Source: Oceanospirillaceae bacterium
GTDB lineage: Bacteria > Pseudomonadota > Gammaproteobacteria > Pseudomonadales > Balneatricaceae
DNA length: 64,000 bases
Direction: 5' to 3'
Assembly (NCBI GenBank): GCA_024640955.1
Contig: JAHEDZ010000001.1
Location: forward strand, 21,393-85,392
Shown: one piece after another, positions 1 to 64,000 of the stretch
Layout: each line of letters opens with the position of its first letter
How positions within the stretch are numbered: position 1 is the first letter of the stretch
The notes under the pieces: generated by a model
The model's database searches: none
Seen by the model: the letters and a program-made list of their open reading frames with translations, nothing else
What the model was told of the DNA's origin: nothing
Made by a program: the position numbers and the translations under genes

Positions 1-1
1 T

Positions 2-94
2 GAAGAGTGGGAAGAGCGCGCCGGTGAGGTTCCGCTGAGCCCTAAATGTTTGGGCGGCTCCAAGCGTGATAAGCAGAAACAAACCAAACACTAA
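2..94 (+). CDS. 3' end of an unidentified CDS entering from upstream (last 30 codons)
   Basis: Open frame from the window edge to TAA at 92-94 (...EEWEERAGEVPLSPKCLGGSKRDKQKQTKH*). Too short to assign a family. Confidence 0.3.
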   Translation, partial: EEWEERAGEVPLSPKCLGGSKRDKQKQTKH

Positions 95-118
95 CTCGCC
101 GCATAACCGGTTCGGGCT

Positions 119-1216
119 ATGTCTGAAGAGCACTCTGAGGATAGCCGCCAACGTAAAGTCATCCATGTCGATATGGATGCTTTCTACGCCAGTGTAGAGC
201 AGCGTGATAATCCTGGGTTGAGGGGTAAACCAGTCGCCGTCGGCGGCGGCTCCAAGAGGGGCGTTGTTGCGGCGGCGAGTTATGAGGCACGCAAGTATGG
301 CGTGCGTTCGGCCATGCCTTCAGTTAGCGCCCAAAAGCGCTGTCCTGATCTTATCTTTGTTAAACCCCGCTTCGAGATCTACCGCGAGATCTCCCAGATA
401 ATCAGGTCGATCTTTCACCGTCACACTGATCTGATTGAGCCCCTTGCCTTGGATGAGGCCTATCTGGATGTTACCGACGACAAGCTTGGAGTCGGCAGTG
501 CAACACTAATTGCTGAGCAGATTCGGGCCGATATTTTCGCCGAGACCGGGCTCACAGCCAGCGCGGGAGTTAGCTACAACAAGTTGCTGGCGAAACTGGC
601 GTGTGAGCAGAACAAGCCCAACGGCCTCTTTGTTATACGTCCAGAGCAGGGGGAAGAGTATATCGCTGGCTGCGACGTTGCCAAAATCCACGGTGTTGGG
701 CCACGCACCGCTGAACGTATGCATGCGCTGGGTATCTTTACTGGTGCTGATCTGCGCGCGCGATCGCTTGAGGAGCTCAGATCTGGTTTTGGCAAAGCCT
801 CAGGCTATTTTTTTAACGCCGCACGCGGTGTCGATAATCGGCCGGTGCGGGTTAATCGTATCCGTAAGTCAGTCGGTGCAGAGCGCACCTTCTTTGAGGA
901 TATTCGTACGGAGGCGCTGCTAGTCGCTGCAATTGAGCGTGTCGCAGATGAGGTGTTTGCTCGCTCTGATCGGATCCATCTGCGCGGAAAAACGGCGACA
1001 TTGAAGATCAAATATCAGGACTTTGAGCTACACACCCGACAGGCAAGTTTCAGTGACCCTATAGACTCAGCCGAATCGCTGAAACTGGCAGCGCTAGCGC
1101 AGATGCAGAAGTTCCTGCCACTCGAGAAGGGTATTCGGTTGGTGGGCGTTTCCCTTTCGAACCTAGTCGATGATGACGAGTTGGAGCAGGAGCCTCAGCT
1201 ACCGCTGGATCTCTAG
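119..1216 (+). CDS. dinB: DNA polymerase IV (Y-family translesion polymerase)
   Basis: 365 aa. N-terminus VIHVDMDAFYASVEQRDNP..KPVAVGG and the SYEARKYGVRSAMP motif are typical of DinB. Confidence 0.95.
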   Translation: MSEEHSEDSRQRKVIHVDMDAFYASVEQRDNPGLRGKPVAVGGGSKRGVVAAASYEARKYGVRSAMPSVSAQKRCPDLIFVKPRFEIYREISQIIRSIFHRHTDLIEPLALDEAYLDVTDDKLGVGSATLIAEQIRADIFAETGLTASAGVSYNKLLAKLACEQNKPNGLFVIRPEQGEEYIAGCDVAKIHGVGPRTAERMHALGIFTGADLRARSLEELRSGFGKASGYFFNAARGVDNRPVRVNRIRKSVGAERTFFEDIRTEALLVAAIERVADEVFARSDRIHLRGKTATLKIKYQDFELHTRQASFSDPIDSAESLKLAALAQMQKFLPLEKGIRLVGVSLSNLVDDDELEQEPQLPLDL

Positions 1217-1319
1217 GACAATATAGAGTGAAAGGAAAGTCGAGTTTGTACTGAAGCCTGAAGAGCGTTAGTTTCTTACACGAGGCCCATCGAGCAGTGA
1301 AAGTTATGAGGCAAAAGCT

Positions 1320-1706
1320 ATGAAACGCAAGACCATTCTGGCGGTAGACGACGATCCGGTCACACTAGCTCAGTATCGGGATGTTCTAGGCGAAGACTAT
1401 GATGTACGTTTTGCTCTGAATGGCGAGCAGGCTATCGAGGTCATAAATCAATCTCCGCCTGATTTGCTTATCGTTGATGTGAGGATGCCGGGAGATGATG
1501 GTCCGCGTGTCGTTCATAAACTAAGACGCTACACCTCGGTCCCAGTCATGATGATCAGCGGATACCCGCAGGATGTCTCGGAAGATGAGTTGATTCGGCT
1601 GCAGATACACGCAGCGCTGATCAAACCGGTGGCGGCTGATGCGCTGCTATTCGAAGTGGAATCTCTACTGAAATCCCACAATCTCCAATTTAATGAAGCG
1701 CTTTAG
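1320..1706 (+). CDS. Stand-alone response-regulator receiver (CheY-like) protein
   Basis: 128 aa. ILAVDDDP...[11 protein letters not shown]...IKP receiver pattern with no output domain. Confidence 0.85.
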
Positions 1707-2980
1707 CTCGTAACCTGCTCGAATAGATCAAAGTACTCGGGGAATGTCTTACTGGTGCAACCCGGATCGTTGATCGTAATCGCTGCATCGCCAAATGCGG
1801 CAATCGAGAAACACATCGCCATGCGGTGGTCATCATAGGTGTCGATCGCGGCAGATTGGATCTTTGCCGGCGGTGTCACCTCAATATAGTCCTCCCCCTC
1901 AACGACTTCAGCACCCACTTTGCGTAGTTCGGTCGCCATCGCATTGAGACGATCAGTCTCTTTGACGCGCCAGTTGTATACATTGCGTATAGCTGTTTTG
2001 CCTTCAGCAAATAGTGCTGCTGTCGCGATCGTCATCGCAGCATCTGGAATGGCGTTCAGGTCTAGATCGACACCTTTGAGCTCGCCCTTGGTCACTTCTA
2101 TCCAGGTGGGGCCATAAGTCACCTTAGCACCCATCTTTTCGAGCACCTCAGCGAAGGCTTTATCGCCCTGCACAGACTTCGAGCCAACGCCGTACACACG
2201 GATAGTGCCGCCAGCGACGGCTGCTGCTGCCAGGAAGTAAGAGGCAGATGATGCGTCACCCTCAACCATTACTTCCCCCGGCGAGCGGTAGGTTTGGCCA
2301 GCACGGACAACGAAGCTTTCGTAGTTGTTGTTCTCAACCTCAATACCGAAGAGTTTCATTGTGTGCAGCGTAATGTCGATGTACGGCACGGATACCAACT
2401 CGCCGTCCATCACAATCTCTAAATCTTGCTGCGCAAGTGGTGCTGCCATCAGGAGGGCCGTCAGGAATTGGCTCGAGATGTTACCGCGAATGCTGACGCG
2501 ACCGCCTTTAAGGCCATTGGCGTTAATCTTGAGTGGTGGGTAACCCTCGTCTTTGAGGTACTCAACATCTGCTCCAAGTTGACGTAGCGCATCCACTAGG
2601 TCCTTGATTGGGCGCTCATACATACGCGGCTCGCCAGTCAAAGTGAACTCGCCTTGACCCAGACATAGCGCAGCTGTCAGTGGGCGCATGGCCGTACCTG
2701 CGTTGCCGAGGAACATCTCAGCTCCAGCAGATTTGAACGCGCCACCTATACCCTCAACTATACAAGTGCGGCGATCCTTAGCTAGTTCATAGCTTACACC
2801 CAGCTCGGTAAGTGCATTGAGCATATGTGTAACGTCGGCGCTATCGAGTAGGTTGGTTACTGTCGTTTTACCCTCGGCCAGAGCGGCCAACAGTAGAATA
2901 CGGTTCGATAGGCTCTTGGAGCCAGGAAGCTGCACTTCGCCGTTAGCGAAGCTGCGCGGTTGGAGCGTTAAAGTTTCCAT
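1703..2980 (-). CDS. aroA: 3-phosphoshikimate 1-carboxyvinyltransferase (EPSP synthase)
   Basis: 425 aa. [20 protein letters not shown] and [13 protein letters not shown] motifs. Confidence 0.95.
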
Positions 2981-3322
2981 GAGTTTCAGGTCTATTGAAC
3001 AAAAATTTAGGGGCGAAAAGGTACAGGTAAATAGCGTTTAAGTCCATTTTTACCAAGCTTTAGCGCTCTATTGATCGACATCAGTACCATGAGGTCACGC
3101 GCGAAGTATACAAGATGAAGGCTGAGGTAGAACCGGTGACTACCGAAGTGGAAGAGGAGTACAAAAAGCGTCGCCGACAACTTAAAGATGAGCTGCACAG
3201 CATGTTGAAGGCGGCGGGTCTCTTCGAGCGCGGCGTTGCAGGCCGTTAAATCATATGACCTTTCTATTACCCAAAACTTCTCTTCTTAGCTATCCTTAGT
3301 GCAAACATTGATGGAGTAAGTG

Positions 3323-3784
3323 ATGAAACGGATTATCGCTATTTTGGCCGCCACAGCGCTGCTCGGCGGCTGTGTTCAGCAGAATCTTTCTGGTACAGCC
3401 TACAGTCGCAATCAGGTGCAGCAGGCGCAGCAGATCGAGTACGCCGTGGTAGATACAGTACAACCTGTCATTATTCAGGGTCGTACTGACGGTGTCGTCG
3501 GTGCAGGCTCGGGTGCCATAATTGGTGGTATCGCTGGATCCACTGTGGGTGGCGGTAAGGGCAGCAGCATTATGACTGTGCTGGGTGCCGTTGCTGGTGG
3601 CATGGCAGGGCAGGCGATTGAAGAGAACACCACTACCGTACAGGGGCAAGAGATTGTAGTTCGTACCGACTCCGGGCGTCTGTTCTCTATTGTCCAAGAG
3701 GTACAGAACAATATGATGTTCCGTGCAGGGGATCGCGTGCGTGTATTGACCAGCTCAGACGGTACGGTGCGTGTCAGCTACTAA
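3323..3784 (+). CDS. Outer-membrane lipoprotein, glycine-zipper (SlyB/Pcp-like)
   Basis: Lipobox LLGGC after a signal peptide. Gly-rich GAGSGAIIGGIAGSTVGGG zipper. GGAG 6 nt upstream of the ATG at 3323. Confidence 0.8.
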   Translation: MKRIIAILAATALLGGCVQQNLSGTAYSRNQVQQAQQIEYAVVDTVQPVIIQGRTDGVVGAGSGAIIGGIAGSTVGGGKGSSIMTVLGAVAGGMAGQAIEENTTTVQGQEIVVRTDSGRLFSIVQEVQNNMMFRAGDRVRVLTSSDGTVRVSY

Positions 3785-4175
3785 GCCACCAGCGCTCGCG
3801 GGCGTTCATCACGTGGCGCTCATTTGTAGCGACTACGCCAAGTCCAAGCAGTTCTACTCTGAACTGCTGGGACTGGAGATAGTGGATGAGAACTACCGAG
3901 AAGCCCGTGACTCCTGGAAGCTCGACCTCAGAGCACCAGATGGTACTCAGCTCGAACTCTTCAGTTTTCCTGGCGCTCCACTACGCCCCTCGGCCCCCGA
4001 AGCACAGGGGCTGCGCCACCTCTGTTTCGGTGTCTCTGACCTAGAGGGCTGGATCGCCTATCTTGAGGCTATTGAGATCGAGGTTGAACCGGTCAGAGTC
4101 GACCCTTATACCGGTAAGCGGTTTACCTTCTTTAAAGATCCGGATAACTTACCGCTCGAACTCTATCAAGCCTAG
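3771..4175 (+). CDS. VOC/glyoxalase-family protein (YaeR-like)
   Basis: 134 aa. VHHVALICSDY..SK.FY...LG and RFTFFKDPDNLPLELY match the YaeR-type VOC fold along the whole length. Confidence 0.8.
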   Translation: MSATKPPALAGVHHVALICSDYAKSKQFYSELLGLEIVDENYREARDSWKLDLRAPDGTQLELFSFPGAPLRPSAPEAQGLRHLCFGVSDLEGWIAYLEAIEIEVEPVRVDPYTGKRFTFFKDPDNLPLELYQA

Positions 4176-4198
4176 CGTGTCGAACAGTTGGAACACAG

Positions 4199-4972
4199 AT
4201 GGAACTGAGAGTACTTGGGGCGTCCGGAGGCGTCACTAGAGCGGGAGCAACAACAGCCTTTCTGCTGGATCAGCGAGTTCTACTCGATGGCGGCACCGGA
4301 GTAGGCTCTCTCGATCTGGCCGAAATGGAGCGCATTGACGCGCTGCTGCTGACTCACGCACACCTTGATCACATTGCTGGCGCTGCACTCATGTTGGCGT
4401 CTGTGATCGACCGGCGCACAACACCGCTGACTATATATGCGCCGGTCGAGGTGCTAGATACCCTAAAAGCACACCTATTCAATTGGCAGATCTGGCCTGA
4501 CTTTTCAGTGCTCCCCACAGAGGAACAGCCCGTTTTACGGTATCGGCCAATCCTGCCCGCAGAGCGCTTTGAGATCGAGGACCTTAGCATTGAGGCGGTA
4601 CCCTTGAGCCATACGGTTCCCAGTTTTGCCTATCTAATCGAACGCGAGGGCAGAGGGTTTTGCTTTTGCGGCGACACGGGCCCGACCGAAACACTCTGGC
4701 AGCGCATTAACGAGCGTGGTGATATCGAGCAGCTCTTTATCGAACTCTCTTACCCAGCAGAGGAGGCTGAGATCGCAAAGGTCTCCGGGCACTATGATCT
4801 CACAGGATTGGCGCAGGACTTAAAAAAGTTAGAGCAGCCTCTGACGGTGCAGTTAATGCACGCTAAGCCTGGATATGAACAGCGATTGATTGCAGCGGTG
4901 AGGGAGAATCCAGTGCTGCAGACCCTAAAGGTGCAGCACTGTGAGATAGAGCAGCGAATTGACGTGCTCTAA
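4199..4972 (+). CDS. MBL-fold hydrolase, class II 3',5'-cyclic-nucleotide phosphodiesterase-like
   Basis: 257 aa. THAHLDHIAGAALML fits the class-II PDE signature HxHLDHxxG. Confidence 0.7.
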   Translation: MELRVLGASGGVTRAGATTAFLLDQRVLLDGGTGVGSLDLAEMERIDALLLTHAHLDHIAGAALMLASVIDRRTTPLTIYAPVEVLDTLKAHLFNWQIWPDFSVLPTEEQPVLRYRPILPAERFEIEDLSIEAVPLSHTVPSFAYLIEREGRGFCFCGDTGPTETLWQRINERGDIEQLFIELSYPAEEAEIAKVSGHYDLTGLAQDLKKLEQPLTVQLMHAKPGYEQRLIAAVRENPVLQTLKVQHCEIEQRIDVL

Positions 4973-4990
4973 AAAGCCGTCCAGTAGAGA

Positions 4991-5569
4991 CTACTTTTCT
5001 GGCGCGTGATAGAGCAGATAAAGGTCTACTAGCACTTCAGGGATCTGATCACACATCTCTTGGCTGAGTGAGCGGTCCTTGCGAATATCCTTAATCTCAG
5101 GGTCGTCGAACAGCTCAGAGGCGACCATAATTGGCAGCAGGAGTCCTGCGACGGTCTCTTCATCACGCTCAAACCAGAGCGCCTCGTTGAGGAATACGCC
5201 CTCCATGAATCCTTCGGCCCAGAGTGTGGTCTCGGCCGTCTCATCGTCGCTTTCAGTCTCCAGCGTCAGATCCAGCGGTAGCGGAACCTCCTCTTCGGAC
5301 GAAAGGTCATTACTGATGGTTTTATCCAGTTTGGAGAGTAGCTCTTCAACGGTTGCGCGCTGGGTGTCGTTCTCCCAGTTGGGCTGACCATCAAACACCA
5401 TCGTCATCCATTCGGATGCGGGTGTTGGTTTGGGTGCGATGTTCAGAGCACAGAGAAGACCGTGAGCCCCAATCAGGTCCAGTGCGGTTTCAGGCACTGC
5501 ATCAGAAAGGAGAAATGCTTCCAGAGTATCTAGTTCATCTTCGGTGATCAGGGCGAGATCGTTTGTCAT
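4991..5569 (-). CDS. UPF0149 (YecA/YgfB-type) family protein
   Basis: 192 aa, acidic. LEAFLLSD...L.GAHGLLCAL and WAEGFMEGV segments are typical of UPF0149. Confidence 0.7.
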   Translation of the reverse strand: MTNDLALITEDELDTLEAFLLSDAVPETALDLIGAHGLLCALNIAPKPTPASEWMTMVFDGQPNWENDTQRATVEELLSKLDKTISNDLSSEEEVPLPLDLTLETESDDETAETTLWAEGFMEGVFLNEALWFERDEETVAGLLLPIMVASELFDDPEIKDIRKDRSLSQEMCDQIPEVLVDLYLLYHAPEK

Positions 5570-5652
5570 CTTAGTCTGTCCTAATTGATATGGCGCTAGT
5601 GTAGCGCGAATCTGCAGTGACTTGCAGCGCTGCTTCGCGGATAATAGCGGCC

Positions 5653-7470
5653 ATGATCGAGCAGGCCCGCCAAACCCTTATTCAAACTTTCGGCTTTGAC
5701 CAATTTCGCGACCCCCAGCAGCAAGTAATTGAGACGCTGTTAGCGGACGGTGATGCGTTGGTTGTGATGCCCACCGGTGGGGGTAAATCCCTCTGCTATC
5801 AGCTGCCCTCTATGGTGCGTGAGGGCACCGGAATTATTGTCTCTCCGTTGATCGCCCTGATGCAGGATCAGGTAAACGCTCTGTCGCTCTTGGGTATCAA
5901 AGCGGGTTGTCTAAACTCGTCGCTCGATTTCGACGAACTGCAGCGCACAGAGGCGGCTCTTGTGAATGGCGAGCTCGATATGCTCTACATTGCGCCTGAG
6001 CGTCTGTTGCAGCAGCGCACTCTGAATCTGCTCTCACGCGCCAAGTTGGCGCTGTTCGCCATAGATGAAGCCCACTGTGTGTCCCAGTGGGGCCACGATT
6101 TCCGTCCTGAATATCTGCAGCTTGGGGAGCTGGCGCAACGTTTCCCTGATGTGCCGAGGATTGCGCTAACTGCAACCGCCGATGCGCGTACTCGCCAAGA
6201 GATGTCAGAACGTCTGCATCTGGAGGGCGCCAAGCAGTTCATCAAAGGCTTCGATCGTCCGAATATCCGCTACCGCATCGCCCAGAAAGACGGCGCCAAA
6301 GAGCAGCTTCTCAGTTTCATCCGCGCCGAACACTCGGGTGACGCCGGTGTGGTCTACTGCATGTCACGTAAACGTGTCGAGGATACCGCTTCATGGTTGG
6401 CACAGAAGGGCTTTAATGCGCTGCCGTATCATGCGGGCCTTCCGCCCGAACTGCGCAACCATAATCAGCACCGTTTCCTAACAGAAGAGGCGGTGATTAT
6501 GGTCGCCACCATTGCTTTCGGTATGGGGATCGATAAACCCAATGTGCGCTTTGTGGCTCACCTGGATCTGCCCAAGTCGATCGAGGCCTACTATCAGGAG
6601 ACCGGCCGTGCCGGGCGTGATGGGCTGCCGGCTAATGCGTGGATGGTTTACGGACTGCAGGATGTGATCTTCCAGCGTCAGATGCTGGAGTCAGGGCAAG
6701 CGGCGGATGAGCAGAAGCAGATAGAGCGCCAGAAACTTGAGGCGATGTTAGGGCTCTGTGAGATCACCAGCTGTCGTCGACGTGCTCTGCTTAGTTACTT
6801 CGGTGAGCCTGATCACCCCGACTGCGGAAACTGCGATAATTGCCTTGAGCCGGCTGAAGTTTGGGACGGTACCGAGGTGGCGCGCAAGGCGCTATCTGCT
6901 GTCTACCGCAGTGGCCAGCAATATGGCGTCACTGCGGTTATCGAGATTCTACGTGGTGAACAGACAGACCGTAGTCGTCAACGTGGCCACGATCAGCTCT
7001 CGACTTGGGGCATTGGCCGCGACTTAGATAAAACCACCTGGCGCTCCGTGTTTCGTCAGTTGGTCGCGCGCGGGCTCTTGCGGGTAACCCCTGATAACTT
7101 CGGCTCCCTCTATCTCGCAGAAAGCTGTCGTGCGCTTCTAAAGGGTGAAGAGACTATCGAGTTACGCCGTGATGTGCGCCCGGCCAAACGCTTCACCAAG
7201 AGCAGCTCCAGCAAGCGGCCTGAATTTAACCTCACCCATGCGGATCAAGGGCTTTGGGAGGCGCTGCGCAACTGCCGTCGCGATATCGCGGACGAGAAGG
7301 ATGTACCGCCTTACGTTATTTTCCATGATTCAACGTTGCTGGAAATGGTGTCACTTAAACCGACCTCAGCTATACAGCTGCGCCGTATTAACGGAATTGG
7401 CGATCGTAAACTTGAGGCTTATGGTCCCGCTTTTCTAAAAGTGATTTCCGATCATCTCGCCGAGGCCTAG
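5653..7470 (+). CDS. recQ: ATP-dependent DNA helicase RecQ
   Basis: [39 protein letters not shown], the Zn-binding CxxCDNC and a C-terminal HRDC region. Start moved to the ATG at 5653 to match the canonical N-terminus. Confidence 0.95.
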
Positions 7471-7473
7471 TCG

Positions 7474-7902
7474 ATGTTGGAATCGCTCTGGACACTCTTT
7501 ATCAGTGCGCTGATTTCGTCGACACTCTTGCCGGGTGGTGTTGAGGCGCTGTTGGCTTACCAAGTTGGAGAGCAGCCTCAGACGGCGCCAACGCTTATAC
7601 TGGTCGCAACTTTGGGAAATACTCTCGGCTCCTATATTACCTTTGCAATGGGTAGTCTTATCGCCTGGCGCTACCCTCTTAAAGCGCTCGATAAACCCAA
7701 CCATCTGCGAGCAAAGCGCTGGCTGACCTTGCGTGGCCCTTGGGTACTTCTATTGGCCTGGTTACCGGTTATTGGTGATCCCCTCTGCCTTTTGGCGGGC
7801 TGGCTGCGGCTAAACCTAATCTACTCATTCGCGACGATATTGATCGGAAAACTTCTACGGTTTCTGTTGATCGCGTTTGTGGCGACTGGGCTATTTGGCT
7901 GA
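7474..7902 (+). CDS. YqaA-family (DedA-related) inner-membrane protein
   Basis: 142 aa, 4 hydrophobic segments, GDPLCLLAGW motif. Confidence 0.7.
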   Translation: MLESLWTLFISALISSTLLPGGVEALLAYQVGEQPQTAPTLILVATLGNTLGSYITFAMGSLIAWRYPLKALDKPNHLRAKRWLTLRGPWVLLLAWLPVIGDPLCLLAGWLRLNLIYSFATILIGKLLRFLLIAFVATGLFG

Positions 7903-7987
7903 TGTTGGGCTCAGATGAGAAGAGCTCAGTGTCACTGGCGAAAGCTTGGGTTATAATCCGCGCCGTTCAAAGGAGTAGCCCGATATT

Positions 7988-8923
7988 ATGACCGCCCAAG
8001 CACATCAGGAAGAGTTCGATCGCAAACAGAAACTGCGCTTCAATAAGCTGCAGAAGCGCCTGCGCCGCGAGGTAGGGCAGGCGATTGAGGCGTTTAACCT
8101 GATAGAGGAGGGTGATCGCGTCATGGTCTGCCTATCGGGCGGCAAAGACTCCTTCACGATGCTCGAGATTTTGATGAGCCTGCAGAAGAGTGCGCCAGTT
8201 AAGTTTGATCTGGTGGCCGTCAATATGGACCAGAAGCAGCCAGGTTTTCCTGAGCATATTTTGCCGGCCTATCTCGATCAGCTCGATATCGAGTACCACA
8301 TCATTGAGAAGGACACCTACTCAGTCGTTAAGTCGGTTATTCCTGAAGGTAAGACCACCTGCGGTCTCTGTTCGCGCCTGCGTCGCGGCACACTCTATGG
8401 CTTTGCTGATGAGATCGGCTGTAACAAGATCGCGTTAGGTCATCACCGTGATGACATTATCGAAACAATGTTCCTCAATATGTTCCATGGCGGTAAGCTT
8501 AAGGCGATGCCACCTAAGCTGGTCTCCGATGATGGCAAGAACATGGTTATTCGGCCTCTCGCTTACGCACGTGAGAAAGATATCGCCGAGTTCGCTGAGC
8601 TCAAAGGCTATCCGATTATTCCATGTAACCTCTGCGGTTCGCAGGAGAATCTGCAGCGCGCCTCTATTAAAGAGATGCTGCAAGATTGGGATAAGCGCTT
8701 CCCGGGTCGTATCGAAACGATGTTCAAAGCGATGTGCAACGTCGTACCCTCACACCTGGCCGACGAGAAGCTGTTTGACTTTAAAGGTCTGAAACACGGC
8801 TACGCCCACGGAATCGCTGATTCTGACAGCGTGCTCACCCTGACAACGTCGCATGCTCATGAGCCGCAACTGTCGAGTGGCGTGCAGCAGTTTGAGAAGA
8901 TTGATCTGCAGAATCTCTCATAA
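7988..8923 (+). CDS. ttcA: tRNA 2-thiocytidine(32) synthetase
   Basis: 311 aa. PP-loop CLSGGKDS, and the [10 protein letters not shown] and CNLCG cysteine motifs. Confidence 0.9.
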
Positions 8924-9040
8924 ATAGCCCTCGCTCTAGCAAAGCACAACAGAGTCTAGTCGCAGTAACAAGCTGTTGGTCGGTCCACTCTTCTGTACGC
9001 CTAGCGCTTTAGTAAAATCAGACCATTTTCCGGTACCTTT

Positions 9041-9059
9041 TCTACTAACCTTTAGTAGA
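9041..9059. promoter_or_regulatory. Perfect 8-bp inverted repeat TCTACTAA-cct-TTAGTAGA in the AT-rich soxC upstream region (candidate operator)
   Basis: Read directly. A third half-site, CTTTAGTA, lies at 9007-9014. The site is about 160 nt upstream of the soxC start. Confidence 0.25.
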
Positions 9060-9218
9060 GTGTTATGACCAAAAGCGATTCTGGTTAGTATATTTTCAGC
9101 TAAGCCTTTCTGCCATAGATCATTTAGTTATATGATTAGCTTGGTCTTGAATGATATATGCAAGATCACTAACATTCGCGCCGGGATACTAAAAAATCAA
9201 CATAGCCGGGAGGCATTG

Positions 9219-10562
9219 ATGGGAAACATCATCAAAGGGCCGTCGACTCGTGAGCTGATGCAGCAGCTTGTGACAGATTCTGAAGGAATGACTGTCAACG
9301 ATCGTCGCGATTTTCTCCGTAAGGGTATTGCAGCAGTGGGCGGCATGGCTGCAGCGACTGTTGCTGGCGGCGTAAGCGCTGCTGATAACGCAATGGTCAA
9401 CTCAACCAACCTGCCACCAAACGAGCCATCTTGGGGTCGTATGCTGGGTCACGGTGTAATCGAGTACCCATACGGTCAGCCATCGAAATACGAAAGTCAC
9501 GTTGTACGTCGTACAGTGCCATGGCTCACAGCTGAGTCTATCTCGTCTATCTCTATGACTCCGCTTCACGAACTGAAAGGTATCATCACCCCCAACGGTC
9601 TGGTTTTTGAACGTTACCACGGTGGTGTACCTACAATTAACCCAGAAGAGCACCGCCTGATCATCCACGGGCTGGTAGAGCGTCCATTGATCTTCACGAT
9701 GGAAGATCTGATGCGTTTCCCTTCTGTTTCAGTGATCAAATTCCTCGAGTGTCCTGCCAACGGCGGTATGGAGTGGCGCGGTACTCAGATGGAAGCGCTG
9801 CAGTTTACCCACGGCATGCTGTCGTGTTGTGAATGGACCGGTGTACCGCTGAAAGCGCTGCTGGAAGAGGCTGGCGTTAAACCAGAAGGTAAGTGGGTAT
9901 TGGCTGAGGGCGCTGACGGCGCGCACATGAGCCGCTCAATTCCTCTGGAGAAGTGTCTTGATGACGCTCTGATCGTGTACGCTCAGAATGGCGAGATGCT
10001 GCGTCCAGAACAGGGTTACCCAGTCCGCCTGATGAACCCAGGTTGGGAAGGCAACACCTCAATCAAGTGGCTGCGTCGATTGGAAGTCGGCGACAAGCCT
10101 TGGTATCACCGTGAAGAGACTTCGAAGTACACCGACCTGATGGCCGACGGTACTGCACGTAAGTTCACGTTCGTTCAGGAGTGTAACTCTGTTATCACTT
10201 CGCCCTGTCCTGAGAACCCAATCAAAGGTTCGGGCATGATCGAAATCGAAGGTATCGCATGGTCTGGCCGCGGCAAGATCAAGCAGGTCGATATCTCGTT
10301 TGACGGCGGTGTCTCTTGGACCCCAGCTAATCTGAAAGGTCTGGTGCTCGAGAAAGCCCTGACTCGCTTCAGCTTGGTTACTAAGTGGGATGGACAGCCT
10401 TGGCTGCTCCAGGCGCGTGCAATCGACGAAACTGGCTACGTACAGCCAACGCTGCAGCAGCTGCGTGATGTACGTGGTACTGAGTCGATCTACCACAAGA
10501 ACGCGATCCACACTTGGCAGGTATCAAACACCGGGGAGGTTAAGAATGTTCAAGTTAGCTAA
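9219..10562 (+). CDS. soxC: Sulfane dehydrogenase molybdopterin subunit SoxC
   Basis: Tat signal RRDFLRKG. Sulfite-oxidase-family Moco and dimerisation domains. GGGAGG RBS before the ATG at 9219. Followed by soxD with an overlap. Confidence 0.9.
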   Translation: MGNIIKGPSTRELMQQLVTDSEGMTVNDRRDFLRKGIAAVGGMAAATVAGGVSAADNAMVNSTNLPPNEPSWGRMLGHGVIEYPYGQPSKYESHVVRRTVPWLTAESISSISMTPLHELKGIITPNGLVFERYHGGVPTINPEEHRLIIHGLVERPLIFTMEDLMRFPSVSVIKFLECPANGGMEWRGTQMEALQFTHGMLSCCEWTGVPLKALLEEAGVKPEGKWVLAEGADGAHMSRSIPLEKCLDDALIVYAQNGEMLRPEQGYPVRLMNPGWEGNTSIKWLRRLEVGDKPWYHREETSKYTDLMADGTARKFTFVQECNSVITSPCPENPIKGSGMIEIEGIAWSGRGKIKQVDISFDGGVSWTPANLKGLVLEKALTRFSLVTKWDGQPWLLQARAIDETGYVQPTLQQLRDVRGTESIYHKNAIHTWQVSNTGEVKNVQVS

Positions 10563-11574
10563 GCCTACCCTCGTAGCGGCCGCTGTTGCTGGTTCGCTGG
10601 TAGCAGGTGCTGTAAATGCAGGTGAGCAGTTCGGTCTTGGCCGCACTGCAACTGCTGAAGAAATTGCCGGCTGGGATATCGATGTACGTCCTGACGGTAT
10701 GGGTCTGCCAGTCGGTTCTGGTAGCGTACTCGACGGTGAAGGTCTATATGAAGCGCAGTGTGCCTCATGTCACGGTCTGTTCGGTGAAGGTGAAGGCCGT
10801 TGGCCGGTACTGGCGGGTGGTCAAGGTACTCTTGCGGATGAGCGACCTACTAAGACTGTCGGCTCTTACTGGCCGTATGCTTCGACGCTGTATGACTACA
10901 TCTACCGCGCGATGCCGTTCCCAGCGCCACGCTCTCTGACTCCGGATCAGACCTACGCAATCTCAGCCTACGTGCTGTACTTGAACGAGATCGTTGACGA
11001 GGACTTCGTGCTGACCAACGAAAATTTGGCTGACGTCAAAATGCCGAACGAGCCAAACTTCTTCGTTGATCCACGTCCAGACGTAGCAAACACACGTTGT
11101 ATGTCTGACTGTGCTGATCCAGCTGCGCTGCAGGTGACTGGCTCTATCGGTGGTGTAACACCTGTAGGCCACTTCATCGAAGGTGCCGATGGTCCAGCAG
11201 CATCTCACGATGCTCAGCATGAGCTTGAGAAGAAGATGGAGATGGAGCGTCTGAAAGAGCTTGGCGTTGAGGTTGAAGAGGAAGAAGCTTCATCTGAACC
11301 AGCTGCTCTCTCTGAGGCTGCAGTTGCTGGCGAAGCAACCTACAATATGGCATGTGTAGCTTGTCATGGCGCAGGAATTGCAGGAGCACCAGCAGTAGGT
11401 GACAAAGCAGCGTGGGAAGCTCGCATTGCGCGCGGTATGGAGTCAATGATCAGTAATGCGATCAATGGCTACGCTGGCGACAATGGTGTAATGCCTGCGA
11501 AGGGTGGTCGGGCAGATCTCTCTGACGAGGCAGTAGCCAACGCAGTGGCTTACATGGCAGAATCTAGTCAGTAA
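10546..11574 (+). CDS. soxD: Diheme cytochrome c subunit SoxD
   Basis: Signal peptide MFKLAKPTLVAAAVAGSLVAGAVNA. Two CxxCH motifs (CASCH, CVACH). Overlaps the soxC stop. The 5' extension in the ORF track lies inside soxC. Confidence 0.85.
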   Translation: MFKLAKPTLVAAAVAGSLVAGAVNAGEQFGLGRTATAEEIAGWDIDVRPDGMGLPVGSGSVLDGEGLYEAQCASCHGLFGEGEGRWPVLAGGQGTLADERPTKTVGSYWPYASTLYDYIYRAMPFPAPRSLTPDQTYAISAYVLYLNEIVDEDFVLTNENLADVKMPNEPNFFVDPRPDVANTRCMSDCADPAALQVTGSIGGVTPVGHFIEGADGPAASHDAQHELEKKMEMERLKELGVEVEEEEASSEPAALSEAAVAGEATYNMACVACHGAGIAGAPAVGDKAAWEARIARGMESMISNAINGYAGDNGVMPAKGGRADLSDEAVANAVAYMAESSQ

Positions 11575-11668
11575 ATGACGAGATGCGGGGGTATTTGGGT
11601 TTGCCAAGTATCCTCGCTATTATAAAAAAAAGCGCCTAAAGGCGTATTTATCACTGGAAGGAGTGACC

Positions 11669-12028
11669 ATGCGTAAGTTGATATCAACACTCGCGATCAC
11701 TGGTCTAACACTGGGTGTTGCCGGTACTGCAGTGGCGGGTTCACACGGAGATATGATCAAAGAAGGGCAGGACGTTTACCACGGTAAATCACGCGGTAAC
11801 TGTATTGCTTGTCACGAGATCTCTGACCCAATTGCCAATCAAGCAGGTAATGTCGGGCCAATGATGATCGCAATGAAAGCACGTTACCCCAATAAGGCTG
11901 AGCTTCGTGCACAGATTTGGGATGCGACAGCTAAGAATCCTCTGTCAATCATGCCGCCTATGGGCAAGCATAACATTCTGACAGAAGATGAAATCGACGC
12001 AGTCGTTGAATACATTTATCAGTACTGA
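11669..12028 (+). CDS. soxX: Monoheme cytochrome c SoxX
   Basis: Signal peptide, a single CIACH, GGAAGGAG RBS 5 nt upstream, and position directly before soxYZA. Confidence 0.85.
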   Translation: MRKLISTLAITGLTLGVAGTAVAGSHGDMIKEGQDVYHGKSRGNCIACHEISDPIANQAGNVGPMMIAMKARYPNKAELRAQIWDATAKNPLSIMPPMGKHNILTEDEIDAVVEYIYQY

Positions 12029-12047
12029 TACGAGCAGGTGGAGTAAA

Positions 12048-12506
12048 ATGAGTATGAATCGTCGTACAGTTGTCAAAGCGATCGCGGCAAGCGGTGCGCT
12101 GATGGGCATGGGTGCATTGATGCCGCGCGTTGCGCTGGCTGCATGGAACAAAGACGCGTTTTCCGCGAAAGATCAGGCGTCAGCTATGAACGCTCTCTTC
12201 GGCGGCAGCGCAGAAGCTAGCGCTAACGTAATGCTGAAAGCGCCAGCAATCGCTGAGAACGGTGCAGTTGTACCTCTCTCTGTAAGCACAGACCTCGCAG
12301 ATGTTGAGTCAGTTGCAATCTTCATTGAGAACAACCCAACTCCTCTAGCTGCACAGTTCATGGTACCAGCGGGTACTGATGCTGACTTCTCAACTCGCGT
12401 ACGTATGGGTAAAACCACTAACGTAACTGCAGTTGTAAAAGCGGGTGGCAACACTTACAGCGCTACTTCAGAAGTTAAAGTCACCATCGGTGGTTGTGGC
12501 GGTTAA
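12048..12506 (+). CDS. soxY: Sulfur-carrier protein SoxY
   Basis: Tat signal NRRTVVKA and the diagnostic C-terminal GGCGG* swinging-arm motif. Confidence 0.95.
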   Translation: MSMNRRTVVKAIAASGALMGMGALMPRVALAAWNKDAFSAKDQASAMNALFGGSAEASANVMLKAPAIAENGAVVPLSVSTDLADVESVAIFIENNPTPLAAQFMVPAGTDADFSTRVRMGKTTNVTAVVKAGGNTYSATSEVKVTIGGCGG

Positions 12507-12532
12507 TCAGCGAGTTTATAGGAGTCACTACA

Positions 12533-12841
12533 ATGTCAATTTTTCGAGTTAAAGCTAAAGCCCGTAAAGGCAGCACAGACGTCAAGATGATGGCTAAGCA
12601 CGAGATGGAAACCGGTCAGCGCAAAGGCAAAGACGGTAATCTGATCCCTGCTAAGTTTCTTGACACTGTTACTGTTAAGCACGCTGGCAACACAGTTTTC
12701 GAAGCTAACCTCGGTACTGCGGTATCTAAAAACCCATACCTCGCTTTCTCATTCGCCGGCGGCGTGAAGGGTGAAGAGCTCGAGATCATGTGGACTGAGA
12801 ACACAGGTGCGAACGGTTCAGAAACTGGCGCAATCAAGTAA
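12533..12841 (+). CDS. soxZ: Sulfur-compound chelating protein SoxZ
   Basis: About 102 aa. MSIFRVKAK...TDVKMMAKHEMETG pattern, immediately after soxY. Confidence 0.9.
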   Translation: MSIFRVKAKARKGSTDVKMMAKHEMETGQRKGKDGNLIPAKFLDTVTVKHAGNTVFEANLGTAVSKNPYLAFSFAGGVKGEELEIMWTENTGANGSETGAIK

Positions 12842-12866
12842 TCAGGGTTCGGAGCCCGGAGGACTT

Positions 12867-13727
12867 ATGAAAATTATAAAAACAACACTGCTCGCTATGA
12901 GCGTTGCAGCCCTGAGCCAGACGGCGATGGCTGCCAAAACAGGTGCGACTCTGTCAACAGTTGATCCAGAAGCGGACCGAATTGCACTGCAAGAGTACAT
13001 GAAGGACCGCTTTCCAGACACTCCAGTGTCTGAGTACGTGAACGGTATCTACGCGGTAGATGCAGCTTCACGCGCACAGTGGGAGGAGATCGAAGAGTTT
13101 CCTCCATACGAGCTGGATCTGGAAGAGGGTGAAGAGTTGTTCAACGAGCAGTTTGCTAACGGCAAAAGCCTGGCAGACTGTTTCGACAATGGGGGTGAAG
13201 GCATTCGCCAAAACTACCCAATGTGGAACGACGAGCGCAAGACTGTTGTAACTCTTGAGATGGCAATCAACGAATGTCGTCTGCAGAATGGTGAGAAGCC
13301 ATACGGTTGGAAGAAAGGTCCAATCGCTAAGGTTTCTGCCTACATGGCGTATACCTCGCGTGGTAACGAGTTTGTAATCGACATTCCGAATGATGATGCA
13401 AAAGCGGCTTACCTTGATGGCAAGAAGTTCTTCTACACCAAGCGCGGTCAGTTGAACCTCTCTTGTGCAGACTGTCACCTGACGGGTACCAACCGCCTGG
13501 TACGTGCTGACCGTCCTAGCCCAGCGCTGGGTCACTCAACGCACTTCCCAGTGGTTCGTTCTAAGTGGGGTAACATCGGTACTATCCACCGCCGTTACGA
13601 AGGCTGTCACCGCGATTCACGTTCAGAGTTCCTGAAAGTGCAGAGCGAAACGTACCGCAACCTCGAGTACTTCCAGACTTACATGTCTAACGGTCTCGTT
13701 GTTAACGGCCCCGGTTCACGTAAGTAA
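12867..13727 (+). CDS. soxA: Cytochrome c SoxA (single heme motif)
   Basis: Signal peptide and one CADCH. The usual N-terminal heme site reads SLADCF, so it is lost. The conserved downstream Cys is present (RRYEGCHRD). Confidence 0.9.
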   Translation: MKIIKTTLLAMSVAALSQTAMAAKTGATLSTVDPEADRIALQEYMKDRFPDTPVSEYVNGIYAVDAASRAQWEEIEEFPPYELDLEEGEELFNEQFANGKSLADCFDNGGEGIRQNYPMWNDERKTVVTLEMAINECRLQNGEKPYGWKKGPIAKVSAYMAYTSRGNEFVIDIPNDDAKAAYLDGKKFFYTKRGQLNLSCADCHLTGTNRLVRADRPSPALGHSTHFPVVRSKWGNIGTIHRRYEGCHRDSRSEFLKVQSETYRNLEYFQTYMSNGLVVNGPGSRK

Positions 13728-13739
13728 GGAGCAGAACTG

Positions 13740-14171
13740 ATGAAAAAGATCGCTACGATCGCAGCAGTTGCTGCCCTGACCGCAAGCTCACTGACAATGG
13801 CTCAGTCCTTCCAGGAAGCTTTCGACATGAACCGCGCAATGTACGGTGCTGGCGCTACCTTCGAGTGGAATGGTAAGAGCTACAACACTAGCTACATTGA
13901 AGAGGAGCTGGCGTCAAAACCAGCTAACCAGGCTAACGCACAGGCTCTGTTCGACGCAGCGAAAGCTAAGTTGGCGGAAGTTCGTGAAGCTGGTTTCGCT
14001 TGGCGTGACAACGTTAAGTACCTCAAGCAGGCTAAGGAAGCGCTGGAAGCTGGTGAGTATCAGAAGTCGATGGACCTAGCTGCACGTTCACACCTGCAGT
14101 CACGTGTTGGTCTAGAGCAGGCTGAAACTGCCAAGAACGAGTGGATTCTAGCGGTTCCGCCGTTAAACTAA
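13740..14171 (+). CDS. Hypothetical secreted helical protein, last gene of the sox operon
   Basis: 143 aa. Signal peptide ...SSLTMA/QS. Ala/Lys/Glu-rich. 12 nt after soxA and followed by a terminator. Confidence 0.6.
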   Translation: MKKIATIAAVAALTASSLTMAQSFQEAFDMNRAMYGAGATFEWNGKSYNTSYIEEELASKPANQANAQALFDAAKAKLAEVREAGFAWRDNVKYLKQAKEALEAGEYQKSMDLAARSHLQSRVGLEQAETAKNEWILAVPPLN

Positions 14172-14188
14172 TCGCTCGATTGCACCTT

Positions 14189-14224
14189 AAAAAGCCCGCT
14201 TAGTTAGCGGGCTTTTTGTTTTTT
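14189..14224 (+). terminator. Rho-independent terminator, usable in both directions
   Basis: AAAGCCCGCT-tagtt-AGCGGGCTTT stem followed by TTTGTTTTTT. The complement also ends in TTTTT. Lies between the convergent sox operon and the cheB/R fusion. Confidence 0.8.
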
Positions 14225-14259
14225 GCCGTCTGAGGCTCTGCTTAAGCAATCAATCGCAA

Positions 14260-16815
<2,556 letters not shown>

Positions 16816-16946
16816 GCCAGATGAAATTCAAGTTGAAAAAGATGAAAAGAGTATGGCACAGAAGTAATCGTAGAGACTACCGTAGACCTTGATCTCTATC
16901 GCTTTCGAACGCTCTAAAATGTGGAGTTATGTAAGTTGAACAGGTT

Positions 16947-16971
16947 CAGGCAGTCCCGCGCGGACTGCCTG
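16947..16971 (-). terminator. 10-bp GC-rich hairpin just downstream of the cytochrome c gene
   Basis: CAGGCAGTCC-cgcgc-GGACTGCCTG, 16 nt after the stop. No clear U-tract on the minus strand. Confidence 0.35.
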
Positions 16972-16986
16972 AGTTTATGTCCTCAC

Positions 16987-17652
16987 TTAAAGGGTAGATA
17001 TGTACTCTGCAAGATCGCTGATGTCCGCATCGGAGAGCCCAGCCGCCTGCCCCCACATAAGTGAGCTGCTTGGGCCGATGGTCTCTTTGGCTTTATACGC
17101 GTTCAAACGATCAATTATGTATGCGGCATCCCGTCCTTTTAGTGCTGGGCCAACACCCCCTGAGCCGTCGGCTGCGTGACAAGCGACACAGCCGGCATAT
17201 TTGGGCTTGCCAGGAAGACTATCTTCGTTCGCCGTAGCCACTACCATCTCGATCTCTTTGGATTGTGCAGGTGCTTCAGCACACTCTTCGCCAACAATAC
17301 AAACCGACCCGTCTGGCTGGATGTTTTTGGCGACGAGCTCCGGGTTAAGAGTGTCGGGTTGCTTTTGCGAGACGATTATTACTCCCGCAACTATTGCCAA
17401 CACGGTGATGACATAAGCTCGGATGAAATAGCGAGCCAAATGTCGCCCGCGTTTAGCGATATACTCGGCCTCTTGCTGATATCCAACGCTCCCATGATCG
17501 ATGCGCATCAGCATCCGTAATTTGGCGATACCATAGGCTGCCATAAATATTACAAAGAGTATCAGTATCATACTCGGGATCAGAATTTTGAGGGTGTAGA
17601 GGTCGAGGTAGCTGCTTAAAATTGAGTCCATTGAGTGCGTCCAAGAAAACAT
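16987..17652 (-). CDS. Membrane-anchored class I c-type cytochrome
   Basis: 221 aa. Two N-terminal TM helices and a C-terminal domain with CVACH and a c553/c5-like tail. Confidence 0.8.
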   Translation of the reverse strand: MFSWTHSMDSILSSYLDLYTLKILIPSMILILFVIFMAAYGIAKLRMLMRIDHGSVGYQQEAEYIAKRGRHLARYFIRAYVITVLAIVAGVIIVSQKQPDTLNPELVAKNIQPDGSVCIVGEECAEAPAQSKEIEMVVATANEDSLPGKPKYAGCVACHAADGSGGVGPALKGRDAAYIIDRLNAYKAKETIGPSSSLMWGQAAGLSDADISDLAEYISTL

Positions 17653-17821
17653 TATCAGGATTTAAGAATGGTAGCGGTCATGCTCAGCCGTTATTACGTA
17701 GCTAGGCTCAAATAGATCGATTTTCCTGGAACGAATACCCCCCTAAAGCAACGATCTACCGCAAAGCAATACATTCGAGATCTGTTGGTGGGGTTTGTTG
17801 TGCCAAGCCTCGAGTTAAAAC

Positions 17822-17850
17822 CACAAAAAAGCCCGCGAGATGCGGGCTTT
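17822..17850 (-). terminator. Rho-independent terminator of soxB
   Basis: Minus strand reads AAAGCCCGC-atctc-GCGGGCTTTTTTGTGG, about 25 nt after the soxB stop. Confidence 0.8.
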
Positions 17851-17872
17851 GAAGCTGAGCTGAGGGCTGGTA

Positions 17873-19774
17873 TTACGCCCACTCACCTGGGTAGTCTGCG
17901 AAACCTGGGTTGTCAGAGACACCGACCACTTTCGGGTTGTTAACTTTAGGCAGGTTAATAACCATGTTGCCATCACGCTCAGAGCGCAGGTAGTCAGCGA
18001 TGATATCCCACAGTAGACGACCCTCTGGTGTGCGGTTAACTGTTGCCCAGCCCGATACGCTGTAGTTCTTGTCATCTTCGATCACTTCACCGTTGTCCAG
18101 ACGTACTTCAGAGATACGTGAGCCCAGTGGTTTAGTTGGGTGGATGGTGTAGTCCAGGCCGCCTACGCGTACCATGTCGCCACCTGACTGCAGGTAGGGA
18201 TCAGGATCGAACAGGTTGTCGGCGACGCCTTCCAGCATATCCTTGATAGCCTTACCGGTCATATCCTGAACATAGGTCTCAGAGTAGGTAGTCGCACACT
18301 GGCTCATCACATCTTCCATCGTGATCCAGTCACCCTCGAGTGTGGTGGTACCCCAGCGCACACCCGCTGAGAGTGCGATATCCGCTTTGTATTCCCAACG
18401 TAGGGCATTACAGATAACTTGGTCCCAAGTACCCATAAAGTTACCGCGGCGGTAGAGAGTGCGGTCAGCTTTTGCCAACTTCTCTGAGAGTATCTCTTCG
18501 TAGGTCTTACCTACACGAGCTGGGTTGTTCTGCCACTTCTTGTTACGTGCTTCGATAACCTGATCGTCGTACTTGGTCTGTCGCATCTGGTTGATGAAAG
18601 AGTCCATCTCGTTGTCAGCTTCCAGCCAATCAGTGATGACAGGTAGCTGCTTGTAAACCATGTTCTTAATCTGGCCGCCCTCTATAGAGAAGTCCATGCA
18701 GCCAACAAACTTACCGTTAGAACCGGCGTTGGTAACCCAGCACTCGCCGCCATCAACATTCTTAACTTTGATTGGTTGAGGTACGCCGTCGTGGGTGTGA
18801 CCACCGAATACAGCGTTTAGACCCGGCACGCGTTCAGCCATTTTAATGTCGACGTCCATACCGTTGTGGGATACCAGAATAACGGCGTCTGGCTGCTCCT
18901 CTTCACGGATTTGCGCAACCAGTTCGATCATGTCATCTTCACGCAGGCCGAATGACCAGTCTGGGAAGAACTCTTTAGGGTTAGCGTTGGAGGTACGTGG
19001 GAACGCCTGACCTACAACAGCGATACGGGCGCCGTTGATCTCTTTGATGACGTATGGCTGGAACGCGTGGCCCGTGTCTTCATCATAGAGGCCGCGACCG
19101 TCGTAACGATCAACCATCTCGTAGTATTCGTCGCCAAACAGGGAATCCTCGAGAACCTTGACGTTCTGACCGATGAAGTCACCTTTGAACAGCGCAACAT
19201 TCGACAGAACCTCCTCTTCACGGTAGGTGAACTCCCAGTGGCCGACCATTACGTCGATACCGAGGATGTTTGATGCCTCAACCATGTCGACACCGCGTGT
19301 CCACAGTGAGGTGCCTGAACCCTGCCAGAGGTCACCGCCATCGAGTGTCAACGTATTCTGACGACCACCTGCCTGCTCACGCAGCATGTCGAGCAGTGTT
19401 TTTACGTGTGCGAAACCGCCGGTGCGTCCGTACTTCTTCGCCTGTTCCAGGAAGTTGAGGTAGGTATATGCGTAAGCCTCAGGCGAGTTCTCAGCCACTC
19501 CCATCTCTTTAAGAAAGTTCTTACCGACAACGTGCGGCGCCCGACCGTAAGCTTCACCCACACCGAGGTTTACGTTAGGTTCACGGAAGTACACTGGTTT
19601 GAGTTGCCCGTGTACGTCTGTGATATGAAGAATACGCGCATCACCTGACATGGGTATGTCATAAAATCCCTTAGGAGCGCTGTTGTTTGCAAGAGCACGT
19701 GCGCTGTAAATAGCTGGGATTGAACCCGCTGCTGCGGCTGCGGCCATTGCTTTCAATAGTTGACGACGATTCAT
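17873..19774 (-). CDS. soxB: Thiosulfohydrolase SoxB
   Basis: Tat signal MNRRQLLKAMAAAAAAGS. Dinuclear metallophosphoesterase/5'-nucleotidase fold (ILHITDVHGQ, GGDLWQGS, GHWEF, GGHTHD). Start set at the Tat-signal Met. Confidence 0.95.
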   Translation of the reverse strand: MNRRQLLKAMAAAAAAGSIPAIYSARALANNSAPKGFYDIPMSGDARILHITDVHGQLKPVYFREPNVNLGVGEAYGRAPHVVGKNFLKEMGVAENSPEAYAYTYLNFLEQAKKYGRTGGFAHVKTLLDMLREQAGGRQNTLTLDGGDLWQGSGTSLWTRGVDMVEASNILGIDVMVGHWEFTYREEEVLSNVALFKGDFIGQNVKVLEDSLFGDEYYEMVDRYDGRGLYDEDTGHAFQPYVIKEINGARIAVVGQAFPRTSNANPKEFFPDWSFGLREDDMIELVAQIREEEQPDAVILVSHNGMDVDIKMAERVPGLNAVFGGHTHDGVPQPIKVKNVDGGECWVTNAGSNGKFVGCMDFSIEGGQIKNMVYKQLPVITDWLEADNEMDSFINQMRQTKYDDQVIEARNKKWQNNPARVGKTYEEILSEKLAKADRTLYRRGNFMGTWDQVICNALRWEYKADIALSAGVRWGTTTLEGDWITMEDVMSQCATTYSETYVQDMTGKAIKDMLEGVADNLFDPDPYLQSGGDMVRVGGLDYTIHPTKPLGSRISEVRLDNGEVIEDDKNYSVSGWATVNRTPEGRLLWDIIADYLRSERDGNMVINLPKVNNPKVVGVSDNPGFADYPGEWA

Positions 19775-19858
19775 AGTTACCTTAGGTTCCTGTCTGCGAA
19801 TGGGCCAAGGGGCCGTTTTCAACGATTTACTGGTCCCGTTAGAACGAGAGGAGTTCAG

Positions 19859-21007
19859 TTGAACTATCTATCCAGCATTTTAGTTATATGCACTTTAGTT
19901 ACATGCTTATTCTACCCGGTGAGGGCGGATGTTGTGAAGCCCGCACTGATTGAGATTAGCGCCTACACGACTGAAGTCGTAGAGGTGGAGATCCGTGCCA
20001 GTGTAGAGGCCTTGCTGACCGGAATTAATGGACGTTATCGCAACACGCAAGAGGCCCCTAATGCCGATGAGTATGACCAGTATAGACAAATGGAGCCGGC
20101 GCAGTTGCGTGAGGCATTTAGGCCGTTTGAGCAGACGCTGGTCTCGGGTGTTGAGTTACGTGCTGATGGCACTCCGATAGTGCTCAAAATTAAGCAGATC
20201 GATATCGCCGAGAAAGGTTACACCAAGGTACCGCGAAACTCGGTGATCACGCTTGAGGGGGCAATTCCGCGTAACACTCTATCAGTCACTTGGTACTACC
20301 CGATGGCCTTTGGCGACCACGCTACGCGGGTACGCCAGGTAAACGTGGAGAGCGAGGAGTACCACTGGTCCTCGCATCAGTGGGTTAAAGAGGATGTGCC
20401 GACTCAACCGTTTTTGCTCAACGAGGTGTTCTCCAAGCCGAGTATAACGGAGGTGATTCAGACTTATACCGTTAGCGGCTTTCAGCACATCGTGCCGCTG
20501 GGGTTGGACCATATTCTGTTTGTGCTCGGTATCTTTCTACTCAGTCGTCGGCTCAAACCGATTCTGCTGCAGGTGACCATGTTTACGCTGGCTCACTCGA
20601 TTACGCTGGCCTTGGGTGTTTTGGGGTTAATTGAGATTTCTCCGCGCATTGTTGAGCCGCTAATCGCGCTATCGATCGCCTATGTCGCTGTAGAGAATAT
20701 CTTTGTTCACAAAGTCAGCGCGTTGCGTCTACCACTGGTGTTTGGTTTTGGTCTGCTGCACGGTTTGGGTTTTGCGACCGTTCTGACTGAGTTCGGCATG
20801 CCAACCGATGACTTTATCGCAGCACTGGTGGCCTTTAATGTTGGGGTTGAGTTGGGGCAGGTGGCGATCGTCTTGGCAGCCTACTTTGGCGTCGCTTATT
20901 GGTTTAAGTCGCAGGAGCTTTATCAGCGCGTCGTTGTAATACCGGCATCGCTAGTTATCGCTGCGATGGGGCTGTTCTGGTTTGTCGAGCGCTTGGAAAT
21001 TATATGA
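19859..21007 (+). CDS. HupE/UreJ_2-family membrane protein with a large N-terminal extracytoplasmic domain
   Basis: GFQHIVPLGLDHILFVLGIFLL, TLAHSITLALG and GLLHGLGFA motifs. Probable TTG start at 19859, preceded by GAGAGGAG. The ORF-track 5' extension is antisense to the soxB start. Confidence 0.7.
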   Translation: MNYLSSILVICTLVTCLFYPVRADVVKPALIEISAYTTEVVEVEIRASVEALLTGINGRYRNTQEAPNADEYDQYRQMEPAQLREAFRPFEQTLVSGVELRADGTPIVLKIKQIDIAEKGYTKVPRNSVITLEGAIPRNTLSVTWYYPMAFGDHATRVRQVNVESEEYHWSSHQWVKEDVPTQPFLLNEVFSKPSITEVIQTYTVSGFQHIVPLGLDHILFVLGIFLLSRRLKPILLQVTMFTLAHSITLALGVLGLIEISPRIVEPLIALSIAYVAVENIFVHKVSALRLPLVFGFGLLHGLGFATVLTEFGMPTDDFIAALVAFNVGVELGQVAIVLAAYFGVAYWFKSQELYQRVVVIPASLVIAAMGLFWFVERLEII

Positions 21008-21075
21008 GGGATGTAGCGCACAGTGATATTTCCCGACTCGAGAGCAAGGGGCTGTCAAATCGCGAACATAGGCTT
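21006..21075. repeat. Degenerate half-copy (A) of the intergenic palindromic mosaic element
   Basis: GAGGGATGTAGCGCACAGTGATATTTCCCGAC is about 80% identical to the left arm of copy D (GAGGGCTGTAGCGCAGAGCGCTATTGCCGAC). Confidence 0.35.
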
Positions 21076-21141
21076 CGCCTAGATCGCTCGTACGAGCTTC
21101 TGATAGAATTTCGGTAAACCGTTCCCAACAAGGAAACTACC

Positions 21142-21453
21142 GTGCATCAACGTGTTCTGTTGACCAACACCGCGCTGATCGATGAAACCAAGCCCGCATC
21201 TGAGACCTGTCCCGTCTCTGACGTTCAGAGCGAGCAGCTTGATGCCGCGCTCAATCAACTGTTGCAAATCGCTAATGAGATGCAGGTTAATGGTTCACGG
21301 CAGAGTGTCGATTCGCCTTGGGGCGTCTCTAGCGCTGTTAATGTTCAGATTGACCGTCGTGACACCGACTCTAAAGGCTATGTGGCTGTGCGCCTTGACC
21401 GCTCAACAGGCATAACTTGGTGGCTCAACGATAGGACCTGGCAGGCCTACTAA
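21142..21453 (+). CDS. Hypothetical protein
   Basis: 103 aa. GTG start with AAGGA 8 nt upstream. Its stop overlaps the epmC start (TAATG). Confidence 0.5.
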   Translation: MHQRVLLTNTALIDETKPASETCPVSDVQSEQLDAALNQLLQIANEMQVNGSRQSVDSPWGVSSAVNVQIDRRDTDSKGYVAVRLDRSTGITWWLNDRTWQAY

Positions 21454-22010
21454 TGAGCGATCCGCACCGCATTGAGGATCTGATCCCGCTGTTCAACGGT
21501 CTCTTTCTTGAAAAGCTCAACACCGAGCTCGTTGCAGGTGAAGATGAGCCAGTGTATCTACCGGCCTCGGTGGAATACCCCCGCCACCGTATCATTTTCG
21601 CGCACGGTTTCTTTGCCAGCGCACTGCACGAGATCGCCCACTGGTGTGTCGCCGGTCCCGAGCGTCGTAAGCTCGAGGACTTCGGCTACTGGTATAAGCC
21701 TGATGGCCGCTCGATACTCGAGCAGCGTGAGTTCGAGCAGGTGGAACAGAGGCCGCAGGCGTATGAGTGGATTCTGTCTGTCTCGGCGGGCAAGCGCTTC
21801 CACTTTAGCGCAGACAATCTCAGTGGCGAGGTTGGCGCTAGCGACAGTTTCAAAGCTTCGGTTGCTTCCAGAGCACAGCAGACCATTGAGCGAGGTATGA
21901 ATACTCGGCTGCAAGCGCTCAGTGACAAGCTACGAGACTTTTACGGGCAACCTGAGCTGCGCTCAAATCAGTTCGAATTAGAGCGCGAGCAACAGGCCTG
22001 CGCGAGCTAG
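21453..22010 (+). CDS. epmC: Elongation factor P hydroxylase
   Basis: 185 aa. HGFFASALHEIAHWC...DFGYWY..DGR matches the YfcM/EpmC family. Confidence 0.85.
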   Translation: MSDPHRIEDLIPLFNGLFLEKLNTELVAGEDEPVYLPASVEYPRHRIIFAHGFFASALHEIAHWCVAGPERRKLEDFGYWYKPDGRSILEQREFEQVEQRPQAYEWILSVSAGKRFHFSADNLSGEVGASDSFKASVASRAQQTIERGMNTRLQALSDKLRDFYGQPELRSNQFELEREQQACAS

Positions 22011-22024
22011 ACGCTGCACAAGTG

Positions 22025-22474
22025 TTAGTGCTTGTGCTCGTGCTTTTTCTGCATCATCGGTTCGATCGGCTGGATTGGGATCTCCAAAGCCTCTGACGAA
22101 CCGTCGCTGAAGTTGAGCGTTAGGTCGATCGTTTCACCCTCTACCAGAGCTTTGTTTAGGCCTATCAGCATAACGTGAAGTCCGCCGGGCTTCAGCTCAG
22201 TTGTCTGTTTGGCAGGCAGATCGATCTGATTAACCTGACGCATCTTCATCTTGCCATCGGTCATCGTGTTGTTGTGAAGCTCCACCGCCTCGGCAACACT
22301 CGATTCAGCGCTGACAACTGCCAAATCAGTATTCGCGTTGTTGATCAACGTCATGAAGGCCGCGCTTATCTTAGCGGTGGGCGGGACTGCACGAGCCATC
22401 GCATCGTTGATGGTTAGATCTGCTGCCTGGGTTAGGGATGCGCTCATAAGCAGTGCGGGAAACAAAAACTTCAT
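22025..22474 (-). CDS. Periplasmic copper chaperone PCu(A)C
   Basis: 149 aa. Signal peptide. ...AFMTL.N......VELH...M.....MR and GG.HVML.GL pattern. His-rich tail HEHKH. Confidence 0.85.
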   Translation of the reverse strand: MKFLFPALLMSASLTQAADLTINDAMARAVPPTAKISAAFMTLINNANTDLAVVSAESSVAEAVELHNNTMTDGKMKMRQVNQIDLPAKQTTELKPGGLHVMLIGLNKALVEGETIDLTLNFSDGSSEALEIPIQPIEPMMQKKHEHKH

Positions 22475-22503
22475 CAGTTTTCCTTCAAAGTAAAATCAGA
22501 CTT

Positions 22504-23094
22504 TTAGAGGTAAGCGGCTAACTTCTCGTGCAGCTCAACCGGGTTAATGTCATGTGCAAGAATGTCAGCCAGATGCCCATCAGGATCGATCAGGTAGAGT
22601 CGAGCCGAGTGGTCTACGGTGTAGCCCAGAGCTGAATCCTCCATCTCCACAAAGGCGTAGTAACCGCCATACTGTTTAACGATCGCATCAATCTGCTCTT
22701 TGCTGCTGGTCGCGCCAAAGATGCGGTTAGAGAAGTACTGGGTGTAGGCGTGCAGCTCCTCTGGCGTATCGCGCTGCGGATCGACTGAGATAAACAGACC
22801 GCGCACCTTCTGCTGCTGCTCCTCGCTCAGTTGGCGAATGGCTGTAGCCATTACACCCATTGAGGTGGGGCAGACATCGGGGCAGGACATAAAGCCGAAG
22901 TAGACCAGTACGATCTCGCCTTTATAGTCACTGAGATTGATCTCGCCTTCAACGGATGTGAGGCTAAAATCACCGCCTATACCTGCTTGAGCATATTTTG
23001 GTAACGGAGCTTTGGGTCCAAAGAGTTCAAAGCTGACGTAAGCGCCGACGGAGACGGCTAGGCCGAGAAAAGTGTAGAGAAAAAGGTTGCGCAT
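22504..23094 (-). CDS. SCO1/SenC-family copper-binding thioredoxin-like protein
   Basis: 196 aa. N-terminal anchor, FGFMSCPDVCP (CxxxC) and the conserved downstream His (VDHS). Confidence 0.9.
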   Translation of the reverse strand: MRNLFLYTFLGLAVSVGAYVSFELFGPKAPLPKYAQAGIGGDFSLTSVEGEINLSDYKGEIVLVYFGFMSCPDVCPTSMGVMATAIRQLSEEQQQKVRGLFISVDPQRDTPEELHAYTQYFSNRIFGATSSKEQIDAIVKQYGGYYAFVEMEDSALGYTVDHSARLYLIDPDGHLADILAHDINPVELHEKLAAYL

Positions 23095-23106
23095 CGTTGC
23101 TCCCTA

Positions 23107-23583
23107 TCAGCGTGCGTCAAATTCGAATTGATAGACCTCTTGTCCATCGTTCTGCTCGAGTATCAGATTGAGTACCCAGCGCATTGTCCCTGTGGTGCAG
23201 ATTCCGAGGTTAGCCTCAGCTTGCCAGAGCGGACCTCGCCGTACGAGATTGACCTGGTTAACACCCATGTACATCACTTTGCCCTGTAGATCGATCCAGA
23301 AAACGTCTGGAGCATCTCCGGGGTAGCTGACACTCAGCTGAAATGGCGCCGCTGATGATATCGGCAGTGGGCTCAGCTCGAGGCTTGCCCGGCCTGCCGG
23401 CGTCTCGAACTCACATGGCCCGCTAAGTAGATCGCAATCTACCACGTTTGCTTTAATATCTCCTGCCTGTTGTAACCAGAGCGCAACGCCAAGTGCTCCA
23501 ACCAACAGCAGTAGGGCGAGGAGGGTCTTCAATTTAGGGCTTGCTTTGATAATCCTGTATTCCTGGTCGGGCCAGCGGTCCAA
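23107..23583 (-). CDS. Hypothetical membrane-anchored protein, first gene of the Sco/PCuAC string
   Basis: 158 aa. One TM helix (LLALLLLVGALGVALW) and 4 Cys in the predicted periplasmic part. 12 nt upstream of sco. Confidence 0.55.
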   Translation of the reverse strand: MDRWPDQEYRIIKASPKLKTLLALLLLVGALGVALWLQQAGDIKANVVDCDLLSGPCEFETPAGRASLELSPLPISSAAPFQLSVSYPGDAPDVFWIDLQGKVMYMGVNQVNLVRRGPLWQAEANLGICTTGTMRWVLNLILEQNDGQEVYQFEFDAR

Positions 23584-23794
23584 TTGTTTTCAATCTGCTT
23601 GTAATACGCTTTCAATGTGCTTTATCTGCGTTTTGAATCTGATTGTGAGTTTGCCACAAATGTTCAAAAGGTTAAATTAGGTATTTCTAATTTAGTCCTC
23701 TTTTCGTGCGCCAGATCAGGGTAAACCTCGGCAGGGGTTTTGCGTATAATCTCTACGTGCGCACCTATCCAACCGCCTTTCGAGAAGCGAAACG

Positions 23795-24934
23795 ATGCTG
23801 AATCTTGTTGCCGATGAAAATATGCCCGCTGTTGAGGCGCTGTTTGGTGATTTTGCCCACATCACCCGGCTTCCCGGGCGAGAGATGCAGGCATCTGATC
23901 TTGCTGAAGCCGATATTCTGTTGGTTCGTTCTATCACCACTGTCGACGACAATTTGCTGGCTCAAGCTCGACAGCTTAAATTCGTCGGTACAGCGACCAT
24001 CGGTATTGACCATCTGGACACAGCCGCGCTCGAGAGCCGTGCGATCCGATACAGTAATGCGCCGGGCTGTAATGCCGACGCTGTGGTCGATTTCACCCTT
24101 AGTGGCATCTACAAAGATGCTCAGGTACGGGGCCAGAATCTGAAACAACTCCACTTTGCGGTTGTGGGCTGCGGTCAGGTTGGCTCTCGTCTGTTAGAGC
24201 GGTTGCGTCTTTTAGGGCATGAGCCGCTCAGTTGCGATCCTCTGCGCGCATCAGAGTCTGGTTTCGAACATACACCGATTGACGAGGTGATCCGTACGGC
24301 AGATGTGATCTGTCTGCATACGCCGCTGACCAAGAGGGGTGACGCACCCAGCGAACATCTACTAGACGAGGCGCGGCTGCGCCAACTAAAACCGGGAGCT
24401 CTACTTCTGAATGCGGGGCGCGGTGCCGTCATCGATAATGCTGCACTCTTACGTGTGGCGTATGATCGTCCTGACCTAGTACTGATTCTGGATGTCTGGG
24501 AGCATGAGCCGAGTGTTAACCTGCAACTGGCGCAGCGCTGCTTTATCGCCACACCGCATATTGCCGGCCACAGCATTGATGGCAAGCTGCGCGGTACCTG
24601 GATGCTCTACGATCAGGTGTGCAGAAGCTTTGGCATAAAACAGCGTTTCAAGCTTGAGGATATTCTTCCAGCACCGCGTATTTTGGGCGTTACGCTGGCA
24701 GAGGATGCTGAGCCTCACCGGTTGCTGCAGCTAGTATACGATCAGTGGGCTGACGATCGTCGCTTCCGCGCGTCACTGGTGGCTGATGCGGCGCAGCAGC
24801 GGGCCAACTTTGATCATTTGCGCAAAAACTACCCCTACCGCCGCGAATTTGCCGCACTGCGCATAGGTGTTGCATCGGCTGCACAGCAAGCAGAGTTATT
24901 GGCGATGGGCTTTAAGGTTGAGCTGCAGTCGTGA
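23795..24934 (+). CDS. pdxB: Erythronate-4-phosphate dehydrogenase
   Basis: 379 aa. N-terminus ADENMP..E.LF, NAD site VGCGQVGSRL and a PdxB-specific C-terminal dimerisation domain. Confidence 0.92.
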   Translation: MLNLVADENMPAVEALFGDFAHITRLPGREMQASDLAEADILLVRSITTVDDNLLAQARQLKFVGTATIGIDHLDTAALESRAIRYSNAPGCNADAVVDFTLSGIYKDAQVRGQNLKQLHFAVVGCGQVGSRLLERLRLLGHEPLSCDPLRASESGFEHTPIDEVIRTADVICLHTPLTKRGDAPSEHLLDEARLRQLKPGALLLNAGRGAVIDNAALLRVAYDRPDLVLILDVWEHEPSVNLQLAQRCFIATPHIAGHSIDGKLRGTWMLYDQVCRSFGIKQRFKLEDILPAPRILGVTLAEDAEPHRLLQLVYDQWADDRRFRASLVADAAQQRANFDHLRKNYPYRREFAALRIGVASAAQQAELLAMGFKVELQS

Positions 24935-25093
24935 GCCAACAGCAGATTCCCCAGGGCTATCTACGCCGAGCCGCATGGTTTGCGCCTCGATCCGATGGAT
25001 GATGAGACGCGGGTCTATCTGCAGGGCTTTTTGGCGCATATGCAGCTGCGTTATCGTTTTCCTCCGGTATCCGATTCCTGGCATTAGAGATGT

Positions 25094-25984
25094 TTATTTT
25101 AGGTTGCGCAGCGCGTCAATGCGATCGTCGAGTGGCGGATGGCTCGCGAAGAGTGCCATTAGACTCTGTTTGGTGTCGCTGGCGATACCGAAGGCAGTCA
25201 GTTGGCCGCCGAGGTCCTCAGACTGACGCTGGCTCTCCATCTTGAGGCGCTGTAGTGCGCTAATCATGCCCGCCTGGCTGCCGTAAAGTGCACCAGCCTG
25301 GTCTGCACGGTACTCACGACGGCGGGAGAACCAAGCAACAATCACCGACGCGAGAATGCCGAAGACGATCTCCGCCACGAAGGTAGTGATATAAAAGCCG
25401 ATACCGACGCCGCCCGAGTTGTCGCCACGACGCAGAAATGAGTCCACCGCGTAGCCAACAATACGCGCCATAAACATCACAAAAGCGTTAACAACACCTT
25501 GGATCAGCGCCAGCGTAACCATGTCACCATTGGCAACGTGACCCACCTCGTGTGCCATCACAGCCTTCACCTCTTCAGGCTTGAAGCGCTGTAGCATGCC
25601 CGAGCTTACAGCGACCAGCGAGTTGTTGCGGTTCCAGCCCGTGGCGAATGCGTTGGGCGCATTTGACGGGAAGATACCCACCTCAGGCATACCAATACCC
25701 GCTTTCTCAGCGAGCTCGGCAACGGTATCGACCAGCCACTTCTCTTGCGCGTTGCAGGGCTGCTCGATGATCTTTGCGCCAGTAGAGCGCTTCGCCATCC
25801 ACTTTGACATGAACAGCGAAACGAACGAGCCGACCATACCGAACACCAGGCAGAAGATCATCAACGAAGTCAGATCCAGCCCATTGGCAGTCAGATAAGA
25901 GTTAACCCCCAGCAGCGACAGAGTGATGCTAGCGATTAAAATGATCGCGAGGTTGGTAAGAAGAAAGAGTCCAATTCGCATCAT
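25094..25984 (-). CDS. htpX: Membrane zinc metalloprotease HtpX (M48)
   Basis: MMRIGLFLLTNLA N-terminus and the HEVGHVANGD motif. Confidence 0.92.
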   Translation of the reverse strand: MMRIGLFLLTNLAIILIASITLSLLGVNSYLTANGLDLTSLMIFCLVFGMVGSFVSLFMSKWMAKRSTGAKIIEQPCNAQEKWLVDTVAELAEKAGIGMPEVGIFPSNAPNAFATGWNRNNSLVAVSSGMLQRFKPEEVKAVMAHEVGHVANGDMVTLALIQGVVNAFVMFMARIVGYAVDSFLRRGDNSGGVGIGFYITTFVAEIVFGILASVIVAWFSRRREYRADQAGALYGSQAGMISALQRLKMESQRQSEDLGGQLTAFGIASDTKQSLMALFASHPPLDDRIDALRNLK

Positions 25985-26059
25985 GATGCGCAAATCCTCA
26001 TTAAGTTTCGTTACAAGATATGTGGGGGTAGGGTGGGTACTTTCAGGGCTCTGTAGTGA

Positions 26060-27271
26060 TTACTTGTAAGTTTTCAAGAACTTAGCAATACGATTACACG
26101 CCTCTTCGAGCATATCCACCTGCGGCAAGAACACCAGGCGGAAGTGCTGGGTATCAGGCAGGTTAAACCCGCTCCCCTGCACAATGAGTACCTTCTGCTG
26201 CTGCAGTAGATCAAGTGCGAACTTCTCGTCGTTCTCGATCGGGTAGATCTCTGAATCCAGCTTTACGAACAGGTACATTGCCCCCGCCGGTTTAACACAG
26301 CTGACACCTTCGATGCCGTTCAGGATGTTGTATGCTAACTCGCGCTGCTCCCAGAGGCGACCGCCGGGAACAATCAGCTCGTTAATGCTCTGATAACCAC
26401 CTAAAGCTGTCTGGATCGCATTTTGCGCGGGTACGTTGGCACACAGGCGCATATTGGCTAGCATATCTAAACCCTCGATGTAATCGCGAGCTCGGTGCTT
26501 AGGACCGCTTATGATCATCCAGCCGGAACGGAAGCCTGCCGCACGGTAGGTCTTGGATAATCCGTTTAGAGTGGCACAGAAAACATCATCGCAAAGTGAC
26601 GCTGTTGATACATGACGTGCCTCATCGTAGAGGATCTTGTCATAGATCTCGTCAGAGAAGAGGATCAGGTTGTGCTTGCGTGCGAGGTCGATAATCTGCT
26701 CAAGCAGCTCAGCAGGGTAGACGGCGCCGGTTGGGTTGTTCGGGTTGATCACCACAATGCCGCGCGTCTTATCGCTGATCTTCGAGCGAATATCCTCGAT
26801 ATCAGGGAACCAGCCGTTCTCCTCGTCACAGCGATAGTGGCGTGGGTTACCACCGGCCAGACTCACCGCAGCTGTCCACAGCGGGTAGTCTGGAGCCGGG
26901 ATCAGCATCTCATCATTATCGTTGAGCAGACCTTGCATCGCCATAACGATTAGCTCAGAAACACCGTTGCCGATGTAGATATCTTCGATTCCTACATTGG
27001 CGATCTGTTTACGCTGACACTCCTGCATAATCGCCTTGCGGGCGGCAAACAAACCTTTTGAGTCACAGTAACCCTGGGCCGAAGGCAGGTTATAGATGAC
27101 GTCCTGAACAATCTCCTCTGGCGCGTTGAAGCCCCAGGGTGCCGGATTACCGATGTTCAGTTTTAGGATCTGGTGGCCCTCCTCCTCGAGGCGTTTAGCC
27201 TCTTGCATGACGGGGCCGCGAATGTCATAACAAACGTTGTTAAGTTTGTTCGATTTGCGTGTTACAGACAT
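26060..27271 (-). CDS. alaA: Glutamate-pyruvate (alanine) aminotransferase, AlaA-type
   Basis: SNKLNNVCYDIRGPV..EA.RLEEEG..ILKLNIGNPAP, NPNNPTGAVY and SKTYR..GFR. Start set at the Met that aligns with the AlaA N-terminus. Confidence 0.88.
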   Translation of the reverse strand: MSVTRKSNKLNNVCYDIRGPVMQEAKRLEEEGHQILKLNIGNPAPWGFNAPEEIVQDVIYNLPSAQGYCDSKGLFAARKAIMQECQRKQIANVGIEDIYIGNGVSELIVMAMQGLLNDNDEMLIPAPDYPLWTAAVSLAGGNPRHYRCDEENGWFPDIEDIRSKISDKTRGIVVINPNNPTGAVYPAELLEQIIDLARKHNLILFSDEIYDKILYDEARHVSTASLCDDVFCATLNGLSKTYRAAGFRSGWMIISGPKHRARDYIEGLDMLANMRLCANVPAQNAIQTALGGYQSINELIVPGGRLWEQRELAYNILNGIEGVSCVKPAGAMYLFVKLDSEIYPIENDEKFALDLLQQQKVLIVQGSGFNLPDTQHFRLVFLPQVDMLEEACNRIAKFLKTYK

Positions 27272-27417
27272 CTCGTTCTCAGTATGTGTCAGTTGTGCCA
27301 TCAAATGGCGAATATTGCCCGTAATGATACGTGTTTGCCGCGCGTGCGTATAGCATGTGCCTACACAGATGTATCGATGGATTTCGGCAACAACTGATTG
27401 AATTCAAGTGAGGAATT

Positions 27418-27831
27418 ATGGCCAGCGATAAGCCTGCAAAGATCCAGAAATCGGATGCCGAGTGGCAACTGGAGCTAACCCCAGAGGAGTTTCATATTTG
27501 TCGACTCAAAGGGACCGAACGCGCCTTCACAGGAGCGCTCTATAACGAGAAACGACAGGGGGCTTACCTATGTAAGTGTTGTGGCGAGGAGCTGTTCGGC
27601 GCAGATACTAAATATGACTCTGGCTGCGGCTGGCCGAGTTTTTATCAACCGGCGGACGAGCAGAAGATCGATGAGTACCGCGATACCAGTCACGGCATGA
27701 TTCGCACCGAGGTGTGCTGTAGCCGGTGCGATGCGCATCTGGGGCACGTTTTTCCGGATGGTCCGGCACCAACAGGGATTCGCTACTGTATCAACTCGGC
27801 GTCACTCAACTTCGTACCGGAGGATGAATGA
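27418..27831 (+). CDS. msrB: Peptide-methionine (R)-S-oxide reductase
   Basis: 137 aa. CxxC...CxxC zinc site and the GCGWPSF, RYCINS motifs. Confidence 0.95.
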
Positions 27832-28496
27832 AATCCTTCGCGCAGCTCAAAGATCAAACGCTGAATCACCACAAGGGCACGCCCCTTGAAGCACTTCTGG
27901 GACCGCGTGCGCGCACGCATGCCGAACTCTGCGCAGTGACGGATGACCGTATCCTCAGTGCCATGTCCTGGCGCATATTCTGTGCCGGGCTTAAGCGTTC
28001 AGTGGTTGATGGTAAATGGCCGGCCTTTGAGAAGGCCTTCTTTGGGTTTGTGCCAGAGAAGGTGTCGTTGATGAGCGATGAGCATCTGGAGAAGTTGATG
28101 CAGAATCGCGACCTGATTCGCCACCTCGGCAAGATCAAAGCGACCCGTATCAATGCTTTGATGATTGAGGAGGCATCGCGCAAGGCGGGCGGATTTGGTC
28201 GTTTTTTGGCGGATTGGCCGGTGGAGGATACTGTGGGCCTCTGGCTATTCTTCAAGAAAGAGGGGAGTCAGTTGGGCGGCAATTCAGGCGCCTACTCGCT
28301 GCGCATCGTTGGGCGAGATACGCCGGTGCTTACCGATGATGTGGTGACTGCACTCAAGGCGCAGGGCGTTATCGATAAACGGCCGACTGCTCAGCGCGAT
28401 CTCAAACTAGTCCAACAGGCCTTCAATCAGTGGCAGCAGGAGTCGGGCCTTGACCAGTGTCAGATTAGCCGCTTGCTAGCGCACTCGATCGGCTAG
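27828..28496 (+). CDS. DNA-3-methyladenine glycosylase I (Tag)-family protein, atypical
   Basis: 222 aa. The central region parallels Tag (AGL....V..KW.AF..AF..F.P..V......E.L......IRH.GKI.A). The N-terminal Cys/zinc motif is not seen. Confidence 0.6.
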
Positions 28497-28519
28497 CTCT
28501 ATTAGTCGGCTAGCTCTGT

Positions 28520-29089
28520 TTATCGAGTGGAGGGGTGTGCCAGCGGTTTTAGCTGAGCCAGAAACTCCGCCAGGTTATCAGCCAGGTGTCGCAGAGGCTT
28601 TTTGCCCGGCGCTTCCAGCCAGATGCTGCCATCCTCATTCATCAGCGAGATAAACTCCTCGCCATCCGGTTCTGTACAGGCAAAAAAGAGTGTTAGCGGT
28701 TGGCGGGCACGACGTTTGTTCAGCGCATGACCAATTAGATTTGCACGCAGGCGCTCAAACTCTTCGGGATTCCACGCGAACAGCAGAGTTAGTTCGCCAT
28801 CGGGGTGCTCGGCATAGATCGGATCAGACCAGTAACAGCTATAGTAAGTAGCCAAATCGGTGTGGATTGGAGTGTCTAGCGCCTCGCCAAGGCGTTCGAA
28901 CATGTTGATAGGCGTATCGATTGCGACAGGACGCCAGCCCACCTCTTTACCTCCGCGGCCCTCTTCCATCAGGCAGGGGCTCTGCCATTCGGCTTCCCAA
29001 GGTAGAAGGGGCCAGCCAAGAGGCTCCTGCAGTTCCTTATATTGATGTATGAATCGATCCAGCTGGGCTTCCAATGTCATTTCACTCAC
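28520..29089 (-). CDS. syd: SecY-interacting protein Syd
   Basis: 189 aa. LRANLIGHALNKRR...TLFFA and the C-terminal NLAEFLAQLKPL resemble E. coli Syd. Confidence 0.85.
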   Translation of the reverse strand: MSEMTLEAQLDRFIHQYKELQEPLGWPLLPWEAEWQSPCLMEEGRGGKEVGWRPVAIDTPINMFERLGEALDTPIHTDLATYYSCYWSDPIYAEHPDGELTLLFAWNPEEFERLRANLIGHALNKRRARQPLTLFFACTEPDGEEFISLMNEDGSIWLEAPGKKPLRHLADNLAEFLAQLKPLAHPSTR

Positions 29090-29216
29090 TTCCCTAACTC
29101 TACCGGTTGAAGTGCGCCAAAGTATGCCTTATTCGGTCTGCTGATTGAAATTTGAGCATGATCGTTCACTCTTTGATCAACCGCGCGTTGATTTACAAAA
29201 AAAGTGTTAAAAGCGT

Positions 29217-29244
29217 TTGACACACAACCAAAAGCCATTAAAAT
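29217..29244 (+). promoter_or_regulatory. Candidate sigma-70 promoter of the tRNA array
   Basis: TTGACA, then 16 nt, then TAAAAT. An A-rich UP-like tract lies upstream (ACAAAAAAAGTGTTAAAAG). About 40 nt before the first tRNA. Confidence 0.45.
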
Positions 29245-29284
29245 TCGGCACCTGTTCTTGGGTGACCGAGTGCATGAGTAAGCT

Positions 29285-29361
29285 GGAGTGGTAGTTCAGT
29301 TGGTTAGAATACCTGCCTGTCACGCAGGGGGTCGCGGGTTCGAGTCCCGTCCATTCCGCCA
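29285..29361 (+). tRNA. tRNA-Asp (GTC)
   Basis: 77 nt. Matches my recollection of E. coli tRNA-Asp closely. Anticodon loop CTGTCAC. Encoded CCA. Confidence 0.95.
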
Positions 29362-29378
29362 CTTACTCAAAACGTTAT

Positions 29379-29454
29379 GGGCGAATAGCTCAGTTGGGAG
29401 AGCATCTGCCTTACAAGCAGAGGGTCGGGGGTTCGAACCCCTCTTCGCCCACCA
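29379..29454 (+). tRNA. tRNA-Val (TAC)
   Basis: 76 nt. GGGCGAATAGCTCAGTTGGGAGAGC... Anticodon loop CTTACAA. Encoded CCA. Confidence 0.95.
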
Positions 29455-29458
29455 TAAC

Positions 29459-29535
29459 GGAGTGGTAGTTCAGTTGGTTAGAATACCTGCCTGTCACGCA
29501 GGGGGTCGCGGGTTCGAGTCCCGTCCATTCCGCCA
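29459..29535 (+). tRNA. tRNA-Asp (GTC)
   Basis: Identical in sequence to the copy at 29285-29361. Confidence 0.95.
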
Positions 29536-29587
29536 TCTCTCGTAGAATTCGGTATGAGAGATTAAGTCGCAAGGCACCGTACGTTTT

Positions 29588-29663
29588 GGGCGAATAGCTC
29601 AGTTGGGAGAGCATCTGCCTTACAAGCAGAGGGTCGGGGGTTCGAACCCCTCTTCGCCCACCA
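29588..29663 (+). tRNA. tRNA-Val (TAC)
   Basis: Identical in sequence to the copy at 29379-29454. Confidence 0.95.
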
Positions 29664-29667
29664 AAAC

Positions 29668-29744
29668 GGAGTGGTAGTTCAGTTGGTTAGAATACCTGCC
29701 TGTCACGCAGGGGGTCGCGGGTTCGAGTCCCGTCCATTCCGCCA
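29668..29744 (+). tRNA. tRNA-Asp (GTC)
   Basis: Identical third copy. Confidence 0.95.
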
Positions 29745-29748
29745 TTTT

Positions 29749-29821
29749 GAACTGATCGGTAAAAATACCTGCCTGTCAGCTCTCAGTGGTTATCGGGTCG
29801 CGGAGTCCCATCCATTCCGCC
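29749..29821 (+). pseudogene. Decayed tRNA-Asp copy
   Basis: AATACCTGCCTGTCA and GGGTCGCGG..AGTCCCATCCATTCCGCC are retained. The acceptor 5' arm is lost, about 14 nt are inserted after the anticodon loop, and GTTCG is deleted from the T-arm. Confidence 0.6.
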
Positions 29822-29881
29822 GTTTTAACTGTTTTGTCCTAAAAGCAGCGCCACATAACAGTGGCTCGCCTCCAAGGTTAT

Positions 29882-29957
29882 GGGCGAATAGCTCAGTTGG
29901 GAGAGCATCTGCCTTACAAGCAGAGGGTCGGGGGTTCGAACCCCTCTTCGCCCACCA
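29882..29957 (+). tRNA. tRNA-Val (TAC)
   Basis: Identical third copy. Confidence 0.95.
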
Positions 29958-29998
29958 TAACCGCACCTTACCAGCGAATCTTGAGATAAGATTTGTTT

Positions 29999-30934
29999 AT
30001 GGAAACAGCACTGCTTCAGCCCTTTAACCATAATTTGTTTGAGCGTCATCGCGTTCAAGTCGATATTTTGCGGCTTGACCGAATTGATCCTCTGATCAGT
30101 GGTAACAAGTGGTTCAAGCTGCAGCCGCTACTCGAGCGCAGTGAGCCGCTGCGCCCTGTGCTAAGTTTTGGCGGTGCTTACTCTAACCATCTTCATGCTT
30201 TAGCCCGCTTCGGACAGAAGCATGGGATTCCAACCTTTGGTGTCGTTCGCGGGGAGTCTAAACTGACGCCGACGCTAGAGGATGCTCAGAACTGGGGGAT
30301 GCGCCTGCACTTTTTGCAGCGTGATCAGTACCGTCAGTTACGAGAGCGCAATAACGGCGACGAGCCACCAATATTAGCTCAGTTCGCTGAACGCTTCGGT
30401 CGATTTGATCTGCTACCTGAGGGTGGTGCAACAGACGAGGCGATGGTCAGTTGCGGCAGAATTTGGTCGCTATTACCGCAGGAGTACAGCGCCAATCGCG
30501 TGTTGGTCGGTGTTGGGACAGGCACCACCCTGGCTGGGATGGTGCTACAAGCACCTGCCAATACCCAGTTAGAGGGAGTTGCTGCGATTGCTCAGTTCGC
30601 TTATCTGCAACCGCAGATCGACGCGCTCTTGGCCGGACGAACGCTCAATCGGCAAGTGAGTTGGCGTTTGGTTGAGGGGGCGCCGCTTGGTTTTGCCAAG
30701 GTGAACGCTGAGCTCTCTGGGTTGATGCTCAGGGCCCAGGCGCTGCAGCTAGCGCTAGATCCAGTCTACACACTACGGCTGTTGCACAGTTTTATTCGCC
30801 GTTTGCTGGCAGGTGAGTTTGCGCCCGGTGAGCGTATTTTGTTGATTCATACCGGTGGCTTGCAAGGGCTGCGCGGACAGCAGCAGCGTCTTAGCCGTTT
30901 GGCCTCTGCCCATTGTGGTCCCATCCCTCTATAA
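29999..30934 (+). CDS. PLP-dependent ACC deaminase / D-cysteine desulfhydrase-family protein
   Basis: About 311 aa. ISGNKWFKL and FGGAYSNHLHALA motifs of the fold-type II family. Confidence 0.8.
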   Translation: METALLQPFNHNLFERHRVQVDILRLDRIDPLISGNKWFKLQPLLERSEPLRPVLSFGGAYSNHLHALARFGQKHGIPTFGVVRGESKLTPTLEDAQNWGMRLHFLQRDQYRQLRERNNGDEPPILAQFAERFGRFDLLPEGGATDEAMVSCGRIWSLLPQEYSANRVLVGVGTGTTLAGMVLQAPANTQLEGVAAIAQFAYLQPQIDALLAGRTLNRQVSWRLVEGAPLGFAKVNAELSGLMLRAQALQLALDPVYTLRLLHSFIRRLLAGEFAPGERILLIHTGGLQGLRGQQQRLSRLASAHCGPIPL

Positions 30935-30999
30935 TCCAGTAAAACTCAGTCAAAGCTCCGCCATAGAGAGCTTATCCGCGACCGCACAAGGGAAATTTG

Positions 31000-31887
31000 A
31001 TGGTTGAATTTAAGAAGATCGGTCTCATCGGCCGTCTTGGAAGCCGTACCGTTATCGATACACTGAAGCAGCTTGGGCGTTTCCTCGAGGGGCGTAATCT
31101 GCAGGTGGTCGTTGATTCTGCGATTGCCGACCTGATGCCGGGGCACGGTTACCAGGTTGCTAAAGGGCGAATGATCGGTGAGATCTGTGATCTGGTGATT
31201 GTTGTGGGTGGTGATGGATCTCTGCTTGGTGCTGCACGTGTTTTGGCGGCTACCGGTGTGCCGGTGCTCGGTGTTAACCGCGGTAACCTGGGCTTCCTGA
31301 CTGATATCAAACCGGATGAGATTGAACAGAAGGTGGGTGACGTTCTGGAAGGACGCTACTCGGTCGATAAGCGCTTCCTGCTTGATGTGGTAGTGAAGCG
31401 CAACGGTGAGCCGATCGCTGAAGCGACCGCTTTGAACGACTGTGTACTCCACCCGGGTAAAGCGACCCGCATGATTGAGTTTGAGCTGTGGATTGAGGGG
31501 CAGTACGTCTACAACCAGCGCTCGGACGGTTTGATCGTCTCAACCCCGACCGGTTCCACCGCTTATTCACTGTCGGGTGGCGGTCCGCTGATGCAGCCGA
31601 AACTCGATGCGCTGGTGCTGGTGCCGATGTTTCCGCATACGCTCTCGAGCCGTCCAATCGTGGTGGAAGGGAACTCAGAGCTTAAGTTAGTTGTCAGCGA
31701 GAGCAATGAGACTTACCCCTCTATCGCTTGCGACGGTCAGATGAACATCGCACTGGCCCCGGGTGACACGGTTACAATTCACAAGAAACCACAGAAGCTG
31801 AAGTTGCTGCACCCGCTTGATTATGACTTTTATCAGACCTGTCGTGAGAAGCTGGGGTGGAGCTCCAAGCCTGGAGGGAATGTCTAG
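31000..31887 (+). CDS. nadK: NAD kinase
   Basis: GGDGSLLGAAR, NRGNLGFLTD and STPTGSTAYSLSGGGP motifs. Confidence 0.92.
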   Translation: MVEFKKIGLIGRLGSRTVIDTLKQLGRFLEGRNLQVVVDSAIADLMPGHGYQVAKGRMIGEICDLVIVVGGDGSLLGAARVLAATGVPVLGVNRGNLGFLTDIKPDEIEQKVGDVLEGRYSVDKRFLLDVVVKRNGEPIAEATALNDCVLHPGKATRMIEFELWIEGQYVYNQRSDGLIVSTPTGSTAYSLSGGGPLMQPKLDALVLVPMFPHTLSSRPIVVEGNSELKLVVSESNETYPSIACDGQMNIALAPGDTVTIHKKPQKLKLLHPLDYDFYQTCREKLGWSSKPGGNV

Positions 31888-32868
31888 ATGCGATTGGAAC
31901 AGGGTGTCGACCTCATTGGCGATATCCACGGCTGTGCCGCCTCTCTTCGTCTGCTACTAGAGCGTCTGGGATACAGTGAGCAGGCTGGCGTATACCGTCA
32001 CTCCACGCGCACAGTCATCTTTGTTGGCGATCTGGTCGATCGAGGGCCACGCATTCGCGAAACTATTGAGATTGTCCGCTCGATGGTGGAGGCGGGACAG
32101 GCCGAGATAGTTATGGGTAACCACGAGTACAACTACCTCTGCTTCCGCACTGAGTCGCACACTAAACCGGGTCGTTATCTTCGCGATCACACCCCGCGCA
32201 ATACCCGCATCGTACAGCAGACACTGGATCAGTACGCCAACCACCCAGCCGATGAGCAGGATCTGCTGAACTGGATTCTCGATATCCCGCTGCTGCTCGA
32301 GTACGACAGCCTTCGTGTTGTGCATGCCTGTTGGCATAAACCTCTGATACAGCGACTGCGCTCGGAAGTCTCTGCTGATGCCCGTATCGACATCGAGTTT
32401 GTCCACCGCTCCACCGTGCATGAGTCCTTTGAGTATCTGGTGATGGATCGCCTTCTGCGTGGCACACATATGCGTCTGCCCAATAATGAGGTGATGGTGA
32501 GTAAGGATGGCTTTAAACGCACGTTTTTCCGTACCAAGTTCTGGGCACAAGAGCCGCAGAAGATGATCGATGTCGTGTTCCAGCCCGATCCGCTACCCGA
32601 GCATCTCGCGATGGAGCCGCTGACAGCCGGCAACCTGTCACAGTTGCAGTACTACGCGCCGGATGAGCGCGCACTCTTCATTGGCCACTTCTGGTGCGAG
32701 GGCGAGCCCAAGCCCGTTGCACCCAACATCGCCTGTCTGGATTACAGTGCGGTGAAGTATGGCAAGTTGGTGGCTTACCGCTTCGATGGCGAACCGGGTA
32801 TCGATAAAAGCAAGTTTGTCTGGGTCGATGTAGATCAGGAGTTTCCGCGTGATGGAGCCGCTGGATGA
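31888..32868 (+). CDS. Calcineurin-like metallophosphoesterase (ApaH/PrpE-type)
   Basis: 326 aa. GDIHGC, GDLVDRGP and GNHE motifs. The start abuts the nadK stop with no gap. Confidence 0.8.
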   Translation: MRLEQGVDLIGDIHGCAASLRLLLERLGYSEQAGVYRHSTRTVIFVGDLVDRGPRIRETIEIVRSMVEAGQAEIVMGNHEYNYLCFRTESHTKPGRYLRDHTPRNTRIVQQTLDQYANHPADEQDLLNWILDIPLLLEYDSLRVVHACWHKPLIQRLRSEVSADARIDIEFVHRSTVHESFEYLVMDRLLRGTHMRLPNNEVMVSKDGFKRTFFRTKFWAQEPQKMIDVVFQPDPLPEHLAMEPLTAGNLSQLQYYAPDERALFIGHFWCEGEPKPVAPNIACLDYSAVKYGKLVAYRFDGEPGIDKSKFVWVDVDQEFPRDGAAG

Positions 32869-33710
32869 GACCCGTTTTGCAAGTGCCGCTGAGCCAGGAT
32901 CTGAGCGAGTTCACGCGCTTTCTCTGGGCTAACGAAGTACCGCATCGCGTGACTGAGGATGAGACTGACCAAACCTTGTGGGTATCGCCGCGCGTTAGCG
33001 GCGAGCGCGTGGTTGAACTGTTCGCCTACTGGGAGCAGGGCGGTGACTTGAACCGTATTGAGGTGAGCGCGAGTGCACGAACCCAGAGGCTTTCAGTCGC
33101 CGTGCTAAAGCGCCTGCCCATTACTTTGGCACTGATCGGGTTCTCTATTCTGGCGACCTTAGCGATCAACTTCGGTGCTAACGCCGACTTGCTCGGTCGC
33201 CTCAGCTTCGCCCCCTTCGATACTCGCGGTAATGAGATCTACTACTCTGACTTCTCAACGCTGATAGGCAGTGGCGAGTACTGGCGCCTGATTACACCGA
33301 TCTTTTTGCACTTCAGCATGCTGCATATTCTCTTCAATCTGTTGTGGATTTGGGTGATTGGCCGGCGTATCGAGCAGTTGCAGGGTGCGATGGCCCTGAC
33401 TGGCTTGGCGCTGTTTAGTGGAGTTGCCTCCAATTTTGCCCAGTTTGTCGTCAGTGGGCCGCTATTTGGTGGCATGTCCGGTGTTGTTTTTGCAGTGCTT
33501 GGTTACTCTTGGGTATGGGATCGCTTGCACCGTCCCATCTTCTACACGCCGCCAGCGCTTATGGGCTTTATGCTCTTCTGGCTAGCGTTGGGCTACTCCG
33601 GCGCGCTGGAGTTCATGGGGTTAGGCGCGATCGCCAATACAGCCCATCTGATTGGCTTGGTGGCAGGTCTTATCTGGGCCGCTTTGATGGGGCTGGTTTT
33701 GCGCCGCTAG
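32865..33710 (+). CDS. Rhomboid-family intramembrane serine protease (GlpG-like)
   Basis: 281 aa. Cytoplasmic N-domain plus 6 TM helices, HILFNLLW and GGMSGVVFA (catalytic Ser). 4-nt overlap with the upstream gene. Confidence 0.85.
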   Translation: MRPVLQVPLSQDLSEFTRFLWANEVPHRVTEDETDQTLWVSPRVSGERVVELFAYWEQGGDLNRIEVSASARTQRLSVAVLKRLPITLALIGFSILATLAINFGANADLLGRLSFAPFDTRGNEIYYSDFSTLIGSGEYWRLITPIFLHFSMLHILFNLLWIWVIGRRIEQLQGAMALTGLALFSGVASNFAQFVVSGPLFGGMSGVVFAVLGYSWVWDRLHRPIFYTPPALMGFMLFWLALGYSGALEFMGLGAIANTAHLIGLVAGLIWAALMGLVLRR

Positions 33711-33790
33711 CAACCGCACTAGAGCCGTTGCTGTGATACACTCGGGGCAACCTATTCGTATTGCTAACAGAGCAAAAAAGGAAGAGTTCA

Positions 33791-34060
33791 GTGAACTACG
33801 AACGCATGATTGAGACGATGACCCCCGAGGTCTACGCCTCCCTCAAGCAGGCGGTCGAATTGGGCAAATGGCCCAATGGTGAGCGCCTAACACCGGAACA
33901 GCGCGAAACCAGCTTGCGTGCCGTTATAGCTTATGAAGTAAAACGTGATCTGCCTGCTGAAGAGCGTGTCGGTTATATCGATCGCTCACGCCCGGATGGC
34001 TCGCAACACGGTAGCGACCCTCTGCAACCTGACGTACTGCGAATCCTGAACGATGACTGA
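33791..34060 (+). CDS. YeaC-like (DUF1315) protein
   Basis: 89 aa from the GTG preceded by AGGAAG. MTPEVY..LK.AVELGKWPNG..LT.EQRE..L.AVI.YE pattern recalled for DUF1315. Confidence 0.55.
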   Translation: MNYERMIETMTPEVYASLKQAVELGKWPNGERLTPEQRETSLRAVIAYEVKRDLPAEERVGYIDRSRPDGSQHGSDPLQPDVLRILNDD

Positions 34061-34898
34061 TATTCCGATGCAGATGCAGCACCAGGGTGTGCTGCAAAAG
34101 ATGCGGGTGCGCCTCGGGGATCCAGTTGAGTATCAGTTAGCACTCGACGGTGCCGCTGAAGGCCCAATCCTGAACCAGTTTTTGGGCAAGCCGGTGCGCC
34201 TTGAGTACCAGGGAGCGATCAACTGTCTGGCCTGTAATCGCAAAACCAAGAAGAGCTTCTCGCAGGGCTACTGCTACCCCTGTTTCACCAAGCTACCCCA
34301 GTGTGACTCATGTATCGTTAAACCTGAGACCTGTCACTTTGCGCTAGGCACCTGTCGTGACCCAGAGTGGGGGGAGCGCAACTGTTTCACGCCGCACGTT
34401 GTCTATTTGGCGAACTCCAGCGGTTTGAAGGTGGGAATTACTCGTGGTTCACAGGTGCCGACACGTTGGATCGACCAGGGTGCCATTCAGGCGCTACCGA
34501 TTCTTGAGGTCGATACACGGCTGCAATCGGGCTTGGTGGAGACGCTATTCGCTCAGCATGTCGCTGATAAGACTAACTGGCGTGCGATGCTTAAGGGCCA
34601 AGTCGATCAGCTCGACCTCATTGCAGAGCGAGATCGCTTGATGGAACTCTGCTCCGGCGGGCTTGAGGAGCTGCGGGCCGAGAATGGATTCGATGCGATT
34701 CGCGAATTAGATGCCCAGCCACTTGAAATTCGTTACCCAGTGATTAATTATCCTACTAAAGTCTCAAGCCTGAATTTAGACAAGGATCCGGTCGTTGAGG
34801 GTGTATTGCAGGGAATCAAGGGTCAGTATCTGATGCTCGATACCGGTGTAATCAACCTCAGAAAGTTCGGCGCTTACAATATTAAGTTCTTCGCCTAA
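34053..34898 (+). CDS. DUF2797-like protein with a Cys cluster
   Basis: 281 aa. CLACNRKTKKSFSQGYCYPCF...CDSC. Overlaps the yeaC-like stop. Family name is from recollection only. Confidence 0.5.
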   Translation: MTDIPMQMQHQGVLQKMRVRLGDPVEYQLALDGAAEGPILNQFLGKPVRLEYQGAINCLACNRKTKKSFSQGYCYPCFTKLPQCDSCIVKPETCHFALGTCRDPEWGERNCFTPHVVYLANSSGLKVGITRGSQVPTRWIDQGAIQALPILEVDTRLQSGLVETLFAQHVADKTNWRAMLKGQVDQLDLIAERDRLMELCSGGLEELRAENGFDAIRELDAQPLEIRYPVINYPTKVSSLNLDKDPVVEGVLQGIKGQYLMLDTGVINLRKFGAYNIKFFA

Positions 34899-34947
34899 GC
34901 CATAACTGACGGGTGGCTTGGTGCTCACTCTCTAAGGAGCAGTGCAC

Positions 34948-37560
34948 GTGCGTGACGGTCAACCGAAAACGATCTACCTAAAGGACTATCGGGTTCCAGC
35001 CTATCTGATCGATCAGGTCTCACTCTGTTTCGAACTCGATGAAGAGGAGACGCTGGTGCGTAGCCGATTAACGGTGACGCGCAACCCAGCTAGTCATGAG
35101 AAAAACCCCGCCTTGGTACTACATGGGCATGAGTCGCTGGAGCTGCAACGCATCTGTATCAACGGCCAGATCGTGCCCGAGCGTGAGTATCAGCGTACCG
35201 ACGAGACGCTGACCATCAATGAAGTGCCAGACTCCTTCACTCTTGAGACGCTGACCCGAATCCAGCCACAGCTGAACACGGCGCTTGAAGGGCTCTATAA
35301 ATCCGATGGCGTATTCTGCACCCAGTGTGAGGCAGAGGGCTTCCGCCGCATTACCTTCTACCCGGACCGTCCCGATGTGATGTCTCTGTTCGACACCACA
35401 ATCATTGCCGACCCCAAACGCTACCCAGTTCTGTTGTCGAACGGCAATCTGGTAGAGCAGCGCGAGACAGATGATGGTCGCCGTCAGGTGAAATGGGAGG
35501 ATCCACACCCTAAACCCGCCTACCTTTTTGCGCTGGTCGCCGGTGATCTGAGTCTGATTGAAGATAGCTTTACCACCGCCTCTGGCCGTGATGTGAAGTT
35601 GGAGATCTACTCCGAGCCTAAAGATCATGACAAGCTCGAGTATGCGATGGAGTCGCTCAAGCGCTCGATGAAGTGGGATGAAGAGGTTTACGGGCGCGAG
35701 TACGATCTGGACAGGTTCATGATTGTGGCGGTCGATTTCTTCAATATGGGCGCGATGGAGAACAAGGGTCTCAACGTCTTCAATACCAGTTGTCTGCTGG
35801 CGAGCCCTGAAACCGCCACCGATATGGCCTTCCAGCGTGTTGAAGCGGTGGTGGCACATGAGTATTTCCATAACTGGTCGGGCAACCGTGTGACCTGTCG
35901 CGATTGGTTTCAGCTAAGCCTTAAAGAGGGCTTCACGGTATTCCGCGATTCTGAATTCTCCGCTGATATGAACTCGCGTACGGTGAAGCGCGTCGAAGAT
36001 GTGAGCCTACTGCGCACCGCCCAGTTTGCCGAGGATGCCGGACCTATGGCGCACCCGGTTCGCCCCGCATCATTTATAGAGATCTCCAACTTCTACACCC
36101 TGACTGTGTATGAGAAGGGCGCTGAAGTGGTTCGTATGATCCATACGCTGTTGGGTGCAGAGACCTTCCGCAAAGGTTCAGATCTCTACTTTGAGCGCCA
36201 CGATGGTCAAGCGGTTACCACCGATGACTTTGTGAAGGCGATGGAGGATTCATCGGGTCGTGACCTGACGCAGTTCAAACGCTGGTATTCACAGGCAGGA
36301 ACACCTCGTGTTGCTGTGACTTCACACTGGGATGCCGAGCAGCGCCGTTACACGCTGACATTCAAGCAGAGCTGCCCGGCGACACCGGGCCAGGCTGAAA
36401 AAGAGCCGTTCCATATCCCGGTAAGTTACGGCCTCATTGACTCGCGCGGGCAGCAGATTCAGGCAGGTATGTTTGAGCTGCGTGAAACAGAGCAGAGCTA
36501 CAGTTTTGATGGGCTGAGTGAAGAGCCAACGCCATCGCTGCTGCGGGGGTACTCTGCGCCAGTTAAGCTCAGCTACGACTACACAGACACCCAGTTGCTA
36601 CACCTGGTGCGCTACGACGCTGACGGCTTTAATCGCTGGGACGCGGCACAGCGTTATCTCGTTAAACTGATGCAAGCGGCGATAGCAGACTATCCGGTAG
36701 CATCGATCAACGCGCCTGATCAGCTGATTGCAAGCTGGCGTGAGTTGATGGCTGACGCGAGCTTAGATGCGGCGATGCTAGCCAAGCTGTTTACGCTGCC
36801 GTCCGAGGCCTACTTGAGTGAACTTGCTGAAGTAATTGAGGTCGAGGCGATCCATGGGGTGCGTGATCAACTGCGACAGCAACTCGCTAACGCACTGGAG
36901 TCTGAGTGGCTAGAGCTGTATAACCGCCTACAGAGCGACGCGCCCTACGCGCCAACGGCCGAACAAATTGCCGCGCGTAGTTTAAAGAACCTCGCTCTCG
37001 GCTACCTGCTTGCAACAGGCAAGCCGGTCTATGCAGAGCTGGCGACATCGCAGTTTGCTAACGCCGATAATATGACCGACGAACAGGCAGCACTGTCAAT
37101 GCTTGTGCACTCAGAGCACCGCGAAGCAGCTGTTGATGCACTAACCGAGTTCCGCGAGCGCTGGCAAGATCAGGCGTTGGTGATGAACAGCTGGTTCTCC
37201 ATTCAAGCGAGTGACTCAAATCCAGGCGCGCTGGAGCGTATTCGTCTGCTGGAGCAGGATCCGCTATTCGATGCGAAGAACCCGAATAAACTGCGCAGCC
37301 TCATCGGTGTATTTGCGGCCACGAACCCGCTTCAGTTCCACGCTGAGGATGGTTCGGGCTATGCTTACCTAGGTGACTGGATTATCCGCTTGAACGAGCA
37401 GAATCCACAGGTGGCTTCGCGGTTGCTGACGCCGCTGACGCGCTGGAAGCGTTACCCTGAAGCCAAGCAGGCGCGCATGCGTGAACAGCTGCAGCGTCTG
37501 CTAGCCGAGCCTAAGCTCTCTCCGGATGTATATGAAGTTGTCAGCAAGAGTCTGGCTTAA
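34948..37560 (+). CDS. pepN: Aminopeptidase N (M1)
   Basis: GAMENKGLN and HEYFHNWSGNRVT...LKEGFT motifs. GTG at 34948 has AAGGAG 8 nt upstream. Confidence 0.95.
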   Translation: MRDGQPKTIYLKDYRVPAYLIDQVSLCFELDEEETLVRSRLTVTRNPASHEKNPALVLHGHESLELQRICINGQIVPEREYQRTDETLTINEVPDSFTLETLTRIQPQLNTALEGLYKSDGVFCTQCEAEGFRRITFYPDRPDVMSLFDTTIIADPKRYPVLLSNGNLVEQRETDDGRRQVKWEDPHPKPAYLFALVAGDLSLIEDSFTTASGRDVKLEIYSEPKDHDKLEYAMESLKRSMKWDEEVYGREYDLDRFMIVAVDFFNMGAMENKGLNVFNTSCLLASPETATDMAFQRVEAVVAHEYFHNWSGNRVTCRDWFQLSLKEGFTVFRDSEFSADMNSRTVKRVEDVSLLRTAQFAEDAGPMAHPVRPASFIEISNFYTLTVYEKGAEVVRMIHTLLGAETFRKGSDLYFERHDGQAVTTDDFVKAMEDSSGRDLTQFKRWYSQAGTPRVAVTSHWDAEQRRYTLTFKQSCPATPGQAEKEPFHIPVSYGLIDSRGQQIQAGMFELRETEQSYSFDGLSEEPTPSLLRGYSAPVKLSYDYTDTQLLHLVRYDADGFNRWDAAQRYLVKLMQAAIADYPVASINAPDQLIASWRELMADASLDAAMLAKLFTLPSEAYLSELAEVIEVEAIHGVRDQLRQQLANALESEWLELYNRLQSDAPYAPTAEQIAARSLKNLALGYLLATGKPVYAELATSQFANADNMTDEQAALSMLVHSEHREAAVDALTEFRERWQDQALVMNSWFSIQASDSNPGALERIRLLEQDPLFDAKNPNKLRSLIGVFAATNPLQFHAEDGSGYAYLGDWIIRLNEQNPQVASRLLTPLTRWKRYPEAKQARMREQLQRLLAEPKLSPDVYEVVSKSLA

Positions 37561-37574
37561 GAGGATTTAACCCT

Positions 37575-37961
37575 ATGCAGCGTACCCTGAGCGCTTCGAT
37601 TAAATTTGATCTACAGCAGAACTACCGTCGCTATCTGAGGTTTCTCGACCAGTACGGTGCGGATAACGATCAACTCAAACTGGCACGCGCATCCAAAGTT
37701 TGGATTGTGGCCTTGGTGATGCTGGTGTTTGCGCTGGCGTCGGACTTCTTTTTGGGTGCTAGTGCAGCACTGTTTGGACTCTACTTCTACCGCGTGGCGC
37801 TGGCCTATGTAGATGTGACCAAAGCGCAGGAGGGGCGTGAACAGTCAGAGCGCTGGTTTGCCTCTCAGGGGCTCAAGTTTGAGGGGCGCGTGCTCTACTT
37901 TAAAGATGATCACAAACTCGATAATCCCGTGGATCCATTCGCTGATAGTCTGTACGAGTAG
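37575..37961 (+). CDS. Hypothetical membrane protein
   Basis: 128 aa. Two adjacent hydrophobic helices (VWIVALVMLVFALASDFFLGASAALFGLYFY). Confidence 0.5.
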   Translation: MQRTLSASIKFDLQQNYRRYLRFLDQYGADNDQLKLARASKVWIVALVMLVFALASDFFLGASAALFGLYFYRVALAYVDVTKAQEGREQSERWFASQGLKFEGRVLYFKDDHKLDNPVDPFADSLYE

Positions 37962-38049
37962 AGGCGATGTAGCCCACCGCGCTATTTCGCGACCATAGTG
38001 CATCTCCGTCGCGGGCGTGGTCACGCAATACGCTGCGCGTACAGCGCTC
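37961..38049. repeat. Intergenic palindromic mosaic element, copy B (degenerate)
   Basis: Left arm GATGTAGCCCACCGCGCTATTTCGCGAC. Right arm GTCACGCAATACGC-tgc-GCGTACAGCGCTC, with a hairpin at 38029-38041. Confidence 0.5.
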
Positions 38050-38060
38050 TTACAGTGTCT

Positions 38061-38672
38061 TTACAACGCCCGGCTAGTCAGATAGCTCTCCACAGTATCC
38101 ACAATCGCTTGTGTCTGCGGATCGATCTCCAGATTCACTCTGTCGCCCACCTGGGCCTGGCCAAACAGCGTGCGCTCCAGCGTCTCTGGTATCAGCCAAA
38201 CGCTGAAGGTCTCATCCGTGACATCGGTCATCGTTAGGCTACAGCCATTAAGGCCTACAAAGCCCTTGTCCAGCAGATAGCGCACGTACTTCGCTGGGCG
38301 CTCGAAGCTGATGCAGCAGTTGGTGTCGGTGCGCTCAATCGCGGTGATCTTGACCGTATCGATAATATGCCCGGACATCAGGTGCCCACCAATCTCATCA
38401 CCAATCTTGGCGGCGCGTTCAAAGTTAACGCGGCTGCCGGCTGTCAGTTCGCCGAGGTTAGTCAGTTTTAGCGTAGAGGCGATGGCATCAAACCAGACGC
38501 GGCTCCCGTCAAATTGACGTACCGTCAGGCAGGTGCCGTTAAGTGCGATGCTGGCGCCATGCGCGAAGTTAGTACCAGCGCTGGAGGGAAACTCTAGATT
38601 GAGCGCAATAAACTGATCGGCCGGCTCAATCGCTAACACCTCAGCCGTGCCCTGAACAATACCCGTAAACAT
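38061..38672 (-). CDS. ribE: Riboflavin synthase (alpha chain)
   Basis: MFTGIVQGTAEV N-terminus and an internal duplicated barrel (GSIALNGTCLTV / GFVGLNGCSLTM). Start set at the canonical MFTGI. Confidence 0.92.
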   Translation of the reverse strand: MFTGIVQGTAEVLAIEPADQFIALNLEFPSSAGTNFAHGASIALNGTCLTVRQFDGSRVWFDAIASTLKLTNLGELTAGSRVNFERAAKIGDEIGGHLMSGHIIDTVKITAIERTDTNCCISFERPAKYVRYLLDKGFVGLNGCSLTMTDVTDETFSVWLIPETLERTLFGQAQVGDRVNLEIDPQTQAIVDTVESYLTSRAL

Positions 38673-38736
38673 GCAGAATCCTTGCGTGGTCGAAAAATAC
38701 GTTTTGCTGAATACGCGCAATCCTACCACACAGATT

Positions 38737-38870
38737 CCTCCTCGGTAGGAGGGTTGTACCGCAAAGCGGTATTACCCGATCCAGCGAAGTTGGGAAGAGT
38801 GCAGGTGAGTCGCGACCTTGGCTGCGCCGCAGATCGCTTCTACTAGTTTTCGATCGCTCCTACCGAGGTG
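38737..38870. repeat. Intergenic palindromic mosaic element, copy C (in the ribE / epimerase divergent region)
   Basis: 12-bp terminal inverted repeat CCTCGGTAGGAG (38740-38751) / CTCCTACCGAGG (38857-38868). Arm TCGGGTAATACCGC-ttt-GCGGTACAACCCTCCTA on the minus strand, with a hairpin at 38757-38771. Confidence 0.65.
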
Positions 38871-38931
38871 CTGGTCTGTCCAGTGGGCTGGTGCGTAAGC
38901 TGAGCATGAACAGTTTTCTGAGGAGAGAGGC

Positions 38932-39822
38932 GTGCGGGTTCTTGTTACGGGTGCTAGCGGGTTTATTGGTACCGCGCTCTGTAGAGCGCTATTAAAGCGC
39001 GGTGATCAGGTAGTTTCATGGGTGCATCAAAGCGAGCCAGAGGTGGCGGGCCTCGAGCGTATCGATCAGCTTGATCATTTAGAGGGGGCGATCGACGCGG
39101 TCGTTAATCTAGCGGGCGCCCCGATCGCCGATGCACGTTGGAGCGATGCTCGTAAAGCGTTGCTACTCTCTAGCCGGATAGAGACAACTCAAGCTCTAGT
39201 TGCCTGGATGGCTCAGCAGTCAACCCCTCCCAAAACGCTGGTATCAGGTTCGGCCATCGGCTTTTACGGTGCCTGCACTAGCGATGAGCGGGTAACCGAA
39301 CAAAGCGCGCCCCTGTGCCGTGACTTCTCAGCGCGGTTATGTCAGCAGTGGGAGGCTGAGGCGCTCAAAGCCGAGGCAGCTGGCGTGCGTGTCTGTCTGG
39401 TGCGTACCGGCATCGTACTTGGCAAGGGCGGTGCTTTGGCGAAAATGCGATTACCCTTCTTAATGGGGGGCGGCGGACCTATCGCCTCGGGCAAACAGTG
39501 GATGCCTTGGATTCATCTGCAGGATGAGGTGGATGCGATTTTGCACCTGCTCGATCGCGACGATTTGAGTGGGGCATTCAATCTGACCGCGCCGGATCCT
39601 GCTCGTAACAGCGCTTTTGTCCGAGCTTATGCCGAGAGTTTGAAGCGCCCAGCGTTTATGCCGATGCCGAGCTTTGCTGTGGGTTTGATGTTGGGTTCTG
39701 AGGCCAGCGCACTACTCACAGAAGGTTTGCGGGTTGTGCCCCAACGGCTAGAGGAGAGTGGCTTCCAATTCACCTATCCAATTTTGGAGAATGCGCTGCT
39801 GGCGGTAGCGAAAAGTTACTGA
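38932..39822 (+). CDS. TIGR01777-type NAD-dependent epimerase-family protein (YfcH-like)
   Basis: 296 aa. GTG start. VLVTGASGFIGTAL Rossmann motif and a C-terminal DUF1731-like region. Confidence 0.85.
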   Translation: MRVLVTGASGFIGTALCRALLKRGDQVVSWVHQSEPEVAGLERIDQLDHLEGAIDAVVNLAGAPIADARWSDARKALLLSSRIETTQALVAWMAQQSTPPKTLVSGSAIGFYGACTSDERVTEQSAPLCRDFSARLCQQWEAEALKAEAAGVRVCLVRTGIVLGKGGALAKMRLPFLMGGGGPIASGKQWMPWIHLQDEVDAILHLLDRDDLSGAFNLTAPDPARNSAFVRAYAESLKRPAFMPMPSFAVGLMLGSEASALLTEGLRVVPQRLEESGFQFTYPILENALLAVAKSY

Positions 39823-39824
39823 AG

Positions 39825-40712
39825 TTAGAGCCTATCAGGCGGATGTTGCTTCTCATGCGAAGGTGCTCGCTTGTCTGCTTCGAGTGTCTCCATGCGCTGT
39901 AGTACTGATACTGCGGTATGCAGCTGGCTCTCAATGCGCTCAAGGCGTGCTTCAAGCATCTGAATCTTCAGCAGCGTCGCTTGTTCACGATCCACCATCT
40001 CCTTCTCATCCTTCTCGATAAAAAAGACGGAGAAGCTGGCCGTCAGCAGTGAGAAGAGTGCGATACCGACCAGAATAAGCAGCATGCCAACTACACGCCC
40101 CTCAAGGGTTGTTGGCACCAGGTCGCCATATCCCACGGTTGTCATTGTGACCCAAGCCCACCAGAAACCATCCACTGGGTTTTTAAACGCCGGATCGAGG
40201 CCGGATATGAGGAACGCTGAGAGCACCAAAAAGCCAAAAGCAACCATCAGCGTGATACCCAGGTTGTGCCGTCCCAATACCGAGCGAAGATCTGAAGAGA
40301 GCTTAAAGAGGATACCGAAGAATAGAAGCAGCCTTAGTGTACGCAGGACGCCTGAGTTGAATGCCACCGCCTCTATGGTTAACGGGATTCCTGCCAGAAC
40401 GATGAACAGACTGAGCCAGTTCTGTTTTAGGTAGCGTGCGGGGCTATCGACTAGCCAGAGCATTAAGGTGAGTTCGGCAGCAAAGAAACCCCAGACGATC
40501 CAGTCCGATAACGGTAGATAGCTCGAGTTACCACTGGGGTTATCGGTGCTTGAGGTTTGGTGATACCAGTCAATAAGGATCCAGAAGGCAAGAATGAGCA
40601 GTGGCCACTCAAGTGTGCGACCCCAGCGCTGAGCGGTCTCGTTCTCGCGTGGGTCTACGCCGGCCAAGCCAATAAAGCGCATCAGTTTGTCATGTCGTTT
40701 GTGGTCGCTCAC
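39825..40712 (-). CDS. Potassium channel (6-TM ion-transport family) with a C-terminal coiled coil
   Basis: 295 aa. Selectivity filter TTVGYGD. An S4-like segment with spaced R/K (LRTLRLLLFFGILFKL). Confidence 0.85.
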   Translation of the reverse strand: MSDHKRHDKLMRFIGLAGVDPRENETAQRWGRTLEWPLLILAFWILIDWYHQTSSTDNPSGNSSYLPLSDWIVWGFFAAELTLMLWLVDSPARYLKQNWLSLFIVLAGIPLTIEAVAFNSGVLRTLRLLLFFGILFKLSSDLRSVLGRHNLGITLMVAFGFLVLSAFLISGLDPAFKNPVDGFWWAWVTMTTVGYGDLVPTTLEGRVVGMLLILVGIALFSLLTASFSVFFIEKDEKEMVDREQATLLKIQMLEARLERIESQLHTAVSVLQRMETLEADKRAPSHEKQHPPDRL

Positions 40713-40792
40713 GTCGCTCCTTGAATGCGCTTTGACTCCATATCTATTAAGATTAGCGCGAGCGGCGCAATTTGTTGAGTATTAGATGAAAA

Positions 40793-41047
40793 ATGGCCAA
40801 AACGCCTGATTTTAATTTCACCAAAGCTAAGCAGGTGGTGGTGGACTTGAACATCTCCGAGGATGAGTAACTGCGAGTCTATCGCGGTAGTGCTCGAATC
40901 GTCTTGGCGTACAGCATTGACGGGCGTCGCGTCAGTTTTCCAGCCAATATCCTCCAGCCCTATGTGACGCGCACAGGCATCCGCGGCCGCTTCCGTATTC
41001 GTTTCGATAAAGAGGGGCGCTTTAGCTCCATTGAGAAGCTGGTATAA
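40793..41047 (+). pseudogene. DUF2835-like small ORF interrupted by an in-frame TAA
   Basis: MAKTPDFNFTKAKQVVVDLNISEDE*LRVYRGSARIVLAYSIDGRRVSFPANILQPYVTRTGIRGRFRIRFDKEGRFSSIEKLV*. TAA at 40868-40870. Both pieces fall below the ORF-track threshold. Confidence 0.5.
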
Positions 41048-41079
41048 TCGCGCATCTTTGAATTTTTGGCGGATAAATA

Positions 41080-42117
41080 ATGCTCTACGACCTAGCCCGT
41101 TCCCTAATGTTCCGTATGGATGCCGAGAAGTCGCACGACCTGGCGCTGGCCAGCATGAACTATGCTGCTGAGTTTGGTCTGCCGCGCCTGATGGGTGCTC
41201 AGAAGGTTGAGGCGCCGGTGGATGTGATGGGCATTCGCTTCCCCAATGCTGTTGGCCTTGCGGCGGGTCTGGATAAGAACGCAGCCGCGATCGACGGAAT
41301 GGCGGCCATGGGGTTTGGCTTTGTTGAGGTGGGTACGGTAACGCCGCGTCCACAACCAGGTAACCCGAAACCGCGCCTTTTCCGCATCCCTGAGCACAGT
41401 GCCATCATCAACCGCATGGGCTTCAATAACTTGGGTGTTGATCATATGATCGCCAATATCGAGAAGGCCAACTATAAAGGCGTGCTCGGTATCAATATTG
41501 GTAAGAACAAGGATACCCCAAACGAGAATGCGGCGGACGACTACCTGCTCTGTATGCGTAAGGTCTACCCGCATGCGAGCTACATTACGGTCAATATCTC
41601 TTCGCCCAATACACCAGGGCTGCGCAGCCTGCAGGAGGGCGATAGCCTCAATCAGCTGCTAGATGCGCTAAAGACGGAACAGGCGCGCCTGTGCGGTATT
41701 CACGGCCGCTACGTGCCGGTAGCGGTAAAGATTGCCCCTGATATGGATGAGGCGGGTTTTGTTGCCACAGCGGGTGCGCTGAAAAGCTTTGAGATGGATG
41801 CGGTTATTGCTACCAACACAACGATTGGACGTGAAGGTGTGGAGGGCTCCGCAGTTTCTCAAGAGGCGGGCGGCCTCAGCGGTGCGCCGGTACGCAACTT
41901 GTCGACTCAGGCGATTCAGATGCTCGCCGCGGAGCTCAATGGTGCGCTGCCGATTATCGGTGTCGGTGGTATCACAGAGGGCTTTGATGCCGTAGAGAAG
42001 ATCGAGGCGGGCGCAAGCTTGGTACAGCTCTATACGGGCTTTATCTACCGAGGACCTAAGTTGGTGCGCGAGTGTTCTGAAGCGATTCGCGATAGAGCAA
42101 CGATGAGAGCCAGCTGA
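41080..42117 (+). CDS. pyrD: Dihydroorotate dehydrogenase (quinone), class 2
   Basis: 345 aa. [32 protein letters not shown] and GVGGI motifs. Confidence 0.95.
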
Positions 42118-42160
42118 GTTCAACCTGCTCAGAACGGATCAGAACGGCCCAGAACGTAGA

Positions 42161-42193
42161 CGGCTCCCTGAGGGGAGCCGCTTTTCTTTGTTT
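42161..42193 (+). terminator. Rho-independent terminator of pyrD
   Basis: CGGCTCCC-tgag-GGGAGCCG followed by CTTTTCTTTGTTT. Confidence 0.75.
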
Positions 42194-42209
42194 AGGTTGA
42201 GAATTTTAG

Positions 42210-42416
42210 TTAGTGCAAGGCCGGGTTGGCCTGTATAGCAGAAACGCCGGACATTCCGCTCCAGTGGGCATCTCTGCCCTCGCGCCAGCCGTTCATCCAA
42301 TAACTTCGAAGATCCGTTGATTCCACGGGGCAGTCAGACTGTGATTTCCCCTCCAAACCAGCGGTAAAACCACGCTTGTATAGGGTAGAGCTACGATCTC
42401 GTTTCTGTTTTCTCAT
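42210..42416 (-). CDS. rmf: Ribosome modulation factor
   Basis: MRKQKRDR...YKRGFTAGLEG.....CP......RS.WMNGWREG parallels E. coli RMF. Confidence 0.9.
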   Translation of the reverse strand: MRKQKRDRSSTLYKRGFTAGLEGKSQSDCPVESTDLRSYWMNGWREGRDAHWSGMSGVSAIQANPALH

Positions 42417-42687
42417 AAACAACGCCTCTTTTTTTGATCGTTCTTGGGTAGACTTAGGCTACCCACGGCGGCAGGCGAAAATGATCGCCTACACTCTATT
42501 TCTAACTGAAAAAGTGAGGGTGTGCGATTTAAAAATGCTATCTGTAACAGAGCTGCAATAAATTCGTCACTTTCGCACAAGCAAAATAGACAAGCTTTTC
42601 AGCAGCTTAGCGCCTGGTTTCGAACCTGTGTAAAATAGCTGAAATATATTCAACTTTGGGCGTTTTAGCGCGTCTTGCGAGGCAAAT

Positions 42688-44847
42688 TTGGAACTTTTTA
42701 TCACCTGCCCCAAGGGCTTAGAGGAGCCTCTATTTGAGGAACTTAAACTTCTGGGCGCAACTTCACTCAAGCTGACTCAAGCGGGGGTGAGGGTAGAGTC
42801 GGATCTGGAATTTGCTTATCGCGCCTGCCTCTGGTCACGCCTGGCGAATCGCGTTCTTCTACTACTTGATCTGGTACCAGCAGCCGATGCTGAAGCTCTA
42901 TACGATGGTGTGTATGCGATCGACTGGCTGGCGCATCTGCGCCCTGAAGGTACCTTGACGGTCGACTTTAACGGCCGCTCTGATGCCATCAATAACACTC
43001 ACTTCGGTGCGCTGAAGGTTAAGGATGCGATTGTCGATGCGGTACGGGATAAAACGGGTAGCCGCCCTTCGGTGGAGCGCAAGCACCCGGACCTGCGCAT
43101 CAACGTGCACCTCAAGCGCGAACAGGCGCAGATCGCTATCGACCTCTCGGGTGAGAGTCTGCACCGACGCGGTTACCGTCTGCTGGCCGGTGCTGCGCCG
43201 ATGAAAGAGAACCTTGCGGCCGCTATTTTGGCTCGATCGGGTGTTAAGACCGGGGCGAGTGACTTGCCTGATCTCATACTCGATCCTATGTGTGGCTCAG
43301 GTACGCTGCTGACAGAGGCGGCGATGATTTTGGCGGATATTGCCCCAGGGCTTAAACGGCGCCAGTTCGGTTTTGACCGCTGGGTGCAGCATGAGGCCCC
43401 CCTATGGAACCTGCTCCGAGAGGAGGCGCAGGCGCGCCGTGAAGCGGGCTTAGCGCAGACTCTGCCGCAGCTGCGCGGCTATGACGCGGACGCGCAGGTG
43501 TTGGATAGGGCACGAGCTAACGCCGCTGAACTCGGAATTGAACACTTAATCAAACTCGAGCGCTGTGATCTTGCGAATTTAACAGCGCCTCAGGCTGACG
43601 CCGGCTTAGTTATTAGTAACCCGCCTTACGGTGAGCGCTTAGGCGAGCAGTCGAGCCTACGCTTTCTCTATGCCGAACTTGGAACCTTCTTAAAAACTCA
43701 ATGCGGTGGCTGGAAAGCGGCTGTATTCACCTCTAACCCAGAGCTTGGTAAGGTGATGGGATTGCGCGCTGATAAGATCTATAAGCTCTTTAATGGCGCG
43801 CTTCCCAGCCAACTGTTGCTCTTTGCGGTCTTCTCGCAACAGCAGCGAGCAGAGGTAGAGACCGAGAGAGAAGCGGCTCGAGGGGAGCAGGGCGAGCAAT
43901 CTGCGCAGATCTCCGAGCAGGCGCAGATGCTCGAGAACCGTTTGCGCAAAAACCTCAAGGCACTTGCACGCTGGGTAAAGCGTGAGCAGTTGGAGGCGTA
44001 CCGTGTCTATGATGCCGATTTGCCTGAGTATGCAGTGGCGATTGATCGCTATGGCGAGCAGCTCGTTATTCAGGAGTATGCTCCGCCGGCCTCGGTGGAT
44101 CCGGTCAAAGCTTTTCGCCGCCTACAAGATGCAGTCAACGTCGTCGGGCGCGTATTCGAAGTTGGTGCGGACAAAATCATACTGAAACAGCGCAAGCGTC
44201 AGGCGGGTGCTGACCAGTACCAACGCCAAGCGCAGCAAGGGCGCACCGATTTAGTGCGTGAGCACGGTTGTCTGTTTGAGGTCAATCTGCGTGACTTCCT
44301 CGATACCGGGCTGTTCCTTGATCACCGTCCGGTACGCAAACGCATCCAGGAGCTCTCTAAGGGCAAGGATGTCTTGAACCTCTTCTGTTACACCGCGACG
44401 GCTAGTGTGCACGCCGCGGTCGGCGGCGCTAACTCAGTCACCAGTGTCGATATGTCAGCGACTTACCTCGAGTGGGCGCAGCGTAACTTTGCGCTTAACA
44501 AGCTTGAGGGACCTCAGTATCAGTTCGTTCAAGCCGACTGCATGCAGTGGCTTGATCGTCCGCGACGCGAGCGTTTCCACCTTATTTTCATGGATCCCCC
44601 AACTTTCTCCAACTCCAAGCGAATGCAGGATGTCCTCGATGTGCAGCGGGATCATCAGTTCTTGGTGCGCAGCGCAATGGGGCTGCTGAAACCGGGCGGT
44701 CTGCTGATCTTTTCGAACAACTATCGCCGTTTCAAAATGGACTATGAAGGGCTTTCTGAGTTCAGTATCCAAGAGATCACGCCAAAGACGATCGATCAGG
44801 ATTTTAAGCGCAACGCGAAGATCCATGTCTGCTTTGATATTCAGTAA
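42688..44847 (+). CDS. rlmL: Bifunctional 23S rRNA m2G2445 / m7G2069 methyltransferase
   Basis: 719 aa. THUMP N-domain, DPMCGSGTLL, NPPYGERL, and a C-terminal second SAM methyltransferase (DPPTFSNSK). TTG start. Confidence 0.92.
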   Translation: MELFITCPKGLEEPLFEELKLLGATSLKLTQAGVRVESDLEFAYRACLWSRLANRVLLLLDLVPAADAEALYDGVYAIDWLAHLRPEGTLTVDFNGRSDAINNTHFGALKVKDAIVDAVRDKTGSRPSVERKHPDLRINVHLKREQAQIAIDLSGESLHRRGYRLLAGAAPMKENLAAAILARSGVKTGASDLPDLILDPMCGSGTLLTEAAMILADIAPGLKRRQFGFDRWVQHEAPLWNLLREEAQARREAGLAQTLPQLRGYDADAQVLDRARANAAELGIEHLIKLERCDLANLTAPQADAGLVISNPPYGERLGEQSSLRFLYAELGTFLKTQCGGWKAAVFTSNPELGKVMGLRADKIYKLFNGALPSQLLLFAVFSQQQRAEVETEREAARGEQGEQSAQISEQAQMLENRLRKNLKALARWVKREQLEAYRVYDADLPEYAVAIDRYGEQLVIQEYAPPASVDPVKAFRRLQDAVNVVGRVFEVGADKIILKQRKRQAGADQYQRQAQQGRTDLVREHGCLFEVNLRDFLDTGLFLDHRPVRKRIQELSKGKDVLNLFCYTATASVHAAVGGANSVTSVDMSATYLEWAQRNFALNKLEGPQYQFVQADCMQWLDRPRRERFHLIFMDPPTFSNSKRMQDVLDVQRDHQFLVRSAMGLLKPGGLLIFSNNYRRFKMDYEGLSEFSIQEITPKTIDQDFKRNAKIHVCFDIQ

Positions 44848-44890
44848 GGCGAATAAGGTAATTGACTGATTTAAAAGATAAATTTCCATC

Positions 44891-44906
44891 TGGCACACTG
44901 ATTGCG
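44891..44906 (+). promoter_or_regulatory. Candidate sigma-54 (-24/-12) promoter upstream of amt
   Basis: TGGCAC-actga-TTGCG fits TGGCAC-N5-TTGCW except at the last base. 44 nt after the rlmL stop. Confidence 0.5.
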
Positions 44907-44930
44907 TTTCTGGTGCAGTCCTAGCGGGAT

Positions 44931-44947
44931 TGCATCAAATTGGTGCA
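44931..44947. promoter_or_regulatory. NtrC-like palindrome 1
   Basis: TGCATC-aaatt-GGTGCA matches 11 of 12 half-site bases of TGCACC-N5-GGTGCA. Confidence 0.45.
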
Positions 44948-45044
44948 CAGGGAATGCGGTGCTAACTCATTGTTTTTAAATGAAATAGCAGCGTTAGGAC
45001 CGCCGTAGTTAGTTCAGCTCGGAGCTGATCAAGACTCAATTTAA

Positions 45045-45061
45045 TGCACCAAAAGAGTGCG
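45045..45061. promoter_or_regulatory. NtrC-like palindrome 2 (weaker)
   Basis: TGCACC-aaaag-AGTGCG matches 10 of 12 half-site bases. Confidence 0.3.
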
Positions 45062-45108
45062 TGCGGATGTTAAAAGCGCCCTTGTGGTGCAATTTAGGAG
45101 AATTTAAC

Positions 45109-46317
45109 GTGGAAACAGTAAACAGCGCCGTCGAAACGCTGATGCAGAGTGCCAACACACTCTTCATTCTGATGGGTGCCATCATGGTATTTGCGATGCA
45201 CGCAGGCTTCGCATTTCTTGAAGTTGGTACCGTACGTCACAAAAACCAGGTCAACGCCCTGGTTAAGATCATGACCGACTTCGGTGTTTCTGCCGTGGTC
45301 TACTTCTTCATCGGCTACTACGTCGCATATGACGTGACCTTCTTCAGCGATGCGGCAACGCTGGCTGAGGGCAGCGGTTACGACCTGGTTAAGTTCTTCT
45401 TCCTGATGACTTTCGCGGCAGCTATCCCTGCGATTATCTCTGGTGGTGTCGCTGAGCGCGCGCGGTTCTACCCTATGCTGGTCGCTGCAGCGTTTTGTGT
45501 GGCGCTAGTCTACCCCTTCTTTGAGGGCATGATCTGGAACGGTAACTACGGCTTCCAGGGTTGGTTGGAAGAGAGCTTTGGTGCAGGCTTCCATGACTTT
45601 GCCGGTTCTGTTGTAGTCCACGCTGTGGGTGGCTGGATTGGTCTGGCTGCAGTCCTGGTACTGGGCTCACGTAACGGCCGTTACCGTAACGATCGTGTTA
45701 TCGCGTTCCCACCTTCTAACATCCCATTCCTGGCACTGGGTGCGTGGATCCTCTGTATCGGTTGGTTTGGCTTCAACGTCATGTCGGCTCAGACGCTAGA
45801 TGGTATCTCTGGCCTGGTTGCTGTGAACAGCCTGATGGCGATGGTTGGAGGTATCCTTACTGCAACTCTGCTGGGTAAAAATGACCCAGGCTTCATCCAC
45901 AACGGTCCGCTGGCGGGTCTTGTGGCTATCTGTGCCGGTTCTGACATTCTGCACCCAATCGGTGCGTTGGTTGTTGGTGGTGTCGCGGGTGCGCTGTTTG
46001 TTTGGATGTTCACTATGGCGCAGAACAAGTGGAAAATCGATGACGTGTTGGGTGTATGGCCACTGCACGGTATCTGTGGTGTTTGGGGCGGTCTAGCTGC
46101 TGGTATCTTCGGTGCAGAAGCGCTTGGCGGTCTGGGTGGCGTAAGCTTCATGTCACAGCTTATCGGTACTGCTGCAGGTGTTGCGGTAGCGCTGGTAGGC
46201 GGTTTAATCGTTTACACTGTGGTCAACAAAGTTGCCGGTATTCGCCTCTCTGAGGAGGAAGAGTTCCGCGGTGCTGACCTTTCGATTCACCGTATCGAAG
46301 CTTCGTCTAACGACTAA
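45109..46317 (+). CDS. amt: Ammonium transporter (Amt family)
   Basis: About 402 aa, 11 or more TM segments. FAMHAGFAFLEVG, DFAGSVVVHAVGG and WPLHGICGVWG motifs. GTG at 45109 with AGGAG 8 nt upstream. Confidence 0.9.
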   Translation: METVNSAVETLMQSANTLFILMGAIMVFAMHAGFAFLEVGTVRHKNQVNALVKIMTDFGVSAVVYFFIGYYVAYDVTFFSDAATLAEGSGYDLVKFFFLMTFAAAIPAIISGGVAERARFYPMLVAAAFCVALVYPFFEGMIWNGNYGFQGWLEESFGAGFHDFAGSVVVHAVGGWIGLAAVLVLGSRNGRYRNDRVIAFPPSNIPFLALGAWILCIGWFGFNVMSAQTLDGISGLVAVNSLMAMVGGILTATLLGKNDPGFIHNGPLAGLVAICAGSDILHPIGALVVGGVAGALFVWMFTMAQNKWKIDDVLGVWPLHGICGVWGGLAAGIFGAEALGGLGGVSFMSQLIGTAAGVAVALVGGLIVYTVVNKVAGIRLSEEEEFRGADLSIHRIEASSND

Positions 46318-46334
46318 GCTTCAATGAAACTCAG

Positions 46335-46364
46335 AAAGGCAGCCGGATGGCTGCCTTTTTTGTT
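46335..46364 (+). terminator. Rho-independent terminator of amt
   Basis: AAAGGCAGCC-ggat-GGCTGCCTTT followed by TTTGTTT. Confidence 0.8.
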
Positions 46365-46395
46365 TAGCCCTTTGGTTCTGTGGAGCGGCATCCGT

Positions 46396-46492
46396 GTAGG
46401 AGGGCTGTAGCGCAGAGCGCTATTGCCGACCAACTGAGAGTTAGTCCGCGGCTCGATGTCGGGTAATACCACTGCGTGGTACAGCCCTCCTA
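46396..46492. repeat. Intergenic palindromic mosaic element, copy D (best-preserved reference copy)
   Basis: GTAGGAGGGCTGTAGCGC-aga-GCGCTATTGCCGAC...GTCGGGTAATACCAC-tgc-GTGGTACAGCCCTCCTA. The two arms are inverted copies of one another around a core of about 30 nt. Confidence 0.7.
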
Positions 46493-46579
46493 AAGAAACT
46501 ACATAAGCGCTTCCCAGACGCAAATGGCGATTGTTTGAGGTTTTGACCTACACTGTTGGTTATAGAAGAAGGAGTAATC

Positions 46580-47484
46580 ATGCGATTCGATCTCTGGCTG
46601 CCATTACTGAGCCTGGTTACCGCCGTCCACGCACTTGCCGAGCCCCTTAAGCGTGTTGAAGTGGCTGAAAATGTCTATGCGATTGTCGGTCCGCTCGAAC
46701 AGCGCTCCATGGGAAATTTAGGCAACAATGCAACCTTCGGCTTTTTTGTGACCGCTGAGGGCGTCGTACTCGTCGACTCGGGGGGTACCCTGCAGGGAGC
46801 CCAGGCGCTTGAGCAGCAGGTTCGTGAGGACCGATAAAGTGGGTAATCAACACGGGTGGACAGGATCACCGCGGGTTCGGTAATCACTACTTTACGTCAC
46901 AGGGTGCGCAAACCATTGCCGCTAGCGCAACCGTAAAAGATCAGATAGCTCTAGAGTCGCAAAGGGTAGAGCGTATGCGCTCGAATGTGCAGGGTGCCTG
47001 GGAGGGTACGCAGCCTGAACCTGCTCGTGAGCAGATAAAAGCGGCCACTCAATTTGAGTTAGGGGGTGTGAGTTTTTCAGTGATTCCACTTGGGCCGACG
47101 CACACATCCAATGAAAGCTTGGTCTGGTTGGAGCAGGACGCAGTACTGTTCAGCGGTGATTCGGTCTATGTTGAGCGAATGCTTAATGTGGGACCGCAGT
47201 CTCAGCACCGGCCCTGGATTGAGGCATTTACCACAATTGAAGCTCTCAATCCAAAGGTGTTGGTGCCGGGGCACGGCCATCCAACGACGCTGAAGGTGGC
47301 ACAGCGCGACACCCGCGACTACTTGGTCTACTTGCGTGAGCAGGTTGCTGAGCTATTAGATGCTGGTAGCGACATTCAGTCGGTCAATACAATCGATCAG
47401 AGTCGCTTTAGCTATCTAGCGGCCTATGAAGAGCTTCATGGCCGCAATGCTCAGCGTGTTTATGAAGAGATGGAGTGGGAGTAG
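46580..47484 (+). pseudogene. Secreted MBL-fold protein gene disrupted by a frameshift
   Basis: ORFs 46556-46837 and 46975-47484 belong to one MBL-fold protein. The downstream frame is open from 46828 (GPIKWVINTGGQDHRGFGNHYF...), so a -1 shift within 46828-46834 joins them. Confidence 0.65.
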
Positions 47485-47534
47485 AGACTGCTCTCAGCCT
47501 CTCCACGCTCTACAATCTACAATGGCTCAGGTTC

Positions 47535-50108
47535 TTAGCTCGCCTCGATTCGTGCTTTTGCTGCAGTAATTAAGCTGTCTCGGGTGAAGGGTTTCTTCAA
47601 CAGCGGAGCGTTGAACTTTGCCGTAAGACGCTCCAGACCTTGGTCATAACCTGATGCAAACATGAAGGGCACGCCCACACGAGCGAGCTCTTCGGCTATA
47701 GGTTCGCTGGTCTCTACTCCGAGGTTTACGTCGAGAATCGCGAAAGTCAGTTCGCCGCGGGCGATAATCTGCATGGCGGATGCCACACTCGATGCTAAGT
47801 GAACCTGGCTGAACCCCATCTCTGCCATCGTCGTCTCCTCATCAATGGCGATAATCATGTTGTCCTCTACAATCAGAACTGCGCCTAGATCACTACCCGT
47901 AACTTCTGCAGTGGGACTAGGCACTGAGCTTGCCTCGATGTTCTGGGCTGACGCACTACCATCCACTTGAGCGTTACTGTCATAAGTGAAGTGTTTGTTC
48001 GGTACTAAGAAGCGAGCTTGTAAGCCGTCTCGCGTCACTTTGTGCTCCGCTTCGCCACTGAGGTCCAGTGGTATCGCTCGTTCAATGATGAGTGAACCGA
48101 AGCCCCGACGCTCAGGCGGCTTCTCAACAGTCACACCCGACTCGGACCAGTTAAGCTCCAGGTTTAGGTGATGATCTAATGCCCAGCTAAAGTTGATGGT
48201 TCCGGTCGGGGTGGAGAGTGCTCCGTGCTTGATCGCATTGGTGATCAGTTCGTGTATCAGCAGGGTCATCGTGGTGTAGGCTTTGGGTGTCAGCAAAATC
48301 TCGGGTCCGGAGGCTTTGATACGATCCTGACCGTCGACGAAGGCGTTAAGCTCGGTCTCTAAAAGGGTGCTAAATGGTGTGTTGTTCCAGTTGCGCTCTG
48401 TTAGCTGGTTCTGCGCCAGTGCGAGTGCTTGAATACGACCGGCTAATATACCCTTGAACTCGTCGACAGTTTCAACCGATGTGGCCGTTTGGCCCACAAT
48501 AGAGTTAATGAGGCCCAGGATATTGCGCACACGGTGATTGAGCTCGTGGATCAACATATCCTGCTGGTCTTGCGCTTCAGAGGCGATTTTGTTGCGCTCA
48601 TCAATATTGCGTACAACGAGCTCGAGTAGTGTCCCTTTCAGTTCGTTGGCGAGGTTCAGGTCCTGCGGTGTCCAGGGGCGGCAGAAACCCTCCCTGAGCA
48701 TATTCCAGGCTGCGAAACTTTTACGAGGTGTCAGGCGTGAACCATTAGGCCCAAGTTCAACTGGTTTCTCGGGGTTACCCGCCCATTTAACCTCAGTCGT
48801 CTCTTCGCGGCGCAGAAACATCAGTAGGTCACGCGGGCGTTTAGAGATCGGAACCGCTAAAAGACCAGCGAACCGCTCAGCTACAGTAGCGTCAGTATCC
48901 AGCCAGTTTCCGAGATTCTCCACCGCGGTCACTTTAGTGGTGGCCTGTCTATTGAGGCGCTTAACCAACAGATCGATATCCTCCGAGCTAACGGGATCAC
49001 CCACAACCGAGCGTTCGCCATCAATTGAGAGCACCAGTGAGTCGCACGCAATCAATGACTTTATTTTTGGCGAGAAGGCAGACAGGTTTGCGAATAGTGC
49101 CAGGCTCGGATCTAGCCCCGCCATCATCTGCATATGCAGTTTTTGAGCTCCACCTGTGCCTAGGCTCGCCGCATTGTTAAGTTCACTGCGCAGTGCCAGC
49201 GCAAAGCTCTCGGCATAGAGCTCCGCATGTGTTTTGAGGGCCGTTGAACAATCCCGCTTGGAGTAGTGGTGGCAAGCGATCAATCCCCATAGCTCGCCAT
49301 CAATCAGAATGCTGATTGATAGTGAGGCTTGCACGCCCATGTTACGCAGATACTCAATATGTATCGGTGAGACTGTGCGCAGCGTTGATAGTGATAGGTC
49401 CAGATCCGCATCGTGAGGGGTGATCTCGACACCCGGGTCGTCGATGTCTGGAATCACTCTAAGCACAGAACGTTTATAGAGTGCCCGCGCCTGTTGTGGG
49501 ATATCTGAGGGTGGGTAGCGCAGCCCCATGAACGAGTCAACGTCAGACATTCGGTGCTCTGCTATGACCTCTCCCGATCCATCAGGGTGAAATTTGTAGA
49601 TCATAACGCGATCGAAACCGATCATCTGCCCAACTGAGCTAGCCGCCTGATGGCAAAGTTTGTCGACGCCGTCCGCTTTTGCGAGTTGGCGCAGGGCGCC
49701 GCGCAGACTGTCGGTGTAGTCTGCTGCTACAGCGACCTCATCGCTTGGCGCAAACTCAAGTATGAGAACCTCGTGGCTAAAGTGGACCGTCAGATCGTAC
49801 TCCTTGTTATCGACGAAGAGCGCAACTCCTAACAGTCGCTCGAGCTGGTCCTCATCCTCAAGGCGGTTGACCAGTTTGGTCAGTGCTGAGACCGATGCTT
49901 GCGTAAGCAGGTCGTTTAGCGGCGCACCAAGAATGCTCTCTGCGGATTTATGCGCCATGGCTGGCACATTATCGGAGTGTGCGATCACCAGCCAGTCGGC
50001 ACTTAGCGCCAGTAGGCCACCTCCGGAGTGCACCTTGCCGAGTAGATGTATCGGCTCCTGGTCGCAGGTGGAGAGGTTATATTTCATCGGTTCTACAGAG
50101 GTATTCAC
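47535..50108 (-). CDS. bphP: Bacteriophytochrome: PAS-GAF-PHY photosensory core + HWE/HisKA_2 histidine kinase + C-terminal receiver
   Basis: N-terminal LSTCDQEPIH (biliverdin Cys). GAF motifs YPPSDIPQQAR and SPIHIEYLRNMGVQASLSISI. H-box HELNHRVRNIL. W-x-E (NWSESG). Receiver LIVEDN...ILDVNLG. GTG start overlaps the upstream stop. Confidence 0.9.
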   Translation of the reverse strand: MNTSVEPMKYNLSTCDQEPIHLLGKVHSGGGLLALSADWLVIAHSDNVPAMAHKSAESILGAPLNDLLTQASVSALTKLVNRLEDEDQLERLLGVALFVDNKEYDLTVHFSHEVLILEFAPSDEVAVAADYTDSLRGALRQLAKADGVDKLCHQAASSVGQMIGFDRVMIYKFHPDGSGEVIAEHRMSDVDSFMGLRYPPSDIPQQARALYKRSVLRVIPDIDDPGVEITPHDADLDLSLSTLRTVSPIHIEYLRNMGVQASLSISILIDGELWGLIACHHYSKRDCSTALKTHAELYAESFALALRSELNNAASLGTGGAQKLHMQMMAGLDPSLALFANLSAFSPKIKSLIACDSLVLSIDGERSVVGDPVSSEDIDLLVKRLNRQATTKVTAVENLGNWLDTDATVAERFAGLLAVPISKRPRDLLMFLRREETTEVKWAGNPEKPVELGPNGSRLTPRKSFAAWNMLREGFCRPWTPQDLNLANELKGTLLELVVRNIDERNKIASEAQDQQDMLIHELNHRVRNILGLINSIVGQTATSVETVDEFKGILAGRIQALALAQNQLTERNWNNTPFSTLLETELNAFVDGQDRIKASGPEILLTPKAYTTMTLLIHELITNAIKHGALSTPTGTINFSWALDHHLNLELNWSESGVTVEKPPERRGFGSLIIERAIPLDLSGEAEHKVTRDGLQARFLVPNKHFTYDSNAQVDGSASAQNIEASSVPSPTAEVTGSDLGAVLIVEDNMIIAIDEETTMAEMGFSQVHLASSVASAMQIIARGELTFAILDVNLGVETSEPIAEELARVGVPFMFASGYDQGLERLTAKFNAPLLKKPFTRDSLITAAKARIEAS

Positions 50109-51646
50109 ATCTCTCTCCTTTCGGGGTGCTGTACCAGACAGCGCGTCAGTGCTTCAGATAGGATGGGTGTCCGTATGGGTTTCGTGATCAGCAGATCAAA
50201 ATCACCAACACTTAGTTGGTTGCTTAGGTCAGTTTCTGACAGTGCGGTGACGCCCAAAATAGGGGCAGTGCAGCCCTCGTCGCGTATCTGTCGCGCCGCT
50301 TGCGCGCCGTTGAGCCTTGGCATGTGAAAATCCATGAGGATAAGATCAACCTCAGGATGCGCGCGCATCACCTCTACTGCGTCTTGGCCATCTACGGCGC
50401 GCAGTACACGCTTGAATCCCATTTTTGCGAGGGCGCCCACTAGCACTATAAGATTGGTTGGGCTGTCATCGACGCAGAGTATGCAGAATGAGGATAGATC
50501 CTCAGGCAAGGTTGCGGGTTTCGTCTGGTCAGACGCTGTTTCAACGGCTACGGGCTCCAAAAGATCCGCAGATTCGGCGATGCTAACTAGGTCGCTCGGC
50601 AGATATGGCGTGTTCAACTGCCGACAATTTTTCGCAAGCATCGCGGTTGCGGGTTCAAACTCGGTTGAGAGCAGGCAGATCGTGTTGGGGCGAGCGGTAT
50701 CAGTAAGATGGCGAAATAGCACAAGATTCTTTGCCGCCAAACGGTAATCGATAATCCGCAGGTCTGCCTCTGCGCTAACCTCAGCCACCGTGAGTGAGTC
50801 TGAGGTTGTTACATCCATTCCGAAATGCCCCAGAGTTGCAATGTTCAGCTCAGTCTGGGCACTGGCTGGTGCGATAAATTGTATTCGGCTGTGCGACTGT
50901 TTCTGTTGCCAATTCGTAGCCCTAGCGTTTGAAGCGGGTAGGTCTAGTGTGAAATTGACCTGAGTACCCGCTGGGTTAGAGCGAATCTCCAATGAGCTGC
51001 TCATAAGCTTGAGCAGGTTGTGGGCGATATAGAGACCCGCACCGCTGCCTGGGGGCCTGCCCTTAGTGGCCGACGCTATCTGATAATGTGATTGTACAAC
51101 GAGCGGAATCTCCTCTTCGGGGATTCCTATTCCGCTATCGATCACGCGAAAAATCACCTGTGAGGTGGTCGCCTTCTCTTTTCGTAGGCCGACAACGAGT
51201 GTAACGCTTCCGTTGTCAGTAAACTTCACGGCGTTCGAAACAAGTGCAGAGAGTATCTGCAGCAGTCGCTCCTGATCGCCGATAAAGTTCTTTCCAATCA
51301 AGCGCGGATCAAACTGCAGCATCAAATCTACACCCTTGCTCTCAGCCTCGGCCGAGTAGAGTCTAATACTAGACTCTGCGACCTGGAGTAGTGAGTAGTC
51401 GCGGTGTGTGAAGACGACCTTGTTTGACGCGATACGCTGCACTTCGATGGCGTTATTGAGATGCTGATTAAGTCCCTCGGCGCAGAGCTCTATACGGTTC
51501 AATAAGCTACGTGTTGCATCGGGTAGCTCATGCTCTTCCAGCATCGTTAGTAGGCCAAGAATGCCATTGAGCGGCGTGCGTACCTCATGGCTGAGGACGT
51601 GTAGGTCGGTGAGGCGTCGGTTTTTGACGGCGCTGTTACTACTCAT
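50105..51646 (-). CDS. Hybrid histidine kinase with no recognisable sensor domain (HisKA-HATPase, unassigned segment of about 150 aa, receiver)
   Basis: H-box LSHEVRTPLNGILG begins at about residue 26. HATPase (DSGIGIP, GSGAGLYI). C-terminal receiver ILCVDDSPTN...LILMDFHMPRLNG...TKP. No TM helix. Confidence 0.88.
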   Translation of the reverse strand: MSSNSAVKNRRLTDLHVLSHEVRTPLNGILGLLTMLEEHELPDATRSLLNRIELCAEGLNQHLNNAIEVQRIASNKVVFTHRDYSLLQVAESSIRLYSAEAESKGVDLMLQFDPRLIGKNFIGDQERLLQILSALVSNAVKFTDNGSVTLVVGLRKEKATTSQVIFRVIDSGIGIPEEEIPLVVQSHYQIASATKGRPPGSGAGLYIAHNLLKLMSSSLEIRSNPAGTQVNFTLDLPASNARATNWQQKQSHSRIQFIAPASAQTELNIATLGHFGMDVTTSDSLTVAEVSAEADLRIIDYRLAAKNLVLFRHLTDTARPNTICLLSTEFEPATAMLAKNCRQLNTPYLPSDLVSIAESADLLEPVAVETASDQTKPATLPEDLSSFCILCVDDSPTNLIVLVGALAKMGFKRVLRAVDGQDAVEVMRAHPEVDLILMDFHMPRLNGAQAARQIRDEGCTAPILGVTALSETDLSNQLSVGDFDLLITKPIRTPILSEALTRCLVQHPERREM

Positions 51647-52281
51647 TTATCGACTCCTTTTGCCGAGCTTGGTGCCGTCTCAGCCGCCTCAAAACGGTCA
51701 ATCAACGACGTGAACGCCCAGCGAGCACCTTCGCCTGCCCGTTGCCGGGCTACGTCGCTACCTAGCCCCTCATCCAGGCGGGTCTGTGTACTCTGCCAGT
51801 AGCGATGGGTCTGGTCGCCATAGAGTCGGTAAAAGCGTGTGACGTCAGTGCGTTTGAGGCTTGCCTCAATGCGCGGCGAAAGAATCAGTGCACCCATCGA
51901 TGAACCCTCTAGGACGTAATGTAGTCCTAGTGCGAAGGCCTCGTCGGTACCTGTCGGGGTAGAGTTGTGAGGCTTGAACGGAAAGTTTTGGGTTGAGTGG
52001 TTTAGGTGCTTTAAATCTTCACTCAGCGCGTTGATCTTGTGTTGGGGGTCAGCATAGTTTGGAAGTTTCAGACTACTTAATGCAGGTCCAACGCTCAGTG
52101 TCCAGTTTAGCAGCACACTGAGAGTGCAGGCGTAACTCTGCTCGCAAAGGTCTGGTCGCATCAAACGGCGCATCTGCGGCATGGTATCGAGGCTACGGTG
52201 CAGGGAGGCTGTCTCGTGTTTAAGCCATTCCTGGGCTGTTATTTGTTCTAAAATGTCCACTGCAGGTGGGTCCTGTAACAA
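51643..52281 (-). CDS. bphO: Heme oxygenase-like protein (biliverdin-producing, BphO-type)
   Basis: 212 aa. LKHETASLHRSLD and YVLEGSSMGA fit heme oxygenase helices. Position upstream of bphP. Apparent TTG start. Confidence 0.75.
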   Translation of the reverse strand: MLQDPPAVDILEQITAQEWLKHETASLHRSLDTMPQMRRLMRPDLCEQSYACTLSVLLNWTLSVGPALSSLKLPNYADPQHKINALSEDLKHLNHSTQNFPFKPHNSTPTGTDEAFALGLHYVLEGSSMGALILSPRIEASLKRTDVTRFYRLYGDQTHRYWQSTQTRLDEGLGSDVARQRAGEGARWAFTSLIDRFEAAETAPSSAKGVDK

Positions 52282-52350
52282 GGGCTACTTCAATACCTAG
52301 CACTAGCAGTTTTTATGCCAATACGACACTGCAAATTCGATACTTTAAGC

Positions 52351-53097
52351 TCAAGGGTTGGGCAGATAAAAATCATGACTAAAACTGTCCATTTGAGGGC
52401 GTGCAAAAAGGAATCCTTGGAAGAGGTCGATGCCTAACTGGCGAAGATATTCGTACTCCTCATTCGTCTCTACACCTTCCGCTAGTATCAGAATGCCCAG
52501 CGCATCGGCAAAGCAAAGTACCGACCTTATTAGCGCTTGGCGCACACCACTTTCGTGTATGGAGCGTACCAGGTGCATATCGAGCTTGATGATGTCGGGA
52601 TCCACATCTATCAGGGAATTGAGTCCGGCCGAACCTGCTCCAAAATCATCCATTGCAATGGTGAAACCAACACTTCGAAGCCGGTTTAAGGCTCGTGAAA
52701 GCAATCTCATATCGCGTTGCAGCCCCTGCTCGCTGAGCTCGAGCACAATCTGTTGAGGCTTAACCTGGTCAGGTATGTTTGTGCATAGATCTATCAAGTA
52801 CTCGCCTTGGTCCAGTAGCAGATTCTCTGGGGTGACGTTGACGAAGAGTAGATCGGTATTGCCCAACAAGTGCGAGTACGTGAAAGCCGTCTCGTTGATC
52901 GTTTGCTCGAACTGAGGCTTGTCTTTCACCTCGATGCGCTCAAAAAGGAACCAGGGTGGTTCTTCGTCGGGGCCCCTGAGTAGGGCTTCATACCCGTAGA
53001 TCGCGCCGGTTGAGGAGCGAATAATAGGTTGGAATGCATGCCGGAAGGCGAGCCCTTTGAAAAGGCGAGCCGACGTCACCAAGCTGGTCGAGCTCAT
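52351..53097 (-). CDS. Stand-alone EAL-domain protein (putative c-di-GMP phosphodiesterase)
   Basis: FQPI......YGYEALLRG, FVNV, ELSE, MDDFGAGSAG, KLD, AEGVET and QGF are all present. The ATG at 53097 overlaps the BLUF stop (ATGA), with GAGGAG 7 nt upstream. Confidence 0.88.
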   Translation of the reverse strand: MSSTSLVTSARLFKGLAFRHAFQPIIRSSTGAIYGYEALLRGPDEEPPWFLFERIEVKDKPQFEQTINETAFTYSHLLGNTDLLFVNVTPENLLLDQGEYLIDLCTNIPDQVKPQQIVLELSEQGLQRDMRLLSRALNRLRSVGFTIAMDDFGAGSAGLNSLIDVDPDIIKLDMHLVRSIHESGVRQALIRSVLCFADALGILILAEGVETNEEYEYLRQLGIDLFQGFLFARPQMDSFSHDFYLPNP

Positions 53098-53498
53098 TGC
53101 CATACTCCTCGTCTGAACGCATCGAGAATGCGGCTGCCTCGGGCGCGATACTTGTGGGGAGCAAAAGAGGCTGAAAACGACTCCGTGCCGAGTGATACTA
53201 CTGCCATGTCCCAATTCGGGAACTCTCTTGAATGCACAATACGTTCAGAAATTAGCACAATGCTTTGATGCCGTCTGTCTTGCAAAATCTCAGCGAATAG
53301 GCGATTCACGGCACTTGCAGGTCCCTCGATTATTTGCATAAACATCTTATCGTGCCAGGCTAACGAACCCGTGATGCCGAAGCTATGATTCTTAGCTTGT
53401 ATCTTCGCTACAAATTCTGGAGACGCTATCTTCTCCGGAAAAGTATTAGCAATGCTGGTGTAAATAAGCTGCTTGAGAGGTTCGGTCTTCAAGTGCAT
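53094..53498 (-). CDS. Short BLUF-domain blue-light FAD photoreceptor
   Basis: LIYTS (Tyr), ITGSLAW.DKMFMQIIEG (Gln) and FPNWDM (Trp/Met) form the BLUF signature. About 134 aa from the ATG at 53498. Confidence 0.88.
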   Translation of the reverse strand: MHLKTEPLKQLIYTSIANTFPEKIASPEFVAKIQAKNHSFGITGSLAWHDKMFMQIIEGPASAVNRLFAEILQDRRHQSIVLISERIVHSREFPNWDMAVVSLGTESFSASFAPHKYRARGSRILDAFRRGVWQ

Positions 53499-53682
53499 CT
53501 TACGCGCCTTTATCCTGTGTTGTATTAAAAGTAGACGCAGTTTTGATCGCGTGCACATTTTAGCTTAGGCGCTTTGATACAGGAGCGCTAATAAAGATTA
53601 CGAGTGGACCTAAAGAGTTGGTTTGTAGCTAGGAAAGTCTTAAAGCGGGCTGGGCAGTGAAATAACGTCAGTCTCTAATATC

Positions 53683-53770
53683 GGAGGGCTCTTGGCCCAG
53701 CCAAGGTCGGGCAATACCACGCAGTGGTACAGCCCTCATAACGAGGGACTATTGTCCGACCAAGCGAGGG
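53683..53770. repeat. Intergenic palindromic mosaic element, copy E (rearranged)
   Basis: GGAGGGCT-CTTGGC-cca-GCCAAG-GTCGGGCAATACCAC-gca-GTGGTACAGCCCTC-ataac-GAGGGACTATTGTCCGAC. Confidence 0.65.
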
Positions 53771-53777
53771 TAAATGC

Positions 53778-54260
53778 TCAGTGGTGGTGGCCACCAGCGC
53801 CGTGTACATGGCCGTGATCCAGCTCTTCAGCTGAGGCTTCACGGATCTCAACGACTTCGACATCGAAGTTGAGAACCTGACCTGCTAGTGGGTGGTTACC
53901 GTCTAGCGTGATATTGTCGCCCTCAACCTTCACCACGGTTACTGGCTGCTCGCCCCAAGGTGTCTGCGCCATGAACTGCATACCCACGTCGATGTCGTCT
54001 ACGCCCTGGAATGCGCTGCGGTCAACTTCCTGTACCAGCTCGTCGCGCAACTCACCGTAGCCATCACCCGGCTCAACGCTCACCTGCAGGCTGTCACCAG
54101 CGGATTTACCGAGCAGCGCAGCTTCGAGGCCTGCGATGATGTTATTGGAACCGTGCAAGTAGACCAGTGGATCCTGACCCACGGAGCTATCAAGGGTTTC
54201 GCCATCGGCGTTAGTGAGAGTGTAGTGAATTGAGACGACGGTTTTGTCCGCGATTTGCAT
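53778..54260 (-). CDS. slyD: FKBP-type peptidyl-prolyl isomerase SlyD
   Basis: 160 aa. VVSIHYTL.....E..DSS...PL.YLHG, an IF-domain insert, and the His-rich tail HGHVHGAGGHHH. Confidence 0.92.
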   Translation of the reverse strand: MQIADKTVVSIHYTLTNADGETLDSSVGQDPLVYLHGSNNIIAGLEAALLGKSAGDSLQVSVEPGDGYGELRDELVQEVDRSAFQGVDDIDVGMQFMAQTPWGEQPVTVVKVEGDNITLDGNHPLAGQVLNFDVEVVEIREASAEELDHGHVHGAGGHHH

Positions 54261-54430
54261 CAGGTTGCTCCTGTGAGTGAATTTAGGCTGCGTATGCTAG
54301 AGATCGATACCCTCAGGTGCAACTTTTGGCCCGATAAATACGGGTTGCGACAGGATTTTCGGGTCGCCGCACTAATCGAATAGGGCCTTGCTCACGTAGT
54401 AAAGTCCAAGTATCACGGGAGTTTAGGACT

Positions 54431-54991
54431 ATGCGTCAACTTATTGCAGGGTGGTTAATTGTGTTTGGAATTTTTGGAGCAAAGCAGGCGGTGGCCGAGG
54501 GTGAACTGCTCGACTATACAGTACGCAAATTAAACGAAGACGCTAGCGTTAACCTCGCCGAGGAGTACAAAGGTCAGGTGCTGTTGGTGGTTAATACTGC
54601 CAGTAAGTGTGGTTTCACGGGTCAATACGAAGGCTTGGAAGCCTTACACGCTAAATACAGCGCGCAGGGCTTCGCTGTCCTGGGGTTCCCATCTGCCGAC
54701 TTTGGTAATCAGGAGTTTCGTGAAGAGGCGGCCGTTGCCGATTTCTGTCGTACTACCTATGGGGTGCAGTTTCCGATGTTTGCTAAAGCACGCGTCAGAG
54801 GTGACTCGGCTGATCCATTCTGGAAACACCTGATTGCCGAGAGCGGCGCCTCGCCGAAGTGGAATTTCTATAAATACTTGATCGGTCGTGATGGCAAGGT
54901 GATTAACAGCTACGCGAGCTTTACAGGCCCTGAGTCGGGTACCGTAGTCAAACAGATCGAAGAAGCGTTGGCACAGAACCCTAGCAGCTAA
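54431..54991 (+). CDS. Glutathione peroxidase-family protein (secreted, Cys-type)
   Basis: Signal peptide, NTASKCGFT active site, LGFPSADFGNQE and WNFYKYL motifs. Confidence 0.9.
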   Translation: MRQLIAGWLIVFGIFGAKQAVAEGELLDYTVRKLNEDASVNLAEEYKGQVLLVVNTASKCGFTGQYEGLEALHAKYSAQGFAVLGFPSADFGNQEFREEAAVADFCRTTYGVQFPMFAKARVRGDSADPFWKHLIAESGASPKWNFYKYLIGRDGKVINSYASFTGPESGTVVKQIEEALAQNPSS

Positions 54992-54999
54992 GGATTAAG

Positions 55000-55965
55000 A
55001 TGCAAAAAATCGCAATAATTGGTGCGGGTCTAGCCGGCGCTCTGCTTTCAGACCGGCTTACTGACGCCGGTCTTGACGTTACGCTGTTCGAAAAGAGTCG
55101 CGGAACAGGCGGCCGATTAGCCTCTGCCCGTTTGGGTGAGTTCAGTGCCGATCTCGGTGCGCCAGCGATTGACGCTCAGGGGCAGGTGTTTCGTAGTTGG
55201 CTTGCTTTACAGCAGCAGAAAGGAATCCTAGACGCTTGGCAACCGCGCACCGTTGGCTTCAATGGCGAGGTGCGTGAAAGCGATTGGAAGTGGATAGGCA
55301 AGGGGCGTAATTCGAGTCTGACACGGGCGTTAATTGGGTCGGCTAAATTAGAGACAGAAAAACGCATAGGCGTTGTCTGGCCAGACCGCGAGGGTGTTAT
55401 GCTGCGCGATGATGAGGGCGGCGTGCTCGGTCACTTCGATGCTGTCATTTGTACGGCTCCAGCGCCCCAGTCTGTGCGCCTGCTTGAAGCTGTGCCGCGC
55501 TTTGCTCATATCGCTGAGGAGTCCATTACGGACCCGTCGTGGGTCTATTTAGCGTCTTTAGAGAGATTGCCCGGCAAGCTCGAAGGGGTCGACGTTGTCG
55601 AATCTGGCCATCTGAGGATAGCGCGTATCTCGGTCGAATCGAATAAACCCGGACGCGAGGGGTGTGTCATCAAAGTCGAGATGGACCGCGATTGGTCCGA
55701 GGCTAACATCGATCTATCCAAAGAGCAGGTGCAGGAGCGAATAAGATGTCTGTTAGAGCGCTGGTTGCAGGAGCAGTTGAGTGTCATCACTGAACGGACT
55801 CACCGCTGGCTCTACAACTGTTCGTACCAGCCCGTGCAGGAGTATCTATCTCTCTGGGATGTCGATACACGTATCGGAGCTTGCGGCGATTGGATCGGAC
55901 CCGCAGGGCTTGAGGGCAGCTTCCTGAGTGCTCAAGATCTCGCTGATCAACTACTGAAGAGTTGA
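55000..55965 (+). CDS. NAD(P)/FAD-dependent oxidoreductase (renalase-like, COG3380-type)
   Basis: 321 aa. IAIIGAGLAG...LFEKSRGTGGR dinucleotide-binding motif. Confidence 0.75.
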   Translation: MQKIAIIGAGLAGALLSDRLTDAGLDVTLFEKSRGTGGRLASARLGEFSADLGAPAIDAQGQVFRSWLALQQQKGILDAWQPRTVGFNGEVRESDWKWIGKGRNSSLTRALIGSAKLETEKRIGVVWPDREGVMLRDDEGGVLGHFDAVICTAPAPQSVRLLEAVPRFAHIAEESITDPSWVYLASLERLPGKLEGVDVVESGHLRIARISVESNKPGREGCVIKVEMDRDWSEANIDLSKEQVQERIRCLLERWLQEQLSVITERTHRWLYNCSYQPVQEYLSLWDVDTRIGACGDWIGPAGLEGSFLSAQDLADQLLKS

Positions 55966-56025
55966 CAGAGCGCCGCCTGAGGCATGAACTACACTGGGAG
56001 GGAACCCGATTTAAGGAGGAACTCT

Positions 56026-56964
56026 GTGTCTGTTACAGCGTCGTTGCACCAAGCTGCCGAAGATACATTTAACGCTATCGAATCTCTGCTGCTGGGTAAG
56101 CATGAGCAAGTTGAGCTGGCGCTCGTCACTCTGTTTGCGTCGGGTCACTTGCTGCTGGAGGATCTGCCCGGTATGGGTAAAACCACACTGGCACAGTCGC
56201 TCTCGGCAGCGCTGGGGTTAGAGCACCAGCGGATTCAGTTTACCAGTGATATGTTGCCGGCCGACATCCTTGGTGTTTCGATTTTCGATCAACAGAGCTC
56301 TGATTTTCGTTTTCATCCCGGCCCTGTATTTACCCAACTGCTGCTTGCTGATGAGATCAACCGCACAACGCCGAAGACGCAGTCTGCCCTGCTCGAGGTG
56401 ATGGAGGAGCAGCAGGTGAGTATCGATGGCGAAGTTCACCGGGTTGATCACCCCTTCTTTGTGATCGCGACCCAGAACCCACAGACTCAGTTCGGTACTT
56501 TTCCATTGCCGGAGTCCCAGCTTGATCGCTTCTTGATGCGTATCTCTCTGGGCTACCCTAGCGCTGAAACTGAGCGCGATATTCTGACTCAGGGGGATAG
56601 TCGCGGGCGCATAGCAGCGGTGCGTCCTACTCTAGATCGGTCTCGACTGCTGGCTATCCAAGCTGAGTGCGCCAAAGTGCATGCTGCGCCGGATCTGATC
56701 GACTATTTGCAGCGATTGCTGCAATTCACGCGCGACTCGGAAGCCTTTCATACCGGTGTTTCACCTCGAGGCGGTCTCGCGTTATTGCGTGCGGCCCGCG
56801 CGCGGGCCTGGCTCAAACAGCGTAGGTATGTGGTGCCCGAAGATATTCAGGAACTTCTGCTACCGGTACTGTCGCACCGTATCCGCTCGGCTGATGAGCG
56901 TTCAGACCTTAGCGCGCAACGTCTGGTTAGCCTGCTGTTGGATGAGGTCGATGTTATTCGCTAG
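56026..56964 (+). CDS. MoxR-family AAA+ ATPase
   Basis: Walker A PGMGKTT and Walker B LLADEINR. VIATQNP..Q.GTFPLPE.QLDRF. GTG start with AAGGAGG 6 nt upstream. Confidence 0.9.
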   Translation: MSVTASLHQAAEDTFNAIESLLLGKHEQVELALVTLFASGHLLLEDLPGMGKTTLAQSLSAALGLEHQRIQFTSDMLPADILGVSIFDQQSSDFRFHPGPVFTQLLLADEINRTTPKTQSALLEVMEEQQVSIDGEVHRVDHPFFVIATQNPQTQFGTFPLPESQLDRFLMRISLGYPSAETERDILTQGDSRGRIAAVRPTLDRSRLLAIQAECAKVHAAPDLIDYLQRLLQFTRDSEAFHTGVSPRGGLALLRAARARAWLKQRRYVVPEDIQELLLPVLSHRIRSADERSDLSAQRLVSLLLDEVDVIR

Positions 56965-57955
56965 GCGGTTAAAGGGGCTCTATCGGGAGCAGCGCGCTCG
57001 CTGGGTTGCACGACGTCATCCTGAGGTTGAGCAGCAGCGCATCGATAAGCGCAGAATTTACATACTTCCGACCGCTGCCTGTGCAGGCTTCGTGCTACTG
57101 CTACTGGTGATGTTGCTGTTGGCGATCAACTATGAAAACAATCTGATCTACGGCCTCACCTTCCTACTGGTATCAGTGCTGCTGGTCTCGATGGTTCATA
57201 CCCACAATAACCTGCGTGATACCTTGGTCACTGCCCGCGGCTATGAACCGGTCTATGCTGGCGAAAAGACGCGCTACCGCGTGCACATCTGCGCGCCCGA
57301 ACATCCGGTGGTTGGATTGAATCTGACTTACAGTGGGGGGCAGGTCTCTGTACTGACTTTGGCAGCAGCTGAAGATGCCACCGTTGAGCTCGCCGCCGCG
57401 CCGGGAGAGCGAGGGCAACACTCACCAGGCACGTTAAAGCTTTCGGCACGTTACCCGATGGGGCTATTTCGAGCCTGGAGCTACGTCAATTTGAAACAAC
57501 TGGCGTGGATCTACCCCAAACCTGAGCCGGGTGGGGTACTACCACCCTCATCGGCAGAGGCTGACGCTGCGCTGACTGAGGTGGTTGGAAACGAGGAGTT
57601 TAGCGGGCTGGAGGAGTATCAGCCCGGTATGCCGTTGGGACGCGCGGCTTGGGGAACTTTGGCGCGCGGCCTGCCGCTACAGGTGAAAGAGTTCACAGAA
57701 CCTGTGGGTGATTCACGCTGGTTGCGCTGGAGCTTCTGGCCAGAGCTGGGCAAAGAGGAGCGATTTAGTCGGCTCTGCTACTGGGTGCTGCGGTTAGAGC
57801 GCGAAAATAGGCCATTCGGGCTCGAACTGCCGTCAAAGACGCTCCCTATGGCGAGTGGTCGTGCACAGGTACAGGCGGCATTGCTGGCGCTAGCGCAAGA
57901 GGGCTCAGAGATAAGGGCGCGCAGAGGTGATAGAGACAGCGGAGCCGATGAATAA
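56951..57955 (+). CDS. DUF58-family protein (MoxR partner)
   Basis: N-terminal TM pair, then a DUF58-like region (R.Y..GD....I.W pattern, here [15 protein letters not shown]). Its start overlaps the moxR stop. Confidence 0.75.
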
Positions 57956-59978
57956 TTGGTTGACCCCCAGAGCCCTAAACTGGCAGTTGGCGGCGCTCTG
58001 GGCTGCGGTGCTGCCACATCTTTTGATCCTACCGCTTTGGAGTGCACTGATGCTGGTCGCCTGCACCGGGGTGAGGATTCAGATCTATCGGGGTATCTGG
58101 CGCTTCCCGCCCTGGTATATCAAGCTCGCTCTGCTGGGGTTGCTCTGGTTAGGGCTGCTCTACAGCTTTGATCGCGATACGCTGATGCGCGGTACAGTGG
58201 CCCTGCTGGTTGGCGGCTCGGCCTTCAAGCTGCTTGAAATACACACGCGCCGCGATGCTCTGGTGCTGATCTATTTGAGCTATCTGCTGATTGCAATTCA
58301 GTTTCTATTTGAGCAGGGCATACTTGCCGGGCTCTGCGCGCTGATAGCCTTTGCCGTCGTGATGGGCTCGCAGGTTGCACTGTTTGATCCTCGCTTAAGA
58401 GCTCCGCTTCCCAGTCTGCGGGGCACCTTAAAATTGATTCTGCCGGCGCTGCCGATGATGGTGTTGCTGTTCTTGTTGATCCCGCGCATCGGCCCGCTAT
58501 GGAGTGTGCCTTTGGATACGGGCGCTGCGGCCACCGGACTCTCAGACTCAGTTTCGCCGGGTGATATCTCATCAATGACGCGCTCAGATGAGTTGGCGTT
58601 TCGAGCTGGCTTTGATGGGCCTGTACCTACTAACTCAGATCGCTACTGGCGAGCGTTGGTCTACTCGGATTTTGATGGACGCAGCTGGAGCCTGTCGAAG
58701 CGTCTGGGGCCTGTGCTAGAGACGGTCGAAACGGCAGTTGGGCGCTACAGCTATGAGATCATCATGGAGCCGAGCCATCGCCCCTGGTTACCGGTACTCG
58801 ATGTGCCGCTATCGGTGCAGGGCGCTGATCTGCGGGGAGCACGACAAGCCGTCTCTAAAAGCCCGATCGATAAGCGCTCGAGCTATCGCGTCACCTCGGC
58901 TTCTCGGTTTGAGCTCCAGTCAGTGTTGAATGCTCGATCGAGAGCGCGAAATCTCGCTTTCCCAACCGATCAAAATCTGCAGACGCAAGCGTTGGCAAGC
59001 CAGTGGTGGCGGGAGTCTGAGGGTCAACTAGATCTGTTTATCCGCCGTATCGCGTCACACTTCAACCAGAGCTTTGTCTACACTCTGCAACCGCCTTTGT
59101 TGGGTGCCAACTCAGTGGATCAGTTTCTGTTCGAGAGTCAGCGCGGATTCTGCGGCCATTTTGCCAGCGCGACTGCCCTGTTACTGCGTGCTGCGGGCGT
59201 GCCTGCGCGCTTAGTCGGTGGCTACCAGGGTGGCGAGTATAATGCGGGTGCGGGCTATCTGACGGTGCGCCAGTGGGATGCGCACGCTTGGGTGGAGTAT
59301 CACGACCCTGAGCGTGGCTGGGTACGCTTTGACCCGACAGCGGCAGTCGCCCCTGAGCGTATTGAGCAGGCAGCTGAAGATCTCTTTGCCAACCAACCGG
59401 GCTTTCTAGCTGATCGGCCGTTGTCACCGCTTCGCTTCACCAATAGTGGCTGGCTGTTAGAGGCGCGCCGCGCGATCGATGCGATGAACTTCTCCTGGCA
59501 CCGTTGGGTACTCAACTATCAGAACCAGCAGACCGACCTGCTGCGTTCACTGCTGGGTGAAATCACACCGGTGCGTATGGCCTTGGCGCTTTTGATACCC
59601 GGCGCGCTGATCATGGGTTTTGTGGGCTTTAACCTGCGTCCGCGGCGCAGCAAAGATGCCTTAGTGCGGGCGCAGCAGAAGTTCGAGCGGGTAGCCGCGG
59701 GACTGGGTTACAGGCGCCAGCCGAGTGAGACCTTTGGTGAGCTCGCCAGACGTATCAAAACCCAGTATTCTGACTCCTCGCCCGCGTTGGACTTGCTGGC
59801 GTTTATCGAACAACGTATGCGCTATTCACCCGAGGAGGTGGATCGCGCAGAGCTAATTCGTGCACTCAAGCGTGTTGCCAAAGTGCTACGATTAGAGTCA
59901 ATGCGGGTCTCGCGGAGAAATGCACTGGCTGGCTTAAAGGAAACTAAGGAGAGAGATGCAGGTTCAACTGGCCGATAA
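57948..59978 (+). CDS. Transglutaminase-domain membrane protein (TgpA-like)
   Basis: Multi-TM N-domain (DUF3488-like). Cys-His-Asp core: [26 protein letters not shown]...DAHAWVE...W..FDPT. The ATG at 57948 overlaps the DUF58 stop. Confidence 0.85.
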
Positions 59979-60666
59979 TGCCGAGTTTAGTTACCGCATC
60001 GAGCGTAGCCCCCGTCGCCGCACCGTCAGTATTCAGATTGATGCAGGTGAAGTGGTTGTGCGTGCACCCACCTCTGCCGATACCCTGTGGATTGATGGTT
60101 GGGTGCAGAGCAAAGCCGAATGGATATATCCGCGCCTCAGGCGCCAGCAGGCCGATCTCGAAAGACATCAGATAGACCCGAGCACCGGCCAGATTAAGCT
60201 CTTTGGTAACGCCTTTAGACTGGTACCCTCAGCGGTGCGGCGCACAGCGAGCGAGGCGGTTGATCTACACCAGCGGGTGATTCACCTGTCTGGACGCGAG
60301 AGCTTCAGTGACCCCGTAAAGTTAGAGCAGCGCCTCAAAGCGGTGCTTAAAGAGGCGGGTAAAACTTTTCTGGAGCCCTACACCCAGCAGATCGCTGAAC
60401 GTACAGGCTTGAGGCCTGCGACTGTTCATGTGCGTAGCTACAGACGTAAATGGGGCCAGTGCAGCTCTCGCAAGGAGATCACGCTGAACTGGCGAATTCT
60501 ACATTTACCGACCACACTTCAAGAGTACGTAATTGTGCATGAACTCTGTCATCTAAAGCAGATGAATCACAGCGCTGTATTCTGGGATCTGGTGGCGCAG
60601 CACTGTCCGGACTACGTACAGAGGCGCGAACAGCTGAAACAGTACGGCGCCTGTCTGATGTGGTGA
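59956..60666 (+). CDS. YgjP-like (DUF45/M48-related) metal-dependent hydrolase
   Basis: 236 aa. RRKWGQCS...I.LNWRL and the HELCHL zinc motif. Confidence 0.8.
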
Positions 60667-60769
60667 GGCTTGGAGCACTTCGCAGCGGTAAACGTTGAGA
60701 GTTTCGCTCGGAGCCGTTCATGAGCCTTTATCGCAGTATCGAAAAAACCTTCTTCAACAGTCTGAACAA

Positions 60770-61007
60770 GATGATCGCTAAGAATCATTGTCTCTGGAAT
60801 GGTCACAAAACCGGGAACCCGCTTCTCTTCACCCCGCTCTGACAGGGTGGTGTAAACGCTGAGAATGAGTTCGCCGGAGTCATCTTCGGCCATCAAGTTA
60901 AGGTCAGAGGCCGCGCCGCTGCCAAGCAGTTCTTAACCGACAACGCGCTACTCATGGTCGAAGATAGGTTGGCGAACAAGCAGTACCTGTGAGTTTGCAG
61001 CGGTCAT
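60770..61007 (-). pseudogene. Remnant of an EAL(+HDOD)-type gene: N-terminal fragment with two in-frame stops
   Basis: Minus strand from the ATG at 61007: MTAANSQVLLVRQPIFDHE*RVVG*ELLGSGAASDL...GFVTIPETMILSD. This follows the [AV]RQPI.D.....VGYELLFR N-terminus. TAG at 60948-60950 and TAA at 60933-60935. No downstream EAL core. Confidence 0.45.
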
Positions 61008-61105
61008 GAGTCTATTCCATCGGAGCTGATAAAATGAGTATAGATCAGAAGTCGCGCAACGGCTGAGCTGGTATACTGCGCGCTGGATTATTTTTCAGGT
61101 TAGTT

Positions 61106-62050
61106 ATGGAACGGATTAACTGGTTCCCCGGCCACATGCATAAAGCCCGTAAAGAGATTGCGGAGCTGATCGCTGAGGTCGATATTGTCATTGAGGTGCT
61201 TGATGCGCGCCTACCGCGCTCAAGTGAGAACCCACTGGTCGAAAAGCTGCGCCGAGGCAAACCGGTGCTCAAACTACTCAACAAAGCCGACCTTGCCGAC
61301 CCTGAGGTGACACAGCTCTGGCTCGATGAGTTTAATGCGCAGCAAGATATTACGGCGATTGCTCTGACGACAGCTGATAAAGCGGCAGTTAAACGCATCC
61401 CGCAGTACTGTAAGCAGGCTGTACCGGCGCGTGCCGATAAAGATCGTCCGGTGCGTGCCATGATTATGGGTATTCCCAACGTCGGTAAGTCGACACTGAT
61501 TAATGCGCTCTTGGGTCGCAAGATCGCTAAAGTGGGCAATGAGCCGGCTGTCACGAAAGCGAACAAACGCTACTCTGAGTTTCAAGGCCTGGTGTTGTCG
61601 GATACGCCAGGGATTCTCTGGCCGAAGATCGAAGATCAGGATTCGGGCTACAGACTGGCCGTGAGCGGCGCAATCAAGGATACGGCGATCGACTACGATA
61701 TGGTGGCTGTTTACGGGGCCAGCTTTATTTTGCAGACCTATCCCGAGCGCCTCCAGGAGCGCTACAAGCTCAAGGAGCTGCCGGAAACCGGTGAAGGGCT
61801 GTTGGACGCTATCGGTCGTAAACGGGGTTGTCTGCGCCCAGGTGGTGTGGTGGATATCCACAAGGCTGCAGAGATTTTAATGAACGAGATGCGCTCGGGT
61901 AAGTTAGGCCGTATCACTTTTGAGCAGGTTGAAGAGTGGCGCGAGAAAGATCGGATCGCTGCCGAGATTGCCGCCGCTGAAGCGGAAGCTGCGGCTGCAG
62001 AGGCTGCGCTCAAACAGACGGAAAACCGCTCGGACAGACGCTCCCGCTAG
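61106..62050 (+). CDS. ylqF: Ribosome biogenesis GTPase A (YlqF/RbgA)
   Basis: INWFPGHM.KA, circularly permuted G motifs (LNKADL then GIPNVGKSTLIN, DTPG). Ala/Glu-rich C-terminal tail. Confidence 0.9.
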   Translation: MERINWFPGHMHKARKEIAELIAEVDIVIEVLDARLPRSSENPLVEKLRRGKPVLKLLNKADLADPEVTQLWLDEFNAQQDITAIALTTADKAAVKRIPQYCKQAVPARADKDRPVRAMIMGIPNVGKSTLINALLGRKIAKVGNEPAVTKANKRYSEFQGLVLSDTPGILWPKIEDQDSGYRLAVSGAIKDTAIDYDMVAVYGASFILQTYPERLQERYKLKELPETGEGLLDAIGRKRGCLRPGGVVDIHKAAEILMNEMRSGKLGRITFEQVEEWREKDRIAAEIAAAEAEAAAAEAALKQTENRSDRRSR

Positions 62051-62071
62051 AGTTTTAGATAGAGATTTAAT

Positions 62072-62386
62072 ATGACACGTTTGAAGAAACAGCGCCGTAT
62101 GGCAAACAAAATTGTCCTGGATAAGACGCCCAAAAAACAGGAGCGCCTAGCAGATCCAGATAGCTATGAGAGCCGCAAGCAACGCGCGATGGCGAAAAAG
62201 AAGAAGCATCAATCGGTGGAGCAGAAACGCATCAATGCTAAAGCGACCAAATCCGCGATAGAGCGTGATACTGAAGCGGGGCGCCGCGGCGAGCGCCAGG
62301 GTGGGCGCCTAGCGGAGAAGATCCGCAACCTCAATGCCCAGAAGCGTGACGAAGATCAGACTAACAGCGACGACAGTGCCGAGTAA
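62072..62386 (+). CDS. Hypothetical highly charged Lys/Arg-rich protein
   Basis: 104 aa with no hydrophobic core. Its stop overlaps the next gene's start (TAATG). Confidence 0.5.
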   Translation: MTRLKKQRRMANKIVLDKTPKKQERLADPDSYESRKQRAMAKKKKHQSVEQKRINAKATKSAIERDTEAGRRGERQGGRLAEKIRNLNAQKRDEDQTNSDDSAE

Positions 62387-63576
62387 TGAGTCAACTACCG
62401 CAACAGGTTGATGTTGTCGTTATAGGTGCTGGCGCTTCGGGCCTAATGTGCGCAATCACTGCCGGCTATCGTGGTCGCTCTGTGCTGCTGCTCGAGCACT
62501 CCAACAAGGCGGGCCGTAAAATCCTGATGTCCGGCGGTGGGCGTTGTAACTTTACCCACATGTTCTCAACACCGGCCAATTTTCTCTCGAGTAATCCGCA
62601 CTTCTGTAAGTCCGCACTGAGCCGCTACAAGCCGCAGGACTTTGTCGATATGGTCGACCGTCACGGAATCGACTACCACGAGAAGACGCCGGGGCAGCTC
62701 TTCTGTGATATCTCCTCTAAAGAGATATTGCAGATGCTACTGACCGAGGTGGACTGGGCGGGGGTGCAGCTAGAGATAGGCTGTGCGATTGAACAGATCG
62801 AGCCCCAAGGTGGGGGCTATCAGGTCGCTACAGCCCTTGGAGTGGTGGGGTGCAAATCACTAGTGATCGCCACTGGAGGGCTCTCTATACCTAATGGCGG
62901 TGCGACCGGTTTTGCCTATGAGTTGGCTGAGCGGTTCGGTATGGCGGTCACCGATCGGCGCGCCGCGCTGGTTCCCTTTACGCTCCAGCCCGATCTGTTG
63001 ACACCGCTCAAAGAACTCTCCGGTGTGGCGCAGCCGGCAAGGGTCAGCTGTGACGGCATGAGCTTTAAAGAGCCGATTCTATTTACTCACCGCGGTATCA
63101 GTGGCCCTTCGGTGCTGCAGATTTCATCCTATTGGACGCCGGGATCGACCGTCGAGATAGATCTCCTACCTGATCTAGATTTGGCTGAGTTGCTGAAAAC
63201 TCAGCGCAGCGAACATCCGCGCTGGAGCCTTGAGCGAAGCCTGAGTGAGCACATGAGCAAGCGAACCGCTCAGATTCTCTGTGATTTGTGGCAGCTCTCC
63301 GGTGAGCTTGGGCAGTTAAGCAATGAGCGTATCGATGAGATCGCGACGGCGTTGAAGCAGTGGCAGGTGAAGCCCTCGGGGACTGAAGGGTATCGCACCG
63401 CTGAAGTGACCATCGGTGGCATTGAGACCGACGAGGTCTCGCAGAAGACGTTTGAAGCCAAGAAGGCGCCTGGCCTCTACTTTATCGGTGAGTGCCTTGA
63501 TGTTACCGGCCACCTGGGTGGTCATAACTTCCAGTGGGCCTGGGCCAGTGGCTACTGCTGTGGCCAGGCGGTGTAG
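62386..63576 (+). CDS. NAD(P)/FAD-dependent oxidoreductase, YhiN/HI0933 (BaiN-like) family
   Basis: VVVIGAGASGLMCA, ILMSGGGRCNFTH and GGHNFQWAWASG motifs. Confidence 0.88.
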   Translation: MSQLPQQVDVVVIGAGASGLMCAITAGYRGRSVLLLEHSNKAGRKILMSGGGRCNFTHMFSTPANFLSSNPHFCKSALSRYKPQDFVDMVDRHGIDYHEKTPGQLFCDISSKEILQMLLTEVDWAGVQLEIGCAIEQIEPQGGGYQVATALGVVGCKSLVIATGGLSIPNGGATGFAYELAERFGMAVTDRRAALVPFTLQPDLLTPLKELSGVAQPARVSCDGMSFKEPILFTHRGISGPSVLQISSYWTPGSTVEIDLLPDLDLAELLKTQRSEHPRWSLERSLSEHMSKRTAQILCDLWQLSGELGQLSNERIDEIATALKQWQVKPSGTEGYRTAEVTIGGIETDEVSQKTFEAKKAPGLYFIGECLDVTGHLGGHNFQWAWASGYCCGQAV

Positions 63577-63577
63577 A

Positions 63578-63763
63578 CTAGCTCTTGCGCGAGCTAAAGC
63601 CCAGTACAGTGTACAGCGGGCAGAAGTTAACTAGCCCGGTTACTAGTGGCACGATGCCGATGTAGCCCCACATAGGCAGTGCGCCCGTAGCGGCCGCAGC
63701 GATTAGCGCCGCACCCAGAACGACTCGTAGAATTTTATCGATACCGCCAACATTCAATTTCAT
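63578..63763 (-). CDS. DUF2892 (YgaP C-terminal-like) small membrane protein
   Basis: 61 aa. D.ILR...G..L...... and the G..FCPLY motif across two TM helices. Confidence 0.75.
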   Translation of the reverse strand: MKLNVGGIDKILRVVLGAALIAAAATGALPMWGYIGIVPLVTGLVNFCPLYTVLGFSSRKS

Positions 63764-63901
63764 AGTGCACGCTTCCTTTTATGATCTGTCTTAATCATAG
63801 CGCTATTTTGTCGAGGCGGAAGCACAATTTTGAACTAAGCTGGAGTTAGCTTATTACCGTCCTATCGTCGCAATGGTCACGGCTCAGGGGGTAAGAACTT
63901 T

Positions 63902-64000
63902 TTGCGCTCGGTCTGGCTATTATCGGCACTCGCTCTATCACTAGTACTACCGGCTTCGCCTGCACATGCCGAAAAAGATGTGCTTCTCCTGCTGCGTGGA
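63902..64000 (+). CDS. Possible 5' end of a secreted protein running off the window
   Basis: The frame from a TTG at 63902 reads (M)RSVWLLSALALSLVLPASPAHA/EKDVLLLLRG, which is signal-peptide-like. No ATG is available, so this is weak. Confidence 0.25.
   Translation, partial: MRSVWLLSALALSLVLPASPAHAEKDVLLLLRG

Follow-up and report, generated by a model that had tools for sequence, protein, structure and literature searches.

Two neighbouring light-sensing units, BLUF-EAL and bphO-kinase-bphP, with a sigma-54-type element between them in an uncultured marine gammaproteobacterial clade

A cluster of five light-sensing genes was identified on the minus strand (47535-53498) of the window, the stretch of 64,000 nucleotides which was analysed here. 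It comprises a BLUF gene, an EAL gene, bphO, a hybrid kinase gene and bphP. The cluster is best read as two known, autonomous sensor units which became neighbours after one event, with the red-light unit having a sigma-54-type promoter of its own and with probable read-through between the two. We give this reading a probability of about 0.6.

According to this reading, the two units would have been brought together a single time, in the ancestor of one clade of uncultured marine gammaproteobacteria, with the BLUF-EAL pair being inserted just upstream of the promoter of the red-light unit and downstream of the slyD terminator. The second unit would have kept its ancestral sigma-54-type promoter, which would now lie inside the 90-nt EAL-bphO gap. 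Read-through from BLUF-EAL would probably provide basal co-expression of bphO, kinase and bphP, to which the sigma-54 promoter would add activator-dependent expression of the red module.

Gene content of the cluster

All five ORFs were confirmed, and an independent gene caller returned the same ones on the identical public contigs (134, 248, 205, 513, and 857 aa). The features of the locus are as follows:

53499-53777, minus strand: slyD-BLUF intergenic region, where the BLUF-EAL promoter is presumed to lie
53094-53498, minus strand: short BLUF protein, 134 aa, PapB-like blue-light sensor (Pfam BLUF, 1.4e-23)
52351-53097, minus strand: stand-alone EAL protein, 248 aa, predicted c-di-GMP phosphodiesterase (Pfam EAL, 2.8e-46)
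52261-52350, minus strand: EAL-bphO intergenic gap, 90 nt long with GTG 52260 as the bphO start
52305-52320, minus strand: putative sigma-54 (RpoN)-type -24/-12 promoter element, TGGCATAAAAACTGCT (consensus match, conservation)
51643-52260, minus strand: bphO, heme oxygenase, 205 aa (Pfam Heme_oxygenase, 1e-07)
50105-51646, minus strand: sensorless hybrid histidine kinase, 513 aa (Pfam HisKA, HATPase_c and Response_reg)
47535-50108, minus strand: bacteriophytochrome BphP, 857 aa, Agp2-like (Pfam PAS_2, GAF, PHY and HWE_HK; Response_reg sub-threshold)

The Pfam families are those named in the initial annotation, which identified all five genes correctly, and the ORF coordinates bear out the tight same-strand packing which it had described. 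Its three stop/start overlaps were also confirmed: BLUF and EAL overlap by an ATGA (53097-53094), the ATG of the kinase gene overlaps the bphO stop (51646-51643), and the GTG of bphP overlaps the stop of the kinase gene (50108-50105).

An NCBIfam search with the five proteins gave no match at any family's curated cut-off. Six tRNAs were the only Rfam matches; neither in the cluster nor around it was a riboswitch or any other RNA element seen. By Pfam, neither an Hpt protein nor an output response regulator is encoded in the cluster. No published description of a BLUF-EAL-bphO-kinase-bphP arrangement was found in the literature, in agreement with the initial annotation, which knew of no described locus combining both modules.

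The BLUF-EAL pair

The closest solved structures of the BLUF protein are TePixD, BlrB, and the BLUF domain of BlrP1. The photoactive tyrosine, glutamine, asparagine, and Trp/Met are present, and Y13, N37, Q55, W96, and M98 are invariant in an alignment of eight homologues. The C-terminal segment R..IL.AF..G.W is kept in eight homologues, stand-alone outgroup BLUF-EAL pairs included. A tail of 35 residues is conserved beyond the core, with R120, L125, A127, and W133 being invariant even in the outgroup pairs.

The best solved relative of the EAL protein is 6IFQ (1.3e-37), followed by BlrP1 of Klebsiella pneumoniae (PDB 3GFX), the EAL domain of which is closely related (E 2e-35). The catalytic set is complete, as E37, R41, N87, E120, E123, D150, D151, K171, E207, E210, and Q227 are invariant in nine homologues. 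By Pfam, EAL is the sole domain of the 248-aa protein, which carries no receiver or other phospho-acceptor. Unlike in BlrP1 and other BLUF-EAL fusions, the two domains are separate proteins here, encoded by two ORFs with a stop codon between them and a 4-nt gene overlap; the split is the same in all clade members, which sets the pair apart from the fused BlrP1/BluF type. Many EAL relatives at about 40-44% identity are BLUF-EAL fusions, which argues for regulation of this EAL protein by its BLUF partner.

In the PapB-PapA system of Rhodopseudomonas palustris, an EAL phosphodiesterase that stands alone is combined with a short BLUF protein (Kanazawa et al. 2010, as summarised in PMC8846402). The pair described here resembles it in architecture: two adjacent genes encode two polypeptides, a short BLUF protein whose C-terminal extension is putatively helical and a separate EAL protein that retains the catalytic residues. 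Unlike PapB-PapA, it immediately precedes a phytochrome operon. By homology to PapB/PapA and BlrP1, the translationally coupled short BLUF protein and stand-alone EAL protein would form a c-di-GMP phosphodiesterase complex which is stimulated by blue light, and the putative C-terminal helix of BLUF probably touches the EAL dimer.

The bphO-kinase-bphP unit

The bphO product matches Heme_oxygenase with 32.4 bits against a cut-off of 23. Its start is more likely GTG 52260 (205 aa) than TTG 52281, as this is the choice of the gene caller and fits the homologues of 194-204 aa; the EAL-bphO gap therefore measures 90 nt and not 69. Orthologues of bphO with 29-54% identity occupy the same place upstream of the kinase gene in relatives and outgroups, and an in-frame internal deletion of bphO was found in the lineage L068/L069/L074.

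The kinase is composed of HisKA, HATPase_c, a region of about 140 aa without a domain match, and a receiver, with the H-box starting from residue 16. No input domain was detected by Pfam or NCBIfam, and even at E 10 Pfam matches nothing in the middle region of 140 residues. Its in-register hhalign match to the receiver of the same protein (E 0.01, probability 4%) is too weak for a pseudo-receiver to be claimed. The kinase gene is located directly upstream of bphP, mostly with a stop/start overlap, in every relative down to 45% BphP identity.

The translation of bphP contains Cys15 in STCDQEPIH, the predicted biliverdin-binding residue near the N-terminus, as well as the motifs DIP, PRKSF, and ACHH; together with the PAS_2, GAF, and PHY domains, these are the sequence features of a bacteriophytochrome. 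It has 104 PDB phytochrome matches, the best of which is 6G1Y (9.5e-81), which we take to be Agp2 (AtBphP2) of Agrobacterium fabrum. HWE_HK was matched with 3.2e-21, and Response_reg with 22.2 bits, short of the 30.2 which Pfam requires; the homologues carry precomputed PF00072, and the receiver has its Asp, Ser, and Lys positions. Full-length homologues with the same PAS2-GAF-PHY-HWE kinase-receiver architecture are widespread. Agp2 is a bacteriophytochrome of the bathy type, in which an HWE kinase is followed by a C-terminal receiver (bioRxiv 10.1101/2023.12.15.571814). BphP shares this PAS2-GAF-PHY-HWE_HK-receiver layout, the likeness being one of architecture. Unlike for Agp2, bphO lies ahead of bphP, and bphP is coupled in translation to the gene of a sensorless hybrid kinase.

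As in bphO-bphP operons, bphO lies upstream and co-oriented in one tight unit. The junctions overlap, and the tri-gene unit recurs in five outgroup contexts. The operon of Ramlibacter tataouinensis comprises hmuO, BphP1, cheY, and an atypical hybrid kinase (PMC6848086), and for bphO-bphP of Pseudomonas aeruginosa the phytochrome signals to AlgB, an NtrC-family, sigma-54-dependent regulator (PMC6932827). As in both operons, the heme oxygenase gene shares an operon with the phytochrome, and as in R. tataouinensis a hybrid kinase is encoded alongside. Unlike these operons, the unit has the order bphO-kinase-bphP, no CheY-like regulator and apparently a promoter of sigma-54 type. Judged from the protein sequences, BphO would provide biliverdin for an Agp2-like phytochrome with HWE kinase and receiver, and the sensorless hybrid kinase would be the conserved partner of this phytochrome in a phosphorelay, either branched or multi-step, with an output regulator that is presumably encoded elsewhere.

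A conserved sigma-54-type element in the EAL-bphO gap

The gap between the two units had been described as 69 nt long and without a stem plus U-tract. It was confirmed by a consensus scan to lack a stem plus U-tract or any terminator-like site, but it more likely spans 90 nt and holds a sigma-54-type element (52320-52305). The scored consensus was TGGCAC-N5-TTGCW with the -24 GG and the -12 GC 10 nt apart (maximum 11). The element of the window lies on the sense strand with GG-N10-GC spacing, scores 9/11 and is located 30 nt past the EAL stop and 44 nt before GTG 52260.

Each of the six lineages has such an element in its gap, which scores 9-11 of 11 and lies 1-30 nt past the EAL stop and 36-73 nt before bphO. 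Shuffled gaps reach the score of the element in 0.2-0.7% of shuffles for each gap. Furthermore, the outgroup L106, which has no BLUF-EAL, carries a perfect copy upstream of bphO (TGGCACTAACTTTGCT, 11/11), and weaker sites were found upstream of bphO in the outgroups L101 and L103, giving three positives among the four readable outgroup upstream regions; no sigma-54-type element was found upstream of the Glaciecola operon (L104). As a positive control, the same kind of site was found upstream of amtB, where it is conserved in the window, L068, and L070; amtB is classically sigma-54-dependent.

Over the whole window the element was matched twice, 0.75 matches being expected, so that a single match is not significant alone, and the motif counts are not independent, as the six lineages are homologous. 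The argument for sigma-54 is instead that the motif is kept while the remaining gap sequence is not. The gaps of the five other lineages measure 73-109 nt and align nowhere outside the element. When the EAL-bphO and slyD-BLUF spacers were aligned as DNA, no conserved block emerged, and the element surfaced only in a k-mer and motif search. The window shows neither rpoN nor a gene for an enhancer-binding protein, and an upstream activator site was likewise not found. Since the element is conserved in every gap and copies precede bphO in outgroups without BLUF-EAL, the red module probably has its own, activator-dependent promoter.

Conservation and modularity

Within a single clade of uncultured marine gammaproteobacteria, at least six divergent lineages have the five-gene string flanked by slyD and amtB. 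The order is carried by L068/L069/L074, L070/L071, L095, and L094, and by L097 and L098 as partial contigs. One clade member is labelled Oceanospirillaceae by the sources. A synteny survey, which the initial annotation had suggested, found the adjacency kept in six lineages, with an EAL identity down to 51%. The juxtaposition is restricted to this one clade and always to the same chromosomal site, for which one insertion followed by descent is the simplest explanation.

Both units also occur separately. Overlapping BLUF-EAL pairs alone are found in Leucothrix sargassi (L096) and in a gammaproteobacterial MAG (L099/L100). The bphO-kinase-bphP unit without BLUF-EAL is present in the unrelated contexts of L101, L103, L104 (Glaciecola), L105, and L106, and kinase-bphP alone in Marinobacterium (L005, L072). 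In none of about 19 more distant BphP loci was a BLUF or EAL found within 10 kb. Only one true relative, from a Marinobacterium MAG, came out of a scan of a genome collection with the hybrid kinase; the 62 remaining loci hold generic hybrid kinases with no phytochrome and are uninformative on synteny. The BLUF-EAL pair of the MAG L099/L100 adjoins transposase and toxin-antitoxin genes. Near the outgroup phytochrome operons, c-di-GMP genes were observed in L101 (REC-GGDEF) and L105 (GGDEF-EAL).

In their phylogenetic grouping, BLUF, EAL, kinase, and BphP place the window with L068 and L094, whereas the flanking genes place it with L070 and L095. The five genes were therefore inherited or exchanged as one block.

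Transcription and alternative readings

No terminator was found after EAL in five of the six lineages (the window and four of the five others). A sigma-70 consensus was matched neither in the EAL-bphO gap nor upstream of BLUF in any lineage, and no sigma-54 consensus stood out upstream of BLUF in any of them. In four relatives (L068, L070, L095, L098), slyD is followed by canonical intrinsic terminators, and as these open the slyD-BLUF spacer, BLUF-EAL would need its own promoter there. In sequence scans, the five-gene string thus shows no terminator, yet a conserved promoter-like element inside. The initial annotation had stated that a promoter and efficient termination in the gap, with an adjacency not conserved in relatives, would indicate two unrelated operons; the promoter-like element is present, but no terminator was found and the adjacency is conserved. 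Read-through from BLUF-EAL into bphO appears possible, and since a terminator is missing after EAL, the transcripts probably run on into bphO and lead to basal co-expression. The missing intrinsic terminator does not exclude Rho-dependent termination after EAL.

It seems unlikely that the five genes form one operon and one device, in which blue and red/far-red sensors are co-expressed and converge on a common c-di-GMP/phosphorelay output. The common strand, the three overlaps and the short terminator-free gap are in line with it, as are the adjacency, which is retained in six lineages even with the bphO deletion, and the phylogenetic pattern, which both modules share and which is unlike that of the flanks. 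The c-di-GMP genes near the phytochrome operons of L101 and L105 hint that this family is often wired to c-di-GMP. Selection for co-expression could be reflected in an adjacency that lasts through 45-55% protein divergence and even bphO loss. However, a single transcription unit with one output, as the initial annotation proposed, is disfavoured by the conserved sigma-54-type element between the modules in every gap, by the autonomy of both modules elsewhere, with about 19 distant BphP loci lacking BLUF or EAL nearby, and by the restriction to one clade and one site, where a single event and physical linkage explain conservation and shared phylogeny alike. As regards a functional link between the modules, no output regulator, gene fusion or independent re-occurrence was found. 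A shared phosphorelay and c-di-GMP output is speculation, as the EAL protein has no receiver or phospho-acceptor and the cluster no Hpt protein or output response regulator. The one-operon, one-output proposal is therefore only partly supported.

Likewise doubtful is a neutral insertion relic of unrelated neighbours without transcriptional or functional coupling, in which BLUF-EAL transcripts end before bphO at a Rho-dependent or unrecognised site. Such a relic would agree with the independence of each module elsewhere, with the promoter-like element which the red module has of its own, and with a bphO that can be lost without disturbing the rest of the cluster; as the whole slyD-amtB synteny is conserved, the kept adjacency needs no selection. 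However, these genomes have clear intrinsic terminators after slyD and, in five of six lineages, none after EAL. In three lineages the element starts 1-3 nt past the EAL stop, which leaves no room for a terminator upstream of it. In addition, no gene was inserted between the modules in any lineage despite indel turnover next door, visible in metallo-beta-lactamase-fold fragments.

Least probable is that the TGGCAY-N5-NTGCW element is the operator of another regulator or an RNA element in a read-through transcript instead of a sigma-54 promoter: the assignment is a sequence match, neither an enhancer-binding protein gene nor an upstream activator site was found nearby, and some copies are partly palindromic (e.g., TGGCATGCATTATGCA in L097), but the 3′ half is always TGCW and never TGCCA, the GG-N10-GC spacing is exact and the orientation sense in nine of nine copies, two copies (L094, L106) show the full consensus TGGCAC-N5-TTGCT, and the same scan recovers the conserved amtB site.

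Possible combination of two light colours

The combination of light colours in bacteria is known in few cases, e.g., LOV and BphP in Pseudomonas syringae, and to our knowledge the outputs of bacteriophytochromes in non-phototrophic bacteria are mostly unknown. In an abundant marine clade that is uncultured, the conserved locus puts the gene of a predicted blue-light c-di-GMP phosphodiesterase just ahead of a phytochrome operon and offers a tangible site at which colour integration can be tested. The apparent sigma-54 control of the bphO-kinase-bphP operon family points to an enhancer-binding activator as the gate for phytochrome expression. If the modules are independent, the locus represents two known sensors which are neighbours by chance.

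There is a small chance that the two units act as one natural dual-colour device, in which expression is coupled by read-through, and one and the same c-di-GMP-dependent behaviour is governed by the phytochrome/kinase relay and by the phosphodiesterase under BLUF control, perhaps via direct protein contact between the modules. A light-responsive NtrC-family activator may also feed back on the sigma-54 promoter, an idea raised by the signalling from BphP to the NtrC-family AlgB in P. aeruginosa (PMC6932827). Such a device would be the natural counterpart of engineered dichromatic c-di-GMP modules, which combine the near-infrared cyclase BphS with the blue-light phosphodiesterase BlrP1 or EB1 (PMC8846402). 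As in the engineered modules, a blue-light phosphodiesterase (predicted here) is paired with a phytochrome as red/near-infrared sensor. Unlike them, the natural locus lacks a GGDEF output in its phytochrome part, and the link of its red module to c-di-GMP is hypothetical.

Surroundings of the cluster

The protein identity of the cluster is far below that of SlyD and Amt. A divergence island was considered as an explanation and dropped, because the nucleotide identity of the flanks is only 70-88% and the difference is mostly due to protein constraint; the incongruent grouping of cluster and flanks outlasts this rejected reading. A structured segment close to slyD (53660-53790) folds no better than shuffled sequence (z -1.56). 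Downstream of bphP, the metallo-beta-lactamase-fold fragments are present in the window only, among the relatives compared.

Five light-sensing genes and their junctions

The five minus-strand genes form a conserved composite photosensory locus, which is built from components of known kinds. The ORF list and Pfam searches confirmed the places and families assigned in the initial annotation, and four public sequencing runs gave identical contigs with the same five gene calls (134, 248, 205, 513, and 857 amino acids).

Genes of the photosensory locus (window positions)
53094-53498, minus strand: BLUF (Pfam BLUF, 1.4e-23)
52351-53097, minus strand: EAL (Pfam EAL, 2.8e-46)
51643-52260, minus strand: bphO, heme oxygenase (Pfam Heme_oxygenase, 1e-07; 32.4 bits, cut-off 23)
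50105-51646, minus strand: hybrid kinase (Pfam HisKA, HATPase_c, Response_reg)
47535-50108, minus strand: bphP, phytochrome (Pfam PAS_2, GAF, PHY, HWE_HK, and a sub-threshold receiver)

The three start/stop overlaps noted earlier were recovered. The ATGA at 53097-53094 is shared by the BLUF stop and the EAL start, and the ORF coordinates give overlaps of bphO with the kinase gene at 51646-51643 and of the latter with bphP at 50108-50105. The fourth junction, between EAL and bphO, had been described as a 69-nt gap lacking a stem and U-tract. The gene caller starts bphO at GTG 52260, which fits the homologues (194-204 amino acids) better than TTG 52281, and therefore the gap measures 90 nt. The absence of a terminator was upheld, as a consensus scan of the gap found neither a terminator-like nor a sigma-70-like site. 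The original observation thus holds, while its interpretation is partly supported.

Conservation of the gene order

Relatives were collected by a metagenome scan with BphP and by context look-ups of EAL homologues, one of which carries the source label Oceanospirillaceae. The synteny survey proposed in the initial annotation revealed the adjacency in six lineages, each with the order slyD / BLUF-EAL-bphO-kinase-bphP / amtB: the loci L068/L069/L074, L070/L071, L095, L094, and the partial contigs L097 and L098. Identities to the window proteins are 46-60% for BLUF, 51-73% for EAL, 42-50% for heme oxygenase, 54-66% for the kinase, and 65-78% for BphP. Together with a flanking DNA identity of 70-88%, this indicates related but well separated lineages sharing overall synteny.

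For BLUF, EAL, kinase, and BphP alike, the window falls with L068 and L094, whereas for the flanking genes GSHPx, MoxR, RlmL, and amine oxidase it falls with L070 and L095. The five genes were therefore inherited or exchanged as one block, for which physical linkage is a sufficient explanation. In L068/L069/L074, bphO (L068:8213-8470) is an 85-residue in-frame remnant joining about 50 N-terminal to about 30 C-terminal residues, and the other four genes are intact. These bacteria must obtain biliverdin via another heme oxygenase, or the phytochrome runs without it.

Between bphP and amtB, the window has two adjacent plus-strand ORFs, 46556-46837 (93 amino acids, no Pfam match) and 46975-47484 (169 amino acids, matching the C-terminal part of a metallo-beta-lactamase fold). 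The two resemble a single gene that has been split and is probably a pseudogene; all relatives lack them, with amtB directly following bphP.

The modules occur separately

The next BphP relatives beyond this clade lack BLUF-EAL. A Marinobacterium MAG and related contigs (BphP identity 64%) have kinase-bphP only, and bphO-kinase-bphP without BLUF-EAL is found in the outgroup loci L101/L102 (57%), L103 (56%), L105 (56%), and L106 (50%) and in Glaciecola sp. MH2013 (L104, 45%). The junctions of these operons mostly overlap, and the genomic neighborhood is different in each. Among about 19 BphP loci that are more distant still, no homologue of BLUF or EAL occurs within 10 kb. Conversely, outside the clade EAL has its nearest relatives (43-44%) in Leucothrix sargassi (L096) and a gammaproteobacterial MAG (L099/L100), where the BLUF and EAL genes form overlapping pairs and no phytochrome gene lies nearby. 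Therefore, the five-gene string is a juxtaposition of two autonomous units, seen in one clade at one chromosomal site. The pair of the gammaproteobacterial MAG (L099:6307-10017, L100:1654-3186) is flanked by an IS91-type transposase and ParE/VapBC toxin-antitoxin genes, a setting which suggests mobility.

The initial annotation knew of no described locus combining both modules, and searches of full-text literature, whose coverage mostly excludes subscription journals and whose silence is not proof, yielded no publication on this arrangement. In the closest candidates, Ramlibacter tataouinensis and Spongiibacter nanhainus, the BLUF and phytochrome genes lie at separate loci.

A sigma-54-type element between the modules

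The EAL-bphO gaps of five other lineages are 73-109 nt long and cannot be aligned at the DNA level. A k-mer search of the gaps brought out TGGCA, and when the six gaps were scored for the sigma-54 consensus TGGCAC-N5-TTGCW, in which GG and GC were mandatory, each gave one sense-strand sequence match.

Sigma-54-type sites in the EAL-bphO gaps
Window: TGGCATAAAAACTGCT
L068: TGGCCCAAATATTGCT
L070: TGGCATGATGCGTGCA
L094: TGGCACATCTCTTGCT
L095: TGGCACAACCTATGCA
L097: TGGCATGCATTATGCA

These matches are located 1-30 nt past the EAL stop and 36-73 nt ahead of the bphO start. Shuffled sequences match the site score in 0.2-0.7% of cases per gap, probabilities which are not to be multiplied, since the gaps are homologous. 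The window match by itself is not significant; the site is, however, the sole element retained in DNA that has otherwise diverged past alignment. Among the outgroups without BLUF-EAL, a perfect TGGCACTAACTTTGCT precedes bphO of L106 at -136; weaker sites lie ahead of bphO in L101 and L103, and the motif scan found none there in the Glaciecola locus. The amtB gene is a classic sigma-54/NtrC target, and the site upstream of it, conserved in the window, L068, and L070, served as positive control. In the window this element, ahead of the ammonium transporter gene, is TGGCACACTGATTGCG (44891-44906, plus strand).

A textbook intrinsic terminator follows slyD in L068, L070, L095, and L098, so that such terminators are in use in these genomes; five of six lineages have none after EAL. 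The window spacer between slyD and BLUF is about 100 nt longer than that of the relatives and lacks their clear slyD terminator. Its extra segment (53660-53777, minus strand) folds no better than shuffled sequence.

Most likely, the sigma-54-type promoter arrived with the bphO-kinase-bphP operon, a family apparently driven by sigma-54, and the BLUF-EAL pair would then have inserted directly upstream of it. With such an origin, the red module is probably under its own activator-dependent promoter, to which read-through from BLUF-EAL probably adds. The proposed single transcription unit is not borne out, given the conserved promoter-like element between the modules; judged from the sequence, the arrangement would be nested, as distinct from both a simple one-operon layout and a pair of insulated operons.

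Predicted functions and the question of a shared output

The BLUF protein retains Y13, N37, Q55, W96, and M98, the counterparts of the photoactive residues in AppA. Its conserved C-terminal tail, R..IL.AF..G.W, is common even to stand-alone BLUF-EAL pairs of distant gammaproteobacteria. All catalytic positions of EAL (E37, N87, E120, E123, D150, D151, K171, E207, and Q227) are invariant among the homologues. Among solved structures, the protein matches 6IFQ and the BlrP1 EAL domain best. In a database of 5.8 billion proteins, many EAL homologues at about 40-44% identity are BLUF-EAL fusions, Rosetta-stone evidence that BLUF is the regulatory partner of the EAL protein. By homology, the pair is predicted to be a c-di-GMP phosphodiesterase stimulated by blue light, like PapB/PapA (PMC8846402).

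The translated BphP carries the biliverdin cysteine (STCDQEPIH) and the motifs DIP, PRKSF, and ACHH. Its best structural relative is 6G1Y, the Agp2 photosensory module. The output, an HWE kinase and a receiver, matches the Agp2-type architecture (bioRxiv 10.1101/2023.12.15.571814). By homology, BphO would supply biliverdin to this Agp2-like phytochrome, with the hybrid kinase as a putative conserved partner. The kinase begins directly at the H-box; domain-family searches detected no input domain, and the 140-residue stretch that separates its ATPase domain from its receiver could not be assigned to any domain. The kinase of the Glaciecola operon (L104:5804-8008) has 734 amino acids with a hydrophobic N-terminal extension, and hence only some family members are sensorless.

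Both light colors had been proposed to feed one c-di-GMP and phosphorelay output. The cluster encodes neither an Hpt protein nor an output regulator, and the EAL protein is without a phospho-acceptor domain, so that the sequence lends this proposal no support. Two observations are leads toward a shared output, and no more than leads: the BphP of P. aeruginosa phosphorylates the NtrC-family sigma-54 activator AlgB (PMC6932827), and c-di-GMP enzymes adjoin the phytochrome operons of L101 and L105. L105 has a convergent GGDEF-EAL gene directly downstream of bphP (4639-6672). In L101/L102, a CheB-CheR-PAS gene (L101:14925-17894) lies just past bphP, accompanied by genes for a REC-GGDEF regulator and a PAS hybrid kinase. 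A CheB-CheR-PAS fusion protein of the same architecture (851 amino acids) is encoded at 14260-16815 on the minus strand of the window, about 30 kb from the cluster.

Other features of the window

Six tandem tRNA genes at 29285-29957 (plus strand) alternate tRNA-Asp(GTC) and tRNA-Val(TAC) three times. The genes at 9132-13727 (plus strand), coding for a molybdopterin oxidoreductase, c-type cytochromes, and a SoxA/TsdA-type cytochrome, suggest a cluster for the oxidation of sulfur compounds.
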